From Auanema rhodensis (lineage: Eukaryota > Animalia > Nematoda), in the NCBI GenBank assembly GCA_964057225.1, contig OZ059899.1, forward strand, positions 11,284,001 to 11,348,000: DNA of 64,000 bases. Direction: 5' to 3'. Below are positions 1 through 64,000 of the stretch, piece after piece. How positions within the stretch are numbered: position 1 is the first letter of the stretch; every line of letters starts with the position of its first letter. The notes under the pieces are model-generated. The model was not told the origin of the DNA. It did no database searches and saw only the letters and a program-made list of their open reading frames with translations. The position numbers and the translations under genes were made by a program.

Positions 1-135
1 AGTATCATGTTTGCTTGTTATTCAATTAGAACACTTATTTTTTGATTGTTTTCTTCAAATATTCTTTTTTTTTTTAACAAAGTTATGACTGAGATCAAAA
101 TTTGAACTTACTTTTGAACAATTAAACAGAAATTT

Positions 136-141
136 AAAAAA
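136..141 (-). terminator. Pol III oligo-T terminator (representative; one per unit)
   Basis: T6 on the minus strand, 4 nt past the tRNA 3' end. Confidence 0.85.
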
Positions 142-145
142 TATT

Positions 146-219
146 TGCCGCCAGCAGGGGTCGAACCTGCGACCTTGGGCTTATTAGACCCACGCTCTAA
201 CCGACTGAGCTATGGCGGC
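146..219 (-). tRNA. tRNA-Ile(AAT)
   Basis: Reverse complement is GCCGCCATAGCTCAGTCGGTTAGAGCGTGGGTCT-AAT-AAGCCCAAGGTCGCAGGTTCGACCCCTGCTGGCGGCA: cloverleaf, A and B boxes, no encoded CCA. Confidence 0.97.
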
Positions 220-247
220 TACGAAAGTACGAAATAACAAAGCGCTG

Positions 248-253
248 ATTATA
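248..253 (-). promoter_or_regulatory. TATA-like element upstream of the tRNA (representative)
   Basis: TATAAT at -34 to -29 relative to tRNA +1. Confidence 0.45.
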
Positions 254-812
254 GGAAACGTGAATGAATGCAGATATTCTCAATTCCGATTCATTAACTA
301 GATCGTGGTCAGCATTTTACAACATTGATAAAATAGAAACTGAGAAAAAAACATCAACAAATGACACTATTAACTTGGTTTTTTGAACAGCTTTTTTATA
401 TTTCTTTTTTCACTATGAGAGAACTTATATTTATTGCTTTTTCAAAATTTTCCATTTTTAACATTATGCATCTTGACTATCACACATTGAGAACAACAGA
501 TGGCAATGTTGGTTGTCACGTCATATTTCATGCAGTTAGATTTTCAGACACATTAATACCTTTGACCATTCTTCTTATGAGTTTTGTAACGATAGATCGT
601 AATAGGAAATGAATTGCTATAATATGAAAAAATACAAGACATAGTCAACATTGATTTCCCCAAATAGTATCATGTTTGCTTGTTATTCAATTAGAACACT
701 TATTTTTTGATTGTTTTCTTGAAATATTCTTTTTTTTTCTTTAACAAAGTTATGACTGAGATCAAAATTTGAACTTACTTTTGAACAATTGAACAGAAAT
801 TTAAAAAATATT

Positions 813-886
813 TTCCGCCAGCAGGGGTCGAACCTGCGACCTTGGGCTTATTAGACCCACGCTCTAACCGACTGAGCTATGGCGGC
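813..886 (-). tRNA. tRNA-Ile(AAT) variant C72A
   Basis: Array copy with the G1:C72 pair broken. Confidence 0.85.
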
Positions 887-1475
887 TACGAAAGTACGAA
901 ATAACAAAGCGCTGATTATAGGAAACGTGAATGAATGCAGATATTCTCAATTCCGATTCATTAACTAGATCGTGGTCAGCATTTTACAACATTGATAAAA
1001 TAGAAACTGAGAAAAAAACATCAACAAATGACACTATTAACTTGATTTTTTGAACAGCTTTTTTATATTTTTTTTTCACTATGAGAGAACTTATATTTAT
1101 TGCTTTTTCAAAATTTTCCATTTTTAACATTATACATCTTGACTATCACACATTGAGAACAACAGTTGGCAATGTTGGTTGTCACGTCATATTTCATGCA
1201 GTTAGATTTTCAGACACATTAATACCTTTGACCATTCTTCTTATGAGTTTTGTAACGATAGATCGTAATAGGAAATGAATTGCTATAATATGAAAAAATA
1301 CAAGACATAGTCAACATTGATTTCCCCAAATAGTATCATGTTTGCTTGTTATTCAATTAGAACACTTATTTTTTGATTGTTTTCTTCAAATATTCTTTTT
1401 TTTTTAACAAAGTTATGACTGAGATCAAAATTTGAACTTACTTTTGAACAATTAAACAGAAATTTAAAAAATAAT

Positions 1476-1549
1476 TGCCGCCAGCAGGGGTCGAACCTGC
1501 GACCTTGGGCTTATTAGACCCACGCTCTAACCGACTGAGCTATGGCGGC
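1476..1549 (-). tRNA. tRNA-Ile(AAT)
   Basis: Array copy. Confidence 0.95.
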
Positions 1550-2140
1550 TACGAAAGAACGAAATAACAAAGCGCTGATTATAGGAAACGTGAATGAATG
1601 CAGATATTCTCAATTCCGATTCATTAACTAGATCGTGGTCAGCATTTTACAACATTGATAAAATAGAAACTGAGAAAAAAACATCAACAAATGACACTAT
1701 TAACTTGGTTTTTTGAACAGCTTTTTTATATTTCTTTTTTCACTATGAGAGAACTTATATTTATTGCTTTTTCAAAATTTTCCATTTTTAACATTATACA
1801 TCTTGACTATCACACATTGAGAACAACAGATGGCAATGTTGGTTGTCACGTCATATTTCATGCAGTTAGATTTTCAGACACATTAATACCTTTGACCATT
1901 CTTCTTATGAGTTTTGTAACGATAGATCGTAATAGGAAATGAATTGCTATAATATGAAAAAATACAAGACATAGTCAACATTGATTTCCCCAAATAGTAT
2001 CATGTTTGCTTGTTATTCAATTAGAACACTTATTTTTTGATTGTTTTCTTCAAATATTCTTTTTTTTTTTAACAAAGTTATGACTGAGATCAAAATTTGA
2101 ACTTACTTTTGAACAATTAAACAGAAATTTAAAAAATATT

Positions 2141-2214
2141 TGCCGCCAGCAGGGGTCGAACCTGCGACCTTGGGCTTATTAGACCCACGCTCTAACCGAC
2201 TGAGCTATGGCGGC
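2141..2214 (-). tRNA. tRNA-Ile(AAT)
   Basis: Array copy. Confidence 0.95.
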
Positions 2215-2805
2215 TACGAAAGTACGAAATAACAAAGCGCTGATTATAGGAAACGTGAATGAATGCAGATATTCTCAATTCCGATTCATTAACTAGATCG
2301 TGGTCAGCATTTTACAACATTGATAAAATAGAAACTGAGAAAAAAACATCAACAAATGACACTATTAACTTGGTTTTTTGAACAGCTTTTTTATATTTCT
2401 TTTTTCACTATGAGAGAACTTATATTTATTGCTTTTTCAAAATTTTCCATTTTTAACATTATGCATCTTGACTATCACACATTGAGAACAACAGATGGCA
2501 ATGTTGGTTGTCACGTCATATTTCATGCAGTTAGATTTTCAGACACATTAATACCTTTGACCATTCTTCTTATGAGTTTTGTAACGATAGATCGTAATAG
2601 GAAATGAATTGCTATAATATGAAAAAATACAAGACATAGTCAACATTGATTTCCCCAAATAGTATCATGTTTGCTTGTTATTCAATTAGAACACTTATTT
2701 TTTGATTGTTTTCTTCAAATATTCTTTTTTTTTTTAACAAAGTTATGACTGAGATCAAAATTTGAACTTACTTTTGAACAATTAAACAGAAATTTAAAAA
2801 ATATT

Positions 2806-2879
2806 TGCCGCCAGCAGGGGTCGAACCTGCGACCTTGGGCTTATTAGACCCACGCTCTAACCGACTGAGCTATGGCGGC
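2806..2879 (-). tRNA. tRNA-Ile(AAT)
   Basis: Array copy. Confidence 0.95.
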
Positions 2880-3472
2880 TACGAAAGTACGAAATAACAA
2901 AGCGCTGATTATAGGAAACGTGAATGAATGCAGATATTCTCAATTCCGATTCATTAACTAGATCGTGGTCAGCATTTTACAACATTGATAAAATAGAAAC
3001 TGAGAAAAAAACATCAACAAATGACACTATTAACTTGGTTTTTTGAACAGCTTTTTTATATTTCTTTTTTCACTATGAGAGAACTTATATTTATTGCTTT
3101 TTCAAAATTTTCCATTTTTAACATTATGCATCTTGACTATCACACATTGAGAACAACAGATGGCAATGTTGGTTGTCACGTCATATTTCATGCAGTTAGA
3201 TTTTCAGACACATTAATACCTTTGACCATTCTTCTTATGAGTTTTGTAACGATAGATCGTAATAGGAAATGAATTGCTATAATATGAAAAAATACAAGAC
3301 ATAGTCAACATTGATTTCCCCAAATAGTATCATGTTTGCTTGTTATTCAATTAGAACACTTATTTTTTGATTGTTTTCTTGAAATATTCTTTTTTTTTCT
3401 TTAACAAAGTTATGACTGAGATCAAAATTTGAACTTACTTTTGAACAATTGAACAGAAATTTAAAAAATATT

Positions 3473-3546
3473 TTCCGCCAGCAGGGGTCGAACCTGCGAC
3501 CTTGGGCTTATTAGACCCACGCTCTAACCGACTGAGCTATGGCGGC
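3473..3546 (-). tRNA. tRNA-Ile(AAT) variant C72A
   Basis: Array copy with the G1:C72 pair broken. Confidence 0.85.
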
Positions 3547-4135
3547 TACGAAAGTACGAAATAACAAAGCGCTGATTATAGGAAACGTGAATGAATGCAG
3601 ATATTCTCAATTCCGATTCATTAACTAGATCGTGGTCAGCATTTTACAACATTGATAAAATAGAAACTGAGAAAAAAACATCAACAAATGACACTATTAA
3701 CTTGATTTTTTGAACAGCTTTTTTATATTTTTTTTTCACTATGAGAGAACTTATATTTATTGCTTTTTCAAAATTTTCCATTTTTAACATTATACATCTT
3801 GACTATCACACATTGAGAACAACAGTTGGCAATGTTGGTTGTCACGTCATATTTCATGCAGTTAGATTTTCAGACACATTAATACCTTTGACCATTCTTC
3901 TTATGAGTTTTGTAACGATAGATCGTAATAGGAAATGAATTGCTATAATATGAAAAAATACAAGACATAGTCAACATTGATTTCCCCAAATAGTATCATG
4001 TTTGCTTGTTATTCAATTAGAACACTTATTTTTTGATTGTTTTCTTCAAATATTCTTTTTTTTTTAACAAAGTTATGACTGAGATCAAAATTTGAACTTA
4101 CTTTTGAACAATTAAACAGAAATTTAAAAAATAAT

Positions 4136-4209
4136 TGCCGCCAGCAGGGGTCGAACCTGCGACCTTGGGCTTATTAGACCCACGCTCTAACCGACTGAGC
4201 TATGGCGGC
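4136..4209 (-). tRNA. tRNA-Ile(AAT)
   Basis: Array copy. Confidence 0.95.
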
Positions 4210-4800
4210 TACGAAAGAACGAAATAACAAAGCGCTGATTATAGGAAACGTGAATGAATGCAGATATTCTCAATTCCGATTCATTAACTAGATCGTGGTC
4301 AGCATTTTACAACATTGATAAAATAGAAACTGAGAAAAAAACATCAACAAATGACACTATTAACTTGGTTTTTTGAACAGCTTTTTTATATTTCTTTTTT
4401 CACTATGAGAGAACTTATATTTATTGCTTTTTCAAAATTTTCCATTTTTAACATTATACATCTTGACTATCACACATTGAGAACAACAGATGGCAATGTT
4501 GGTTGTCACGTCATATTTCATGCAGTTAGATTTTCAGACACATTAATACCTTTGACCATTCTTCTTATGAGTTTTGTAACGATAGATCGTAATAGGAAAT
4601 GAATTGCTATAATATGAAAAAATACAAGACATAGTCAACATTGATTTCCCCAAATAGTATCATGTTTGCTTGTTATTCAATTAGAACACTTATTTTTTGA
4701 TTGTTTTCTTCAAATATTCTTTTTTTTTTTAACAAAGTTATGACTGAGATCAAAATTTGAACTTACTTTTGAACAATTAAACAGAAATTTAAAAAATATT

Positions 4801-4874
4801 TGCCGCCAGCAGGGGTCGAACCTGCGACCTTGGGCTTATTAGACCCACGCTCTAACCGACTGAGCTATGGCGGC
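4801..4874 (-). tRNA. tRNA-Ile(AAT)
   Basis: Array copy. Confidence 0.95.
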
Positions 4875-5463
4875 TACGAAAGTACGAAATAACAAAGCGC
4901 TGATTATAGGAAACGTGAATGAATGCAGATATTCTCAATTCCGATTCATTAACTAGATCGTGGTCAGCATTTTACAACATTGATAAAATAGAAACTGAGA
5001 AAAAAACATCAACAAATGACACTATTAACTTGATTTTTTGAACAGCTTTTTTATATTTTTTTTTCACTATGAGAGAACTTATATTTATTGCTTTTTCAAA
5101 ATTTTCCATTTTTAACATTATACATCTTGACTATCACACATTGAGAACAACAGTTGGCAATGTTGGTTGTCACGTCATATTTCATGCAGTTAGATTTTCA
5201 GACACATTAATACCTTTGACCATTCTTCTTATGAGTTTTGTAACGATAGATCGTAATAGGAAATGAATTGCTATAATATGAAAAAATACAAGACATAGTC
5301 AACATTGATTTCCCCAAATAGTATCATGTTTGCTTGTTATTCAATTAGAACACTTATTTTTTGATTGTTTTCTTCAAATATTCTTTTTTTTTTAACAAAG
5401 TTATGACTGAGATCAAAATTTGAACTTACTTTTGAACAATTAAACAGAAATTTAAAAAATAAT

Positions 5464-5537
5464 TGCCGCCAGCAGGGGTCGAACCTGCGACCTTGGGCTT
5501 ATTAGACCCACGCTCTAACCGACTGAGCTATGGCGGC
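5464..5537 (-). tRNA. tRNA-Ile(AAT)
   Basis: Array copy. Confidence 0.95.
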
Positions 5538-6128
5538 TACGAAAGAACGAAATAACAAAGCGCTGATTATAGGAAACGTGAATGAATGCAGATATTCTCA
5601 ATTCCGATTCATTAACTAGATCGTGGTCAGCATTTTACAACATTGATAAAATAGAAACTGAGAAAAAAACATCAACAAATGACACTATTAACTTGGTTTT
5701 TTGAACAGCTTTTTTATATTTCTTTTTTCACTATGAGAGAACTTATATTTATTGCTTTTTCAAAATTTTCCATTTTTAACATTATACATCTTGACTATCA
5801 CACATTGAGAACAACAGATGGCAATGTTGGTTGTCACGTCATATTTCATGCAGTTAGATTTTCAGACACATTAATACCTTTGACCATTCTTCTTATGAGT
5901 TTTGTAACGATAGATCGTAATAGGAAATGAATTGCTATAATATGAAAAAATACAAGACATAGTCAACATTGATTTCCCCAAATAGTATCATGTTTGCTTG
6001 TTATTCAATTAGAACACTTATTTTTTGATTGTTTTCTTCAAATATTCTTTTTTTTTTTAACAAAGTTATGACTGAGATCAAAATTTGAACTTACTTTTGA
6101 ACAATTAAACAGAAATTTAAAAAATATT

Positions 6129-6202
6129 TGCCGCCAGCAGGGGTCGAACCTGCGACCTTGGGCTTATTAGACCCACGCTCTAACCGACTGAGCTATGGCG
6201 GC
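6129..6202 (-). tRNA. tRNA-Ile(AAT)
   Basis: Array copy. Confidence 0.95.
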
Positions 6203-6795
6203 TACGAAAGTACGAAATAACAAAGCGCTGATTATAGGAAACGTGAATGAATGCAGATATTCTCAATTCCGATTCATTAACTAGATCGTGGTCAGCATTT
6301 TACAACATTGATAAAATAGAAACTGAGAAAAAAACATCAACAAATGACACTATTAACTTGGTTTTTTGAACAGCTTTTTTATATTTCTTTTTTCACTATG
6401 AGAGAACTTATATTTATTGCTTTTTCAAAATTTTCCATTTTTAACATTATGCATCTTGACTATCACACATTGAGAACAACAGATGGCAATGTTGGTTGTC
6501 ACGTCATATTTCATGCAGTTAGATTTTCAGACACATTAATACCTTTGACCATTCTTCTTATGAGTTTTGTAACGATAGATCGTAATAGGAAATGAATTGC
6601 TATAATATGAAAAAATACAAGACATAGTCAACATTGATTTCCCCAAATAGTATCATGTTTGCTTGTTATTCAATTAGAACACTTATTTTTTGATTGTTTT
6701 CTTGAAATATTCTTTTTTTTTCTTTAACAAAGTTATGACTGAGATCAAAATTTGAACTTACTTTTGAACAATTGAACAGAAATTTAAAAAATATT

Positions 6796-6869
6796 TTCCG
6801 CCAGCAGGGGTCGAACCTGCGACCTTGGGCTTATTAGACCCACGCTCTAACCGACTGAGCTATGGCGGC
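6796..6869 (-). tRNA. tRNA-Ile(AAT) variant C72A
   Basis: Array copy with the G1:C72 pair broken. Confidence 0.85.
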
Positions 6870-7458
6870 TACGAAAGTACGAAATAACAAAGCGCTGATT
6901 ATAGGAAACGTGAATGAATGCAGATATTCTCAATTCCGATTCATTAACTAGATCGTGGTCAGCATTTTACAACATTGATAAAATAGAAACTGAGAAAAAA
7001 ACATCAACAAATGACACTATTAACTTGATTTTTTGAACAGCTTTTTTATATTTTTTTTTCACTATGAGAGAACTTATATTTATTGCTTTTTCAAAATTTT
7101 CCATTTTTAACATTATACATCTTGACTATCACACATTGAGAACAACAGTTGGCAATGTTGGTTGTCACGTCATATTTCATGCAGTTAGATTTTCAGACAC
7201 ATTAATACCTTTGACCATTCTTCTTATGAGTTTTGTAACGATAGATCGTAATAGGAAATGAATTGCTATAATATGAAAAAATACAAGACATAGTCAACAT
7301 TGATTTCCCCAAATAGTATCATGTTTGCTTGTTATTCAATTAGAACACTTATTTTTTGATTGTTTTCTTCAAATATTCTTTTTTTTTTAACAAAGTTATG
7401 ACTGAGATCAAAATTTGAACTTACTTTTGAACAATTAAACAGAAATTTAAAAAATAAT

Positions 7459-7532
7459 TGCCGCCAGCAGGGGTCGAACCTGCGACCTTGGGCTTATTAG
7501 ACCCACGCTCTAACCGACTGAGCTATGGCGGC
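7459..7532 (-). tRNA. tRNA-Ile(AAT)
   Basis: Array copy. Confidence 0.95.
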
Positions 7533-8122
7533 TACGAAAGAACGAAATAACAAAGCGCTGATTATAGGAAACGTGAATGAATGCAGATATTCTCAATTCC
7601 GATTCATTAACTAGATCGTGGTCAGCATTTTACAACATTGATAAAATAGAAACTGAGAAAAAAACATCAACAAATGACACTATTAACTTGGTTTTTTGAA
7701 CAGCTTTTTTATATTTCTTTTTTCACTATGAGAGAACTTATATTTATTGCTTTTTCAAAATTTTCCATTTTTAACATTATACATCTTGACTATCACACAT
7801 TGAGAACAACAGATGGCAATGTTGGTTGTCACGTCATATTTCATGCAGTTAGATTTTCAGACACATTAATACCTTTGACCATTCTTCTTATGAGTTTTGT
7901 AACGATAGATCGTAATAGGAAATGAATTGCTATAATATGAAAAAATACAAGACATAGTCAACATTGATTTCCCCAAATAGTATCATGTTTGCTTGTTATT
8001 CAATTAGAACACTTATTTTTTGATTGTTTTCTTCAAATATTCTTTTTTTTTTAACAAAGTTATGACTGAGATCAAAATTTGAACTTACTTTTGAACAATT
8101 AAACAGAAATTTAAAAAATATT

Positions 8123-8196
8123 TGCCGCCAGCAGGGGTCGAACCTGCGACCTTGGGCTTATTAGACCCACGCTCTAACCGACTGAGCTATGGCGGC
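8123..8196 (-). tRNA. tRNA-Ile(AAT)
   Basis: Array copy. Confidence 0.95.
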
Positions 8197-8789
8197 TACG
8201 AAAGAACGAAATAACAAAGCGCTGATTATAGGAAACGTGAATGAATGCAGATATTCTCAATTCCGATTCATTAACTAGATCGTGGTCAGCATTTTACAAC
8301 ATTGATAAAATAGAAACTGAGAAAAAAACATCAACAAATGACACTATTAACTTGGTTTTTTGAACAGCTTTTTTATATTTCTTTTTTCACTATGAGAGAA
8401 CTTATATTTATTGCTTTTTCAAAATTTTCCATTTTTAACATTATACATCTTGACTATCACACATTGAGAACAACAGATGGCAATGTTGGTTGTCACGTCA
8501 TATTTCATGCAGTTAGATTTTCAGACACATTAATACCTTTGACCATTCTTCTTATGAGTTTTGTAACGATAGATCGTAATAGGAAATGAATTGCTATAAT
8601 ATGAAAAAATACAAGACATAGTCAACATTGATTTCCCCAAATAGTATCATGTTTGCTTGTTATTCAATTAGAACACTTATTTTTTGATTGTTTTCTTCAA
8701 ATATTCTTTTTTTTTCTTTAACAAAGTTATGACTGAGATCAAAATTTGAACTTACTTTTGAACAATTGAACAGAAATTTAAAAAATATT

Positions 8790-8863
8790 TGCCGCCAGCA
8801 GGGGTCGAACCTGCGACCTTGGGCTTATTAGACCCACGCTCTAACCGACTGAGCTATGGCGGC
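8790..8863 (-). tRNA. tRNA-Ile(AAT)
   Basis: Array copy. Confidence 0.95.
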
Positions 8864-9452
8864 TACGAAAGTAAGAAATAACAAAGCGCTGATTATAGGA
8901 AACGTGAATGAATGCAGATATTCTCAATTCCGATTCATTAACTAGATCGTGGTCAGCATTTTACAACATTGATAAAATAGAAACTGAGAAAAAAACATCA
9001 ACAAATGACACTATTAACTTGATTTTTTGAACAGCTTTTTTATATTTTTTTTTCACTATGAGAGAACTTATATTTATTGCTTTTTCAAAATTTTCCATTT
9101 TTAACATTATACATCTTGACTATCACACATTGAGAACAACAGTTGGCAATGTTGGTTGTCACGTCATATTTCATGCAGTTAGATTTTCAGACACATTAAT
9201 ACCTTTGACCATTCTTCTTATGAGTTTTGTAACGATAGATCGTAATAGGAAATGAATTGCTATAATATGAAAAAATACAAGACATAGTCAACATTGATTT
9301 CCCCAAATAGTATCATGTTTGCTTGTTATTCAATTAGAACACTTATTTTTTGATTGTTTTCTTCAAATATTCTTTTTTTTTTAACAAAGTTATGACTGAG
9401 ATCAAAATTTGAACTTACTTTTGAACAATTAAACAGAAATTTAAAAAATATT

Positions 9453-9526
9453 TGCCGCCAGCAGGGGTCGAACCTGCGACCTTGGGCTTATTAGACCCAC
9501 GCTCTAACCGACTGAGCTATGGCGGC
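9453..9526 (-). tRNA. tRNA-Ile(AAT)
   Basis: Array copy. Confidence 0.95.
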
Positions 9527-10119
9527 TACGAAAGAACGAAATAACAAAGCGCTGATTATAGGAAACGTGAATGAATGCAGATATTCTCAATTCCGATTCA
9601 TTAACTAGATCGTGGTCAGCATTTTACAACATTGATAAAATAGAAACTGAGAAAAAAACATCAACAAATGACACTATTAACTTGGTTTTTTGAACAGCTT
9701 TTTTATATTTCTTTTTTCACTATGAGAGAACTTATATTTATTGCTTTTTCAAAATTTTCCATTTTTAACATTATACATCTTGACTATCACACATTGAGAA
9801 CAACAGATGGCAATGTTGGTTGTCACGTCATATTTCATGCAGTTAGATTTTCAGACACATTAATACCTTTGACCATTCTTCTTATGAGTTTTGTAACGAT
9901 AGATCGTAATAGGAAATGAATTGCTATAATATGAAAAAATACAAGACATAGTCAACATTGATTTCCCCAAATAGTATCATGTTTGCTTGTTATTCAATTA
10001 GAACACTTATTTTTTGATTGTTTTCTTCAAATATTCTTTTTTTTTCTTTAACAAAGTTATGACTGAGATCAAAATTTGAACTTACTTTTGAACAATTGAA
10101 CAGAAATTTAAAAAATATT

Positions 10120-10193
10120 TGCCGCCAGCAGGGGTCGAACCTGCTACCTTGGGCTTATTAGACCCACGCTCTAACCGACTGAGCTATGGCGGC
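10120..10193 (-). tRNA. tRNA-Ile(AAT) variant C48A
   Basis: Array copy with a substitution at 10145. Confidence 0.85.
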
Positions 10194-10783
10194 TACGAAA
10201 GTAAGAAATAACAAAGCGCTGATTATAGGAAACGTGAATGAATGCAGATATTCTCAATTCCGATTCATTAACTAGATCGTGGTCAGCATTTTACAACATT
10301 GATAAAATAGAAACTGAGAAAAAAACATCAACAAATGACACTATTAACTTGGTTTTTTGAACAGCTTTTTTATATTTCTTTTTTCACTATGAGAGAACTT
10401 ATATTTATTGCTTTTTCAAAATTTTCCATTTTTAACATTATACATCTTGACTATCACACATTGAGAACAACAGTTGGCAATGTTGGTTGTCACGTCATAT
10501 TTCATGCAGTTAGATTTTCAGACACATTAATACCTTTGACCATTCTTCTTATGAGTTTTGTAACGATAGATCGTAATAGGAAATGAATTGCTATAATATG
10601 AAAAAATACAAGACATAGTCAACATTGATTTCCCCAAATAGTATCATGTTTGCTTGTTATTCAATTAGAACACTTATTTTTTGATTGTTTTCTTCAAATA
10701 TTCTTTTTTTTTTAACAAAGTTATGACTGAGATCAAAATTTGAACTTACTTTTGAACAATTAAACAGAAATTTAAAAAATATT

Positions 10784-10857
10784 TGCCGCCAGCAGGGGTC
10801 GAACCTGCGACCTTGGGCTTATTAGACCCACGCTCTAACCGACTGAGCTATGGCGGC
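10784..10857 (-). tRNA. tRNA-Ile(AAT)
   Basis: Array copy. Confidence 0.95.
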
Positions 10858-11450
10858 TACGAAAGAACGAAATAACAAAGCGCTGATTATAGGAAACGTG
10901 AATGAATGCAGATATTCTCAATTCCGATTCATTAACTAGATCGTGGTCAGCATTTTACAACATTGATAAAATAGAAACTGAGAAAAAAACATCAACAAAT
11001 GACACTATTAACTTGGTTTTTTGAACAGCTTTTTTATATTTCTTTTTTCACTATGAGAGAACTTATATTTATTGCTTTTTCAAAATTTTCCATTTTTAAC
11101 ATTATACATCTTGACTATCACACATTGAGAACAACAGATGGCAATGTTGGTTGTCACGTCATATTTCATGCAGTTAGATTTTCAGACACATTAATACCTT
11201 TGACCATTCTTCTTATGAGTTTTGTAACGATAGATCGTAATAGGAAATGAATTGCTATAATATGAAAAAATACAAGACATAGTCAACATTGATTTCCCCA
11301 AATAGTATCATGTTTGCTTGTTATTCAATTAGAACACTTATTTTTTGATTGTTTTCTTCAAATATTCTTTTTTTTTCTTTAACAAAGTTATGACTGAGAT
11401 CAAAATTTGAACTTACTTTTGAACAATTGAACAGAAATTTAAAAAATATT

Positions 11451-11524
11451 TGCCGCCAGCAGGGGTCGAACCTGCGACCTTGGGCTTATTAGACCCACGC
11501 TCTAACCGACTGAGCTATGGCGGC
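11451..11524 (-). tRNA. tRNA-Ile(AAT)
   Basis: Array copy. Confidence 0.95.
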
Positions 11525-12114
11525 TACGAAAGTAAGAAATAACAAAGCGCTGATTATAGGAAACGTGAATGAATGCAGATATTCTCAATTCCGATTCATT
11601 AACTAGATCGTGGTCAGCATTTTACAACATTGATAAAATAGAAACTGAGAAAAAAACATCAACAAATGACACTATTAACTTCGTTTTTTGAACAGCTTTT
11701 TTATATTTCTTTTTTCACTATGAGAGAACTTATATTTATTGCTTTTTCAAAATTTTCCATTTTTAACATTATACATCTTGACTATCACACATTGAGAACA
11801 ACAGTTGGCAATGTTGGTTGTCACGTCATATTTCATGCAGTTAGATTTTCAGACACATTAATACTTTTGAATATTCTTCTTATGAGTTTTGTAACGATAG
11901 ATCGTAATAGGAAATGAATTGCTATAATATGAAAAAATACAAGACATAGTCAACATTGATTTCCCCAAATAGTATCATGTTTGCTTGTTATTCAATTAGA
12001 ACACTTATTTTTTGATTGTTTTCTTCAAATATTCTTTTTTTTTTAACAAAGTTATGACTGAGATCAAAATTTGAACTTACTTTTGAACAATTAAACAGAA
12101 ATTTAAAAAATATT

Positions 12115-12188
12115 TGCCGCCAGCAGGGGTCGAACCTGCGACCTTGGGCTTATTAGACCCACGCTCTAACCGACTGAGCTATGGCGGC
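12115..12188 (-). tRNA. tRNA-Ile(AAT)
   Basis: Array copy. Confidence 0.95.
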
Positions 12189-12779
12189 TACGAAAGTACG
12201 AAATAACAAAGCGCTGATTATAGGAAACGTGAATGAATGCAGATATTCTCAATTCCGATTCATTAACTAGATCGTGGTCAGCATTTTACAACATTGATAA
12301 AATAGAAACTGAGAAAAAAACATCAACAAATGACACTATTAACTTGGTTTTTTGAACAGCTTTTTTATATTTCTTTTTTCACTATGAGAGAACTTATATT
12401 TATTGCTTTTTCAAAATTTTCCATTTTTAACATTATACATCTTGACTATCACACATTGAGAACAACAGATGGCAATGTTGGTTGTCACGTCATATTTCAT
12501 GCAGTTAGATTTTCAGACACATTAATACCTTTGACCATTCTTCTTATGAGTTTTGTAACGATAGATCGTAATAGGAAATGAATTGCTATAATATGAAAAA
12601 ATACAAGACATAGTCAACATTGATTTCCCCAAATAGTATCATGTTTGCTTGTTATTCAATTAGAACACTTATTTTTTGATTGTTTTCTTCAAATATTCTT
12701 TTTTTTTTTAACAAAGTTATGACTGAGATCAAAATTTGAACTTACTTTTGAACAATTAAACAGAAATTTAAAAAATAAT

Positions 12780-12853
12780 TGCCGCCAGCAGGGGTCGAAC
12801 CTGCGACCTTGGGCTTATTAGACCCACGCTCTAACCGACTGAGCTATGGCGGC
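12780..12853 (-). tRNA. tRNA-Ile(AAT)
   Basis: Array copy. Confidence 0.95.
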
Positions 12854-13443
12854 TACGAAAGTACGAAATAACAAAGCGCTGATTATAGGAAACGTGAATG
12901 AATGCAGATATTCTCAATTCCGATTCATTAACTAGATCGTGGTCAGCATTTTACAACATTGATAAAATAGAAACTGAGAAAAAAACATCAACAAATGACA
13001 CTATTAACTTGGTTTTTTGAACAGCTTTTTTATATTTCTTTTTTCACTATGAGAGAACTTATATTTATTGCTTTTTCAAAATTTTCCATTTTTAACATTA
13101 TGCATCTTGACTATCACACATTGAGAACAACAGATGGCAATGTTGGTTGTCACGTCATATTTCATGCAGTTAGATTTTCAGACACATTAATACCTTTGAC
13201 CATTCTTCTTATGAGTTTTGTAACGATAGATCGTAATAGGAAATGAATTGCTATAATATGAAAAAATACAAGACATAGTCAACATTGATTTCCCCAAATA
13301 GTATCATGTTTGCTTGTTATTCAATTAGAACACTTATTTTTTGATTGTTTTCTTCAAATATTCTTTTTTTTTTAACAAAGTTATGACTGAGATCAAAATT
13401 TGAACTTACTTTTGAACAATTAAACAGAAATTTAAAAAATATT

Positions 13444-13517
13444 TGCCGCCAGCAGGGGTCGAACCTGCGACCTTGGGCTTATTAGACCCACGCTCTAACC
13501 GACTGAGCTATGGCGGC
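13444..13517 (-). tRNA. tRNA-Ile(AAT)
   Basis: Array copy. Confidence 0.95.
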
Positions 13518-14108
13518 TACGAAAGTACGAAATAACAAAGCGCTGATTATAGGAAACGTGAATGAATGCAGATATTCTCAATTCCGATTCATTAACTAGA
13601 TCGTGGTCAGCATTTTACAACATTGATAAAATAGAAACTGAGAAAAAAACATCAACAAATGACACTATTAACTTGGTTTTTTGAACAGCTTTTTTATATT
13701 TCTTTTTTCACTATGAGAGAACTTATATTTATTGCTTTTTCAAAATTTTCCATTTTTAACATTATACATCTTGACTATCACACATTGAGAACAACAGATG
13801 GCAATGTTGGTTGTCACGTCATATTTCATGCAGTTAGATTTTCAGACACATTAATACCTTTGACCATTCTTCTTATGAGTTTTGTAACGATAGATCGTAA
13901 TAGGAAATGAATTGCTATAATATGAAAAAATACAAGACATAGTCAACATTGATTTCCCCAAATAGTATCATGTTTGCTTGTTATTCAATTAGAACACTTA
14001 TTTTTTGATTGTTTTCTTCAAATATTCTTTTTTTTTTTAACAAAGTTATGACTGAGATCAAAATTTGAACTTACTTTTGAACAATTAAACAGAAATTTAA
14101 AAAATAAT

Positions 14109-14182
14109 TGCCGCCAGCAGGGGTCGAACCTGCGACCTTGGGCTTATTAGACCCACGCTCTAACCGACTGAGCTATGGCGGC
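14109..14182 (-). tRNA. tRNA-Ile(AAT)
   Basis: Array copy. Confidence 0.95.
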
Positions 14183-14775
14183 TACGAAAGTACGAAATAA
14201 CAAAGCGCTGATTATAGGAAACGTGAATGAATGCAGATATTCTCAATTCCGATTCATTAACTAGATCGTGGTCAGCATTTTACAACATTGATAAAATAGA
14301 AACTGAGAAAAAAACATCAACAAATGACACTATTAACTTGGTTTTTTGAACAGCTTTTTTATATTTCTTTTTTCACTATGAGAGAACTTATATTTATTGC
14401 TTTTTCAAAATTTTCCATTTTTAACATTATGCATCTTGACTATCACACATTGAGAACAACAGATGGCAATGTTGGTTGTCACGTCATATTTCATGCAGTT
14501 AGATTTTCAGACACATTAATACCTTTGACCATTCTTCTTATGAGTTTTGTAACGATAGATCGTAATAGGAAATGAATTGCTATAATATGAAAAAATACAA
14601 GACATAGTCAACATTGATTTCCCCAAATAGTATCATGTTTGCTTGTTATTCAATTAGAACACTTATTTTTTGATTGTTTTCTTCAAATATTCTTTTTTTT
14701 TCTTTAACAAAGTTATGACTGAGATCAAAATTTGAACTTACTTTTGAACAATTGAACAGAAATTTAAAAAATATT

Positions 14776-14849
14776 TTCCGCCAGCAGGGGTCGAACCTGC
14801 GACCTTGGGCTTATTAGACCCACGCTCTAACCGACTGAGCTATGGCGGC
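14776..14849 (-). tRNA. tRNA-Ile(AAT) variant C72A
   Basis: Array copy with the G1:C72 pair broken. Confidence 0.85.
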
Positions 14850-15438
14850 TACGAAAGTACGAAATAACAAAGCGCTGATTATAGGAAACGTGAATGAATG
14901 CAGATATTCTCAATTCCGATTCATTAACTAGATCGTGGTCAGCATTTTACAACATTGATAAAATAGAAACTGAGAAAAAAACATCAACAAATGACACTAT
15001 TAACTTGATTTTTTGAACAGCTTTTTTATATTTTTTTTTCACTATGAGAGAACTTATATTTATTGCTTTTTCAAAATTTTCCATTTTTAACATTATACAT
15101 CTTGACTATCACACATTGAGAACAACAGTTGGCAATGTTGGTTGTCACGTCATATTTCATGCAGTTAGATTTTCAGACACATTAATACCTTTGACCATTC
15201 TTCTTATGAGTTTTGTAACGATAGATCGTAATAGGAAATGAATTGCTATAATATGAAAAAATACAAGACATAGTCAACATTGATTTCCCCAAATAGTATC
15301 ATGTTTGCTTGTTATTCAATTAGAACACTTATTTTTTGATTGTTTTCTTCAAATATTCTTTTTTTTTTAACAAAGTTATGACTGAGATCAAAATTTGAAC
15401 TTACTTTTGAACAATTAAACAGAAATTTAAAAAATAAT

Positions 15439-15512
15439 TGCCGCCAGCAGGGGTCGAACCTGCGACCTTGGGCTTATTAGACCCACGCTCTAACCGACTG
15501 AGCTATGGCGGC
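15439..15512 (-). tRNA. tRNA-Ile(AAT)
   Basis: Array copy. Confidence 0.95.
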
Positions 15513-16105
15513 TACGAAAGAACGAAATAACAAAGCGCTGATTATAGGAAACGTGAATGAATGCAGATATTCTCAATTCCGATTCATTAACTAGATCGTG
15601 GTCAGCATTTTACAACATTGATAAAATAGAAACTGAGAAAAAAACATCAACAAATGACACTATTAACTTGGTTTTTTGAACAGCTTTTTTATATTTCTTT
15701 TTTCACTATGAGAGAACTTATATTTATTGCTTTTTCAAAATTTTCCATTTTTAACATTATACATCTTGACTATCACACATTGAGAACAACAGATGGCAAT
15801 GTTGGTTGTCACGTCATATTTCATGCAGTTAGATTTTCAGACACATTAATACCTTTGACCATTCTTCTTATGAGTTTTGTAACGATAGATCGTAATAGGA
15901 AATGAATTGCTATAATATGAAAAAATACAAGACATAGTCAACATTGATTTCCCCAAATAGTATCATGTTTGCTTGTTATTCAATTAGAACACTTATTTTT
16001 TGATTGTTTTCTTCAAATATTCTTTTTTTTTCTTTAACAAAGTTATGACTGAGATCAAAATTTGAACTTACTTTTGAACAATTGAACAGAAATTTAAAAA
16101 ATATT

Positions 16106-16179
16106 TGCCGCCAGCAGGGGTCGAACCTGCGACCTTGGGCTTATTAGACCCACGCTCTAACCGACTGAGCTATGGCGGC
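16106..16179 (-). tRNA. tRNA-Ile(AAT)
   Basis: Array copy. Confidence 0.95.
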
Positions 16180-16770
16180 TACGAAAGTAAGAAATAACAA
16201 AGCGCTGATTATAGGAAACGTGAATGAATGCAGATATTCTCAATTCCGATTCATTAACTAGATCGTGGTCAGCATTTTACAACATTGATAAAATAGAAAC
16301 TGAGAAAAAAACATCAACAAATGACACTATTAACTTGGTTTTTTGAACAGCTTTTTTATATTTCTTTTTTCACTATGAGAGAACTTATATTTATTGCTTT
16401 TTCAAAATTTTCCATTTTTAACATTATACATCTTGACTATCACACATTGAGAACAACAGTTGGCAATGTTGGTTGTCACGTCATATTTCATGCAGTTAGA
16501 TTTTCAGACACATTAATACTTTTGAATATTCTTCTTATGAGTTTTGTAACGATAGATCGTAATAGGAAATGAATTGCTATAATATGAAAAAATACAAGAC
16601 ATAGTCAACATTGATTTCCCCAAATAGTATCATGTTTGCTTGTTATTCAATTAGAACACTTATTTTTTGATTGTTTTCTTCAAATATTCTTTTTTTTTTT
16701 AACAAAGTTATGACTGAGATCAAAATTTGAACTTACTTTTGAACAATTAAACAGAAATTTAAAAAATATT

Positions 16771-16844
16771 TGCCGCCAGCAGGGGTCGAACCTGCGACCT
16801 TGGGCTTATTAGACCCACGCTCTAACCGACTGAGCTATGGCGGC
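16771..16844 (-). tRNA. tRNA-Ile(AAT)
   Basis: Array copy; element A is inserted 45 bp upstream. Confidence 0.95.
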
Positions 16845-16889
16845 TACGAAAGTACGAAATAACAAAGCGCTGATTATAGGAAACGTGAA

Positions 16890-17302
16890 CGTTCCATGTT
16901 GGTTCCCCAGGGTTCCGGCTGGGTAACCACATGGAATTACTTTCTTTTCTTCCAAATATAAATGATAAAGAGCATAGAGAGAAAGGTTTATTTATGATAA
17001 AGTATACAAATTACAATAATAAAAGTTACATAATGATTCCTAGTCGCAGCCCAAAGGACTCGTAAGGAAACCTTATATAGTATTCCTTACGAGCATAAAA
17101 AGTGGTTATATCAGGTCCGCGGAACTTGGTTCCGCTTGAATTGGGCTTTCTTTAATTAAACTTAATATGAAAAAATGTTCGTTCATTGTTGCATTGAATT
17201 CCTGTTTCTCAAATGTAGCGTCAGCTATTTGTTTTTATAATGTTCCGTTTTATAAGCGATTGACGTTGTCAATCGCTCTACTTATAGGACACGTATGGAA
17301 CA
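16890..17302 (-). repeat. Element A 3' LTR
   Basis: No differences found versus 20676-21088. Termini TGTTCCA...TGGAACG; contains TATATAA and AATAAA. Confidence 0.96.
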
Positions 17303-17506
17303 TGCCTAATATCGAAAAAGTAGCTGACCTCAGCTACGTCGAGAAAGTGAAATTCCATGCAAATGTGAAAGTTGTATGAAATGTTTCAAAAAATAAAAGA
17401 ATACTTATAATACAGAACAATTTTATGAGAAAAAATAAAGGAAAACAATGTAATTACAAAATAATATATCATATATCATACTGGGAATCTTTCAAAAGTT
17501 CTTTTT

Positions 17507-18109
17507 TTAGTCTTCTTCATAATACTGGTGTATCTCTGGTAATGGTGATGATCCTAGGTCGTGGAGAAGATCCATAGTCTTGTTGCATAAATCCGTTTTT
17601 CTTTCCATTTCTTCCTTGGTGGTTGCTGGTGATGCCAGAAATATTTGTAGAGCATTTATAATGCTTTTTCTTGCCTCTGTGGATGGCAGTTCGCTGCAAT
17701 GTTGCAGGCTCCATTCTTGATAGGCCGAATGGGTCTCGGCAATAATCCAGTTTGGTGTCTGCTGTTCTGGTGAATCGCAACTAGGTGAATAACCTAGTTG
17801 GTCCCTTAGTTCAGCAATGGCATCTCGGATGACACCTGCTGTGTTGGTCCATGGTCCTATGCAGTGGTCAACCTCCGACAGTCGATCCTTGTCGTATTGG
17901 TAACATAGGATTTTGAGCGTTTCAGTACTGGTGTTCGCTCTTGTTAGTCCTTGAACTAACTCTTTCAGGATCTTCTCTTTCCTGGGGCGGTTGGCGATGG
18001 TATTGGCGCCTAGCTGCTTCAATTCTCTTAGTAATAGTTGAATTGAAAGCCATCTCTTTTTGGCCATCATGAGGGGAATTTCGACGGCTTCAGGAAGTTG
18101 GGTGGACAT
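17507..18109 (-). CDS. Element A ORF2, hypothetical helical protein (200 aa; frame stays open without Met up to 18310)
   Basis: ATG-initiated ORF in a GC-richer island. No family recognised. Confidence 0.65.
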   Translation of the reverse strand: MSTQLPEAVEIPLMMAKKRWLSIQLLLRELKQLGANTIANRPRKEKILKELVQGLTRANTSTETLKILCYQYDKDRLSEVDHCIGPWTNTAGVIRDAIAELRDQLGYSPSCDSPEQQTPNWIIAETHSAYQEWSLQHCSELPSTEARKSIINALQIFLASPATTKEEMERKTDLCNKTMDLLHDLGSSPLPEIHQYYEED

Positions 18110-18477
18110 TGTTATCTTTGTTACTGTTTTCTGTCCTTTTATCCTTTTAAAACTAGGTCGGTCTGTTCCTTCCTTTTTGTCGCCTCCTTTTTGATCAGTT
18201 AGGTGAAAAAGTGATGAAGATTGGTAATTAAAACTTTGCAGTGATTTTTGAAAGATTCCAAGTATGATGTATAACTTTATTTTGAAATTTTGGTTATTAA
18301 TACAATATTTTTATGAGAGTGAAAAATACAAATGTACAATAATTTGTGTAGAATTTTATGTCTTACTTAAATGAGAAAAAAATATATATATAGGTTCAAG
18401 TTTAGATGGAAATTATGAAAATTATGAAAATGGTATTATACTTTTTGTGATTTTTATATAGAAATTATGGATTTTTA

Positions 18478-19214
18478 CTATTGTTCTAGCTTCTTACTTG
18501 TAGTCCCAATAACTGTTGACGGTCTTTTCTTATGGATGACTGGTACTGTTGGTGCCACGAAGTTTGGGTCCGGGATCTGACTCTTCGAAACTCTCTTCTT
18601 CGGCTCTGTTACTGGTATGGTGCTGTGATACCTTATCGGCACATGATAAGGCTTTGCTGGCGTTGTAGGAGAATTATCTTCTAATCCCAATGCCAATTTA
18701 AGTGCTGAACTCCATTTCTTAATTGTGGGTGGCTCCTTCTTCCGTTCCTCATACAATTCTTTTCTTGCGTTTTCTTCTATTTTCTCTGATAGTTTGGTGA
18801 ATTTCGAGGAAGAGGAGAAGAAAGAATAGCAGTATTTGGGTATGAAAATGATATTTGAGAATAATCTTTACAAGGGGAAGTATTTGTGCTAACATAGCTA
18901 GAGCTTTTGATAACGTTAGAATTGCGTTTAGGAGTTTGTTTGTTAATAGACGTTTTAATTTTACTAAGAGTAATAGCGTGGCGAGAAGTTTTAATAGCTG
19001 TTGTGCCTATTTTCTTCGCGGGGGTACCCGGTATAGCGGGTGGTTTCTTTGCAGCATTAGGTCGGCGCTTCGTGTCCGGCTCATAAACATTTGGAGGTCC
19101 TCTTTTTCTTTGATTCCGCTCGAGTACTGGCTCGACGTGCGTATCATTACCGGGGGCTGCGCTCTGTGAATTTGTTTTATCCTGCGGAGGATTTTTACTC
19201 TTCGAGTCCGTCAT
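18478..19214 (-). CDS. Element A ORF1, basic K/P/S/T-rich protein, probably one ~245-aa ORF split by a frameshift near 18800-18860
   Basis: The 145-aa ORF overlaps a second frame open from 18867 to 18478. A TTTCCAG acceptor-like site lies 13 nt before the ATG. Confidence 0.55.
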
Positions 19215-19985
19215 CTTGTTGGTTTTCCTGGAAAGGAAATTATTATACCAACGATGCGAATCTTATAAAAATATATATACAACGTGAGAGGCAATATGGG
19301 GTTGTATGCGTGACGCTTGCTAGGGGGCCAGCCTGCAGCGAATCTTCTAACGGAGAATTGCTCAATCGGGTACATACACGGGCCTGTGACCGGTGCGCCC
19401 TTTCTAGGATCAAGTTCCCATCTCTCGAATAGGCGTGAAATATACGACGGTGATCTAAGCAGTATTCCCTTTCAGTCTTTCGACAAGATTAGGTGCTCAG
19501 GCCTCGAACATTCACTTTCCCAGACTTCTCTTGCCTATGAAAAATTACAGAAATCGCTCCCTTAACGAAATTCTGCTCCCCTGATTTTTCATGGTGAGAC
19601 CACTCTAACACTTTCATTCTCGACTAATTCTGTCGTAATTTTCAAATTTGCAAAAATAGGACCAAAAAGGGATCTTCAAAATCAGGAATGCGTACGTCTT
19701 ATATCAAAAATAGTGGTTGCCTCCGCTCAGTTCTCGAGACAGTCTGGTATTGCTTCTCACGGGCTACTTTTAGGATCAAAATGCAAAATTGTAAATCTTA
19801 GGTTCGGGATTCAGATAAAAAATTTCAAAATTATTTGGCTGTTTTCTGGGTTATATTAGGAAGAAGAAAAAAAATAATAGTAATAAGAGAGGGAAAAAGA
19901 TAAAATTTAAAAGAAGATAAAAGAAAAATAAAATAGGAATATAGTAGGAATATAGTAGGAATATAGTACTAGTATAGAATAGTTT

Positions 19986-19990
<5 letters not shown>

Positions 19991-20057
<67 letters not shown>
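19991..20057. repeat. (AT)n microsatellite in the element A leader
   Basis: About 33 perfect AT units. A short AGTAGGAATAT tandem lies near 19932-19965. Confidence 0.95.
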
Positions 20058-20060
<3 letters not shown>

Positions 20061-20660
20061 GAGTAATACATTTTAAAGGATAGAATAGAAATTAATGAAT
20101 TTTAATATATATAAAACAATGAATTTTTTGATGATTCATGAAAGAAATTAATTCATTTTTCATTCAAAAATTGTTTGAAACTTTATAACAAAAATTTATG
20201 AGAGATAGAATAGATTTTGATTAAAAAAACAGAAAAAGAAAAGATTGACAGAAAAAAAAATATCGAAATACCTTTCTTTGAATGAATAAATATAAAAGAA
20301 TTTCAAATTAATTTATGATAGTTATAAACAAAGTTTTTCCTCAAAAATGAAAGAAAGATCTTAGAATATGGATAAAAATCAAAATGTTTCTTTTAAATGA
20401 ATGAATATAAAATTTCAAAATTAAGTTGTTTCAAAATATATCTTTTTAAATAAATGTATATAAGATTTCAGTATTAATTTATGAATCAAAATCAAAATAA
20501 AGTTTTTTTGAATGAATGAAATAAAGAAGAGAAAGATTTCAAATTAAATTCATATAGCATAATCGAAATATAATTCTTTAATTAGATGTATGAAAGACAA
20601 CAAAATTAAATTTATGTAGCGAAATATGGTTCTTAGAGATTCGTCGGTTATAGACGAATT

Positions 20661-20675
20661 TCGGTGGAACCTCCA
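20661..20675 (-). promoter_or_regulatory. Element A primer-binding site (tRNA-Gln)
   Basis: TGGAGGTTCCACCGA abuts the 5' LTR and complements the eukaryotic tRNA-Gln 3' end (TCGGTGGAACCT-CCA). Confidence 0.88.
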
Positions 20676-21088
20676 CGTTCCATGTTGGTTCCCCAGGGTT
20701 CCGGCTGGGTAACCACATGGAATTACTTTCTTTTCTTCCAAATATAAATGATAAAGAGCATAGAGAGAAAGGTTTATTTATGATAAAGTATACAAATTAC
20801 AATAATAAAAGTTACATAATGATTCCTAGTCGCAGCCCAAAGGACTCGTAAGGAAACCTTATATAGTATTCCTTACGAGCATAAAAAGTGGTTATATCAG
20901 GTCCGCGGAACTTGGTTCCGCTTGAATTGGGCTTTCTTTAATTAAACTTAATATGAAAAAATGTTCGTTCATTGTTGCATTGAATTCCTGTTTCTCAAAT
21001 GTAGCGTCAGCTATTTGTTTTTATAATGTTCCGTTTTATAAGCGATTGACGTTGTCAATCGCTCTACTTATAGGACACGTATGGAACA
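20676..21088 (-). repeat. Element A 5' LTR
   Basis: Direct repeat of 16890-17302. Confidence 0.96.
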
Positions 21089-21638
21089 TGAATGAATGCA
21101 GATATTCTCAATTCCGATTCATTAACTAGATCGTGGTCAGCATTTTACAACATTGATAAAATAGAAACTGAGAAAAAAACATCAACAAATGACACTATTA
21201 ACTTGGTTTTTTGAACAGCTTTTTTATATTTTTTTTTCACTATGAGAGAACTTATATTTATTGCTTTTTCAAAATTTTCCATTTTTAACATTATACATCT
21301 TGACTATCACACATTGAGAACAACAGTTGGCAATGTTGGTTGTCACGTCATATTTCATGCAGTTAGATTTTCAGACACATTAATACCTTTGACCATTCTT
21401 CTTATGAGTTTTGTAACGATAGATCGTAATAGGAAATGAATTGCTATAATATGAAAAAATACAAGACATAGTCAACATTGATTTCCCCAAATAGTATCAT
21501 GTTTGCTTGTTATTCAATTAGAACACTTATTTTTTGATTGTTTTCTTCAAATATTCTTTTTTTTCTTTAACAAAGTTATGACTGAGATCAAAATTTGAAC
21601 TTACTTTTGAACAATTAAACAGAAATTTAAAAAATATT

Positions 21639-21712
21639 TGCCGCCAGCAGGGGTCGAACCTGCGACCTTGGGCTTATTAGACCCACGCTCTAACCGACTG
21701 AGCTATGGCGGC
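21639..21712 (-). tRNA. tRNA-Ile(AAT)
   Basis: Array copy. Confidence 0.95.
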
Positions 21713-22302
21713 TACGAAAGTACGAAATAACAAAGCGCTGATTATAGGAAACGTGAATGAATGCAGATATTCTCAATTCCGATTCATTAACTAGATCGTG
21801 GTCAGCATTTTACAACATTGATAAAATAGAAACTGAGAAAAAAACATCAACAAATGACACTATTAACTTGGTTTTTTGAACAGCTTTTTTATATTTCTTT
21901 TTTCACTATGAGAGAACTTATATTTATTGCTTTTTCAAAATTTTCCATTTTTAACATTATGCATCTTGACTATCACACATTGAGAACAACAGATGGCAAT
22001 GTTGGTTGTCACGTCATATTTCATGCAGTTAGATTTTCAGACACATTAACACCTTTGACCATTCTTCTTATGAGTTTTGTAACGATAGATCGTAATAGGA
22101 AATGAATTGCTATAATATGAAAAAATACAAGACATAGTCAACATTGATTTCCCCAAATAGTATCATGTTTGCTTGTTATTCAATTAGAACACTTATTTTT
22201 TGATTGTTTTCTTCAAATATTCTTTTTTTTTTAACAAAGTTATGACTGAGATCAAAATTTGAACTTACTTTTGAACAATTAAACAGAAATTTAAAAAATA
22301 TT

Positions 22303-22376
22303 TGCCGCCAGCAGGGGTCGAACCTGCGACCTTGGGCTTATTAGACCCACGCTCTAACCGACTGAGCTATGGCGGC
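22303..22376 (-). tRNA. tRNA-Ile(AAT)
   Basis: Array copy. Confidence 0.95.
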
Positions 22377-22965
22377 TGCGAAAGTACGAAATAACAAAGC
22401 GCTGATTATAGGAAACGTGAATGAATGCAGATATTCTCAATTCCGATTCATTAACTAGATCGTGGTCAGCATTTTACAACATTGATAAAATAGAAACTGA
22501 GAAAAAAACATCAACAAATGACACTATTAACTTGGTTTTTTGAACAGCTTTTTTATATTTCTTTTTTCACTATGAGAGAACTTATATTTATTGCTTTTTC
22601 AAAATTTTCCATTTTTAACATTATGCATCTTGACTATCACACATTGAGAACAACAGATGGCAATGTTGGTTGTCACGTCATATTTCATGCAGTTAGATTT
22701 TCAGACACATTAATACCTTTGACCATTCTTCTTATGAGTTTTGTAACGATAGATCGTAATAGGAAATGAATTGCTATAATATGAAAAAATACAAGACATA
22801 GTCAACATTGATTTCCCCAAATAGTATCATGTTTGCTTGTTATTCAATTAGAACACTTATTTTTTGATTGTTTTTTTCAAATATTCTTTTTTTTTAACAA
22901 AGTTATGACTGAGATCAAAATTTGAACTTACTTTTGAACAATTGAACAGAAATTTAAAAAATATT

Positions 22966-23039
22966 TGCCGCCAGCAGGGGTCGAACCTGCGATCTTGGGC
23001 TTATTAGACCCACGCTCTAACCGACTGAGCTATGGCGGC
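22966..23039 (-). tRNA. tRNA-Ile(AAT) variant G46A
   Basis: Array copy with a substitution at 22993. Confidence 0.88.
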
Positions 23040-23630
23040 TACGAAAGAACGAAATAACAAAGCGCTGATTATAGGAAACGTGAATGAATGCAGATATTCT
23101 CAATTCCGATTCATTAACTAGATCGTGGTCAGCATTTTACAACATTGATAAAATAGAAACTGAGAAAAAAACATCAACAAATGACACTATTAACTTGGTT
23201 TTTTGAACAGCTTTTTTATATTTCTTTTTTCACTATGAGAGAACTTATATTTATTGCTTTTTCAAAATTTTCCATTTTTAACATTATACATCTTGACTAT
23301 CACACATTGAGAACAACAGTTGGCAATGTTGGTTGTCACGTCATATTTCATGCAGTTAGATTTTCAGACACATTAATACCTTTGACCATTCTTCTCATGA
23401 GTTTTGTAACGATAGATCGTAATAGGAAATGAATTGCTATAATATGAAAAAATACAAGACATAGTCAACATTGATTACCCCAAATAGTATCATGTTTGCT
23501 TGTTATTCAATTAGAACACTTATTTTTTGATTGTTTTCTTCAAATATTCTTTTTTTTTTTAACAAAGTTATGACTGAGATCAAAATTTGAACTTACTTTT
23601 GAACAATTAAACAGAAATTTAAAAAATATT

Positions 23631-23704
23631 TGCCGCCAGCAGGGGTCGAACCTGCGATCTTGGGCTTATTAGACCCACGCTCTAACCGACTGAGCTATGG
23701 CGGC
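23631..23704 (-). tRNA. tRNA-Ile(AAT) variant G46A
   Basis: Array copy with a substitution at 23658. Confidence 0.88.
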
Positions 23705-24297
23705 TACGAAAGTACGAAATAACAAAGCGCTGATTATAGGAAACGTGAATGAATGCAGATATTCTCAATTCCGATTCATTAACTAGATCGTGGTCAGCAT
23801 TTTACAACATTGATAAAATAGAAACTGAGAAAAAAACATCAACAAATGACACTATTAACTTGGTTTTTTGAACAGCTTTTTTATATTTCTTTTTTCACTA
23901 TGAGAGAACTTATATTTATTGCTTTTTCAAAATTTTCCATTTTTAACATTATGCATCTTGACTATCACACATTGAGAACAACAGATGGCAATGTTGGTTG
24001 TCACGTCATATTTCATGCAGTTAGATTTTCAGACACATTAATACCTTTGACCATTCTTCTTATGAGTTTTGTAACGATAGATCGTAATAGGAAATGAATT
24101 GCTATAATATGAAAAAATACAAGACATAGTCAACATTGATTTCCCCAAATAGTATCATGTTTGCTTGTTATTCAATTAGAACACTTATTTTTTGATTGTT
24201 TTCTTCAAATATTCTTTTTTTTTCTTTAACAAAGTTATGACTGAGATCAAAATTTGAACTTACTTTTGAACAATTGAACAGAAATTTAAAAAATATT

Positions 24298-24371
24298 TGC
24301 CGCCAGCAGGGGTCGAACCTGCGACCTTGGGCTTATTAGACCCACGCTCTAACCGACTGAGCTATGGCGGC
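24298..24371 (-). tRNA. tRNA-Ile(AAT)
   Basis: Array copy. Confidence 0.95.
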
Positions 24372-24961
24372 TACGAAAGTACGAAATAACAAAGCGCTGA
24401 TTATAGGAAACGTGAATGAATGCAGATATTCTCAATTCCGATTCATTAACTAGATCGTGGTCAGCATTTTACAACATTGATAAAATAGAAACTGAGAAAA
24501 AAACATCAACAAATGACACTATTAACTTGGTTTTTTGAACAGCTTTTTTATATTTTTTTTTCACTATGAGAGAACTTATATTTATTGCTTTTTCAAAATT
24601 TTCCATTTTTAACATTATACATCTTGACTATCACACATTGAGAACAACAGTTGGCAATGTTGGTTGTCACGTCATATTTCATGCAGTTAGATTTTCAGAC
24701 ACATTAATACCTTTGACCATTCTTCTCATGAGTTTTGTAACGATAGATCGTAATAGGAAATGAATTGCTATAATATGAAAAAATACAAGACATAGTCAAC
24801 ATTGATTTCCCCAAATAGTATCATGTTTGCTTGTTATTCAATTAGAACACTTATTTTTTGATTGTTTTCTTCAAATATTCTTTTTTTTTTTAACAAAGTT
24901 ATGACTGAGATCAAAATTTGAACTTACTTTTGAACAATTAAACAGAAATTTAAAAAATATT

Positions 24962-25035
24962 TGCCGCCAGCAGGGGTCGAACCTGCGACCTTGGAATTAT
25001 TAGACCCACGCTCTAACCGACTGAGCTATGGCGGC
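24962..25035 (-). tRNA. tRNA-Ile(AAT) variant with weakened anticodon stem (G39C40>UU)
   Basis: GC>AA at 24995-96. Confidence 0.75.
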
Positions 25036-25628
25036 TACGAAAGTACGAAATAACAAAGCGCTGATTATAGTAAACGTGAATGAATGCAGATATTCTCAAT
25101 TCCGATTCATTAACTAGATCGTGGTCAGCATTTTACAACATTGATAAAATAGAAACTGAGAAAAAAACATCAACAAATGACACTATTAACTTGGTTTTTT
25201 GAACAGCTTTTTTATATTTCTTTTTTCACTATGAGAGAACTTATATTTATTGCTTTTTCAAAATTTTCCATTTTTAACATTATGCATCTTGACTATCACA
25301 CATTGAGAACAACAGATGGCAATGTTGGTTGTCACGTCATATTTCATGCAGTTAGATTTTCAGACACATTAATACCTTTGACCATTCTTCTTATGAGTTT
25401 TGTAACGATAGATCGTAATAGGAAATGAATTGCTATAATATGAAAAAATACAAGACATAGTCAACATTGATTTCCCCAAATAGTATCATGTTTGCTTGTT
25501 ATTCAATTAGAACACTTATTTTTTGATTGTTTTCTTGAAATATTCTTTTTTTTTCTTTAACAAAGTTATGACTGAGATCAAAATTTGAACTTACTTTTGA
25601 ACAATTGAACAGAAATTTAAAAAATATT

Positions 25629-25702
25629 TGCCGCCAGCAGGGGTCGAACCTGCGACCTTGGGCTTATTAGACCCACGCTCTAACCGACTGAGCTATGGCG
25701 GC
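25629..25702 (-). tRNA. tRNA-Ile(AAT)
   Basis: Array copy. Confidence 0.95.
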
Positions 25703-26295
25703 TACGAAAGTACGAAATAACAAAGCGCTGATTATAGGAAACGTGAATGAATGCAGATATTCTCAATTCCGATTCATTAACTAGATCGTGGTCAGCATTT
25801 TACAACATTGATAAAATAGAAACTGAGAAAAAAACATCAACAAATGACACTATTAACTTGGTTTTTTGAACAGCTTTTTTATATTTCTTTTTTCACTATG
25901 AGAGAACTTATATTTATTGCTTTTTCAAAATTTTCCATTTTTAACATTATGCATCTTGACTATCACACATTGAGAACAACAGATGGCAATGTTGGTTGTC
26001 ACGTCATATTTCATGCAGTTAGATTTTCAGACACATTAATACCTTTGACCATTCTTCTTATGAGTTTTGTAACGATAGATCGTAATAGGAAATGAATTGC
26101 TATAATATGAAAAAATACAAGACATAGTCAACATTGATTTCCCCAAATAGTATCATGTTTGCTTGTTATTCAATTAGAACACTTATTTTTTGATTGTTTT
26201 CTTCAAATATTCTTTTTTTTTCTTTAACAAAGTTATGACTGAGATCAAAATTTGAACTTACTTTTGAACAATTGAACAGAAATTTAAAAAATATT

Positions 26296-26369
26296 TGCCG
26301 CCAGCAGGGGTCGAACCTGCGACCTTGGGCTTATTAGACCCACGCTCTAACCGACTGAGCTATGGCGGC
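26296..26369 (-). tRNA. tRNA-Ile(AAT)
   Basis: Array copy. Confidence 0.95.
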
Positions 26370-26959
26370 TACGAAAGTACGAAATAACAAAGCGCTGATT
26401 ATAGGAAACGTGAATGAATGCAGATATTCTCAATTCCGATTCATTAACTAGATCGTGGTCAGCATTTTACAACATTGATAAAATAGAAACTGAGAAAAAA
26501 ACATCAACAAATGACACTATTAACTTGGTTTTTTGAACAGCTTTTTTATATTTTTTTTTCACTATGAGAGAACTTATATTTATTGCTTTTTCAAAATTTT
26601 CCATTTTTAACATTATACATCTTGACTATCACACATTGAGAACAACAGTTGGCAATGTTGGTTGTCACGTCATATTTCATGCAGTTAGATTTTCAGACAC
26701 ATTAATACCTTTGACCATTCTTCTCATGAGTTTTGTAACGATAGATCGTAATAGGAAATGAATTGCTATAATATGAAAAAATACAAGACATAGTCAACAT
26801 TGATTTCCCCAAATAGTATCATGTTTGCTTGTTATTCAATTAGAACACTTATTTTTTGATTGTTTTCTTCAAATATTCTTTTTTTTTTTAACAAAGTTAT
26901 GACTGAGATCAAAATTTGAACTTACTTTTGAACAATTAAACAGAAATTTAAAAAATATT

Positions 26960-27033
26960 TGCCGCCAGCAGGGGTCGAACCTGCGACCTTGGAATTATTA
27001 GACCCACGCTCTAACCGACTGAGCTATGGCGGC
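26960..27033 (-). tRNA. tRNA-Ile(AAT) variant with weakened anticodon stem (G39C40>UU)
   Basis: GC>AA at 26993-94. Confidence 0.75.
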
Positions 27034-27626
27034 TACGAAAGTACGAAATAACAAAGCGCTGATTATAGTAAACGTGAATGAATGCAGATATTCTCAATTC
27101 CGATTCATTAACTAGATCGTGGTCAGCATTTTACAACATTGATAAAATAGAAACTGAGAAAAAAACATCAACAAATGACACTATTAACTTGGTTTTTTGA
27201 ACAGCTTTTTTATATTTCTTTTTTCACTATGAGAGAACTTATATTTATTGCTTTTTCAAAATTTTCCATTTTTAACATTATGCATCTTGACTATCACACA
27301 TTGAGAACAACAGATGGCAATGTTGGTTGTCACGTCATATTTCATGCAGTTAGATTTTCAGACACATTAATACCTTTGACCATTCTTCTTATGAGTTTTG
27401 TAACGATAGATCGTAATAGGAAATGAATTGCTATAATATGAAAAAATACAAGACATAGTCAACATTGATTTCCCCAAATAGTATCATGTTTGCTTGTTAT
27501 TCAATTAGAACACTTATTTTTTGATTGTTTTCTTGAAATATTCTTTTTTTTTCTTTAACAAAGTTATGACTGAGATCAAAATTTGAACTTACTTTTGAAC
27601 AATTGAACAGAAATTTAAAAAATATT

Positions 27627-27700
27627 TGCCGCCAGCAGGGGTCGAACCTGCGACCTTGGGCTTATTAGACCCACGCTCTAACCGACTGAGCTATGGCGGC
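27627..27700 (-). tRNA. tRNA-Ile(AAT)
   Basis: Array copy. Confidence 0.95.
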
Positions 27701-28289
27701 TACGAAAGTACGAAATAACAAAGCGCTGATTATAGGAAACGTGAATGAATGCAGATATTCTCAATTCCGATTCATTAACTAGATCGTGGTCAGCATTTTA
27801 CAACATTGATAAAATAGAAACTGAGAAAAAAACATCAACAAATGACACTATTAACTTGGTTTTTTGAACAGCTTTTTTATATTTTTTTTTCACTATGAGA
27901 GAACTTATATTTATTGCTTTTTCAAAATTTTCCATTTTTAACATTATACATCTTGACTATCACACATTGAGAACAACAGTTGGTAATGTTGGTTGTCACG
28001 TCATATTTCATGCAGTTAGATTTTCAGACACATTAACACCTTTGACCATTCTTCTTATGAGTTTTGTAACGATAGATCGTAATAGGAAATGAATTGCTAT
28101 AATTTGAAAAAATACAAGACATAGTCAACATTGATTTCCCCAAATAGTATCATGTTTGCTTGTTATTCAATTAGAACACTTATTTTTTGATTGTTTTCTT
28201 CAAATATTCTTTTTTTTTTAACAAAGTTATGACTGAGATCAAAATTTGAACTTACTTTTGAACAATTAAACAGAAATTTAAAAAATATT

Positions 28290-28363
28290 TGCCGCCAGCA
28301 GGGGTCGAACCTGCGACCTTGGGCTTATTAGACCCACGCTCTAACCGACTGAGCTATGGCGGC
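28290..28363 (-). tRNA. tRNA-Ile(AAT)
   Basis: Array copy. Confidence 0.95.
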
Positions 28364-28903
28364 TACGAAAGTACGAAATAACAAAGCGCTGATTATAGGA
28401 AACGTGAATGAATGCAGATATTCTCAATTCCGATTCATTAACTAGATCGTGGTCAGCATTTTACAACATTGATAAAATAGAAACTGAGAAAAAAACATCA
28501 ACAAATGACACTATTAACTTGGTTTTTTGAACAGCTTTTTTATATTTCTTTTTTCACTATGAGAGAACTTATATTTATTGCTTTTTCAAAATTTTCCATT
28601 TTTAACATTATACATCTTGACTATCACACATTGAGAACAACAGTTGGCAATGTTGGTTGTCACGTCATATTTCATGCAGTTAGATTTTCAGACACATTAA
28701 TACCTTTGACCATTCTTCTTATGAGTTTTGTAACGATAGATCGTAATAGGAAATGAATTGCTATAATATGAAAAAATACAAGACATAGTCAACATTGATT
28801 TCCCCAAATAGTATCATGTTTGCTTGTTATTTAATTAGAACACTTATTTTCTGATTGTTTTCTTGAAATATTCTTTTTTTTTCTTTAACAAAGTTATGAC
28901 TGA

Positions 28904-29261
28904 CGTTCCATTCGGATGATCAATGCATTACATTCATATGACGAAGCTGTAGCAGGCGGGTTAGAGTCAGAGAATGCGAGACTGAGAGAAGACGACCCGC
29001 CCTTTTCCATATTACAACACTTCAGCTTTGCCTCAGGGACGATCATGGATGGTTGGTCGTTCTCTCTCTGTTCTCTATTAGTTTAACCTTTACTTAGTTA
29101 TATGTATCTTATTGTAATCACGTAGATATAATAAACCAATCTTTCTCGAGTCTTATGTTTATCCTTATGCTCCATGTTTAACCGCTACATCTGGAATACT
29201 ACCACGCTCATCTTGTAGACTCGATTGGTCTGTAAGATCGACGCGGGAGCATAACGGAACG
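28904..29261 (+). repeat. Element B 5' LTR (358 bp)
   Basis: CGTTCC...GGAACG. Differs from the 3' LTR by 4 substitutions and one 3-bp indel. Confidence 0.95.
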
Positions 29262-29274
29262 TGGAGGTTCCACC
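29262..29274 (+). promoter_or_regulatory. Element B primer-binding site (tRNA-Gln)
   Basis: TGGAGGTTCCACC directly after the LTR. Confidence 0.88.
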
Positions 29275-29366
29275 TCGAACTTATCACAATTTTTTTTTCT
29301 TCCTTCTCTCTAATGTTTGTGTTGTTAATTTATTTTCAAATCTCTTTCATCTCTCTTTTTCTCATA

Positions 29367-30030
29367 CCATCTACTCTATGTCTTAACACAATACGGAGGG
29401 GCCAACAACGTTAAATGGGAACAGAGGCAAGGAATCCTTTTTTTTTTTTTAAAGAAGGATTATACGTTTCGAGATTATTATTTTCCCGTTTGTTCACAAA
29501 AATTCTTTCGTCTGAACCTTTAAATTTCGTATCCTTGCTTATAACATCTGAAATGCTCTGTTACCCAACCTTGAAGCTTGATGAGGGCTTTAGGCTGAAT
29601 TAGTGAACAAATTCACCTAAAGTAATTGTTATTTTGTATTTCCCACGCCTTCTCCTTTTTAAGGATTAATTTTGGCTTGAAGGAAAGAATAACTTCGGTT
29701 ATATCTTTATATTTCGTGGATGAAGTTTGTTTTGCGATCAGGACTATTTTATTTTGCGTTACGATTTCGTTCAGACAAATTTTGCTTCTAACATCCTAAA
29801 TTTATAATCAGTACGCATGAAAAAAATTACACGGGAAACCTCACCAAAAAGGGAGGATTGTTAAATTATAGATCGCTATAGTCCGAAAAATCCTGTTGAA
29901 AAATGTTATCTCGAATTTGAATCATGATTAACACAGGTCGTGTTGGCTAAAGCATATCGGTTTGGATTTTCTCCCCTTACTGAATGTCACTTTCCTCATA
30001 CCGTTATTGTTGTTCAGAAGCATAAGACTC
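29367..30030 (+). ncRNA. Conserved structured cis-RNA in the element B leader (predicted, several pseudoknots)
   Basis: Non-coding blocks conserved with element D are pairwise complementary; some changes are compensatory. Confidence 0.7.
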
Positions 30031-30774
30031 ACGCATTGAACCTTATTCCAACTTTAATACTAGTTCTTGTAATATTTAGCCATTTAACTCTGCTTTTATT
30101 TCAAAATTCGATTTCTGATCACGAAATACCTACATTCATCATTGCGAAACGCTCTTTTGTAAAACTAATATTGCGAATCCCATGACTTTTGTTACAACGA
30201 AACATGCGAGCTACACCAAACGTATTTGAAAACCAGATTGTAAAGAAACAAAAAAATTATTTTTGGTCACAAAAGAGAAATTGGTGCACATTTATTGTTA
30301 AACTGCTCTTTTATCAAAAGCATGTTACGAATTACACCATAAGTTTTGTTGCAAGATGACACACCACATGGCCGAGAAACTAGTGTAACAAAACATAAGT
30401 TTAGTCAGCATGAGGAAAATGGTTGCATACAAATCAGTAAAATGTGCTGTAATTGAACGAATATTACGAATTACACTAAACGTTTTCGTAAAATAACAGC
30501 TTGGTCACCCCAGATGTTTTGTGAATCAGATTTTCAACTACAGAGAAAATACGGAGAGCACCAGAGTCCCGATATCACACAGTAGAAGGCGGATCCATCG
30601 CCATTGGCCAAGGCATCGACCTCATTCTCACAAGTCGATACGACACCGGTCGCTCTCCAAAGCCTTTCTCATTTTGCCTACATCCTCATCCTTATTCACC
30701 GCATTCTTTAACGTCTCAACATCCCACACGTTACCAAGCACTCAAGGTTTTTTCAAACCAAGAGTTCTAGCAAG

Positions 30775-32406
30775 GTGGCTAAGAGATTCCATTCAGCCGT
30801 ACCTATAAGTACGCATTTCGATTCCCAAGACTCAGCTCCCTTTACCAGAAGTCGAGCTCAAGCTCAAGACGTCGCTATATTAGAAGAGGAGCAGAAAGTC
30901 GACAAGAAGCCGGATAATTTCCTTATTCCTACTACTGATTCTGTCTCACCTACTGAACAACTAGGCAACCCGGACTACGTACCTACTATAGAAGAAGAGC
31001 TATCAATCATTGTTAAGGAACAAACACCGATCACTCCTAAAAAGGTACGCTCCTCTAATTCTAATAAAAATAAGAAAAATCAAAACATCAGCTACGCTTC
31101 TCTCTCTCTCTCATTAACCGAACCAACCGATTCCCCTTTACTTTCAAAAACTTCTAGCGCGGGTGGGCTTAGTTCTCTTAGAAACATTGTTACTGATCTT
31201 TTTAACCTTTCGCCTAAAGATAAAACTTTCAACACCAAGCGCAAAAGCAGATATTCATCAGTTCCCAATTATAATATCTCACCAATTCAACCACCTGCGC
31301 CAAATACCAGTATTCATCAAACTTCTACTCCCATCTTAACAACAACAGACTCACTTCCTAAGGCACCCAATAGACCTATTCCATCCACGCAAACAACCCC
31401 TATTTTGGAGACCCCACCAATAACAGGTAGAACGATCAAAATACCATCTACCCGTACGAATAACATCATGACGGAAGCTGTTTTCTCATTACCTGGGGCA
31501 GGGAAAACAACAATCGCGCAAGCCTTACTTTCGCCTTACTGTCCAACTTACGACGGCAGTCGTAACTTCCGTGATTTTACGGGTAAATTCAACTTGTTTG
31601 CTAATGCCATTGGCCTTGTTATCCCTGAAAGGTTAGCACTTCTTCCTTTGCTTCTCAAAAATGAAGCAGCAGAAGAAGCTTACAGACAATTTCCTGAACA
31701 ACTTAAAACAACTGGTTCGTGGAATGATCTGATTAGAGCACTAACATCGAAGCTCTGCCCTGAATATAACCAAGACCCTGCACTTATTAACCTTCAAAAC
31801 ACCACGCAAGGGGAATTGACAATTGATGCATACGCCCAAGCATTAAGAACAATGGCATTGAGTGCATTTGCATCTGATGACCCACATAAAGATCAAATAC
31901 TGAGATCAACATTCCTCAGAGGACTTAAAAATTCTCTAAAACCAGCTGTGATCCGAGCAAAGCCAAAATCCTTCACAGAAGCGAATGAAGCAGCTCGCTG
32001 GGAGGAATCGATAGTGAACCAAACAACAGACACGCAATCGATGTTGGTCAACGCTGTGAACAAAGCACTAGCATCCTTTGCGCGTAATGATGAGAGACGA
32101 GATAGCCAAACATTTAATCGCAATTATCAACGCGATAACCAAATGATAAGAAACAATCAAAATTATCAAAATAATCAAAATTATCAAAAAAATAAAAACT
32201 TTTCTAATTTCAATAATAATCGAAACCGTTACGGTTCTTTCGCTAATAATAATCGCCGTACAAATTATAACGAACAAGATAATAGGCAATCGAGTTCTGA
32301 CGTGCAGTCACCGAAGGATGTTCTTTCCCGCTGGATCAAGATCGGATCAACGAAGTTGAAGATTATGAAACAGTATTGCTTCACATTTGTCCATATACTT
32401 TCCTAA
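30775..32406 (+). CDS. gag: Gag of element B: S/T/P-rich N-extension, capsid-like domain, N/R-rich tail. GTG start as annotated; frame conserved from 30712; C-terminus scrambled by a deletion.
   Basis: Retrotransposon-gag-like motifs (PTYDGS; LQNTTQGELTIDAYAQALR; FLRGLK). Confidence 0.88.
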   Translation: MAKRFHSAVPISTHFDSQDSAPFTRSRAQAQDVAILEEEQKVDKKPDNFLIPTTDSVSPTEQLGNPDYVPTIEEELSIIVKEQTPITPKKVRSSNSNKNKKNQNISYASLSLSLTEPTDSPLLSKTSSAGGLSSLRNIVTDLFNLSPKDKTFNTKRKSRYSSVPNYNISPIQPPAPNTSIHQTSTPILTTTDSLPKAPNRPIPSTQTTPILETPPITGRTIKIPSTRTNNIMTEAVFSLPGAGKTTIAQALLSPYCPTYDGSRNFRDFTGKFNLFANAIGLVIPERLALLPLLLKNEAAEEAYRQFPEQLKTTGSWNDLIRALTSKLCPEYNQDPALINLQNTTQGELTIDAYAQALRTMALSAFASDDPHKDQILRSTFLRGLKNSLKPAVIRAKPKSFTEANEAARWEESIVNQTTDTQSMLVNAVNKALASFARNDERRDSQTFNRNYQRDNQMIRNNQNYQNNQNYQKNKNFSNFNNNRNRYGSFANNNRRTNYNEQDNRQSSSDVQSPKDVLSRWIKIGSTKLKIMKQYCFTFVHILS

Positions 32407-35400
32407 GACCATTAATGAGTAATCCCGGTATTACTTCAATTATTCCTATAATCAAAGGAAGACGTTTAGTAGATCCAACATACTCTCTAAAGGCATGGAT
32501 AACATCACATAAAGAAAAATTCGAATTTTTCTTCAGAATTCAAATAAATGAACATTCTGTTCGACATTTTCTCAAGCAATACGATTTCAGTGATAAAGAA
32601 GAAGCTCTGCTATATTACATAGCACAAAGAGAATTAGCCATTACTACAAAGGCAGCAATATCATACTTAACATCTGAACAGCTTCTCGAACAAATATCAG
32701 ATCGTTTGACAGTAATCGAATTCGATGAAATCATAAGGAAGAAAGAAGGTTCATATCGCGAACGAATTGAAAGCATAGCTCTCAATTTAACCAATACACC
32801 AGTTATAATTGAAGAAGGATTGACAGTTCCATCACGACAAGAAGTCCTACAAACGTTCATACAAATGCCACCAATAAGGAAACGTATACTAACTGACGAG
32901 GAAGAGAAGAAAAGCGAATTCATTAAGGCAACGATCAATTTACTAAGAGAACTAAAAACCCTCACAACAGTACGATGGAATAAAACTGCAGCATTTATTG
33001 ATGACAGAAAATTTATAAAATTGCCAGCATCACGACAATTCATGCCAAAAACAGATAAACTATTTTATGACAGGAAGAATAATTATGGAATACCGATCGG
33101 TCCACACCCTAAGCTGATCAAGCCCAGCAATCTTTCAAAGAAATTATTATTGGAAATATTTTTACCCCTGCTCAATAATGTAAAAACACCTTATACATCG
33201 AGTAGGATAACACAAGAACAACTTCAAATCTTAATGGCAGAGGAAAATGAAACAAATATTCGGCAAATCGCAACGCGGACATCCAGCGTCGCGTCAGGCG
33301 GCGCGGCTAGCGGCGCGGTTGTGACACCAGTCCAACCTTTGATCGAACAGAAGGGAACAATCCAATCAGTTACCACAATACAGCCGCAAATAACGAACAA
33401 TCCTCACACAAATGCAACAACCACCACAAGAGCACCATCATGGAGGCAACAGCCATCAACAACGGCGCCTCACACGACCGCTGCGACAACAGCACGCACA
33501 ACAACATCAACCGCTCGTTCGCCAACAACAACAAGAAGCTATGCCATATACAAAGACGCACAGATTCCAAAAATACAAGAGACAACCGAAGCCTCTCCAA
33601 CATTGATTCGAAAAAACCGAGCTTCCTCAACACCATCAGTAGAAACCTCAAATTTAGTGGAAGCAAATGCGAGATACATAGCAACGAAAATTGACTCGGT
33701 ACAAGAGTTTCGTCAAAATATATCGAACAAAATAGCCCAAGATAATTTACAGTATGCTACTACAATGATCCAAGAGGAATTGCAGAAACATTTTGAAGAA
33801 TCATACGAATCGATTTGCGAGATACAAAATCGGTATCTGGAATTATGGAAATCAATTCTACAAATTGAACCAACAATCGCAATGCGAACAATACTGGGAA
33901 GAGAAGATATAGCCGCACGGTTTGTAGGCAATGAAATTTTGCATATACATGTATGCCCTACAGTGCTAGAGAAAACCATTTATCACAATCACACCGTAAA
34001 TGGCACATGCTATCTCGAAACCCCAGTCTGGACACAAGACGGACAGTTACTGTTTGCAGCACCCGGATCCAAGGATCTTTTACCTCATGGTAAAGAAAGA
34101 AGCTGTGATCACGTACCAACAGATATCTGGTCTAGCGAAGGTGAATGGAAAGGAATTAATGGGACTGCAGACGTCAATCTTGTATCAATGTGGGACGGAC
34201 TTCATCACGAAAAAATAACACCATTAAAATTCACCGGAGCTCACTTATACACTAATTTATCGTCTCGTGTATACTCAATGACCACAGCCATAGCTTACGG
34301 TGCGAGTTTAGCATCGATTCGTCAGAATCACGTTCTTCACACAATTCACAATGATCCAAAGATATCAGCTACATTCAGTGTACTAAAGAAAAGTAGCGAC
34401 TACATATCGAAAGCTCAAGAATTCACCAAGAGCACATGGAAGTCATTCATCGATACAATTGCAGGAACGATTGAGCGAACACTAATAACGATCGGTGCAA
34501 TTACATTATTCACCATCATACTCTTTGTGATAGGTTTCATTGTAAAGATCTATTTCTTCAAACCAGTAGGCATACCAGTTATGCATATTGCACTCAAAGA
34601 TCACGACAGTGATCTACCAACATACGAAGAAACTTTGGAATTAGTTAGTCATCCGGACCAACCGATTCCAAGACACATAATGAAACAATACTATCCATCA
34701 ATGCTCACATTCATACCAATCGCACTACCATTAGTTTGCTCGATTTCCAAAAAGAAAGATCAAGCGCTACCACTTCTATGGATGACTGTTAACGATAGAC
34801 TGATCCTAACTTTATGGGACTCAGGTTCGTCCGTCAGTTACATAAGAATATCGACACTACACTACTTAGCTTTGAATGACTTTGTTAAGAAGAATACATT
34901 AAGAGCAACAACAGCGAACGGATCAGAATTTGTATTCATTGGTACTATCGACTTAACCGTCGAAATAGCCGGTTACGAAATCGACCATACATTCTTCATA
35001 TCAGACGACAAAGACTGTCCATCGCCAGCGTTGATTGGATTAGATTTCATGAAAACACTTGACTGTCAAAACATTGGCATGAAACTAAGACCATACAAAA
35101 GAACACTGGAAATTGGAAATCATGTAGTACCTTTGGCTAGCGGAATTAACGGGGATATTAACAGGATATCAAAAACTGTTAATTTGATAACCTTGGAACC
35201 GCGGAGTCTACTTCCACGACAAGTTTTTAATTTCCAAGTTCAATTAGAGAACCCAATCGGAGAAGACTTAATCGCTATGATTAAACCAAACGACAATACT
35301 CCTCTCTCACCTCGATACGACACAGCATTTCGCGATGTTAACTCCATCAATATCCAATTCCGGAACAATTCTAAAGAATTCATAGAAATACCGGCCGGCA

Positions 35401-37934
35401 CTGTGATTGCAGAAGCCGAAATAGGATCTATACCGGACTATGAAATCTTCTCAACAGAACAACAGTACGACTATATTCCACCAGAAGCAGACTGGGAAGG
35501 CAAATTACCTCACTTCCCTGGTGATTTCATGAAAGAACTTGACCTAAAAGAGGCTGATCTTACGCAACGACAAAAAGACGAACTACGAAACATCATTCGT
35601 CAACGTAAGAAGGCATTCCTCAATGAAGATAAAAAGATAGGATTGTTCAAAGGACCAGTAGAACACAAGATACCACTACGAACGGATATGGATATGCCAA
35701 AGCCACGAATTTCACGTATACCTCTCGGGAGACAAGAAGAGGTAGAAAGACAAGTCCAAGAAATGCTCGAGCAAGGGATAATAGAACGATCGACATCTTT
35801 GTTCAACAGCCCTGTCGTTCTCGTTAAGAAAAAAGACGAAACATTCCGTTTCGTTACGGATTTCCGAGCCTTAAATAACGTTACAAGAAAACAAACATAT
35901 GTGATTCCTAACATCTCTGATATCATTGACTTAGCGGCTGGATCACAATACTTTTCTAATTTTGATCTTGTTTCTGGCTTTTTCCAAATACCATTATTGA
36001 AGAAGGATAGACCACTTACATCCTTTACCACCAATAGTGGGACTTATCAATACAGGAGAATGCCTATGGGATTATGTGGTGCGCCACATACCTTTCAAAC
36101 AGCCGTGAGATATCTCCAAAGTAAATGTAAATGCCGACTATTTGTCTATTTGGACGATTTACTAGTCATATCAGACAGCGCAGAACAACACCTCGAAGAC
36201 ATCAAAGAAGTATTACTCGCTGTAGAAAGACTAGGATTTAAGATTAAACTCAAGAAATGTTCATTTGCAAGACCAGAAGTGAAATTTCTCGGACTCATTG
36301 TCGGAAGAGACGGAGTTAAGCCCGATCAACAGAAAGTTTCCGCCATCCGCGATTACCCTGCTCCTCAAACACCCACAGGAGTAAGAGCATTCTTAGGAAT
36401 GGTCGGATTCTTTAGAAAATTTATTAAAGATTTTGCACATATAGCAAGTCCGCTGTATGACCTTACTAAGCTAGACGCAGACTTCAATTGGACTAGCGAA
36501 TGTCAACATTCACTAGATAAGCTAAAGGAACGACTAATCGAAGCACCGGTACTGAAACCACCACGATCAGACCGAACTTTCATCATTGAAAGTGATGGCA
36601 GCAACATCGCCATAGGCGCAGTATTACTGCAGCCCGAAGATCCAAACGAACCATTCAAGAACTTACATCCAATTGCTTTCGCAAGTAGGAAATTAGTAAA
36701 AGCAGAACGTAACTATGCTCCCATAGAGATAGAAGCCTTAGGCTTAGTTTACGCTCTAGCACAGTTTCGAACATACATACTTGGATCACATTCAATTTGC
36801 ATCACCGATCATCGCCCATTGACAAGCTTACTAACTAGAAGAGACCTATTTGGAAGACTAGCAAAGTTCCAATTGGTCATACAGGAATACGATATTGAGA
36901 TCAAATATCGAGAAGGCAGATTAAACAAAGTCTGTGACGCACTCTCTAGATACATTGGAGATGAAGCTAACGATCCAAAGACGTCGAACAAGAAACAAAA
37001 GACGAATTCGAAAGAGAAAATTGAGACACAACAAGTAAATGTTGTGAAGTTACCAGAATTCAGCTCAATCCAACAAAATACTCCTTGGATCAAGAGAACA
37101 ATAGCTGAGATTGAATACAGAACGAAGAAAAATATGATTCAAAATGATCGTTATTGTGTTATAAACAACTTACTCTACACAAAACCAAGCGTCAAAAGAC
37201 CTCATCCAGCGTTAATATTGCCATCGGATAGTGATATAATTAACAAAATCATTGAAGAATTTCATGAAGACCCAACAATCGGGGCGCATCAAGGAATCAA
37301 CAAAACAAAAGAAGCCATATTACGAAGATTTTCCTGGACTAACATGCAGAACGACATAGCAAAATACGTAAAACAGTGCATCAAATGTGCGCAACGAAAG
37401 AAAGATCCTCATGCTATGACCGTACAACCGATGGGTCAATTTAACATACCATCAAAACCATTTGAGAGAATACATATGGATATCATGGGACCATTCCCAA
37501 CATCAAAAAGGAACAACAGCTATGTCCTCACAATACAAGAATCTTTCTCCAAATGGGCTACAACTATCGCCATACCAACAATTGTTAGTGAAGTTGTCAT
37601 TGATAGATTCCTCAGAAACTTTGTATATGTCTATGGACCACCGAATCGCTTAATAACAGACCGCGGTTCCAACTTCCTATCAAGGAAATTTGAAGACATG
37701 TGCGAAAAACTTGGTATCAAACATGAATCAACACTCCCACATCAGAAGAATTCCAATGGACAAGTAGAAAGACTTCATAGAACGTTAGAAGAAGGACTCA
37801 CACATTATCTCAACGAAGATGTCACTGATTGGGACATGTTTTTGCCAAAAATTACCTTTGCATTGAACACCACAACGCATGCAACCACAGGAATATCACC
37901 ATACGTTGTACTATTCGGAAAGAAAGCCGTTTGA
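32376..37934 (+). CDS. pol: Env remnant (gB-like core plus TM) fused to Pol (protease, RT, RNase H, integrase)
   Basis: LWDSGS protease; FDLVSGFFQ and YLDD RT; ESDGS RNase H; HHCC and D,D(35)E integrase (MDIMGP, TDRG, VERL). Confidence 0.95.
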   Translation: MLHICPYTFLRPLMSNPGITSIIPIIKGRRLVDPTYSLKAWITSHKEKFEFFFRIQINEHSVRHFLKQYDFSDKEEALLYYIAQRELAITTKAAISYLTSEQLLEQISDRLTVIEFDEIIRKKEGSYRERIESIALNLTNTPVIIEEGLTVPSRQEVLQTFIQMPPIRKRILTDEEEKKSEFIKATINLLRELKTLTTVRWNKTAAFIDDRKFIKLPASRQFMPKTDKLFYDRKNNYGIPIGPHPKLIKPSNLSKKLLLEIFLPLLNNVKTPYTSSRITQEQLQILMAEENETNIRQIATRTSSVASGGAASGAVVTPVQPLIEQKGTIQSVTTIQPQITNNPHTNATTTTRAPSWRQQPSTTAPHTTAATTARTTTSTARSPTTTRSYAIYKDAQIPKIQETTEASPTLIRKNRASSTPSVETSNLVEANARYIATKIDSVQEFRQNISNKIAQDNLQYATTMIQEELQKHFEESYESICEIQNRYLELWKSILQIEPTIAMRTILGREDIAARFVGNEILHIHVCPTVLEKTIYHNHTVNGTCYLETPVWTQDGQLLFAAPGSKDLLPHGKERSCDHVPTDIWSSEGEWKGINGTADVNLVSMWDGLHHEKITPLKFTGAHLYTNLSSRVYSMTTAIAYGASLASIRQNHVLHTIHNDPKISATFSVLKKSSDYISKAQEFTKSTWKSFIDTIAGTIERTLITIGAITLFTIILFVIGFIVKIYFFKPVGIPVMHIALKDHDSDLPTYEETLELVSHPDQPIPRHIMKQYYPSMLTFIPIALPLVCSISKKKDQALPLLWMTVNDRLILTLWDSGSSVSYIRISTLHYLALNDFVKKNTLRATTANGSEFVFIGTIDLTVEIAGYEIDHTFFISDDKDCPSPALIGLDFMKTLDCQNIGMKLRPYKRTLEIGNHVVPLASGINGDINRISKTVNLITLEPRSLLPRQVFNFQVQLENPIGEDLIAMIKPNDNTPLSPRYDTAFRDVNSINIQFRNNSKEFIEIPAGTVIAEAEIGSIPDYEIFSTEQQYDYIPPEADWEGKLPHFPGDFMKELDLKEADLTQRQKDELRNIIRQRKKAFLNEDKKIGLFKGPVEHKIPLRTDMDMPKPRISRIPLGRQEEVERQVQEMLEQGIIERSTSLFNSPVVLVKKKDETFRFVTDFRALNNVTRKQTYVIPNISDIIDLAAGSQYFSNFDLVSGFFQIPLLKKDRPLTSFTTNSGTYQYRRMPMGLCGAPHTFQTAVRYLQSKCKCRLFVYLDDLLVISDSAEQHLEDIKEVLLAVERLGFKIKLKKCSFARPEVKFLGLIVGRDGVKPDQQKVSAIRDYPAPQTPTGVRAFLGMVGFFRKFIKDFAHIASPLYDLTKLDADFNWTSECQHSLDKLKERLIEAPVLKPPRSDRTFIIESDGSNIAIGAVLLQPEDPNEPFKNLHPIAFASRKLVKAERNYAPIEIEALGLVYALAQFRTYILGSHSICITDHRPLTSLLTRRDLFGRLAKFQLVIQEYDIEIKYREGRLNKVCDALSRYIGDEANDPKTSNKKQKTNSKEKIETQQVNVVKLPEFSSIQQNTPWIKRTIAEIEYRTKKNMIQNDRYCVINNLLYTKPSVKRPHPALILPSDSDIINKIIEEFHEDPTIGAHQGINKTKEAILRRFSWTNMQNDIAKYVKQCIKCAQRKKDPHAMTVQPMGQFNIPSKPFERIHMDIMGPFPTSKRNNSYVLTIQESFSKWATTIAIPTIVSEVVIDRFLRNFVYVYGPPNRLITDRGSNFLSRKFEDMCEKLGIKHESTLPHQKNSNGQVERLHRTLEEGLTHYLNEDVTDWDMFLPKITFALNTTTHATTGISPYVVLFGKKAV

Positions 37935-38464
37935 GATTGGATAAAGATTTATACCCCGAAACAACTGAACCAAAGGAAATTTCAAAGGAGGTTGAAAATA
38001 TTGAAAAAATCCGAAGCAAACAGAAAACAATCATTCAAGAAAATTTGGAAAAGCATCAAGAATTAGCAAAAAAGAAACATGATGCTCGATTACGCACTCA
38101 CGAAAGAGATATACAAGAAGGAGACTGCGTTATGTTAGCTGTGAAAATGCACAAGCCAGGACAAAAGCTTCGGAAAGCTTATGATGGACCATTTGAAGTT
38201 ATTAATGTGAAGGGAAACATGGTTCAAATCAAAAACCTTTTCGGAAAGATCGAAGACGTTCACAAGGACAATCTCAAATTATTTAATCGAGAAACAGATG
38301 ACGGAATCGCACATAAGAACAGTACACGTACAGACAGCTCAGACGATGACAGCGATATTGAAATCATAGAGGTTATCAACGGAAACAACAACGATGAAGA
38401 CTCTTATGACGAACCAGAAGACCTTTCGGATACAAATTGGCTACCATCAAGAAAAAACCATTAA
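37925..38464 (+). CDS. Integrase C-terminus (GPY/F motif), separated by a 1-bp frameshift
   Basis: YDGPFEV. Contiguous with IN in element D (GKESRMRLD). Confidence 0.85.
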   Translation, partial: SRLRLDKDLYPETTEPKEISKEVENIEKIRSKQKTIIQENLEKHQELAKKKHDARLRTHERDIQEGDCVMLAVKMHKPGQKLRKAYDGPFEVINVKGNMVQIKNLFGKIEDVHKDNLKLFNRETDDGIAHKNSTRTDSSDDDSDIEIIEVINGNNNDEDSYDEPEDLSDTNWLPSRKNH

Positions 38465-39091
38465 CTCATGAGATTTTATTGTAAATTGTTTTGTAATAAC
38501 TTTCTTTAAAGTAATACTAGAACACAAATTTTGTAACGAGTCCTCTAAAACAAGTCACTCTTAAGTCAAAAAGTAAACTAGAGCATAATGAACACGGGTC
38601 GAACGAACCTTCCTAATTTCAACTAACTTCCCCATACTAGATGAGATGAAAAATGAAAGACATAGTTTGCACTTGAGTAATCAATGACTCAATTTGGAAG
38701 TTATTTGGTATTACGCAAAACTTTTCTTTTTTTTCTAAACTCACACAAATTGAAACAAACAACCGAGCTCTAGCAAAAAAATAGTTAACTTTTTATCTAC
38801 ACTTGTTGGAGCGTTATGCTTAAAAACTTTTTTTTTTTATTATTTTATAAGCACGTTCGCCAATAAAACATAGTCTAGTATTCGTTAAAGAGGGTTAAAA
38901 CTTTCATAATTTGGTTAAAAATTTTTTAATTCTTTTCAGATACTGATGTTTTATATTGTATTATGTTCATATTATAAGAATTTTACGTAAAATATTGTAT
39001 TGTAACATGTACTTTAATACACACATTAACCCTTCTGCTACAGTTAATCAAGTCAAAACTTTTGATTGTCGCGAGGACGCGACATAAACTC

Positions 39092-39102
39092 GAAAAAGGG
39101 CA
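39092..39102 (+). promoter_or_regulatory. Element B polypurine tract
   Basis: GAAAAAGGGCA just before the 3' LTR. Confidence 0.75.
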
Positions 39103-39463
39103 CGTTCCATTCGGATGATCAATGCATTACATTAATATGACGAAGCTGTAGCAGGCGGGTTAGAGTCAGAGAATGCGAGACTGAGAGAAGACGACCCGCC
39201 CTCCTTTTCCATATTACAACACTTAAGCTTTGCCTCAGGGACGATCATGGATGGTTGGTCGTTCTCTCTCTGTTCTCTATTAGTTTAACCTTTACTTAGT
39301 TATATGTATCTTATTGTAATCACGTAGATATAATAAACCAATCTTTCTCGAGTCTTATGTTTATCCTTATGCTCCATGTTTAACCGCTACATCTGGAATA
39401 CTACCACGCTCATCTTGTAGACTCCATTGGTTTGTAAGATCGACGCGGGAGCATAACGGAACG
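39103..39463 (+). repeat. Element B 3' LTR (361 bp)
   Basis: Direct repeat of 28904-29261. Confidence 0.95.
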
Positions 39464-39489
39464 GCTCTAACCGACTGAGCTATGGCGGC
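39464..39489 (-). pseudogene. tRNA-Ile 5' fragment (first 26 nt), truncated by element B
   Basis: GCTCTAACCGACTGAGCTATGGCGGC abuts the LTR end. Confidence 0.9.
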
Positions 39490-40082
39490 TACGAAAGTAC
39501 GAAATAACAAAGCGCTGATTATAGGAAACGTGAATGAATGCAGATATTCTCAATTCCGATTCATTAACTAGATCGTGGTCAGCATTTTACAACATTGATA
39601 AAATAGAAACTGAGAAAAAAACATCAACAAATGACACTATTAGCTTGGTTTTTTGAACAGCTTTTTTATATTTCTTTTTTCACTATGAGAGAACTTATAT
39701 TTATTGCTTTTTCAAAATTTTCCATTTTTAACATTATACATCTTGACTATCACACATTGAGAACAACAGTTGGCAATGTTGGTTGTCACGTCATATTTCA
39801 TGCAGTTAGATTTTCAGACACATTAATACCTTTGACCATTCTTCTTATGAGTTTTGTAACGATAGATCGTAATAGGAAATGAATTGCTATAATATGAAAA
39901 AATACAAGACATAGTCAACATTGATTTCCCCAAATAGTATCATGTTTGCTTGTTATTCAATTAGAACACTTATTTTTTGATTGTTTTCTTGAAATATTCT
40001 TTTTTTTTCTTTAAGAAAGTTATGACTGAGATCAAAATTTGAACTTACTTTTGAACAATTAAACAGAAATTTAAAAAATATT

Positions 40083-40153
40083 TGCCGCCAGCAGGGGTCG
40101 AACCTGCGACCTTGGGCTTATTAGACCCACGCTCTAACCGACTGAGCTATGGC
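40083..40153 (-). pseudogene. tRNA-Ile split by element C (5' nt 1-8 at 48502-48509)
   Basis: The TSD ATGGC corresponds to tRNA nt 4-8. Confidence 0.92.
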
Positions 40154-40594
40154 TTTGGACTATGAATCCAAGAGTTATTCCAGGGGAATAGTTGTAGTAT
40201 TACCCGTTCGACGTGATACAGGAGTTAATACCGTTTAGGAGTATTAACGGAGGCTGATACTCGAAGAGAGTATTATCAGGGTTGAACTTCGCAGATTTGA
40301 GTTTAAAAGGTTTATTAAATAAAGATGGTACAGTGGTAGAAAAGTTAGATTCGAAAGTGAAGGTTTCTTGGGTTTATATATGATTTAGCTTAAGGGTGAT
40401 ATTTGATATTTGAATAGAAAGGTCACGTTAATGTAAACTATAGAGGTGATAAAAGTTCAACATTCTTTGAGAATGTTGCGCAATAGGTTAATGATACAAT
40501 TATTCGGTTAATAGATAATGGTTTAGTATTTCAGAAGAGTTATGTTTATATTGTAAATCATTATATTTTGTTAATAGTCAGGCATTTGCCGACA
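40154..40594 (-). repeat. Element C 3' LTR
   Basis: Direct repeat of 48061-48501. Confidence 0.96.
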
Positions 40595-41420
40595 TTGCCG
40601 GGCGAGGGTTGCGCTTTGAATTTTTCAAACAGCAATAAGAGAGGATAGCTGGTAGAAGGAAAGGAGCGAGAAAGGAGAGGGCTGTGTATAAGATATATGA
40701 ACATGCTGTGACTGCAGCTACGACGGGTACGATCCATTTCCAATTATTCTGGATCACTTCTATTAGAGGTTCCAAGTTGGGGAGATTCCAAGAGAGTCCA
40801 GATGTTCCATTATGTAGTTTGATCAGTTCTTCTGAAATTGTAGTGTCACTTATGTAGTGTAATCTGGTACTTAGCTGGATAAATTGCTTTGTTGCTCTTC
40901 CGCATGTTAGAGTACAATTTTCTTGTACTTTGGGTTCATTGAAGTATAGTTTTATCGTTGTGGCGGGATTTTTGTCGGAGCATCGAATTATAGTAGAAAA
41001 GGAATCGCAGTTCAGTATTGCATTTAACTCGTCCTTTGTTTCACATGTCATGTTTAGCGTTGTTCCTTCTCTGCATTTATAACATCCTGTTATCATTTGA
41101 AAATCTGAAAAACAAGGATGTCTATTAGTGTATAGACTTTCGATGCTAAATTGCGGGTTTTGCATTGTGAGCGTTGATTCTTCCATTTTTGATAGAACTG
41201 TTATAGTTCCTGCTTCTTTTGTTATCCTATAATTCGTATTAATTTTTGGAAGCTCATATTTTTTCAGTTCTCTTTGCGTCGCTGAATCGCAATTGCAAGA
41301 GAGCTGTGCTGCGGCCCCCAAACATGGGCAAGGCTTTCTTATGTGGCATGCATTAAACTTATCTGCCGCCATTCTTGCATTGCTGCATATAACAGCTGGT
41401 TTTATTTGCTCCGTTATCAT
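40578..41420 (-). CDS. env: C-terminal part of the phlebovirus-Gc-like envelope with TM anchor (frameshifted continuation)
   Basis: Cys-rich (GCYKCREG), with a hydrophobic TM. Removing one base of the A8 run at 41443-50 joins it to the polyprotein. Confidence 0.85.
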   Translation of the reverse strand: MITEQIKPAVICSNARMAADKFNACHIRKPCPCLGAAAQLSCNCDSATQRELKKYELPKINTNYRITKEAGTITVLSKMEESTLTMQNPQFSIESLYTNRHPCFSDFQMITGCYKCREGTTLNMTCETKDELNAILNCDSFSTIIRCSDKNPATTIKLYFNEPKVQENCTLTCGRATKQFIQLSTRLHYISDTTISEELIKLHNGTSGLSWNLPNLEPLIEVIQNNWKWIVPVVAAVTACSYILYTALSFLAPFLLPAILSYCCLKNSKRNPRPAMSANA

Positions 41421-41433
41421 GTAGTTGTTCGTC

Positions 41434-44400
41434 TCAGATGTTAAAAAAAATTTTGTTGTACAGTTCCGTTGTTGCTTTTGCTGTGACTGACGAAATCTGT
41501 AATGATATTCCGTGAAACTCGTATTTTCGGTAGGGCTGTAGCAAAATGTCGTATTTTTGAGTGTTGTTGAGGTATATGATCGTTAATTTTGCTTGCACTT
41601 CTTGCTTCCATTGTATGCATTTGATCTCTTCGTATACTTCTTTGTTCTCTGGTTGATAAGTTGGTCTAAATAAAATGCATCCTTCTATAGGAAGTCCACA
41701 GCTGTTGAATAGTCCTCCTCCGGCTCTGGTGCAGTAGGTTCTTCCAGGATTTTCGTATGCAGAATATAGTTCGGATACAAATGTATCCTGTCGAATATCA
41801 TCGCATCCGGTGCCCCAGGGGCAATGAGTTGTACCGGCGCATCTATGAGAGGAGTGAATGGTTAGGTTAGTTATTCTAGTGAATCCTTGCGAAACTTTTT
41901 GGCATGAAAATTTATGTTGAATTAGTTGAATTTCTAGTTTTCCTATAGTGGAGTTTTGATATTTGATGTAGGAGCAGAGAGAGTTTTGTAAGGGATTGAA
42001 TGAAATTTCTTCGTTGGTTATTTTGGTGCAGTTTTGTATATCGTCGCAAAAGATTTCTATGTTTTTATGAGCGTTGGGGGATCCACAAGCTTGCGCCTGG
42101 CATATGAGAAAAAAGAGTGTGAATAGGAGGGAAGGGATGTACGAAATGGTGGGCTCGTTCTGTCGGCGGTATGTTCTTAGTCTTCTGTAGATTAGACCAC
42201 AGCTAATGAATAAAAGAGCGCAGCCAATTAATGGCGTAAGTACTATAAGAATAGCTAAGATTGGATTACAGTGAGGATTGCCTATGATATGTAGGATGAA
42301 TGGCGGTGGGAAGTCACATGGGTGAGGAAGTTTGCATGTTTGATTCTGAGTTGACTCCAAGTTGAAGCGTGAAACGGATGCTGTTTTTGGTAAAACTGAA
42401 ATAGGTAGTGGGATTATTTCGGATTGGTGTGCAGAGAGATTATGGCAGCTGGAGTCGATGCATATTGTTGAGTGGTTTGGTTGTGCTGGAAATACCACTT
42501 GTGATGTTGAACACCTGATTATCGGTTGGGTCATAGCAACTGAAAATATTTGTATTAGCATCAGAAAACGAAAAATGTTCCTTAGCCGGTTCGGATTGGT
42601 TGGTGTGTGTGAAAGATAATTGACAGTTATTTCCTGTGATTCTCTTCCTTTGTCGAAATTGTCCTTGAGCTCGAGTGGGTAGAGTTTTTCAACTGGTTTC
42701 GTGAGTTCTTTGCCGTTTCCTAATTTAATTCTTGCGGATCTGAATATGTTATCCGAAGACGGTAGTAGGGCAGTAATGCGTGCCATTTGCCAGTTGCATC
42801 TGTTCAGGTTATCTTCTTCCACAAGGACCACCTCATTTAGCGTTGGGTGGTTAGAACTTCTGTGCGTTTGTTTTGTGGATGCGTGGGCATTACGGAGACA
42901 TAGAAGATATTCCTTGGACCACCGATCCCAGAATGATTCTGCTATAATTTCCACTTTCTGCAGATTTTCAAATGCTTCTTTATTCGTTTGTATTGGGTTT
43001 GGTTCATCCAAGGCTTGTCCCAATTGTTCTACGCTACCTCCTGGTACGAGAACGGGGCTGCCGTTATTTAAGAAATCTGCTGGTGTCAGGGGTCGGTCGT
43101 CTACATTATCTGAATTTGTATAGGTGATCGGTCTGGAATTTATTATTCCTTCGATCTTTATAATTGCCGTCGTTAGTTGGTCTTTGTTGACCAATTTAAG
43201 CTGCAATGATTTGTAGAGCGAAGTTTTTACTATCGCAACCAGTCGCTCCCATACTCCTCCAGTCCATGGGGCACTGGGAGTGTTAAAAATCCATGTAATG
43301 TGGTGTTTTTGTAAAAATTTTGTGAAACTTGTTCTATGTTCACTATCATAAGTTTCTAACATGTTAAGTATCTTAGCCGAGTGAACAAAATTGCTCCCAT
43401 TGTCCGAACGGATAACGTCCGGTAATCCTCTGCGAGCTACGAATCTTATAAATGCATTGAGGAATGTATTAGAGGTCATGTCGTTAATTGGTTCGAGGTG
43501 AACTGCCCGAACCGTTAGACATGTAAAGATTACTATATATATTTGTTCACTTTTTCTATATTTAATGGGTCCGATACAGTCTAGCCCCGTATGCTTAAAT
43601 GGCATAGCTTTTGTAATTCGATCTTCTGGCAGAGGTGCCAGAAAATCTGTGGTGAATGGGCGACTGAGTATTTTTTGACACGGGACGCACTTTTTTATAA
43701 TTGATTTGCATACCTGCCTTGTTCCTGCCATGAAGAATTTTTGAAGAAATAGGCTGATCATATGTGTAGTTCCCAGGTGTGCATTTTCTTTATGTATGGA
43801 AAGCAAAATTAGTTTACCTAAATCAGATTTTTTGGGTAGTAAAAAGGGGTACTTTGTGGATGCAGGCAATTTGGCGTTTAGCAAACGTGTTTGAATTATA
43901 CGTAATCCGTTGTTATCCTTGGTGGTGCGAAATTGCTTTATTTCCGATTGTTTTAATTTTTTCTGGGCCTCTTGTATGAGAAAGAGATCTGCGGTTTGGG
44001 ATTGCTGCTTTTCCTTTTGCGCTCGTTGTAGCATGGTTGATGTTGGAGTTTTGTTTATTTTCTGCAATAGTACTAGCGCGGCTTTAAATACCAAACCTGT
44101 GGTCCGTTGTAGTTTGGAGTACGAACTAAATCTTCCTGGTTGTATTATTGACTCGTATGGTTGAATATCAGTAGATACGGGTAGAATGAGCATGGGGGGT
44201 TCGTCTTCGTCTATTGGAGTGGTGAGTTCCTTTATTGGTCTGTTGTCCATTTGTGATAGCCATGGTGGAGAAAACAACCAGCGTTCCTTTAACAGATTTT
44301 GGTCTGTTGTCCCTCTAGTTCCAATGTCTGCTGGATTATGGTCGGTATCAACATAGTGGAAGTGTAGTGAAGCTTTTTGAGCTTCCAACCTTCTTCCTAT

Positions 44401-47400
44401 TTCTTCAATGTTTTGCCGCATATTACTGATAAAAACGGGGACACTTTTTTTCGTTATAAGCCAAGATAGAGCTATTTGGCTATCTGACGCAATGTTAATT
44501 GCCAGATTCGGCTCGTTCAAATTATTGTATACTGTTTCCGCGATTTTCATTCCCATAAAAATTGCGGATAGTTCTAAGCGCGGGATGGTCAAAGTCCTAT
44601 TTTTGGGGGCTAATTTTACTTTCCCCATTATGATTGGAGCTCTTTCTGTGCTGGTAGTTAAATAGGCGCATGCTGCAATAGCTTTTGTGCTTGCGTCTAC
44701 AAAAACCCACAGTTCTTTCTTGTCTCTTTTGCTAGATAATTCCCGCGGAACTTCAATGTTGAACGGCCCTATCTTTGTGCTGGCTTTGTTCCAATCGGCA
44801 ACGAGATCCTCGGGGACTTGCTCCTTCCAATCGACATTGCTGTTCATTACTTGTCTTAAAATAATTTTATATGGAAGTAGGAGCGGTGCCGCTAGTCCTA
44901 TGGGGTCATATATGCTGTGTAAACTACTCAGCATATCTCGTTTAGTAAAGGACTGTTGCATACGCATTTGTCCTGTTAATACAAACGAATCTTTACTGGC
45001 GTTATATAGTACACCTAGTATTTTGGGATTTTTATCTGGGTGGTGATCTATCGCCGGAATTTCGTTGTTAAAATGGGATGAGTTACTAAAGTATTCTCTA
45101 ACATTCATCGAAATTTGAGAGAATATTTTCTTTGAATCTTTATATAAATCGGTTAGTTCTTTTTGATCATTGGTTGTATAAAAAATATTATCTACATAAA
45201 GATATCTTAGGGTTTTTTCTACAAATGGTGAGGTGTGGCTATTCAAATACGCGTGTAACGACATGTTTAGTACAGCGGGGCTTGCCGTAATGCCAAAAGC
45301 TAACCTATTAAATCGAAATTCTATTATATTGTTTGGTGTAGGCGGCTTATTGACATCTTTCAACCAAAGAAAGCGACAGAGATCTTTACAATCATTAGCT
45401 ATGCGTATTTGTGTGAAAGCACCTTCAATATCACACATCAGAAAATACGATTTGGTACGAATACCTATCAAGATATCGAGAATTTTGTTGGTGAAGCTCT
45501 CACCTGTTGAGGTTATGTCATTTAGAGAGAGTTGTCCTTTTTGTTTAGCAGATGCGTTAAAGACTATGCGAAGAGGCTTGGTTTTTTGGGGTTTCCACAC
45601 ACCGCGATGTGGCATATAATAAGTTCTGGTCGCCTCAACATCTGCCGGGACTAACTCTATTACGTTTTCTTTTAAATATTGTGAGAACGTTTCTTGATAG
45701 TATTTTTGTTGATTGGGGTCTTTTTGTAAGGATATTTGAAGACGATTAAGTGTTGCCAAAGCAAGATTACGGTTAGATTGAATATTTATGGCGTTTTTCT
45801 TTAGTGGGAGAGGGGCGGTTATGTAGCCGTTATCAAACGTAAGTAAAGTAGAATATTCGTTATAGAATAGTTCTGATTTGTTCAAAGCTCCTTCATGTGG
45901 AGCAATGCCCAAACTATCTATTTCGAATAATTGTTTAATCATAACTTCCTCCGGTATTTGAGGGTTTATGATTAAGGAATGGACGGCTATGGATTCATGG
46001 GTATTATTTGTTTTTCCATAAATACAGGGACCAAAGTGGGTGTGTTTAATTTTTAGACCCGATGGTAATGAAATGGATGGCTCTTCAGTTATTACTGAAT
46101 CATACCAATCCATACCTAACAAAATGTCGGGTGAGAATGTTTCCCCATTAATGAATTGATTGGTGACGGAAATTTTGGTTTTTTCAAGAAATTCTCTATC
46201 CCGGATTTGTAGAGAACAGCATTTTAGGTTTCCGGTGAGTGGTTTTGGGGATGTCAGCAAAATTAGTTTAATTATTTTTCCATATGGGGTTTGCAAAATA
46301 GCTTCGACTGTTTTTGTTTCAAAAGTTTCTTTATTGCCCGAAAATCCGGTTGCTGTAATGTTTTGTGTTGCTAAGGTATTCAAGTTGCATGTCTCAGCTG
46401 TCTTTTGATGGATGAAGCTTTGAGTTGCTCCGGGGTCAAGAAATATGGTTTTAGTATGATAAGTGTTTGTTAAAGGATTTAAGAGAGAGATTTGAGAAGT
46501 CATGAGGTAAGCGGGAGAAGGATGGAAAGATTTAGATATAGTGGTGCAATTCATGGACGGTTTAGTAACTTTGATGGTTGGCTTAGGTAGGCATAAAGTA
46601 TAATTATGCTCTTTTTTGCAGTTTCGGCAACTTTCGAATTTGCACTTACTGCTTGAGTGTGTTGGACTAAAGCAAATCCAACACCTATTTTTTCTCTTTA
46701 TAATCTCTCTTCGTTCTTGGGGGGTGGTTATCGTGGGGCATTTTGTAGGGCGATGACCCTGCTTATCGCAAAAAACGCAGGGTCGTTCTGATTTTTCTGA
46801 GGATTTGATGGGTTTTGAGAAAAAAGGCTGAGTTTGGTCTCGATACTGAGGTTCGGATCGTTCTCGTCTTAAATAAGCCGAGGTTTCCTTTGAGTATGCT
46901 ATACCCTCTATGTCCTTCAGAATTTGACTTATAGTATTTTCGCCGGGCGATCGCCAACAGCGCATATCTATAATTTCTTCAGGAAATTTCTCAGATATCT
47001 CTGTGACCCAAGCTGGGTCTTCAGTATTGTATATATATTGAGATCTTGCTCTGTCGAGTTGGTCGAGCAAAGCTCGAATCTCATTAACTCGGGATCTCAA
47101 AGAGGTGGGGTCGGATTTTGCGACAGGTAATCTCCTGATATTACGGTATATGCGAAAGTCAACCGCTAATATCGGTTGATATGTGTTTTGTAAGGTTTCG
47201 ATTATTTGGTGATAAAATTCGCCGTTTAAAGGCTTATTCTCGAGATGAACCCTGGCAGGTCCTTGTAGGGCTTCTGCCAAAAAAATGTTTTTCTGTTGTA
47301 TATTTAGGCTAGGTTCATTGTGAATGAGGGTTTTGAATTGGTTCCAGAAGAGTGGAAATGTTAAGGAGTCTCCGTTAAATGTGGGAATCGAAAGTTGAGG

Positions 47401-47796
47401 TGTTTTAACGGAGAGACCAAAGCTAGTTCGCGTTGGTCTTTTATTCCGATCCGACTCTTGGTCGTCTTCGGAATCGGGGAGGGGTTGTTTTTTAGCTGTT
47501 TTGGTTTCTAGTTCCAAAATCAGGATGTTCGCTCTTGTTACTGTGTCAGCATGAAGCGTGGTTACCTCGTTTATTCTTCTGTTCAATTCAGAAAACGTAG
47601 GTTCGGGAAGAAGAGAAGCAAGAGTAGCGAGAGATGATTCTTCAGACCTAAGTTGTGTGAGAGATGTGTGTAGGCGTAGAAGCGAAATGTTTTCTTGGTT
47701 CTCAGTTTTAGTTTTTATGAGTAGTTTGGCTAGTTGCTCAAATTTGTCTGCGAAATTGTGGAGTTTTTCATTGAAAACTTCTTCAGTACGGTCCAT
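41434..47796 (-). CDS. BEL/Pao Gag-PR-RT-RH-IN-Env polyprotein
   Basis: CVFC..H..C, CWIC..H..C and CRNC..H..C knuckles; FLDPGA protease; YVDN RT; FVDAS RNase H; LDCIGP/SDNG/WERL integrase; Cys-rich env. Confidence 0.96.
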   Translation of the reverse strand: MDRTEEVFNEKLHNFADKFEQLAKLLIKTKTENQENISLLRLHTSLTQLRSEESSLATLASLLPEPTFSELNRRINEVTTLHADTVTRANILILELETKTAKKQPLPDSEDDQESDRNKRPTRTSFGLSVKTPQLSIPTFNGDSLTFPLFWNQFKTLIHNEPSLNIQQKNIFLAEALQGPARVHLENKPLNGEFYHQIIETLQNTYQPILAVDFRIYRNIRRLPVAKSDPTSLRSRVNEIRALLDQLDRARSQYIYNTEDPAWVTEISEKFPEEIIDMRCWRSPGENTISQILKDIEGIAYSKETSAYLRRERSEPQYRDQTQPFFSKPIKSSEKSERPCVFCDKQGHRPTKCPTITTPQERREIIKRKNRCWICFSPTHSSSKCKFESCRNCKKEHNYTLCLPKPTIKVTKPSMNCTTISKSFHPSPAYLMTSQISLLNPLTNTYHTKTIFLDPGATQSFIHQKTAETCNLNTLATQNITATGFSGNKETFETKTVEAILQTPYGKIIKLILLTSPKPLTGNLKCCSLQIRDREFLEKTKISVTNQFINGETFSPDILLGMDWYDSVITEEPSISLPSGLKIKHTHFGPCIYGKTNNTHESIAVHSLIINPQIPEEVMIKQLFEIDSLGIAPHEGALNKSELFYNEYSTLLTFDNGYITAPLPLKKNAINIQSNRNLALATLNRLQISLQKDPNQQKYYQETFSQYLKENVIELVPADVEATRTYYMPHRGVWKPQKTKPLRIVFNASAKQKGQLSLNDITSTGESFTNKILDILIGIRTKSYFLMCDIEGAFTQIRIANDCKDLCRFLWLKDVNKPPTPNNIIEFRFNRLAFGITASPAVLNMSLHAYLNSHTSPFVEKTLRYLYVDNIFYTTNDQKELTDLYKDSKKIFSQISMNVREYFSNSSHFNNEIPAIDHHPDKNPKILGVLYNASKDSFVLTGQMRMQQSFTKRDMLSSLHSIYDPIGLAAPLLLPYKIILRQVMNSNVDWKEQVPEDLVADWNKASTKIGPFNIEVPRELSSKRDKKELWVFVDASTKAIAACAYLTTSTERAPIIMGKVKLAPKNRTLTIPRLELSAIFMGMKIAETVYNNLNEPNLAINIASDSQIALSWLITKKSVPVFISNMRQNIEEIGRRLEAQKASLHFHYVDTDHNPADIGTRGTTDQNLLKERWLFSPPWLSQMDNRPIKELTTPIDEDEPPMLILPVSTDIQPYESIIQPGRFSSYSKLQRTTGLVFKAALVLLQKINKTPTSTMLQRAQKEKQQSQTADLFLIQEAQKKLKQSEIKQFRTTKDNNGLRIIQTRLLNAKLPASTKYPFLLPKKSDLGKLILLSIHKENAHLGTTHMISLFLQKFFMAGTRQVCKSIIKKCVPCQKILSRPFTTDFLAPLPEDRITKAMPFKHTGLDCIGPIKYRKSEQIYIVIFTCLTVRAVHLEPINDMTSNTFLNAFIRFVARRGLPDVIRSDNGSNFVHSAKILNMLETYDSEHRTSFTKFLQKHHITWIFNTPSAPWTGGVWERLVAIVKTSLYKSLQLKLVNKDQLTTAIIKIEGIINSRPITYTNSDNVDDRPLTPADFLNNGSPVLVPGGSVEQLGQALDEPNPIQTNKEAFENLQKVEIIAESFWDRWSKEYLLCLRNAHASTKQTHRSSNHPTLNEVVLVEEDNLNRCNWQMARITALLPSSDNIFRSARIKLGNGKELTKPVEKLYPLELKDNFDKGRESQEITVNYLSHTPTNPNRLRNIFRFLMLIQIFSVAMTQPIIRCSTSQVVFPAQPNHSTICIDSSCHNLSAHQSEIIPLPISVLPKTASVSRFNLESTQNQTCKLPHPCDFPPPFILHIIGNPHCNPILAILIVLTPLIGCALLFISCGLIYRRLRTYRRQNEPTISYIPSLLFTLFFLICQAQACGSPNAHKNIEIFCDDIQNCTKITNEEISFNPLQNSLCSYIKYQNSTIGKLEIQLIQHKFSCQKVSQGFTRITNLTIHSSHRCAGTTHCPWGTGCDDIRQDTFVSELYSAYENPGRTYCTRAGGGLFNSCGLPIEGCILFRPTYQPENKEVYEEIKCIQWKQEVQAKLTIIYLNNTQKYDILLQPYRKYEFHGISLQISSVTAKATTELYNKIFFNI

Positions 47797-48046
47797 TGCT
47801 ACCGTTTTTTGATTTTTTGATGCAAAATGTATGACTTTTGAATTTCTTAGTTGAATTGTTGCAAAATGTGTTGGTAACTTTTTTGATTTTGAGATTGAGA
47901 TAGAGATAGAGATTCAGATGAGATGAGATGAAGCAAAGAAGTTTAAAGAATGTGATGATGAAGAAAAGTAAACAAAGGAACTGAAAAATAAAAAGTGAGA
48001 ATAGAAAATAATACAAATAAGGTTTCTAACAATTGATACCTGATTT

Positions 48047-48059
48047 GGACGATGCACCA
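48047..48059 (-). promoter_or_regulatory. Element C primer-binding site (tRNA-Gly-like)
   Basis: TGGTGCATCG 1 nt after the LTR, complementary to the tRNA-Gly(GCC) end CGATGCA-CCA. Confidence 0.75.
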
Positions 48060-48060
48060 A

Positions 48061-48501
48061 TTTGGACTATGAATCCAAGAGTTATTCCAGGGGAATAGTT
48101 GTAGTATTACCCGTTCGACGTGATACAGGAGTTAATACCGTTTAGGAGTATTAACGGAGGCTGATACTCGAAGAGAGTATTATCAGGGTTGAACTTCGCA
48201 GATTTGAGTTTAAAAGGTTTATTAAATAAAGATGGTACAGTGGTAGAAAAGTTAGATTCGAAAGTGAAGGTTTCTTGGGTTTATATATGATTTAGCTTAA
48301 GGGTGATATTTGATATTTGAATAGAAAGGTCACGTTAATGTAAACTATAGAGGTGATAAAAGTTCAACATTCTTTGAGAATGTTGCGCAATAGGTTAATG
48401 ATACAATTATTCGGTTAATAGATAATGGTTTAGTATTTCAGAAGAGTTATGTTTATATTGTAAATCATTATATTTTGTTAATAGTCAGGCATTTGCCGAC
48501 A
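48061..48501 (-). repeat. Element C 5' LTR
   Basis: TGTCGG...GTCCAAA. Confidence 0.96.
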
Positions 48502-49102
48502 ATGGCGGCTACGAAAGTACGAATTAACAAAGCGCTGATTATAGGAAACGTGAATGAATGCAGATATTCTCAATTCCGATTCATTAACTAGATCGTGGTC
48601 AGCATTTTACAACATTGATAAAATAGAAACTGAGAAAAAAACATCAACAAATGACACTATTAACTTGGTTTTTTGAACAGCTTTTTTATATTTCTTTTTT
48701 CACTATGAGAGAACTTATATTTATTGCTTTTTCAAAATTTTCCATTTTTAACATTATACATCTTGACTATCACACATTGAGAACAACAGTTGGCAATGTT
48801 GGTTGTCACGTCATATTTCATGCAGTTAGATTTTCAGACACATTAATACCTTTGACCATTCTTCTTATGAGTTTTGTAACGATAGATCGTAATAGGAAAT
48901 GAATTGCTATAATATAAAAAAATACAAGACATAGTCAACATTGATTTCCCCAAATAGTATCATGTTTGCTTGTTATTCAATTAGAACACTTATTTTTTGA
49001 TTGTTTTCTTGAAGTATTCTTTTTTTTTCTTTAACAAAGTTATGACTGAGATCAAAATTTGAACTTACTTTTGAACAATTAAACAGAAATTTAAAAAATA
49101 TT

Positions 49103-49176
49103 TGCCGCCAGCAGGGGTCGAACCTGCGACCTTGGGCTTATTAGACCCACGCTCTAACCGACTGAGCTATGGCGGC
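49103..49176 (-). tRNA. tRNA-Ile(AAT)
   Basis: Array copy. Confidence 0.95.
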
Positions 49177-49768
49177 TACGAAAGTACGAAATAACAAAGC
49201 GCTGATTATAGGAAACGTGAATGAATGCAGATATTCTCAATTCCGATTCATTAACTAGATCGTGGTCAGCAGTTTACAACATTGATAAAATAGAAACTGA
49301 GAAAAAAACATCAACAAATGACACTATTAACTTGGTTTTTTGAACAGCTTTTTTATATTTCTTTTTTCACTATGAGAGAACTTATATTTATTGCTTTTTC
49401 AAAATTTTCCATTTTTAACATTATACATCTTGACTATCACACATTGAGAACAACAGTTGGCAATGTTGGTTGTCACGTCATATTTCATGCAGTTAGATTT
49501 TCAGACACATTAATACCTTTAACCATTCTTTTTATGAGTTTTGTAACGATAGATCGTAATAGGAAATGAATTGCTATAATATGAAAAAATACAAGACATA
49601 GTCAACATTGATTTCCCCAAATAGTATCATGTTTGCTTGTTATTCAATTAGAACTCTTTTTTTTTTATTGTTTTCTTGAAATATTCTTTTTTTTCTTTAA
49701 CAAAGTTATGACTGAGATCAAAATTTGAACTTACTTTTGAACAATTAAACAGAAATTTAAAAAATATT

Positions 49769-49842
49769 TGCCGCCAGCAGGGGTCGAACCTGCGACCTTG
49801 GGCTTATTAGACCCACGCTCTAACCGACTGAGCTATGGCGGC
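49769..49842 (-). tRNA. tRNA-Ile(AAT)
   Basis: Array copy. Confidence 0.95.
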
Positions 49843-50435
49843 TACGAAAGTACGAATTAACAAAGCGCTGATTATAGGAAACGTGAATGAATGCAGATAT
49901 TCTCAATTCCGATTCATTAACTAGATCGTGGTCAGCATTTTACAACATTGATAAAATAGAAACTGAGAAAAAAACATCAACAAATGACACTATTAACTTG
50001 GTTTTTTGAACAGCTTTTTTATATTTCTTTTTTCACTATGAGAGAACTTATATTTATTGCTTTTTCAAAATTTTCCATTTTTAACATTATACATCTTGAC
50101 TATCACACATTGAGAACAACAGTTGGCAATGTTGGTTGTCACGTCATATTTCATGCAGTTAGATTTTCAGACACATTAATACCTTTGACCATTCTTCTTA
50201 TGAGTTTTGTAACGATAGATCGTAATAGGAAATGAATTGCTATAATATGAAAAAATACAAGACATAGTCAACATTGATTTCCCCAAATAGTATCATGTTT
50301 GCTTGTTATTCAATTAGAACACTTATTTTTTGATTGTTTTCTTGAAGTATTCTTTTTTTTTCTTTAACAAAGTTATGACTGAGATCAAAATTTGAACTTA
50401 CTTTTGAACAATTAAACAGAAATTTAAAAAATATT

Positions 50436-50509
50436 TGCCGCCAGCAGGGGTCGAACCTGCGACCTTGGGCTTATTAGACCCACGCTCTAACCGACTGAGC
50501 TATGGCGGC
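50436..50509 (-). tRNA. tRNA-Ile(AAT)
   Basis: Array copy. Confidence 0.95.
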
Positions 50510-51102
50510 TACGAAAGTACGAAATAACAAAGCGCTGATTATAGGAAACGTGAATGAATGCAGATATTCTCAATTCCGATTCATTAACTAGATCGTGGTC
50601 AGCATTTTACAACATTGATAAAATAGAAACTGAGAAAAAAACATCAACAAATGACACTATTAACTTGGTTTTTTGAACAGCTTTTTTATATTTCTTTTTT
50701 CACTATGAGAGAACTTATATTTATTGCTTTTTCAAAATTTTCCATTTTTAACATTATACATCTTGACTATCACACATTGAGAACAACAGTTGGCAATGTT
50801 GGTTGTCACGTCATATTTCATGCAGTTAGATTTTCAGACACATTAATACCTTTGACCATTCTTCTTATGAGTTTTGTAACGATAGATCGTAATAGGAAAT
50901 GAATTGCTATAATATGAAAAAATACAAGACATAGTCAACATTGATTTCCCCAAATAGTATCATGTTTGCTTGTTATTCAATTAGAACACTTATTTTTTGA
51001 TTGTTTTCTTGAAGTATTCTTTTTTTTTCTTTAACAAAGTTATGACTGAGATCAAAATTTGAACTTACTTTTGAACAATTAAACAGAAATTTAAAAAATA
51101 TT

Positions 51103-51176
51103 TGCCGCCAGCAGGGGTCGAACCTGCGACCTTGGGCTTATTAGACCCACGCTCTAACCGACTGAGCTATGGCGGC
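51103..51176 (-). tRNA. tRNA-Ile(AAT)
   Basis: Array copy. Confidence 0.95.
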
Positions 51177-51769
51177 TACGAAAGTACGAAATAACAAAGC
51201 GCTGATTATAGGAAACGTGAATGAATGCAGATATTCTCAATTCCGATTCATTAACTAGATCGTGGTCAGCATTTTACAACATTGATAAAATAGAAACTGA
51301 GAAAAAAACATCAACAAATGACACTATTAACTTGGTTTTTTGAACAGCTTTTTTATATTTATTTTTTCACTATGAGAGAACTTATATTTATTTCTTTTTC
51401 AAAATTTTCCATTTTTAACATTATACATCTTGACTATCACACATTGAGAACAACAGTTGGCAATGTTGGTTTTCACGTCATATTTCATGCAGTTAGATTT
51501 TCAGACACATTAATACCTTTGACCATTCTTCTTATGAGTTTTGTAACGATAGATCGTAATAGGAAATGAATTGCTATAATATGAAGAAATACAAGACATA
51601 GTCAACATTGATTTCCCTAAATAGTATCATGTTTGCTTGTTATTCAATTAGAACACTTATTTTTTGATTGTTTTCTTAAAATATTCTTTTTTTTTCTTTA
51701 ACTAAGTTATGACTGAGATCAAAATTTGAACTTACTTTTGAACAATTAAACAGAAATTTAAAAAATATT

Positions 51770-51843
51770 TGCCGCCAGCAGGGGTCGAACCTGCGACCTT
51801 GGGCTTATTAGACCCACGCTCTAACCGACTGAGCTATGGCGGC
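51770..51843 (-). tRNA. tRNA-Ile(AAT); upstream flank replaced by element D from -4
   Basis: Array copy. Confidence 0.93.
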
Positions 51844-52329
51844 TACCGTTCCGTTGTTCAAGTTTCGATCTTTTGGTGAACGATTTAAGAGATCAGAAAC
51901 TATATTTTTAAAAGTTTGTAAACCGCCTGCACTAGTAGTGGCTACTGAAGGTGAAACTGTTGGTTCAGGGATGGACAGAGAGAGAGATGCGTCCGATTTG
52001 CTTGAGTTTTTATTTTTATTTTTCTTATTTTTATTTGAATTAGAGGAGCGTACCTTTTTAGCAGTAACTGGTGTTTGTTCTTCCACTATGATGGATGTTT
52101 CTTCTCCTCCTGGTGGTACGTAATCCTCGTCGCTTAATCGTTCAGTAGGTGAATAAGTGCCTGCACGAGGAGTAAAGAATTTGTCGGTTTTGTGCTCGGC
52201 TTTCTGCTCGTCTTCGATTATAGCGATGCTCTGCGCGCGAGCTCGGCTTCTGGTGAGTGGAGCTGAGTCTCGCAGATCAAAATCAGTTCGTGTACTGAGA
52301 GGTACAGCTGATCGGAATCGCTTATCCAC
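51808..52329 (-). pseudogene. gag: Truncated gag N-terminus reading through the LTR stub into tRNA-Ile
   Basis: Nearly identical to the start of 62647..63438, then NNGTVAAIAQSVRAWV from LTR and tRNA sequence. Confidence 0.85.
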
Positions 52330-52919
52330 TTTGGTAGCGCTCTTGGTTTGGAAAAACCTTGAGTGTTTAGTAACGTGGGGGATTTTGAGACGTTAATGAG
52401 TGTTATGGATAAGGAATTTTGGAAAAGGGGTGAGAAAGCTGTGAGTAACTGGTTTGTATAGTCGGCGTTAAGGAATGAATCTAAGTTGTGGCCATCAACA
52501 GAGATCCGCCTACTACCGTATGAAAATTTGGACTTTGTTCGCTTTCCAATTTAATATTCTTAAATGTATATAATTCAACCAGTTTGTATATGTTCAAAAA
52601 TGTTCAGTGCTCACTTGATTGATGCCTGAGCAATCTCCTTAGTCCTTATTCCCATTTTTTTTTCTTTTTCTGACGATTCTGATCTTCTTGGACTCACGAG
52701 TGATCGAAAATGCCACGAAAATGGACTTTGGTAAATGTTCAAAGGATTTTAGCGGTTTTCATAATGTACATTCGTAATAGCATTACTCTTTTAAGGAAGC
52801 AATTTGGAAAACGAATGAATACCGTAGTCCCGTCATGATCAGAAATCTAGTTTTAAAATTATGGCTAGGAATAGATGAAGATTACAATAACTATATTTAA
52901 AGAATTATGGTGTTTAGGA

Positions 52920-53622
52920 ATGAGTCTTATGCTTCAAAACAACAATAACGGTATGAGGAAGGTGACATATAGTAAGGGGAGAAAATCCAAACTGATATGC
53001 TTAAGCCAACACGACCTGATCACTAATAATAATTCAGTTCGTAAAATTGTACAGGATTTTTCGGACTATAGCGATCTTAAAATTCACTTCTCATAATATT
53101 CCTCCCATTTAGGTAAGGTTTCCCGTGTAAATTCAATGCGTTATCAAAATATTTTTGGATGTTAATGGCAAAAAGTTGTCTGAACAGAAATGTAACGCAA
53201 AATAAAATAGTCCTGATCGCAAAATATGAAATAATCTCAATTTGGTGCGCAAAATTGTTTCATCCACAAAAATAAAGAAATAACCGTGGCTATTCTTTCC
53301 TCGAAGCCAAAATCAATCCTTAAAAGGAGAAAATGTGGGCATAAATCTCAATAAAAATTATCCTTGGGTGAATTTGTTCACTAATTCATCCTAGGGTCCT
53401 CAAAAAAATGCTTCGAGTTCGGGTAACAGAGTATTCGATGTTAACAGCAAGGATATAAAAATTGTTGGGTTCAGACAGACAGAAAATTGTGAACAAACGG
53501 GAAATATAACTTCAGTTTCAAAAAATATAAAATATCCATCTCCAAAAGGAGTGGTCCTTGCATCTGTACCCTTTTAAACGTTGTTGGCCCCACCGTATTG
53601 TGTTAAGACATGGAGTAGATGG
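52920..53622 (-). ncRNA. Element D homologue of the structured leader RNA
   Basis: Same complementary blocks, in the same order, as 29367-30030. Confidence 0.7.
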
Positions 53623-53714
53623 TTTAGAGATATAAGAGAATTCAGATTCAATGAAATATTGAAAATAACGAAATATAAGAGAAAATAGTCAAGAAATCAA
53701 GATAAAATGTTCGA

Positions 53715-53727
53715 GGTGGAACCTCCA
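53715..53727 (-). promoter_or_regulatory. Element D primer-binding site (tRNA-Gln)
   Basis: TGGAGGTTCCACC after the LTR. Confidence 0.88.
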
Positions 53728-54064
53728 CGTTCCGTTATGCTCTCACGTCGATCCTATAGACCAATAAAGCCTACAAGATGAGTGTGATAGTATTCCAGAT
53801 GTAGCGGTAGATAAAGAGCATAATGGATAAACATAAGACTCGAGAAAGAAAGGTTTATTATGTCTACATGATTACAACAAGTTATATAAGTCTACATAAA
53901 GATATAAAGTGAAAGAGAGCTAAGAAAGGAAGACCAACCATCCATAGTCATTCCATAAGGCAAAGCTGAAGTCTGTGTTCCATATGAAGGGCGTGTTGTC
54001 CTCTCTCAGCCTCATGTCGTCTGATTCTAACCCGCCTGCTACGTATTGATTTCCGAATGGAACG
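53728..54064 (-). repeat. Element D central LTR (337 bp)
   Basis: CGTTCCATTCGG...ACGGAACG; homologous to the B LTRs. Confidence 0.92.
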
Positions 54065-54761
54065 TGCCATTTTTTCGAGTTTATGTCGCGTCCTCGCGAA
54101 TAGCAAAATATGTGGCTTGTTCCAATCGTAGCAGAAGGTTTAGTTTTAAAAAATAAAAATTACAATGTTAACATAAAAATAGTAAAGATAAATTACAATA
54201 TAATGTTAAACAATATTATCTGAAAAGAATTTAATAAAAATTATTTGAAAATACATGAATATTAAGTAATAAAACAATCTTTTAGAATACCAGGGCTATA
54301 TTTTGTCAGCGAGAGTGCGCAAAATAGCTTTTTAGGCACGACGCTGCATGTCTAACTTGTTTGAGTATAGAGAAACGAGAGTCATGCTATATTATCGATG
54401 GAGCTAGCATGTTTCTTCAGCGTATTCAAAGCGAATTGTAATAATAAAAAAAAATTAAACTAAATCCCATATAATTTCCGGAATTGAATCATTAACTACT
54501 TGATAAGGACTGTTGCTCAGATGAATATGCAATATAATGTCTCTTATCTTTCATTTCTTCTTTATTTACGGGAAATTATTTGAAATTGATGAAGTTTTAT
54601 AATCATATATGCTTTGAAACTGAAATGCTTTTTGATTATTAGCTTACATCTCGTCTTACTCAAGTTTTTCAATGATATAATAATATGAATAGCTCTGGTT
54701 TTTTAAAAGAAAGTTGATACAAAGTTTTACAATAATTTTATCAATCTCGAAATTATTTCTT

Positions 54762-56645
54762 TCATCGTCTTCTTCTTGGTGGTAGCCAATTTTGGTCCGA
54801 TGGGTCTTCTGGTTCTGTTTCTTCAGTAGAGTCATAGTTATCGTTACCATTTATGACTTTTATGATCTCAATATCGCTGTCGTCGTCCGTGTCATAAGTC
54901 GTTGTATTTGATCGCGTGTTTTGAGCGATTGTATGGTCCATTTTTCGTTCAAAAAGTTTGAGATTGTCTTTGTGTACGTCTTGAATTTTTCCAAATGGAT
55001 TCTTGAGTTGTACCATGTTTCCTTCAACGTTGATGACTTCAAATGGTCCATCATATGATTTGCGAAGCTTTTGACCTGGTTTATGCGCTTTAATTGCTAA
55101 CATAACTTGGTCTCCTTTTCGGATATCTCTTTCTTCTATTCGTTGTCGTCCATCATGTTTTCTCTTCGCGGTTTTTTGATGTTTTGCAAGATTTTCTTGA
55201 ATGATGGTTCTTCTTTCTCCTCTGATATATTCGGTATTCTCAATTTCTTCCAAGATCTCTGGTTGTAATGTCTCGGGGAATAATTCTTTGTCTAATCTCA
55301 TACGACTTTCTTTTCCAAATAATGCTATGCATGGAGAGATTCCTGTGGTTGTGTGTGTTATTGTATTTAACGCAAAAGTAATTTTTGGTAAATACATGTC
55401 CCAATCAGTTACGTCTTCGTTGAGATAGTGTGTTAATCCTTCTTCTAGCGTTCTGTGTAGTCTTTCGACTTGTCCATTGGAGTTTTTCTGATGAGGGAGT
55501 GTTGGCTCGTGTTTAATGCCAAGTTTTTCACACATTTCTTCAAATTTCTTTGATACAAAATTAGATCCACGATCGGTTATTAAACGATTTGGTGGTCCAA
55601 AAATATATACGAAATTCCTGAGGAATCTATCAATGATGACATCGGTGACAATTGTTGGTATAGCGATGGTTGTCGCCCATTTGGAGAATGAATCTTGTAT
55701 TGTTAGGACATAATTGTTGTTTCTTTTTGAAATAGGGAATGGTCCCATAATATCCATATGTATTCTCTCAAATGGTTTTGATGGTATTTCAAATTGACCC
55801 ATAGGCTGAACGGTCATAGCGTGAGGATCTTTCTTCCTTTGTGCGCATTTAACGCATTGTTTCACAAAAATTGCTATGTCCGTTTGCATATTTGTCCAGC
55901 AGAATCTTCGTAGTATGGCTTCTTTAGTTTTGTTAATTCCTTGATGTGCTCCAATTGCTGGGTCTTCGTGAAATTCTTCGATAATCTTGTTGATAAGTTC
56001 GCTTTCCCTTGGTAAAATCAAAGCTGGGTGTGGTCGTTTTCTGCTTGGTTTTGTGTATAACATGTTGTCAATAACACAATAACGATCATTAGAAAGCATG
56101 TTCTTTTTCGCTCTGTATTCTATTTCGGCGATAGTTCTCTTTATCCAAGGTGTATCCTCTTGAATTGCTCTAATGTCAGGTACATTAACGAAATTAATTT
56201 GAGCTTTCGGAATTTCTTTTGTTTTCTTTTTCTTTTCCGGTTTAGGATCATTTGCTTCATCTCCAATGTATCGTGAGAGAGCATCACAGACTTTGTTTAG
56301 TCTGCCTTCTCGGTATCTTATCTCGATATCGTATTCCTGTATGACTAATTGAAATTTTGCTAGTCTTCCAAAAAGGTCTCTACGAGTCAATAAGCTTGTT
56401 AATGGTCGATGGTCTGTGATACAGATTGTATGTGATCCAAGTATATATGTTCGAAACTGAGCTAAAGCGTATACGAGTCCTAACGCTTCTATTTCAATAG
56501 GAGCATAGTTACGTTCCGCTTTTACAAGTTTACGGCTTGCAAATGCAATTGGATGTAAGTTTTTGAGTGGTTCATTGGGATCTTCAGGTTGTAATAACAC
56601 TGCTCCCACTGCGATATTACTACCGTCACTTTCTATAATGAACAT
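54762..56645 (-). pseudogene. pol: Element D RNase H-integrase segment of pol
   Basis: Closely similar to element B RH-IN, including GPF. Cut off from RT by frameshifts. Confidence 0.92.
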
Positions 56646-59033
56646 ACGGTCTGATCTTGGTGGTTTTAAGACCGGTGCATCAATTTTCTTTTTAGTGTAT
56701 CAACAGCTTGTTGACTTTTGTCATTCCATTGAAATTTCACATCAAGTTTTGTATGGTCGTATAAAGAGCTTGCGATGTGTGCAAAATCTTTAATAAATTT
56801 CCGAAAGAATCCTACCATTCCCAAAAATGCTCTTACTCCTGTAGGTGACTTTGGAGCAGGATAGTCTTGAATGACGGAGACTTTCTGTGGATCTGGTTTG
56901 ACCCCATCTCTTCCGACAATTAAACCAAGAAATTTTACTTCAGGTCTTGCAAAAGCGCATTTCTTGAGTTTAATTTACATGCCTAATTTCTTTACTTCTC
57001 TGAGAATCTCAGCTATATCGTCAAGATGTTGTTCTGCAGTGTCTGATATAACAAGTAAATCATCCAAATAAACAAAGAGTCGGCATTTACATCGGCTTTG
57101 AAGGTATCGTACTGCTGTTTGAAAGGTATGTGACCACATAACCCCATAGGCATCCTTCTATATTGATAAGTACCGGTGTTTGTTGTAAATGCTGTTAATG
57201 GTCGATCTGATTTTTTTAATGCTATTTGGAAGAATCCGGATACTAAATCAAAGTTAGAAAAATATTGTGATCCGGCTGCCATATCGACAATGTCAGAGAT
57301 GTTAGGTATGATGTATGTTTGCTTGCGAGTGACGTTATTTAGAGCACGGAAATCGGTTACGAAACGGAATGTTTCATCTTTCTTTTCTAAAACTAAACTA
57401 AAACTACAGGACTATTGAAAAGAGATGTGGATGGTTCAATTATATTTTGCTTCAGCATCTCCTGTACCTGTCTTTCGACTTCTTCTTGTTTGCCTATAGG
57501 GATACGCGTTATACGCGGTCTAGGCATGTCCATATCTGTTCTTAGAGGTATTGAATGCTCTACAGGTCCTTTAAATAGTCCTATTTGTTTATCCTCATTT
57601 AAAAATGCATCTCTATTACGTAGAATACAAAGCTGAAGAAGATCTTTTTGTTCTTTAGTTAGGTCGGCGTCTTTTAAATCAAGATCGTTCATAAAGTCCT
57701 GAGGAAAATGAGGTAATTTATTTTCCCAATCCGCTTCGGGTGGTATATAGTCTGGATTGTGTTCGGTCGTAAAGATCTCGTATTGTGGCAGTACGCCTAT
57801 TTTTGCTTTGTCAATAATGTTTCCGGGTGATAGATCTATAGGATGATCAGTGTTGTTTTTGAATGTCATGGTAATTGAATTGACGTCTCGAAATGCTGTT
57901 TCGTAGGTGGTAGATATCGTCTTTTCTTCATCGGGTTGTAGCACGGCGACTTCTTTGTGTGATATGGGTTCAGCTAACCTTACTGGTATTCTACAGGTCT
58001 GATGAGGAAAGATACATTGTGGATTTAAATTTATCAAATTAATGACAAATGATGTTTTTCTAATATTCCCGTTATTTCCATTGGCTAACGGTACTACCCG
58101 GTTTCCGATTTCTAACGTTTGTTTGAATGGTCGAAGTTTCATACCGATATTTTTACGATCGAGTGTTTTCATAAAATCTAATCCAATTATTGCTGGTGAT
58201 GGACAGTCTTCATCTCTTGAAATGAAGAATGTATGATCTATTTCATATCCAGCAATTTCTACGGTTAAATCAATTGTTCCAAGAAATCGAAATGCTGATC
58301 CGTTTGCTGTCGTTGCAACTGATTTATCCTTTTTTACAAAATCATTCAAAGTTAAGTAATGTAATGTCGAGAGTCTGATATAACTAATCGATGATCCTGA
58401 ATCCCAAAGAGTTAGGATTAGTCTATCGTTAACAGTCATCAATAGCAGTGGTAGAGTTTGGTCTTTGCGATTGGAAACTGAACAAACTATGGGCATAGCT
58501 AGTGGAACTAAAGTGAGAAACGATGGATAGTACTGTTTCATTATATTCTTTGGTATTGGCTGATCAGGTTGACTTACTAGCTCTAATGTTTCTTCATATG
58601 TGGGAAGATCGTTGGTTTGATCTCGAAGTTCGATATGCATGACTTGCATGCCTATTGGTTTGAAGAAATATATTTTCGCAACGAAGGCTAGTACGATCAG
58701 TATAACTACAATAATTGTAATTGCTCCAATAGTGATGAGTGTTCGTTCAATCGTTCCTGCTATTGTATCGACAAAAGAATTCCATGTACTTTTGGTGAAT
58801 TCATTGGCTTTGGAGATGTAATCACTACTTTTCTTCAATATGCTGAATGCTGATGATATTTTTGGATCATGATGAATTGTGTGAAGCACGTGATTTTGAC
58901 GAATCGATGCTAAACTAGCACCATAAGCAATGGCTGTTGTCATTGAGTACACTCGAGATGATAAGTTGGTGTATAAGTGTGCTCCGGTGAATTTTGATGG
59001 CGTGATCTTTTCATGATGAAGTCCGTCCCACAT
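56646..59033 (-). pseudogene. pol: Element D env TM, protease and RT, with several indels
   Basis: LWDSGS protease. RT is broken near 57393, 57130, 56990 and 56700-56760. Confidence 0.9.
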
Positions 59034-59090
59034 GGATATGAGACTGACGTCTACAGTACCATTAATTCCTTTCCATTCACCGTCTGTTGA

Positions 59091-62000
59091 TCATACGTCT
59101 GTCGGTACGTGATCACAGTTAATTTCTTTACCATGAGGTAATAGGTCTTTCGATCCTGGTGCGGCAAACAGTAATTGTCCTTCTTGTGTTAATACTGGAG
59201 TTTCGAGATAACATGTGCCATTCACAGTGTGATTGTGATATATAGTCCTTTGTAATACTACCGGGCAAACATGTATATGTAATATCTCGCTGCCTACAAA
59301 TCTTGCGGCTATATCTTCTCTTCCCAGTATTGTACGCATAGCTATTGTTGGTTCAATTTGTAAAATTGATCTCCATAATTCAAGATACCTATTTTGGATC
59401 TCACATATTGATTCGTATGACTCTTTAAAATGTTTCTGCAGTTCTTCTTGAATCATAGTTGTAGCATATTGCAAATGATCTTGGGCAATTCTGCTTGTTA
59501 TGTTTTGGCGAAACTGTTGTTCGGAGTCAATTTTTGTGGCAATGTATTGAGCATTAGCCTGTACAGACTCTATATCGGTGGCTGTAGGCGTTGATGATGC
59601 TCTATGTTTGCGAATCAAAGATATTGGTGTATATGTTGTTTCTTCCATTATTGGAATTTGTTGATCTTGATGAACAGCGTAGAGAATAGTAGTTGGCGGC
59701 GCGCGGGTCGATATTGTTGCGCGCGCGGTTGTCGTTGCGGTTGTATGGCGCGCCGTTGTTTCGGGCTGGGCCATCGATGAAGGCGCGCGCGCGGTAGTTG
59801 CTGCGGCTGCCCGAGGGCTTGTAGATGTTTGCGGCAGTATTGCGGGATCTGTTGTGATCAGCGCCTCACGATCGATTATAGGGAGGGCTGCCATCTCGGC
59901 CGCGCCGCCTGCCGCGTTGCTTGGCGCACGCGTCGTGGTTTGCAACGATTTAAGTTGGATTTTCTCTGTCATTAATCTTTTTAACTGTTCTGATGATATT
60001 CTACTAGATGTATTAGGCAAAGTATTATCTTTTAGTAGTGGTAAAAATATTTCCAATAATAAGTCCTTAGAGATGTTGTTGGGCTCTATGAGCTTGGGAT
60101 GTGGTCCAATTGGTATTCCAAAATTATTCTTGATGTCATAGAACAATTTATCAGTATCAAGTACAAACATTCGTGAAGATGGAAGGTTTATAAATTTTAT
60201 GTCATTAATATCAGCTGCTGTTTTATTTCTTCTAAGCGTAACGAGAGTTTTTAGCTCATGTACAAGGTCAATTGTATCTTTTATAAATTTGCTGTTTCTT
60301 TCTTCTTGATCAGTTAATAATTGTTTCCTTATTGGTGGCATTTTTACGAATGCTTTTAATATTTCTTGTCTTGATGGAACTGTTAATTTGTCTTCAATTA
60401 TAACTGGTGTATTGGCTAAATCAAGAGCAATAGTTTCAGCACGCTCTCGATAAGTGCCTTCTTTTGTACGAATTAACCGATCAAATTCAATAACGGTCAA
60501 CCGATCTGATATTTGTTGAAGAAGTTGCCTGGATGTTAAATAAGATATTCCAGCTTTAGTAGCTAAAGCTAATTCTCTTTGAGCAACATATTGTAAAATG
60601 GCTTCGTCTTTATCACGGAAATCATATTGTTTGAGAAAATGTCTTGAAGATTTCTCATAAATTTGAATTTTAAAGAAAAATTCAAAATTTTCACGATGGG
60701 CTATTATCCATTCTTTCAAGGAATATGTAGGGTCTACCATACGTCTTCCTTTAATTAGAGGAATAATTTGTGTAATTCCTGGATTACTCATAAGTGGTCT
60801 TAAAAATGGATATGGGCAAATTCGAAGCGTGTACGTTTCAAAATCTTCAACATCATTTATTCTATCCTGATCGAATGGGAATGAGCATTTTGTAGAAGTT
60901 GCGCGTTTTGGTCTTTTGAACGGCAATTTCTTAAATTCTCGTTCAATTAGGAGTGTGATATTGTTATCATTAGGATATTTGGGGAATGTTATATAATTTC
61001 CTGATGTTGTATGGAATGCTGGTTGTCTAAAGCAGGATGCGATTGATTTTGGTGTTATTTTACTCGAAAGGATAAGCGCTGATTGTGCACTTGGAATCAA
61101 AATAGTTTCTTCGCTTATTATAGCATCGTAGTAATGCATATCGATATAATTACAACGGGAATCCGATGTTTGGGGATCCCATATAATTATTGATGTATTT
61201 GATTTGCAATTACCATGATGAGCACTACAACCTTCAGTGTTTAGTATTAAATTGGATAATATTGTATCATCGGGCATGCGGGTCATGACTCCGCGCTCTA
61301 GTACTAAACGCGGCCGCTCCTCGCACTCGTCGCGGCTAAACGCGCGCGCCGGATCATAGGAGGGCTCTGGGGTTGCTTGTGCTATACTATCGATTTTCTC
61401 CAGCTCCATGTTATTCCATTTGCGATCGCGAATCGCCTGCCTGCACTCGTGCGCCGCTATAGGCTGCACCCTATCGATTGTTCTGTTTGTGTCGCGGAGG
61501 AATAACAAATCGCGTACACACAGCTTGTGTACTTCCTTCGAGCAGCGCCACGCGTCCCACTCGTGTGCCGTGTGGTTTCGCGTGTATAGATGGATTTGTG
61601 TACGTAGCACATGATTTGTTTCTGTTAATTTACATTTCTTTACTACTGGTGGAACTAATAAGGCTCCTCCAGTTGCTTTTGTGCAAATTTGATATGAAGT
61701 TACACATGGCAGGAGAATTGCTACTGTGATTGCCATTACAACCGTTAGTGATAACGGTGAAAGGATCACAGAGTTAATTCGTGGTGTGCTTCTATCTCGT
61801 CCTCTTGATTGATCTCTTTGATTGTTAAAATGGACTCTTCTTTGTCCGTTATGTTCATTAGTCCTTCCTCTTCTATTATTGTTTGAAGGATTAAAATTGT
61901 TTGAATGCCAGTTGTTATTAAATTGTCCCGAATTTCGTTCATAATTATTGTTACGGCGATAATTAGCAAAAGAGCCGTTACGATTTTGGTTGTTATTATA

Positions 62001-63438
62001 TTTTGAAAAGTTTTTATTTTTCTGATAATTTTGATAATTATGATAATTTTTATTGTTTTGGTTATCACGTGGATAATTACGGTCGAAATTTCGGTTATCT
62101 CGTCTCTCGTTTGTGCGCGCGAAAGGAGCTAGTGCTTTGTTTACAGCATTGACTAGCATGGACTGCGTGTCTGTTGTCTGGTTCATTATCGATTCTTCCC
62201 AGCGAGCGGCCTCAATCGCATCCGTGAAGGATTTTGGCTTCGCTCGAATCACAGCTGGTTTCAGAGTATTTTTCAGTCCTCTGAGGAAAGTTGATCTTAA
62301 TATGTGATCTTTGTGAGGGTCATCCGTGGCAAAAGCGCTTAGTGCAATCGTTCTCAGTGATTGAGCGTATGCGTCAATTGTCAGATCCCCTTGGGTTGTG
62401 TTTTGGAGATTGATCAGCGCGGGGTCCTGATTATATTCAGGACAAAGCTTAGATGTTAAAGCTCTTAACAGGTCATTCCATGAACCGGTGGTTTTTAATT
62501 GTTCAGGTACTTGCCTGTACGCTTTTTCCGCTGCTTCGTTTTTAAGAAGCAAAGGTAGAAGGGCTAATCTCTCCGGGATTAACAGACCTACAGCGTTGGC
62601 AAATAGGTTGAATTTAGCCGTGAAATCTCGAAAGTTGCGACTGCCATCATAAGTTGGGTGATAACAAGGCTTGCGCTATGGTAGTTTTCCCTGCCCCAGG
62701 TAAACAAGGTTCAGTTGCCATATTACTTGTACGGGCAGATGGCATTTTTATCACTCTGCCTGTTGTTAATGAGTTCTCAGACACAGGGGTTGTGTGTACT
62801 GAGCGGCTGGGTTGGTTTGGTGCTTTTGAACTTCCTGTTGTTGTATTTGGTAAAATTGGGGTTGAAGTTTGGTTATCAGTAATAGCAAGATGTGTATGTT
62901 CGGGTGGTTGTATGGGAGATAAATTAATGTTTGGAACCGACGAGTATCTATTCGTGTGGCTGGTGTTCAAGTTTCGATCTTTTGGTGAACGATTGAAGAG
63001 ATCAGAAACTATGTTTTTAAAAGTTTGTAAACCGCCTGCACTAGTAGTGGCTACTGAAGGTGAAACTGTTGGTTCAGGGATGGACAGAGAGAGAGATGCG
63101 TCCGATTTGCTTGAGTTTTTATTTTTATTTTTCTTATTTTTATTTGAATTAGAGGAGCGTACCTTTTTAGCAGTAACTGGTGTTTGTTCTTCCACTATGA
63201 TGGATGTTTCTTCTCCTCCTGGTGGTACGTAATCCTCGTCGCTTAATCGTTCAGTAGGTGAATAAGTGCCTGCACGAGGAGTAAAGAATTTGTCGGTTTT
63301 GTGCTCGGCTTTCTGCTCGTCTTCGATTATAGCGATGCTCTGCGCGCGAGCTCGGCTTCTGGTGAGTGGAGCTGAGTCTCGCAGATCAAAATCAGTTCGT
63401 GTACTGAGAGGTACAGCTGATCGGAATCGCTTATCCAC
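59091..63438 (-). pseudogene. Element D gag plus complete gB-like env ectodomain, in frame (small frameshifting deletion near 62655; TGG>TGA at 59091)
   Basis: The 1153-aa ORF runs from capsid through a signal-like hydrophobic segment into a Cys-rich ectodomain. Confidence 0.9.
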
Positions 63439-64000
63439 TTTGGTAGCGCTCTTGGTTTGGAAAAACCTTGAGTGTTTAGTAACGTGGGGGATTTTGAGAC
63501 GTTAATGAGTGTTATGGATAAGGAATTTTGGAAAAGGGGTGAGAAAGCTGTGAGTAACTGGTTTGTATAGTCGGCGTTAAGGAATGAATCTAAGTTGTGG
63601 CCATCAACAGAGATCCGCCTACTACCGTATGAAAATTTGGACTTTGTTCGCTTTCCAATTTAATATTCTTAAATGTATATAATTCAACCAGTTTGTATAT
63701 GTTCAAAAATGTTCAGTGCTCACTTGATTGATGCCTGAGCAATCTCCTTAGTCCTTATTCCCATTTTTTTTTCTTTTTCTGACGATTCTGATCTTCTTGG
63801 ACTCACGAGTGATCGAAAATGCCACGAAAATGGACTTTGGTAAATGTTCAAAGGATTTTAGCGGTTTTCATAATGTACATTCGTAATAGCATTACTCTTT
63901 TAAGGAAGCAATTTGGAAAACGAATGAATACCGTAGTCCCGTCATGATCAGAAATCTAGTTTTAAAATTATGGCTAGGAATAGATGAAGATTACAATAAC

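Follow-up and report, generated by a model that had tools for sequence, protein, structure and literature searches.

A knotted RNA domain predicted in the leader of a nematode Ty3/gypsy element

The 650 nucleotides that follow the primer binding site (PBS) of a Ty3/gypsy retroelement from Auanema rhodensis are predicted to form an unusually knotted RNA on the sense strand, with at least six crossing helices. That this domain is real and largely folded we consider highly probable. We take it to be a real and unusual structured element. Our preferred reading, held tentatively and at somewhat less than an even chance, is that full-length genomic RNA uses it, much like Psi, as a scaffold in pairing and packaging. 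The window, that is the whole stretch of 64,000 nucleotides analysed here, holds two copies of the domain, in elements B and D, with the following parts:

29380 to 30028, plus strand: copy B of the domain, modelled as 142 pairs in 20 helices (23 helix pairs cross each other; drawn with three bracket layers)
52924 to 53609, minus strand: copy D of the domain, with about 75% identity to copy B
29367 to 29379, plus strand: conserved flank immediately ahead of the closing helix on its 5' side, left unpaired by the model
29950 to 29992, plus strand: stretch that is largely invariant and retained in further families, with most positions left unpaired by the model

A preliminary description of this DNA had named 13 helices in copy B, and all 26 of their strands are found there. 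Eleven of the 13 pairs are perfectly complementary and two are bulged. The further claim that every strand is retained in D (52920-53622, minus strand) holds exactly for 25 of the 26; the remaining one, GGGAACAGAG, reads GGGTACAGATG in D, a variant that still pairs by a one-base shift in register. The named helices were, however, not fully compatible with one another, as A29385 and A29610 had each been placed in two of them. Our model, derived from B and D and spanning 29380-30028, was built after such double-counted bases had been taken out, and includes crossings that had not been named before, among them 29570/29682 with 29643/29719 and 29401/29947 with 29887/29970. To make it fully nested at least six helices would have to be removed, as judged by hand from the list of crossings. 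The B-only helix TTCGAGAT/ATCTCGAA was omitted because D keeps only 4 of its 8 pairs, and CATCC/GGATG and GGGAG/CTCCC, which are possible alternatives, were left out since they clash with modelled helices. The words AAGCATA and TAACATC occur twice each inside the domain in both copies. The domain is wholly non-coding and separated from the PBS by 105 nt; the invariant stretch at 29950-29992 is a candidate protein-binding site or tertiary core.

The excess of complementarity in the conserved columns is above chance. When only columns identical in B and D are considered and at least two G/C are required per match, there are seven perfect reverse-complement matches of 7 nt or longer, as compared to no reversed, no complemented and three direct matches. 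By length, 13, 7 and 2 matches of at least 6, 7 and 8 nt are observed, against means of 3.7, 0.9 and 0.2 under a first-order Markov null with the same mask; the observed numbers were reached in 0, 0 and 19 of 1000 runs, respectively, and the highest count at 7 nt or more was 5. Shuffling the conserved columns, a check named in the preliminary description, gave 1.6 +/- 1.2 matches with a maximum of 5 in 200 shuffles, and eight coding windows of equal length contain 0-2 such matches each. Tests on single sequences are weak, because nested minimum free energy z-scores are null (-0.73 for B and -0.42 for D) and the numbers of strong helices exceed expectation only modestly (13 and 11, where about 6 +/- 2.5 are expected), a control spacer reaching 10. 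Of 13 B-only helices, 8 are kept in D compared with 32% expected (p=0.026, in a comparison that is not fully independent). A greedy helix-energy test was discarded: all 300 block shuffles scored below the leader, yet one of four pol controls also beat 60 of 60, a half-reversed control equalled the observed value and the overlap rule lost real helices.

Comparison of the two copies shows 133 of the 142 pairs to be invariant; three have changed on both sides, three on one side and three are broken in one copy. The structure-preserving changes reported earlier are borne out, with G-C replaced by A-U in CCACG/CGTGG and U-A by C-G in CTTGAAGC/GCTTGAAG, a tetraloop exchanged between B and D, and the hairpin after GCAAGGA kept with unrelated sequence. 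All one-sided changes create or remove a G-U pair on the sense strand, where the antisense strand would have C-A. A two-sided change is found in each of the mutually crossing helices 29570/29682 and 29643/29719, and the single mismatch of B in the former is absent from B-type contigs of four runs. Covariation between these two sequences is not significant, since shuffling gave as high a score in 58 of 500 trials. As the long crossing helices do not vary, none of them is backed individually by covariation; likewise, the three 8-bp helices derived from a loop and the GCGATC/GGACTAT pair have the complementarity statistics as their one line of evidence. Paired positions are identical between B and D in 271 of 284 cases and unpaired positions in 226 of 365, a comparison that is circular in that the model came from these copies.

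Further relatives of the element family are present in public contigs and provide held-out sequences. A third family, which we infer from two contig sets joined by common depth and variants, matches in blocks only (B 29385-29413 and 29558-29707; D 52947-52990, 53052-53074 and 53152-53331). Substitutions among those listed were counted in two non-overlapping intervals away from the ends of the pieces (B 29592-29673 and D 53189-53290), which took in 11 of the 21 and 18 of the 25 differences that these pieces show. Changes so listed affect 5 of 78 paired as compared to 24 of 106 unpaired positions (p=0.004), and within the columns identical in B and D they affect 3 of 72 and 11 of 55, respectively (p=0.008). 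One of the five changes at paired positions leads to G-U, two reproduce the state of the other copy in the window, and two lie at helix ends with their partners out of view. The third family also has a third tetraloop on an intact stem. The idea of a large, multiply pseudoknotted RNA is supported by the complementarity statistics and by this family, while covariation has so far not contributed significantly.

But could the conserved blocks be mainly DNA- or protein-binding sites, with only a few local hairpins folding and the crossing helices partly a coincidence? This we consider quite improbable. Most pairs are indeed invariant, the nested z-scores are null, and about four six-base matches are expected by chance. 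Moreover, the best-conserved block, D 52947-52990, has a single difference in 44 nt in the third family, and 27 of its positions are unpaired in the model as compared to 17 that are paired; another family keeps D 52954-52988, where 13 of 35 positions are paired, and primary sequence therefore matters too. However, binding sites would not readily account for an enrichment of reverse-complement matches that is missing from reversed or complemented ones, for two-sided and G-U changes that preserve pairs, for loops that are exchanged while stems stay, or for a third family that spares paired columns. A metagenome scan with a 14-mer, which is too short a query, returned 119 loci, none of them homologous by blastn or nhmmer.

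The element that carries the domain is a Ty3/gypsy Gag-Env-Pol element, with LTRs, a PBS, gag, a gB-type env and the order protease, RT, RNase H, integrase all present. Its main parts outside the leader are:

28903 to 29261, plus strand: 5' LTR of element B, with termini CGTTCC...GGAACG and not TG...CA, 98% identical to 39102-39463
39102 to 39463, plus strand: 3' LTR of element B
53728 to 54064, minus strand: LTR of element D, common to its two tandem units, with the PBS next to it at 53727
29262 to 29274, plus strand: PBS, an identical 13-mer in B, D and a third element of the window, A
32301 to 38464, plus strand: Env (gB/Monjiviricetes-type), protease, RT, RNase H and integrase, in pieces in copy B (frames 32301-37934 and 37829-38464)

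Element B extends from 28903 to 39463 on the plus strand, and D lies on the minus strand as two tandem units sharing one LTR; the two are about 75% identical and both encode Gag, the gB/Monjiviricetes-type glycoprotein, protease, RT, RNase H and integrase in this order. The PBS of B, D and A presumably matches tRNA-Gln. Pol is 49-53% identical to proteins of Caenorhabditis, Heterorhabditis and Diploscapter, and 49-64% to its best relatives when Auanema is included; relatives sought in viral contigs were not found there. The host thus likely belongs to the rhabditid nematodes. Gag-Env-Pol elements with the same gene order and a gB-type Env are known from nematodes (PMC13524379, citing Sacco 2022), and differ from the present case in that leader RNA structure is not mentioned in the accessible part of that report. 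Cer1, which uses a tRNA-Pro PBS and has an SL1 site and CERV, is another element, as far as described in the available text of PMC3315495.

Between the domain and the coding region lie further features that bear on function:

30111 to 30122, plus strand: conserved island in a diverged spacer, with an 8-bp complement to 29736-29743 and a 6-nt palindrome
30517 to 31467, plus strand: zone free of AUG in all frames (none observed, 10.9 expected in B; none observed, 9.5 expected in D1)
30582 to 30597, plus strand: conserved motif GTAGnAGGCGG, with a second occurrence 46 nt into the LTR (28949)
30712 to 32406, plus strand: Gag frame, opening right after a stop without an AUG and lacking a CCHC knuckle
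38934 to 38939, plus strand: splice-acceptor word TTTCAG, at an aligned position in the 3' UTRs of B and D

The AUG-free zone of B measures 951 nt and that of D1 (62748-63601) 854 nt, with Poisson p values of about 2e-5 and 8e-5, and zone and AUG-less frame start some 490 nt past the stem of the domain. The first in-frame AUG of gag is at 31468, 756 nt into the frame, in both B and D. Over the first 31 gag codons the differences by codon position are 2, 3 and 9; they are thus mostly in third positions and indicate coding constraint from the first codons on despite the lack of an AUG. Together with the related gene models P0002, P0005 and P0009, which have Met-poor stretches ahead of the capsid motif (P0005 also shares the word HVTK near its start), this suggests a family-wide non-AUG N-terminal extension of Gag. 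The leader of B contains 19 AUGs, and D-type contigs lack the last upstream AUG of the D copy in the window. An acceptor of the form TTT[CT]AG occurs neither in B 29262-31470 nor in D 52300-53727. The GTAGnAGGCGG motif is possibly an internal promoter element or a landing site.

These features form the basis for the strongest rival to a packaging scaffold, namely that the domain would be a new kind of IRES or shunt scaffold which brings ribosomes to the AUG-free zone for a non-AUG start, an N-terminally extended Gag and leaky scanning to the AUG at 31468. It ranks first among the rivals because nothing else yet explains how ribosomes gain access to the AUG-free zone and because there is a precedent in RTBV, where a shunt is combined with an AUU start and with scanning through about 900 nt that lack an AUG (accessible part of PMC5902531); even so, we regard it as unlikely. 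The constraint on the first gag codons, the two AUG-free zones, the many AUGs and missing acceptor of the B leader and the Met-poor gene models all favour such an entry. Caulimovirid and RTBV leaders also resemble the present one in being long and rich in AUGs and in having a basal stem with a tiny uORF at its foot (PMC5902531, same part), and B and D share a two-codon uORF, with its ATG at 29378, that begins in the last two bases of the conserved flank, at the foot of the closing helix. However, this uORF overlaps the stem instead of ending 7-8 nt before it, so that the geometry departs from that of a pararetroviral shunt; the domain is pseudoknotted and not one long hairpin; and 6-9 AUGs lie between stem and AUG-free zone. 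Strong conserved pairing between domain and AUG-free zone was not detected either, the best candidate being 6 bp with three G-U, and the LTR-shared motif at the start of the zone would point to an internal promoter instead.

In an IRES of the dicistrovirus or HCV type the structure abuts the start codon with no AUG between. The IRES role raised in the preliminary description fails in this start-adjacent form, as in neither B nor D is this geometry found: from the end of the domain to the gag frame it is 684 nt in B and 532 nt in D, with 9 and 6 AUGs in between. A connection with translation might nevertheless run through the conserved island at 30111-30122, whose duplex with 29736-29743 is predicted in both copies (-14.0 and -10.7 kcal/mol). 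Such pairing would compete with the GCGATC/GGACTAT pseudoknot; we mention it as a lead only, as it is 1 of 13 candidate long-range helices in the scan. The island also contains the palindrome TGATCA, without a stem common to the copies. Neither this island nor the AUG-less opening of gag figured in the preliminary description.

Among the three roles offered earlier (packaging or dimerization scaffold, IRES, ribozyme) the scaffold fits best with the position of the domain. Retroviral Psi and dimer initiation sites lie just after the PBS (accessible part of PMC12789967), as does the present domain at 105 nt, and Ty1 has a Gag-bound pseudoknot at a comparable 5' position, for which a packaging role could, however, not be shown (PMC4974528, in part). 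All modelled helices would form together on the sense RNA as one closed domain. One or more loop-loop helices, for instance the TTGTTCAC/GTGAACAA kiss, may then swap between two genomes, and Gag, which lacks a zinc knuckle, might read the fold together with the invariant unpaired stretch near 29950-29992. Gag itself would be translated from an RNA whose entry point is the AUG-free zone, past the end of the domain, so that the domain would stay out of the message being translated. The distance and the AUGs that part the domain from the gag frame speak for a scaffold. Against it stand the 133 invariant pairs, the three that break in one copy, the lack of significance in the covariation control, the null z-scores of nested folding, the modest p=0.026 for B-only helices kept in D, the Ty1 precedent, and element A, which has the same PBS and no detectable homologue of the domain (7 helices counted versus 8.2 under the null). 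Furthermore, the leader has no canonical acceptor, which leaves downstream translation entry unexplained and might mean that entry needs the domain. Psi and Ty1 leaders resemble the domain in combining a structured cis-element by the PBS with kissing and pseudoknot contacts (PMC12789967 and PMC4974528, as far as accessible). The domain differs from them in being a closed, non-coding 650-nt unit far from gag with at least six crossing helices, in having no self-complementary loop with a GC dyad among its modelled hairpins, and in going with a Gag without CCHC knuckle.

Could the domain act in nuclear export instead? As an export or splice-suppression element for the unspliced genome, comparable to the MTE of MusD or a CTE, it would have a precedent in topology: the MTE, of about 400 nt, is a large retroelement RNA that needs a kissing loop and a complex pseudoknot (available part of PMC4588558), and the topology predicted for the domain would fit this. 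Cer1 illustrates that nematode gypsy genomes require dedicated export (PMC10309623 and PMC3315495, in part). Conservation of the TTTCAG word in the 3' UTR makes it likely that the genome retains an intron, and may hint at subgenomic RNA made by splicing, as in copia. Its D equivalent lies near 54230, similar short hydrophobic codons come next in both copies, and a GTAAG word is conserved at 36381. We nonetheless judge an export role to be distinctly unlikely. Known elements of this kind sit in pol, in env or near the 3' LTR, which the MTE adjoins, and not after the PBS (PMC4588558, same part), whereas the domain is in the 5' leader; the MTE is also smaller, with two tertiary contacts, and its homology to the domain was compared via Rfam only. 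In addition, spliced RNA was not seen in contigs from two runs, guessed to be RNA, that span the D leader without splice-like skips, from which neither expression nor splicing follows.

The strands of the group I P7 helix are GACUA/UAGUC. The GGACTAT/ATAGTCC helix with its flanks (CAGGACTA, GCTATAGTCC) fits short patterns of these strands in both copies, and the block TCGC-TATAGTCC is exact in the third family, both of which would favour a ribozyme with a group I-like core. We consider such a ribozyme very improbable: at E up to 10, models of group I, GIR1, group II, hammerhead, HDV and twister find no match. A conserved bulged base at the guanosine site is missing, as are the P3-P7 order of group I and any space for P4-P6 ahead of the 5' strand, and the crossing partner comes ahead of the 3' strand and not after the 5' strand. 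Besides, the chance of the 8-mer is about 1% (by hand) and eight patterns were tried. A known ribozyme class was thus not found, and core motifs of hammerhead, group II and RNase P are absent from B and D.

The earlier impression that no known family is involved agrees with our searches, as no Rfam family reaches its gathering threshold in the domain, Rfam yields only tRNAs in the window and no credible match at E up to 10 in either copy of the domain, and a description of such a retroelement RNA was not found in a literature search that covered few subscription papers. Detailed knowledge of structured cis-elements in LTR retroelements comes from a few models (Ty1, MusD, retroviruses). For an animal Ty3/gypsy lineage, a conserved domain so large and so knotted is new to Rfam and to the literature searched. 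In scale and ornateness it recalls ROOL and GOLLD, which share with it the size (659 nt for ROOL env-120), several pseudoknots and kissing loops and carriage by mobile elements, and which differ as stand-alone bacterial and phage RNAs from a domain without Rfam match that sits in a eukaryotic retroelement transcript (PMC12286853, accessible part). It is conceivable, if rather doubtful, that such an RNA with at least six pseudoknots pairs genomes by self-assembly without zinc knuckles, or that the island at 30111-30122 acts as a switch recruiting ribosomes to the distant non-AUG gag start; if true, the latter would be a new class of IRES. The domain is a ready target for probing and cryo-EM, and together with the AUG-less gag frame it offers a testable case of a retroelement sorting one transcript between translation and packaging.

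The surroundings of the two elements are of interest as well. The window contains a tandem array of tRNA-Ile genes, with units about 665 bp apart, that is broken by LTR elements; the array, at 1-28900 and 48500-51850, has 42 tRNA-Ile(AAT) genes and hosts four kinds of LTR insertion. Sequence of tRNA genes adjoins the 3' LTR of B as well as element C. The two junctions of B fall at different points of the tRNA repeat, and a target-site duplication was not seen. Element C (40154-48508, minus strand) is a Bel/Pao element with a phlebovirus-type G2 glycoprotein and LTRs that are 99.6% identical, and it resembles the Atlas group as far as the available descriptions go. Element A (16889-21090, minus strand) has identical 416-bp LTRs (16889-17304 and 20675-21090), which end in inverted repeats of the CGTTCC...GGAACG type like those of B and D, and its longest ORF has no Pfam match. 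It contains a GC-richer stretch of 560 nt (about 19270-19830) followed by an acceptor-like word TTTCCAG, and is possibly a non-autonomous element with a structured RNA of its own. Finally, the word CGCTACAT is common to the LTRs of B, D and A and to the leader of A (29183, 53806, 21006 and 20621).

Follow-up and report, generated by a model that had tools for sequence, protein, structure and literature searches.

The window, by which we mean the whole 64-kb stretch of DNA analyzed here, holds two related LTR elements, copy D on the minus strand and copy B on the plus strand. Copy D reads capsid, Asn/Arg tail, signal-like helix, class III (gB-type) envelope (env), transmembrane (TM) helix, protease, reverse transcriptase (RT), RNase H, and integrase, and is composed of the following features.

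62647..63501, minus: gag 5' part, basic low-complexity N-terminal region (ORF list), with a frameshift near 62650 between it and the capsid frame
62166..62561, minus: capsid domain (Retrotrans_gag and Ty3_capsid; Pfam E 2.2e-5 and 4.3e-4)
61776..62123, minus: Asn/Arg-rich Gag tail (35 N and 20 R in 116 aa)
61695..61769, minus: internal signal-like hydrophobic segment, predicted membrane crossing 1 (hydropathy 2.44), 6 residues ahead of the env N-half
60918..61694, minus: env N-half, Cys-rich and beta-rich, predicted fusion/PH domains (pLDDT mostly 85-98)
60903..60917, minus: KRPKR, canonical furin-type site (sequence motif)
59970..60902, minus: inserted all-helical domain of ~310 aa, with no family or fold match (pLDDT 79, pTM 0.81)
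59613..59969, minus: Thr/Ala-rich mucin-like tract, predicted disordered (24 T and 22 A in 121 aa; pLDDT <50)
59601..59612, minus: RKHR, minimal R-x-x-R motif, cleavage uncertain
58752..59600, minus: env C-half, long central helix and gB-like core (profile, model, and fold matches), interrupted by an in-frame stop
58680..58736, minus: env TM helix, predicted membrane crossing 2 (hydropathy 3.18)
58167..58439, minus: aspartic protease (Pfam gag-asp_proteas E 1.6e-6; DSG motif at 58403)
56700..57500, minus: RT, with three frameshifts near 57390, 57130, and 56680 (tblastn frame changes)
54762..56699, minus: RNase H, integrase (H2C2, rve), and SH3-like end (Pfam)
53728..54064, minus: 3' LTR, 81% like the copy B LTR, with the primer-binding site (PBS) directly after

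Copy B represents a sister family about 75% identical to copy D.

28904..39463, plus: whole element (LTRs 98% identical; PBS at 29262-29273)
30712-32406, plus: gag, one frame across the region that is split in copy D (ORF list)
32301-37934, plus: env loop, TM helix, protease, RT, RNase H, and integrase in a single ORF (ORF list and domains)

Two related LTR elements in a 64-kb window

All of the segments quoted in the initial annotation were found in one copy D frame running from 62675 to 57396 on the minus strand (VILSPLSL at 61769, KRPKR at 60917, RKHR at 59612, SICEIQNR at 59411, and NGTCYL at 59222), and the domain order and Pfam matches agreed with its placement of env between gag and protease. 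Membrane helices were called by hydropathy, in place of SignalP or DeepTMHMM; only two exceeded the threshold in this frame, one on either side of env. The Asn/Arg-rich tail of Gag is likely its RNA-binding part. The 5' LTR of copy D lies beyond the window. The 3' LTR and PBS are followed by a second leader and gag start, forming a shared-LTR tandem, and within the window positions 51855-52891 are 99.8% identical to 62964-64000.

Copy B has two LTRs, a PBS, and a purine-rich tract. A deletion of about 1.05 kb removed its signal segment and the N-half of env. The uninterrupted env-TM-protease fusion ascribed to this copy was borne out, the frame staying open from the env loop through most of integrase; the gag-env join is not shown by copy B. 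The LTR ends are CG..CG, not TG..CA, and the PBS corresponds, in reverse complement, to the Gln 12-mer reported for Caenorhabditis latens and Caenorhabditis tropicalis elements. The surroundings form a repeat array holding several insertions, and a BEL/Pao element with a phlebovirus G2 env lies nearby at 40154-48508 (Pfam). A literature search on tRNA-array insertion found nothing relevant.

The single reading frame first proposed for the window copies did not hold. In copy D, the ectodomain is interrupted by an in-frame stop at 59091-59093, upstream of the TM helix, and four frameshifts lie near 62650, 57390, 57130, and 56680; copy B lacks the gag-env join. The 64-kb window contains no intact copy, and neither a membrane-anchored env nor an RT can be made from copy D. 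At all five breaks, contigs of public DNA runs read differently, and at the stop the contigs of 4/4 runs differ within the codon. A programmed frameshift at 62650 was rejected, as copy B has one frame there and the contigs of two runs carry an indel at the place; in a third run, the piece over this position has an equally large gap. In one run, guessed to be RNA, coverage fell mainly on LTR, integrase, and leader parts, with env hardly covered. Uninterrupted ORFs were found in proteins of relatives and not in the decayed copies D and B, which bears on the intactness of these copies, not on the family.

The assignment of pol to the Ty3/gypsy type was upheld by Pfam matches to RVT_1, RT_RNaseH, Integrase_H2C2, rve, and Ty3_capsid in a protease-RT-RNase H-integrase layout. 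In an RT tree that contained no named Ty3/gypsy reference and excluded the broken RT of copy D, copy B grouped with rows having env before pol, apart from BEL/Pao-type rows (100/100). A BEL/Pao origin was rejected on this separation and on the lack, in both D and B, of Peptidase_A17/DUF1759, which the neighbor at 40154-48508 has.

A gB-type envelope between gag and protease

The likeness of env to herpesvirus gB, proposed from its residue pattern, proved to be above chance in Pfam, family-profile, and Foldseek searches. Env scored 42.1 bits against PF24664 (cut-off 27) and E 1.2e-8 against PF00606, the latter at 35 bits, below the curated cut-off of 43. Among the 58 PDB matches of the env family profile, 54 were named gB or its homologues, the best being human cytomegalovirus gB (E 3e-19), and the N-half matched viral glycoprotein structures by family profile (E 2e-5). 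When the fold of the ectodomain was compared with gB, as the initial annotation had proposed, Foldseek returned class III matches: rhabdo-like G (2.2e-13), gammaherpesvirus gB (1.9e-11), Midway nyavirus G (3.7e-11), and herpes simplex virus (HSV) gB (2.9e-10). The env core was predicted with high confidence around the insert. The domain arrangement of the model, a monomer with pTM 0.51, is not established, because the TM-scores of these matches are low (0.15-0.17 by query) and the rmsd is ~26 Å. These results support env as a class III, gB-type envelope and predicted fusogen.

Like herpesvirus gB and the G proteins of nyami-, chu-, and rhabdo-like viruses, which it matches in sequence profile and fold, env has a basic cleavage site upstream of a long central helix; identity in the fold matches is 9-15%. 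Unlike them, it has a cleavage loop that contains a folded insert of 310 aa, and it is encoded within a retroelement polyprotein. A search for longer homologues with copy D env found none among 7208 candidates, which is weak evidence. Between D and B, dN/dS was 0.07 for the env C-half, 0.08 for protease, 0.06 for integrase, 0.135 for the helical loop domain, and 0.49 for the Thr/Ala tract, ratios that are rough because dS exceeds 1 in most domains. Env is under purifying selection between the two copies.

Relatives were compared as protein sequences, and eukaryotic gene models among them could conceal predicted introns. Capsid, env, protease, RT, and integrase occur in one protein in 14/152 relatives, and capsid, env, and protease in one chain in 28; the same order was seen in 7/21 further RT-integrase neighbors, whose sources include Caenorhabditis and Ancylostoma. 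Each of the 28 capsid-env-protease chains has a TM helix after env, and 19 have a hydrophobic segment before it, hydropathy results that support the predicted two-crossing topology; the other 9, which score <1.8 for the first helix, count against it. Auanema and Caenorhabditis supply the closest named relatives, which, together with the neighboring BEL/Pao element and its phlebovirus G2 env, suggest a nematode host. In Auanema, protein P0001, a sequence of 1666 aa from a 5045-base contig, spans the capsid end, signal, env, TM helix, and protease and continues into RT; it shows 47-50% identity over gag, env, and protease. P0011, P0154, P0156, P0157, P0163, and a second Auanema protein, P0158, are 45-59% identical over RT-integrase. 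The same domain order is found in P0001, P0011, P0154, P0156, P0157, and P0163 (Caenorhabditis, Auanema), and the Cys pattern and furin site of env are conserved in Auanema.

The initial annotation had offered this architecture as new, adding that an earlier description would reduce its novelty. Such a description exists: GAG-ENV-POL Ty3/gypsy elements with gB-type env have been reported from nematodes, from bryozoans, and from flatworms (Chary and Hayashi, eLife 2026, PMC13524379). Supplement 1 of that article lists 36 nematode elements, and ENV-POL matches are counted in two Auanema assemblies. The order of the genes is genuine, yet it was known before. These "ancient errantiviruses" share with copy D a Ty3/gypsy pol, a gB-type env between gag and pol, and an ectodomain between two hydrophobic helices, and the Caenorhabditis members share the Gln PBS. 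The article also cites non-canonical nematode ERVs in which env and pol have swapped places (Sacco et al. 2022, J Gen Virol 103:1739). Our literature search for the gag-env-pol order returned PMC13524379 only, and a search on polyprotein topology returned nothing relevant. Two BEL/Pao elements are also comparable: Tas, from Ascaris, has a gB-like class III env, and Atlas virus, from hookworm, encodes env within a single 2828-residue polyprotein (PMC9094657). Both differ from copy D in their BEL/Pao RT, and Atlas virus also in having env after pol and a phlebovirus-like class II fusogen. The elements of Sacco and colleagues reportedly have gag, env, pro, and pol in one continuous ORF and an env resembling nyamivirus G, which fits the Foldseek match to Midway nyavirus G.

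The cleavage loop

The env loop of copy D is 430 residues long, consisting of the all-helical domain and then the Thr/Ala tract, and ranks within the top 4 in length among 104 loops measured; lengths across relatives range from about 20 to 510 residues. Of the two furin-like sites said to bracket the insert, KRPKR is canonical and RKHR is a weak, minimal R-x-x-R. A basic site stands at the loop start in 28/35 long-loop proteins, and a terminal R-x-x-R in 10/35, against a chance rate of 0.28, so bracketing by two conserved sites was rejected as a family trait.

The helical domain is confidently predicted to fold on its own. It had no Pfam match, nothing under E 0.05 against PDB sequences, and nothing at E<=0.001 in Foldseek; VIA matches (best Z 3.5, death domains included) were treated as noise, and Atlas gave leads only at 0.75-0.85, with unnamed clusters. 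Relatives were absent from the metagenome and viral contigs searched, and no internal repeat was detected. These blank searches do not prove a new fold. The domain is present whole in P0001; loops in Caenorhabditis measure 90-281 aa, and some relatives there share only its first 55-80 residues. Literature searches on the env loop found nothing to the point, and the 430-residue loop with its helical domain, which appears undescribed, may be a new part.

Polyprotein topology and attachment

We consider it very probable that copy D is a decayed LTR element of the Ty3/gypsy group that follows the published gag-env-protease-pol order and likely belongs to a rhabditid nematode, and that intact members likely make one polyprotein predicted to cross the endoplasmic reticulum (ER) membrane twice. 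The signal-like helix after Gag would direct env into the ER lumen, with Gag released by signal peptidase. The second helix would halt transfer, leaving protease, RT, and integrase in the cytosol to be cut free by the element's protease. Furin would cut KRPKR, with the two env halves remaining joined as a trimeric fusogen, and the helical domain and Thr-rich tract may lie on the spike exterior as an attachment module or shield. Enveloped particles could then pass from cell to cell, for example, from soma to germ line.

Alternatively, splicing or recoding of one genomic ORF might give separate Gag-Pol and Env, making the double-crossing polyprotein minor or absent. A 1:1:1 ratio of Gag, Env, and Pol would indeed be unusual for retroelements. 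We nevertheless regard separate products as unlikely: env lacks its own start and has instead an internal signal-like helix that continues the Gag frame, both helices hold their position in most relatives, and no env-skipping joint occurs in the DNA contigs examined, a comparison of DNA that is not a test of RNA. Env might instead have ceased to be a fusogen in this lineage, the large insert marking a change of role, such as a secreted or shielding product, in an element that moves only within cells. The exceptional loop length and the loss of a working env in both window copies are in line with this idea, which is made improbable by an env core conserved between D and B to the same degree as protease and integrase, by the Cys pattern and furin site kept in Auanema, and by the confident fold around the insert. 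That env reached its place in a gypsy copy by a chance nested insertion or by chimeric assembly, as the repeat array with its insertions might suggest, is refuted, with a residual probability close to nil: single contigs in public runs span the gag-env join (61531-62444) and env-TM-protease-RT (56679-60129), and copy B and many species have the same order.

The layout of the element adds little, since the gene order is already catalogued. The double-crossing topology is easily tested, and the main text of PMC13524379 discusses neither it nor a loop domain. That article leaves open how gB-carrying errantiviruses enter cells, since herpesvirus gB needs partner glycoproteins. We tentatively propose, as a rather doubtful extension, that the furin loop of nematode gB-type envelopes is a swappable cassette into which this lineage loaded a conserved domain, all helical and with an undescribed fold, carried on a mucin-like stalk, as a receptor-binding or host-modulating module. 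The conserved, separately folding loop domain is a candidate for the missing attachment function of these errantiviruses; if so, it would be a built-in counterpart of the separate herpesvirus proteins gD and gH/gL.

Organization and reading frame of copies D and B

Copy D, the Ty3/gypsy LTR element under study, was delimited by its ORFs, Pfam matches, and LTR and was read alongside copy B, an element of a sister family:

~63500 to the 3′ LTR at 53728-54064, minus strand: copy D
28904-39463, plus strand: copy B, with LTRs 98% identical to each other and about 75% identity to copy D

The initial annotation had described gag, an envelope (env), protease, and pol in a single reading frame. In copy D, the frame from 62675 to 57396 encodes a capsid with a tail rich in Asn and Arg, followed by a hydrophobic segment. 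Env comes next, as a Cys-rich region, the KRPKR motif, a loop of 430 residues, RKHR, and the gB-like core, and after it a second hydrophobic helix and a protease with a DSG motif. RT, RNase H, and integrase lie downstream of the protease. All of the motifs quoted in that annotation are present in copy D where it placed them. The frame itself is broken by an in-frame stop at 59091-59093, within the ectodomain and upstream of the TM helix, and by four frameshifts near 62650, 57390, 57130, and 56680. In copy B, the env-TM-PR fusion is uninterrupted, as proposed, within a single ORF that runs from the env loop through most of integrase, but a stretch of about 1.05 kb that would encode the signal segment and N-half of env is missing. 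Neither copy, therefore, shows the full single frame.

Judged from contigs of DNA runs, the stop and frameshifts are likely particular to copy D. Contigs of all four runs aligned over 58900-61900 differ within the stop codon; env is free of indels in them, and 25 to 34 of 3001 places are unlike copy D. In all three runs compared over the whole element, indels fall on or next to the frameshift sites, although at 62650 the indel is listed directly in two runs and the third has only a gap in its piece.

A search with env returned 264 proteins, of which the best 150 were combined with other homology matches into a set of 152. At the level of protein sequence, the complete series capsid, env, protease, RT, integrase occurs on a single chain in 14 of these 152 relatives, and capsid-env-protease in 28; env is followed by protease in 55, and pol lies ahead of env in 13. 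The RT-integrase region of copy B gave 23 matches, 21 of them new, and the full order was found in 7 of the 21 (Caenorhabditis auriculariae, C. nigoni, C. remanei, C. brenneri [two], Ancylostoma duodenale, and one other). An RT tree with 27 rows, which had no named gypsy reference and omitted the broken RT of copy D, placed copy B together with the 21 other rows in which env precedes pol, separated (100/100) from the remaining 5, among which is the BEL/Pao RT of the window itself. To judge from the nearest named relatives, the host is probably a rhabditid nematode.

Class and predicted topology of the envelope

The proposal of a gB-like class III envelope was borne out by several comparisons. 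Copy D env matched Pfam Monjiviricetes_fusion (42.1 bits; cut-off, 27) and, under its cut-off, Glycoprotein_B (E, 1.2e-8). When a 78-sequence family profile was compared with structures, herpes gB matched with a best E of 3e-19, and four entries named "Glycoprotein," which we take to be rabies G, matched through the env N-half (E, about 2e-5 to 6e-5). When the ectodomain was modeled with AlphaFold, X standing in for the stop, the mean pLDDT was 74.6 and the pTM 0.51; the N-half, central helix, and core were predicted confidently. Foldseek placed herpes gB at the top among PDB entries (E, 2.9e-10) and rhabdo-like G, gammaherpes gB, and nyavirus G at the top among viral models. The TM-scores are low, so the match is one of local folds and the domain arrangement of the model is provisional. 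On these profiles and this model, the copy D envelope is class III.

Only two helices in the copy D frame exceed the hydropathy threshold, and they flank env on either side. The second is present in all 28 capsid-env-protease relatives; the first scores at least 1.8 in 19 of the 28, mostly at most 12 residues from the env start. This placement fits the two-crossing topology proposed initially, in which Gag and Pol would be cytosolic and env luminal; signal peptidase, furin, and the protease of the element would free the parts through cleavages that we infer. Splicing or recoding may instead yield the products. The closest env relative among the matches listed, P0001 from Auanema sp. JU1783, has little room for introns, since its 1666 residues lie on a 5045-base contig. 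Nematode elements were reportedly described with a single ORF by Sacco et al. in 2022.

The env cytosolic tail (58446-58679) has an LPTY motif in copies D and B and PPSY in P0001, and PSAP or YPxL-type motifs occur in the tails of 4 of the 28 relatives. From their sequence, these are possible budding signals.

Genomic setting

Tandemly arrayed tRNA-Ile genes make up the window, broken up by LTR elements that sit within or adjoin the array:

1-51843: 665-bp tandem repeat, a tRNA-Ile(AAT) gene array (42 called by ARAGORN, about 99% identical)
16890-21084: element of 4.2 kb with two ORFs, flanked by identical LTRs of 409 bp and an apparent target duplication of 4 bp
28904-29261 and 39103-39463: copy B LTRs, starting CGTTCC and ending GGAACG, as does the copy D 3′ LTR (53728-54064)
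40154-48508: BEL/Pao element whose phlebovirus G2-type env lies 3′ of pol and has one frame break; its LTRs are 99.6% identical
51847-54064: truncated second unit, for which the copy D 3′ LTR doubles as the 5′ LTR

The LTR ends of copies B and D form perfect short inverted ends, in contrast to the usual TG..CA. At the insertion site of copy B, there is no target duplication and about 100 bp of the array unit has been lost. The 4.2-kb element, whose LTR likewise starts CGTTCC and whose two ORFs have no Pfam match, is possibly a very young non-autonomous partner. The BEL/Pao element is Atlas/Cer-like. In the second unit, 1037 bp are 99.8% identical to the copy D 5′ region, reflecting either a recent tandem duplication or an assembly duplication.

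The cleavage loop and the published group

Loop length was taken from 104 of 175 proteins, those in which both env halves were present and the ends were reliable. The loop between the halves has a median length of 67 residues; it reaches at least 150 residues in 35 and at least 400 in 4, including copy D. Furin-like sites had been proposed to bracket the insert. Both are present in copy D, and a basic site opens 28 of the 35 long loops, but R-x-x-R closes only 10 of the 35, the chance rate (0.28); copy D, copy B, and P0001 each have it. A Thr/Ser-rich tract occurs in 22 of the 35. P0002, P0003, P0022, and other relatives carry unrelated inserts of 300 to 500 residues at the same loop, often with a Thr/Ser-rich end.

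The first approximately 310 residues of the copy D loop are under purifying selection (dN/dS, 0.135; the env core has 0.07 and the Thr-rich tract 0.49, with dS near saturation). Modeled alone from a 20-sequence alignment, the helical part (59970-60902) is predicted to be compact (pLDDT, 79; pTM, 0.81). This domain had no match in Pfam, PDB sequences, or Foldseek, and its best Z against 48,161 chains was 3.5. Its profile matches 18 proteins besides copies D and B, all of which came in via env or pol queries, so that occurrence beyond such elements is poorly sampled. We found no account of it in the literature searched, which covered parts of PMC13524379.

Chary and Hayashi (PMC13524379) assign to errantiviruses of Nematoda, Bryozoa, and Platyhelminthes only gB-type env, in the order GAG-ENV-POL, with ectodomains that have a signal peptide or TM on one side and a TM on the other, and credit the nematode elements to Sacco et al. 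2022. Supplement 1 lists 36 nematode elements, among which two Caenorhabditis rows share the Gln primer 12-mer of copies B and D, and supplement 6 counts ENV-POL matches in two Auanema assemblies. PMC9094657 describes Tas env as gB-like and Atlas virus as a single polyprotein; passages of bioRxiv 10.64898/2026.03.22.711591 gave nothing relevant. The gag-env-pol order put forward as novel is thus already published (PMC13524379), while the initial observation was mostly right and its interpretation right in kind. Copy D is a decayed new member of this published group, and the part meriting modest follow-up is the helical domain of its cleavage loop, for which no match was found.
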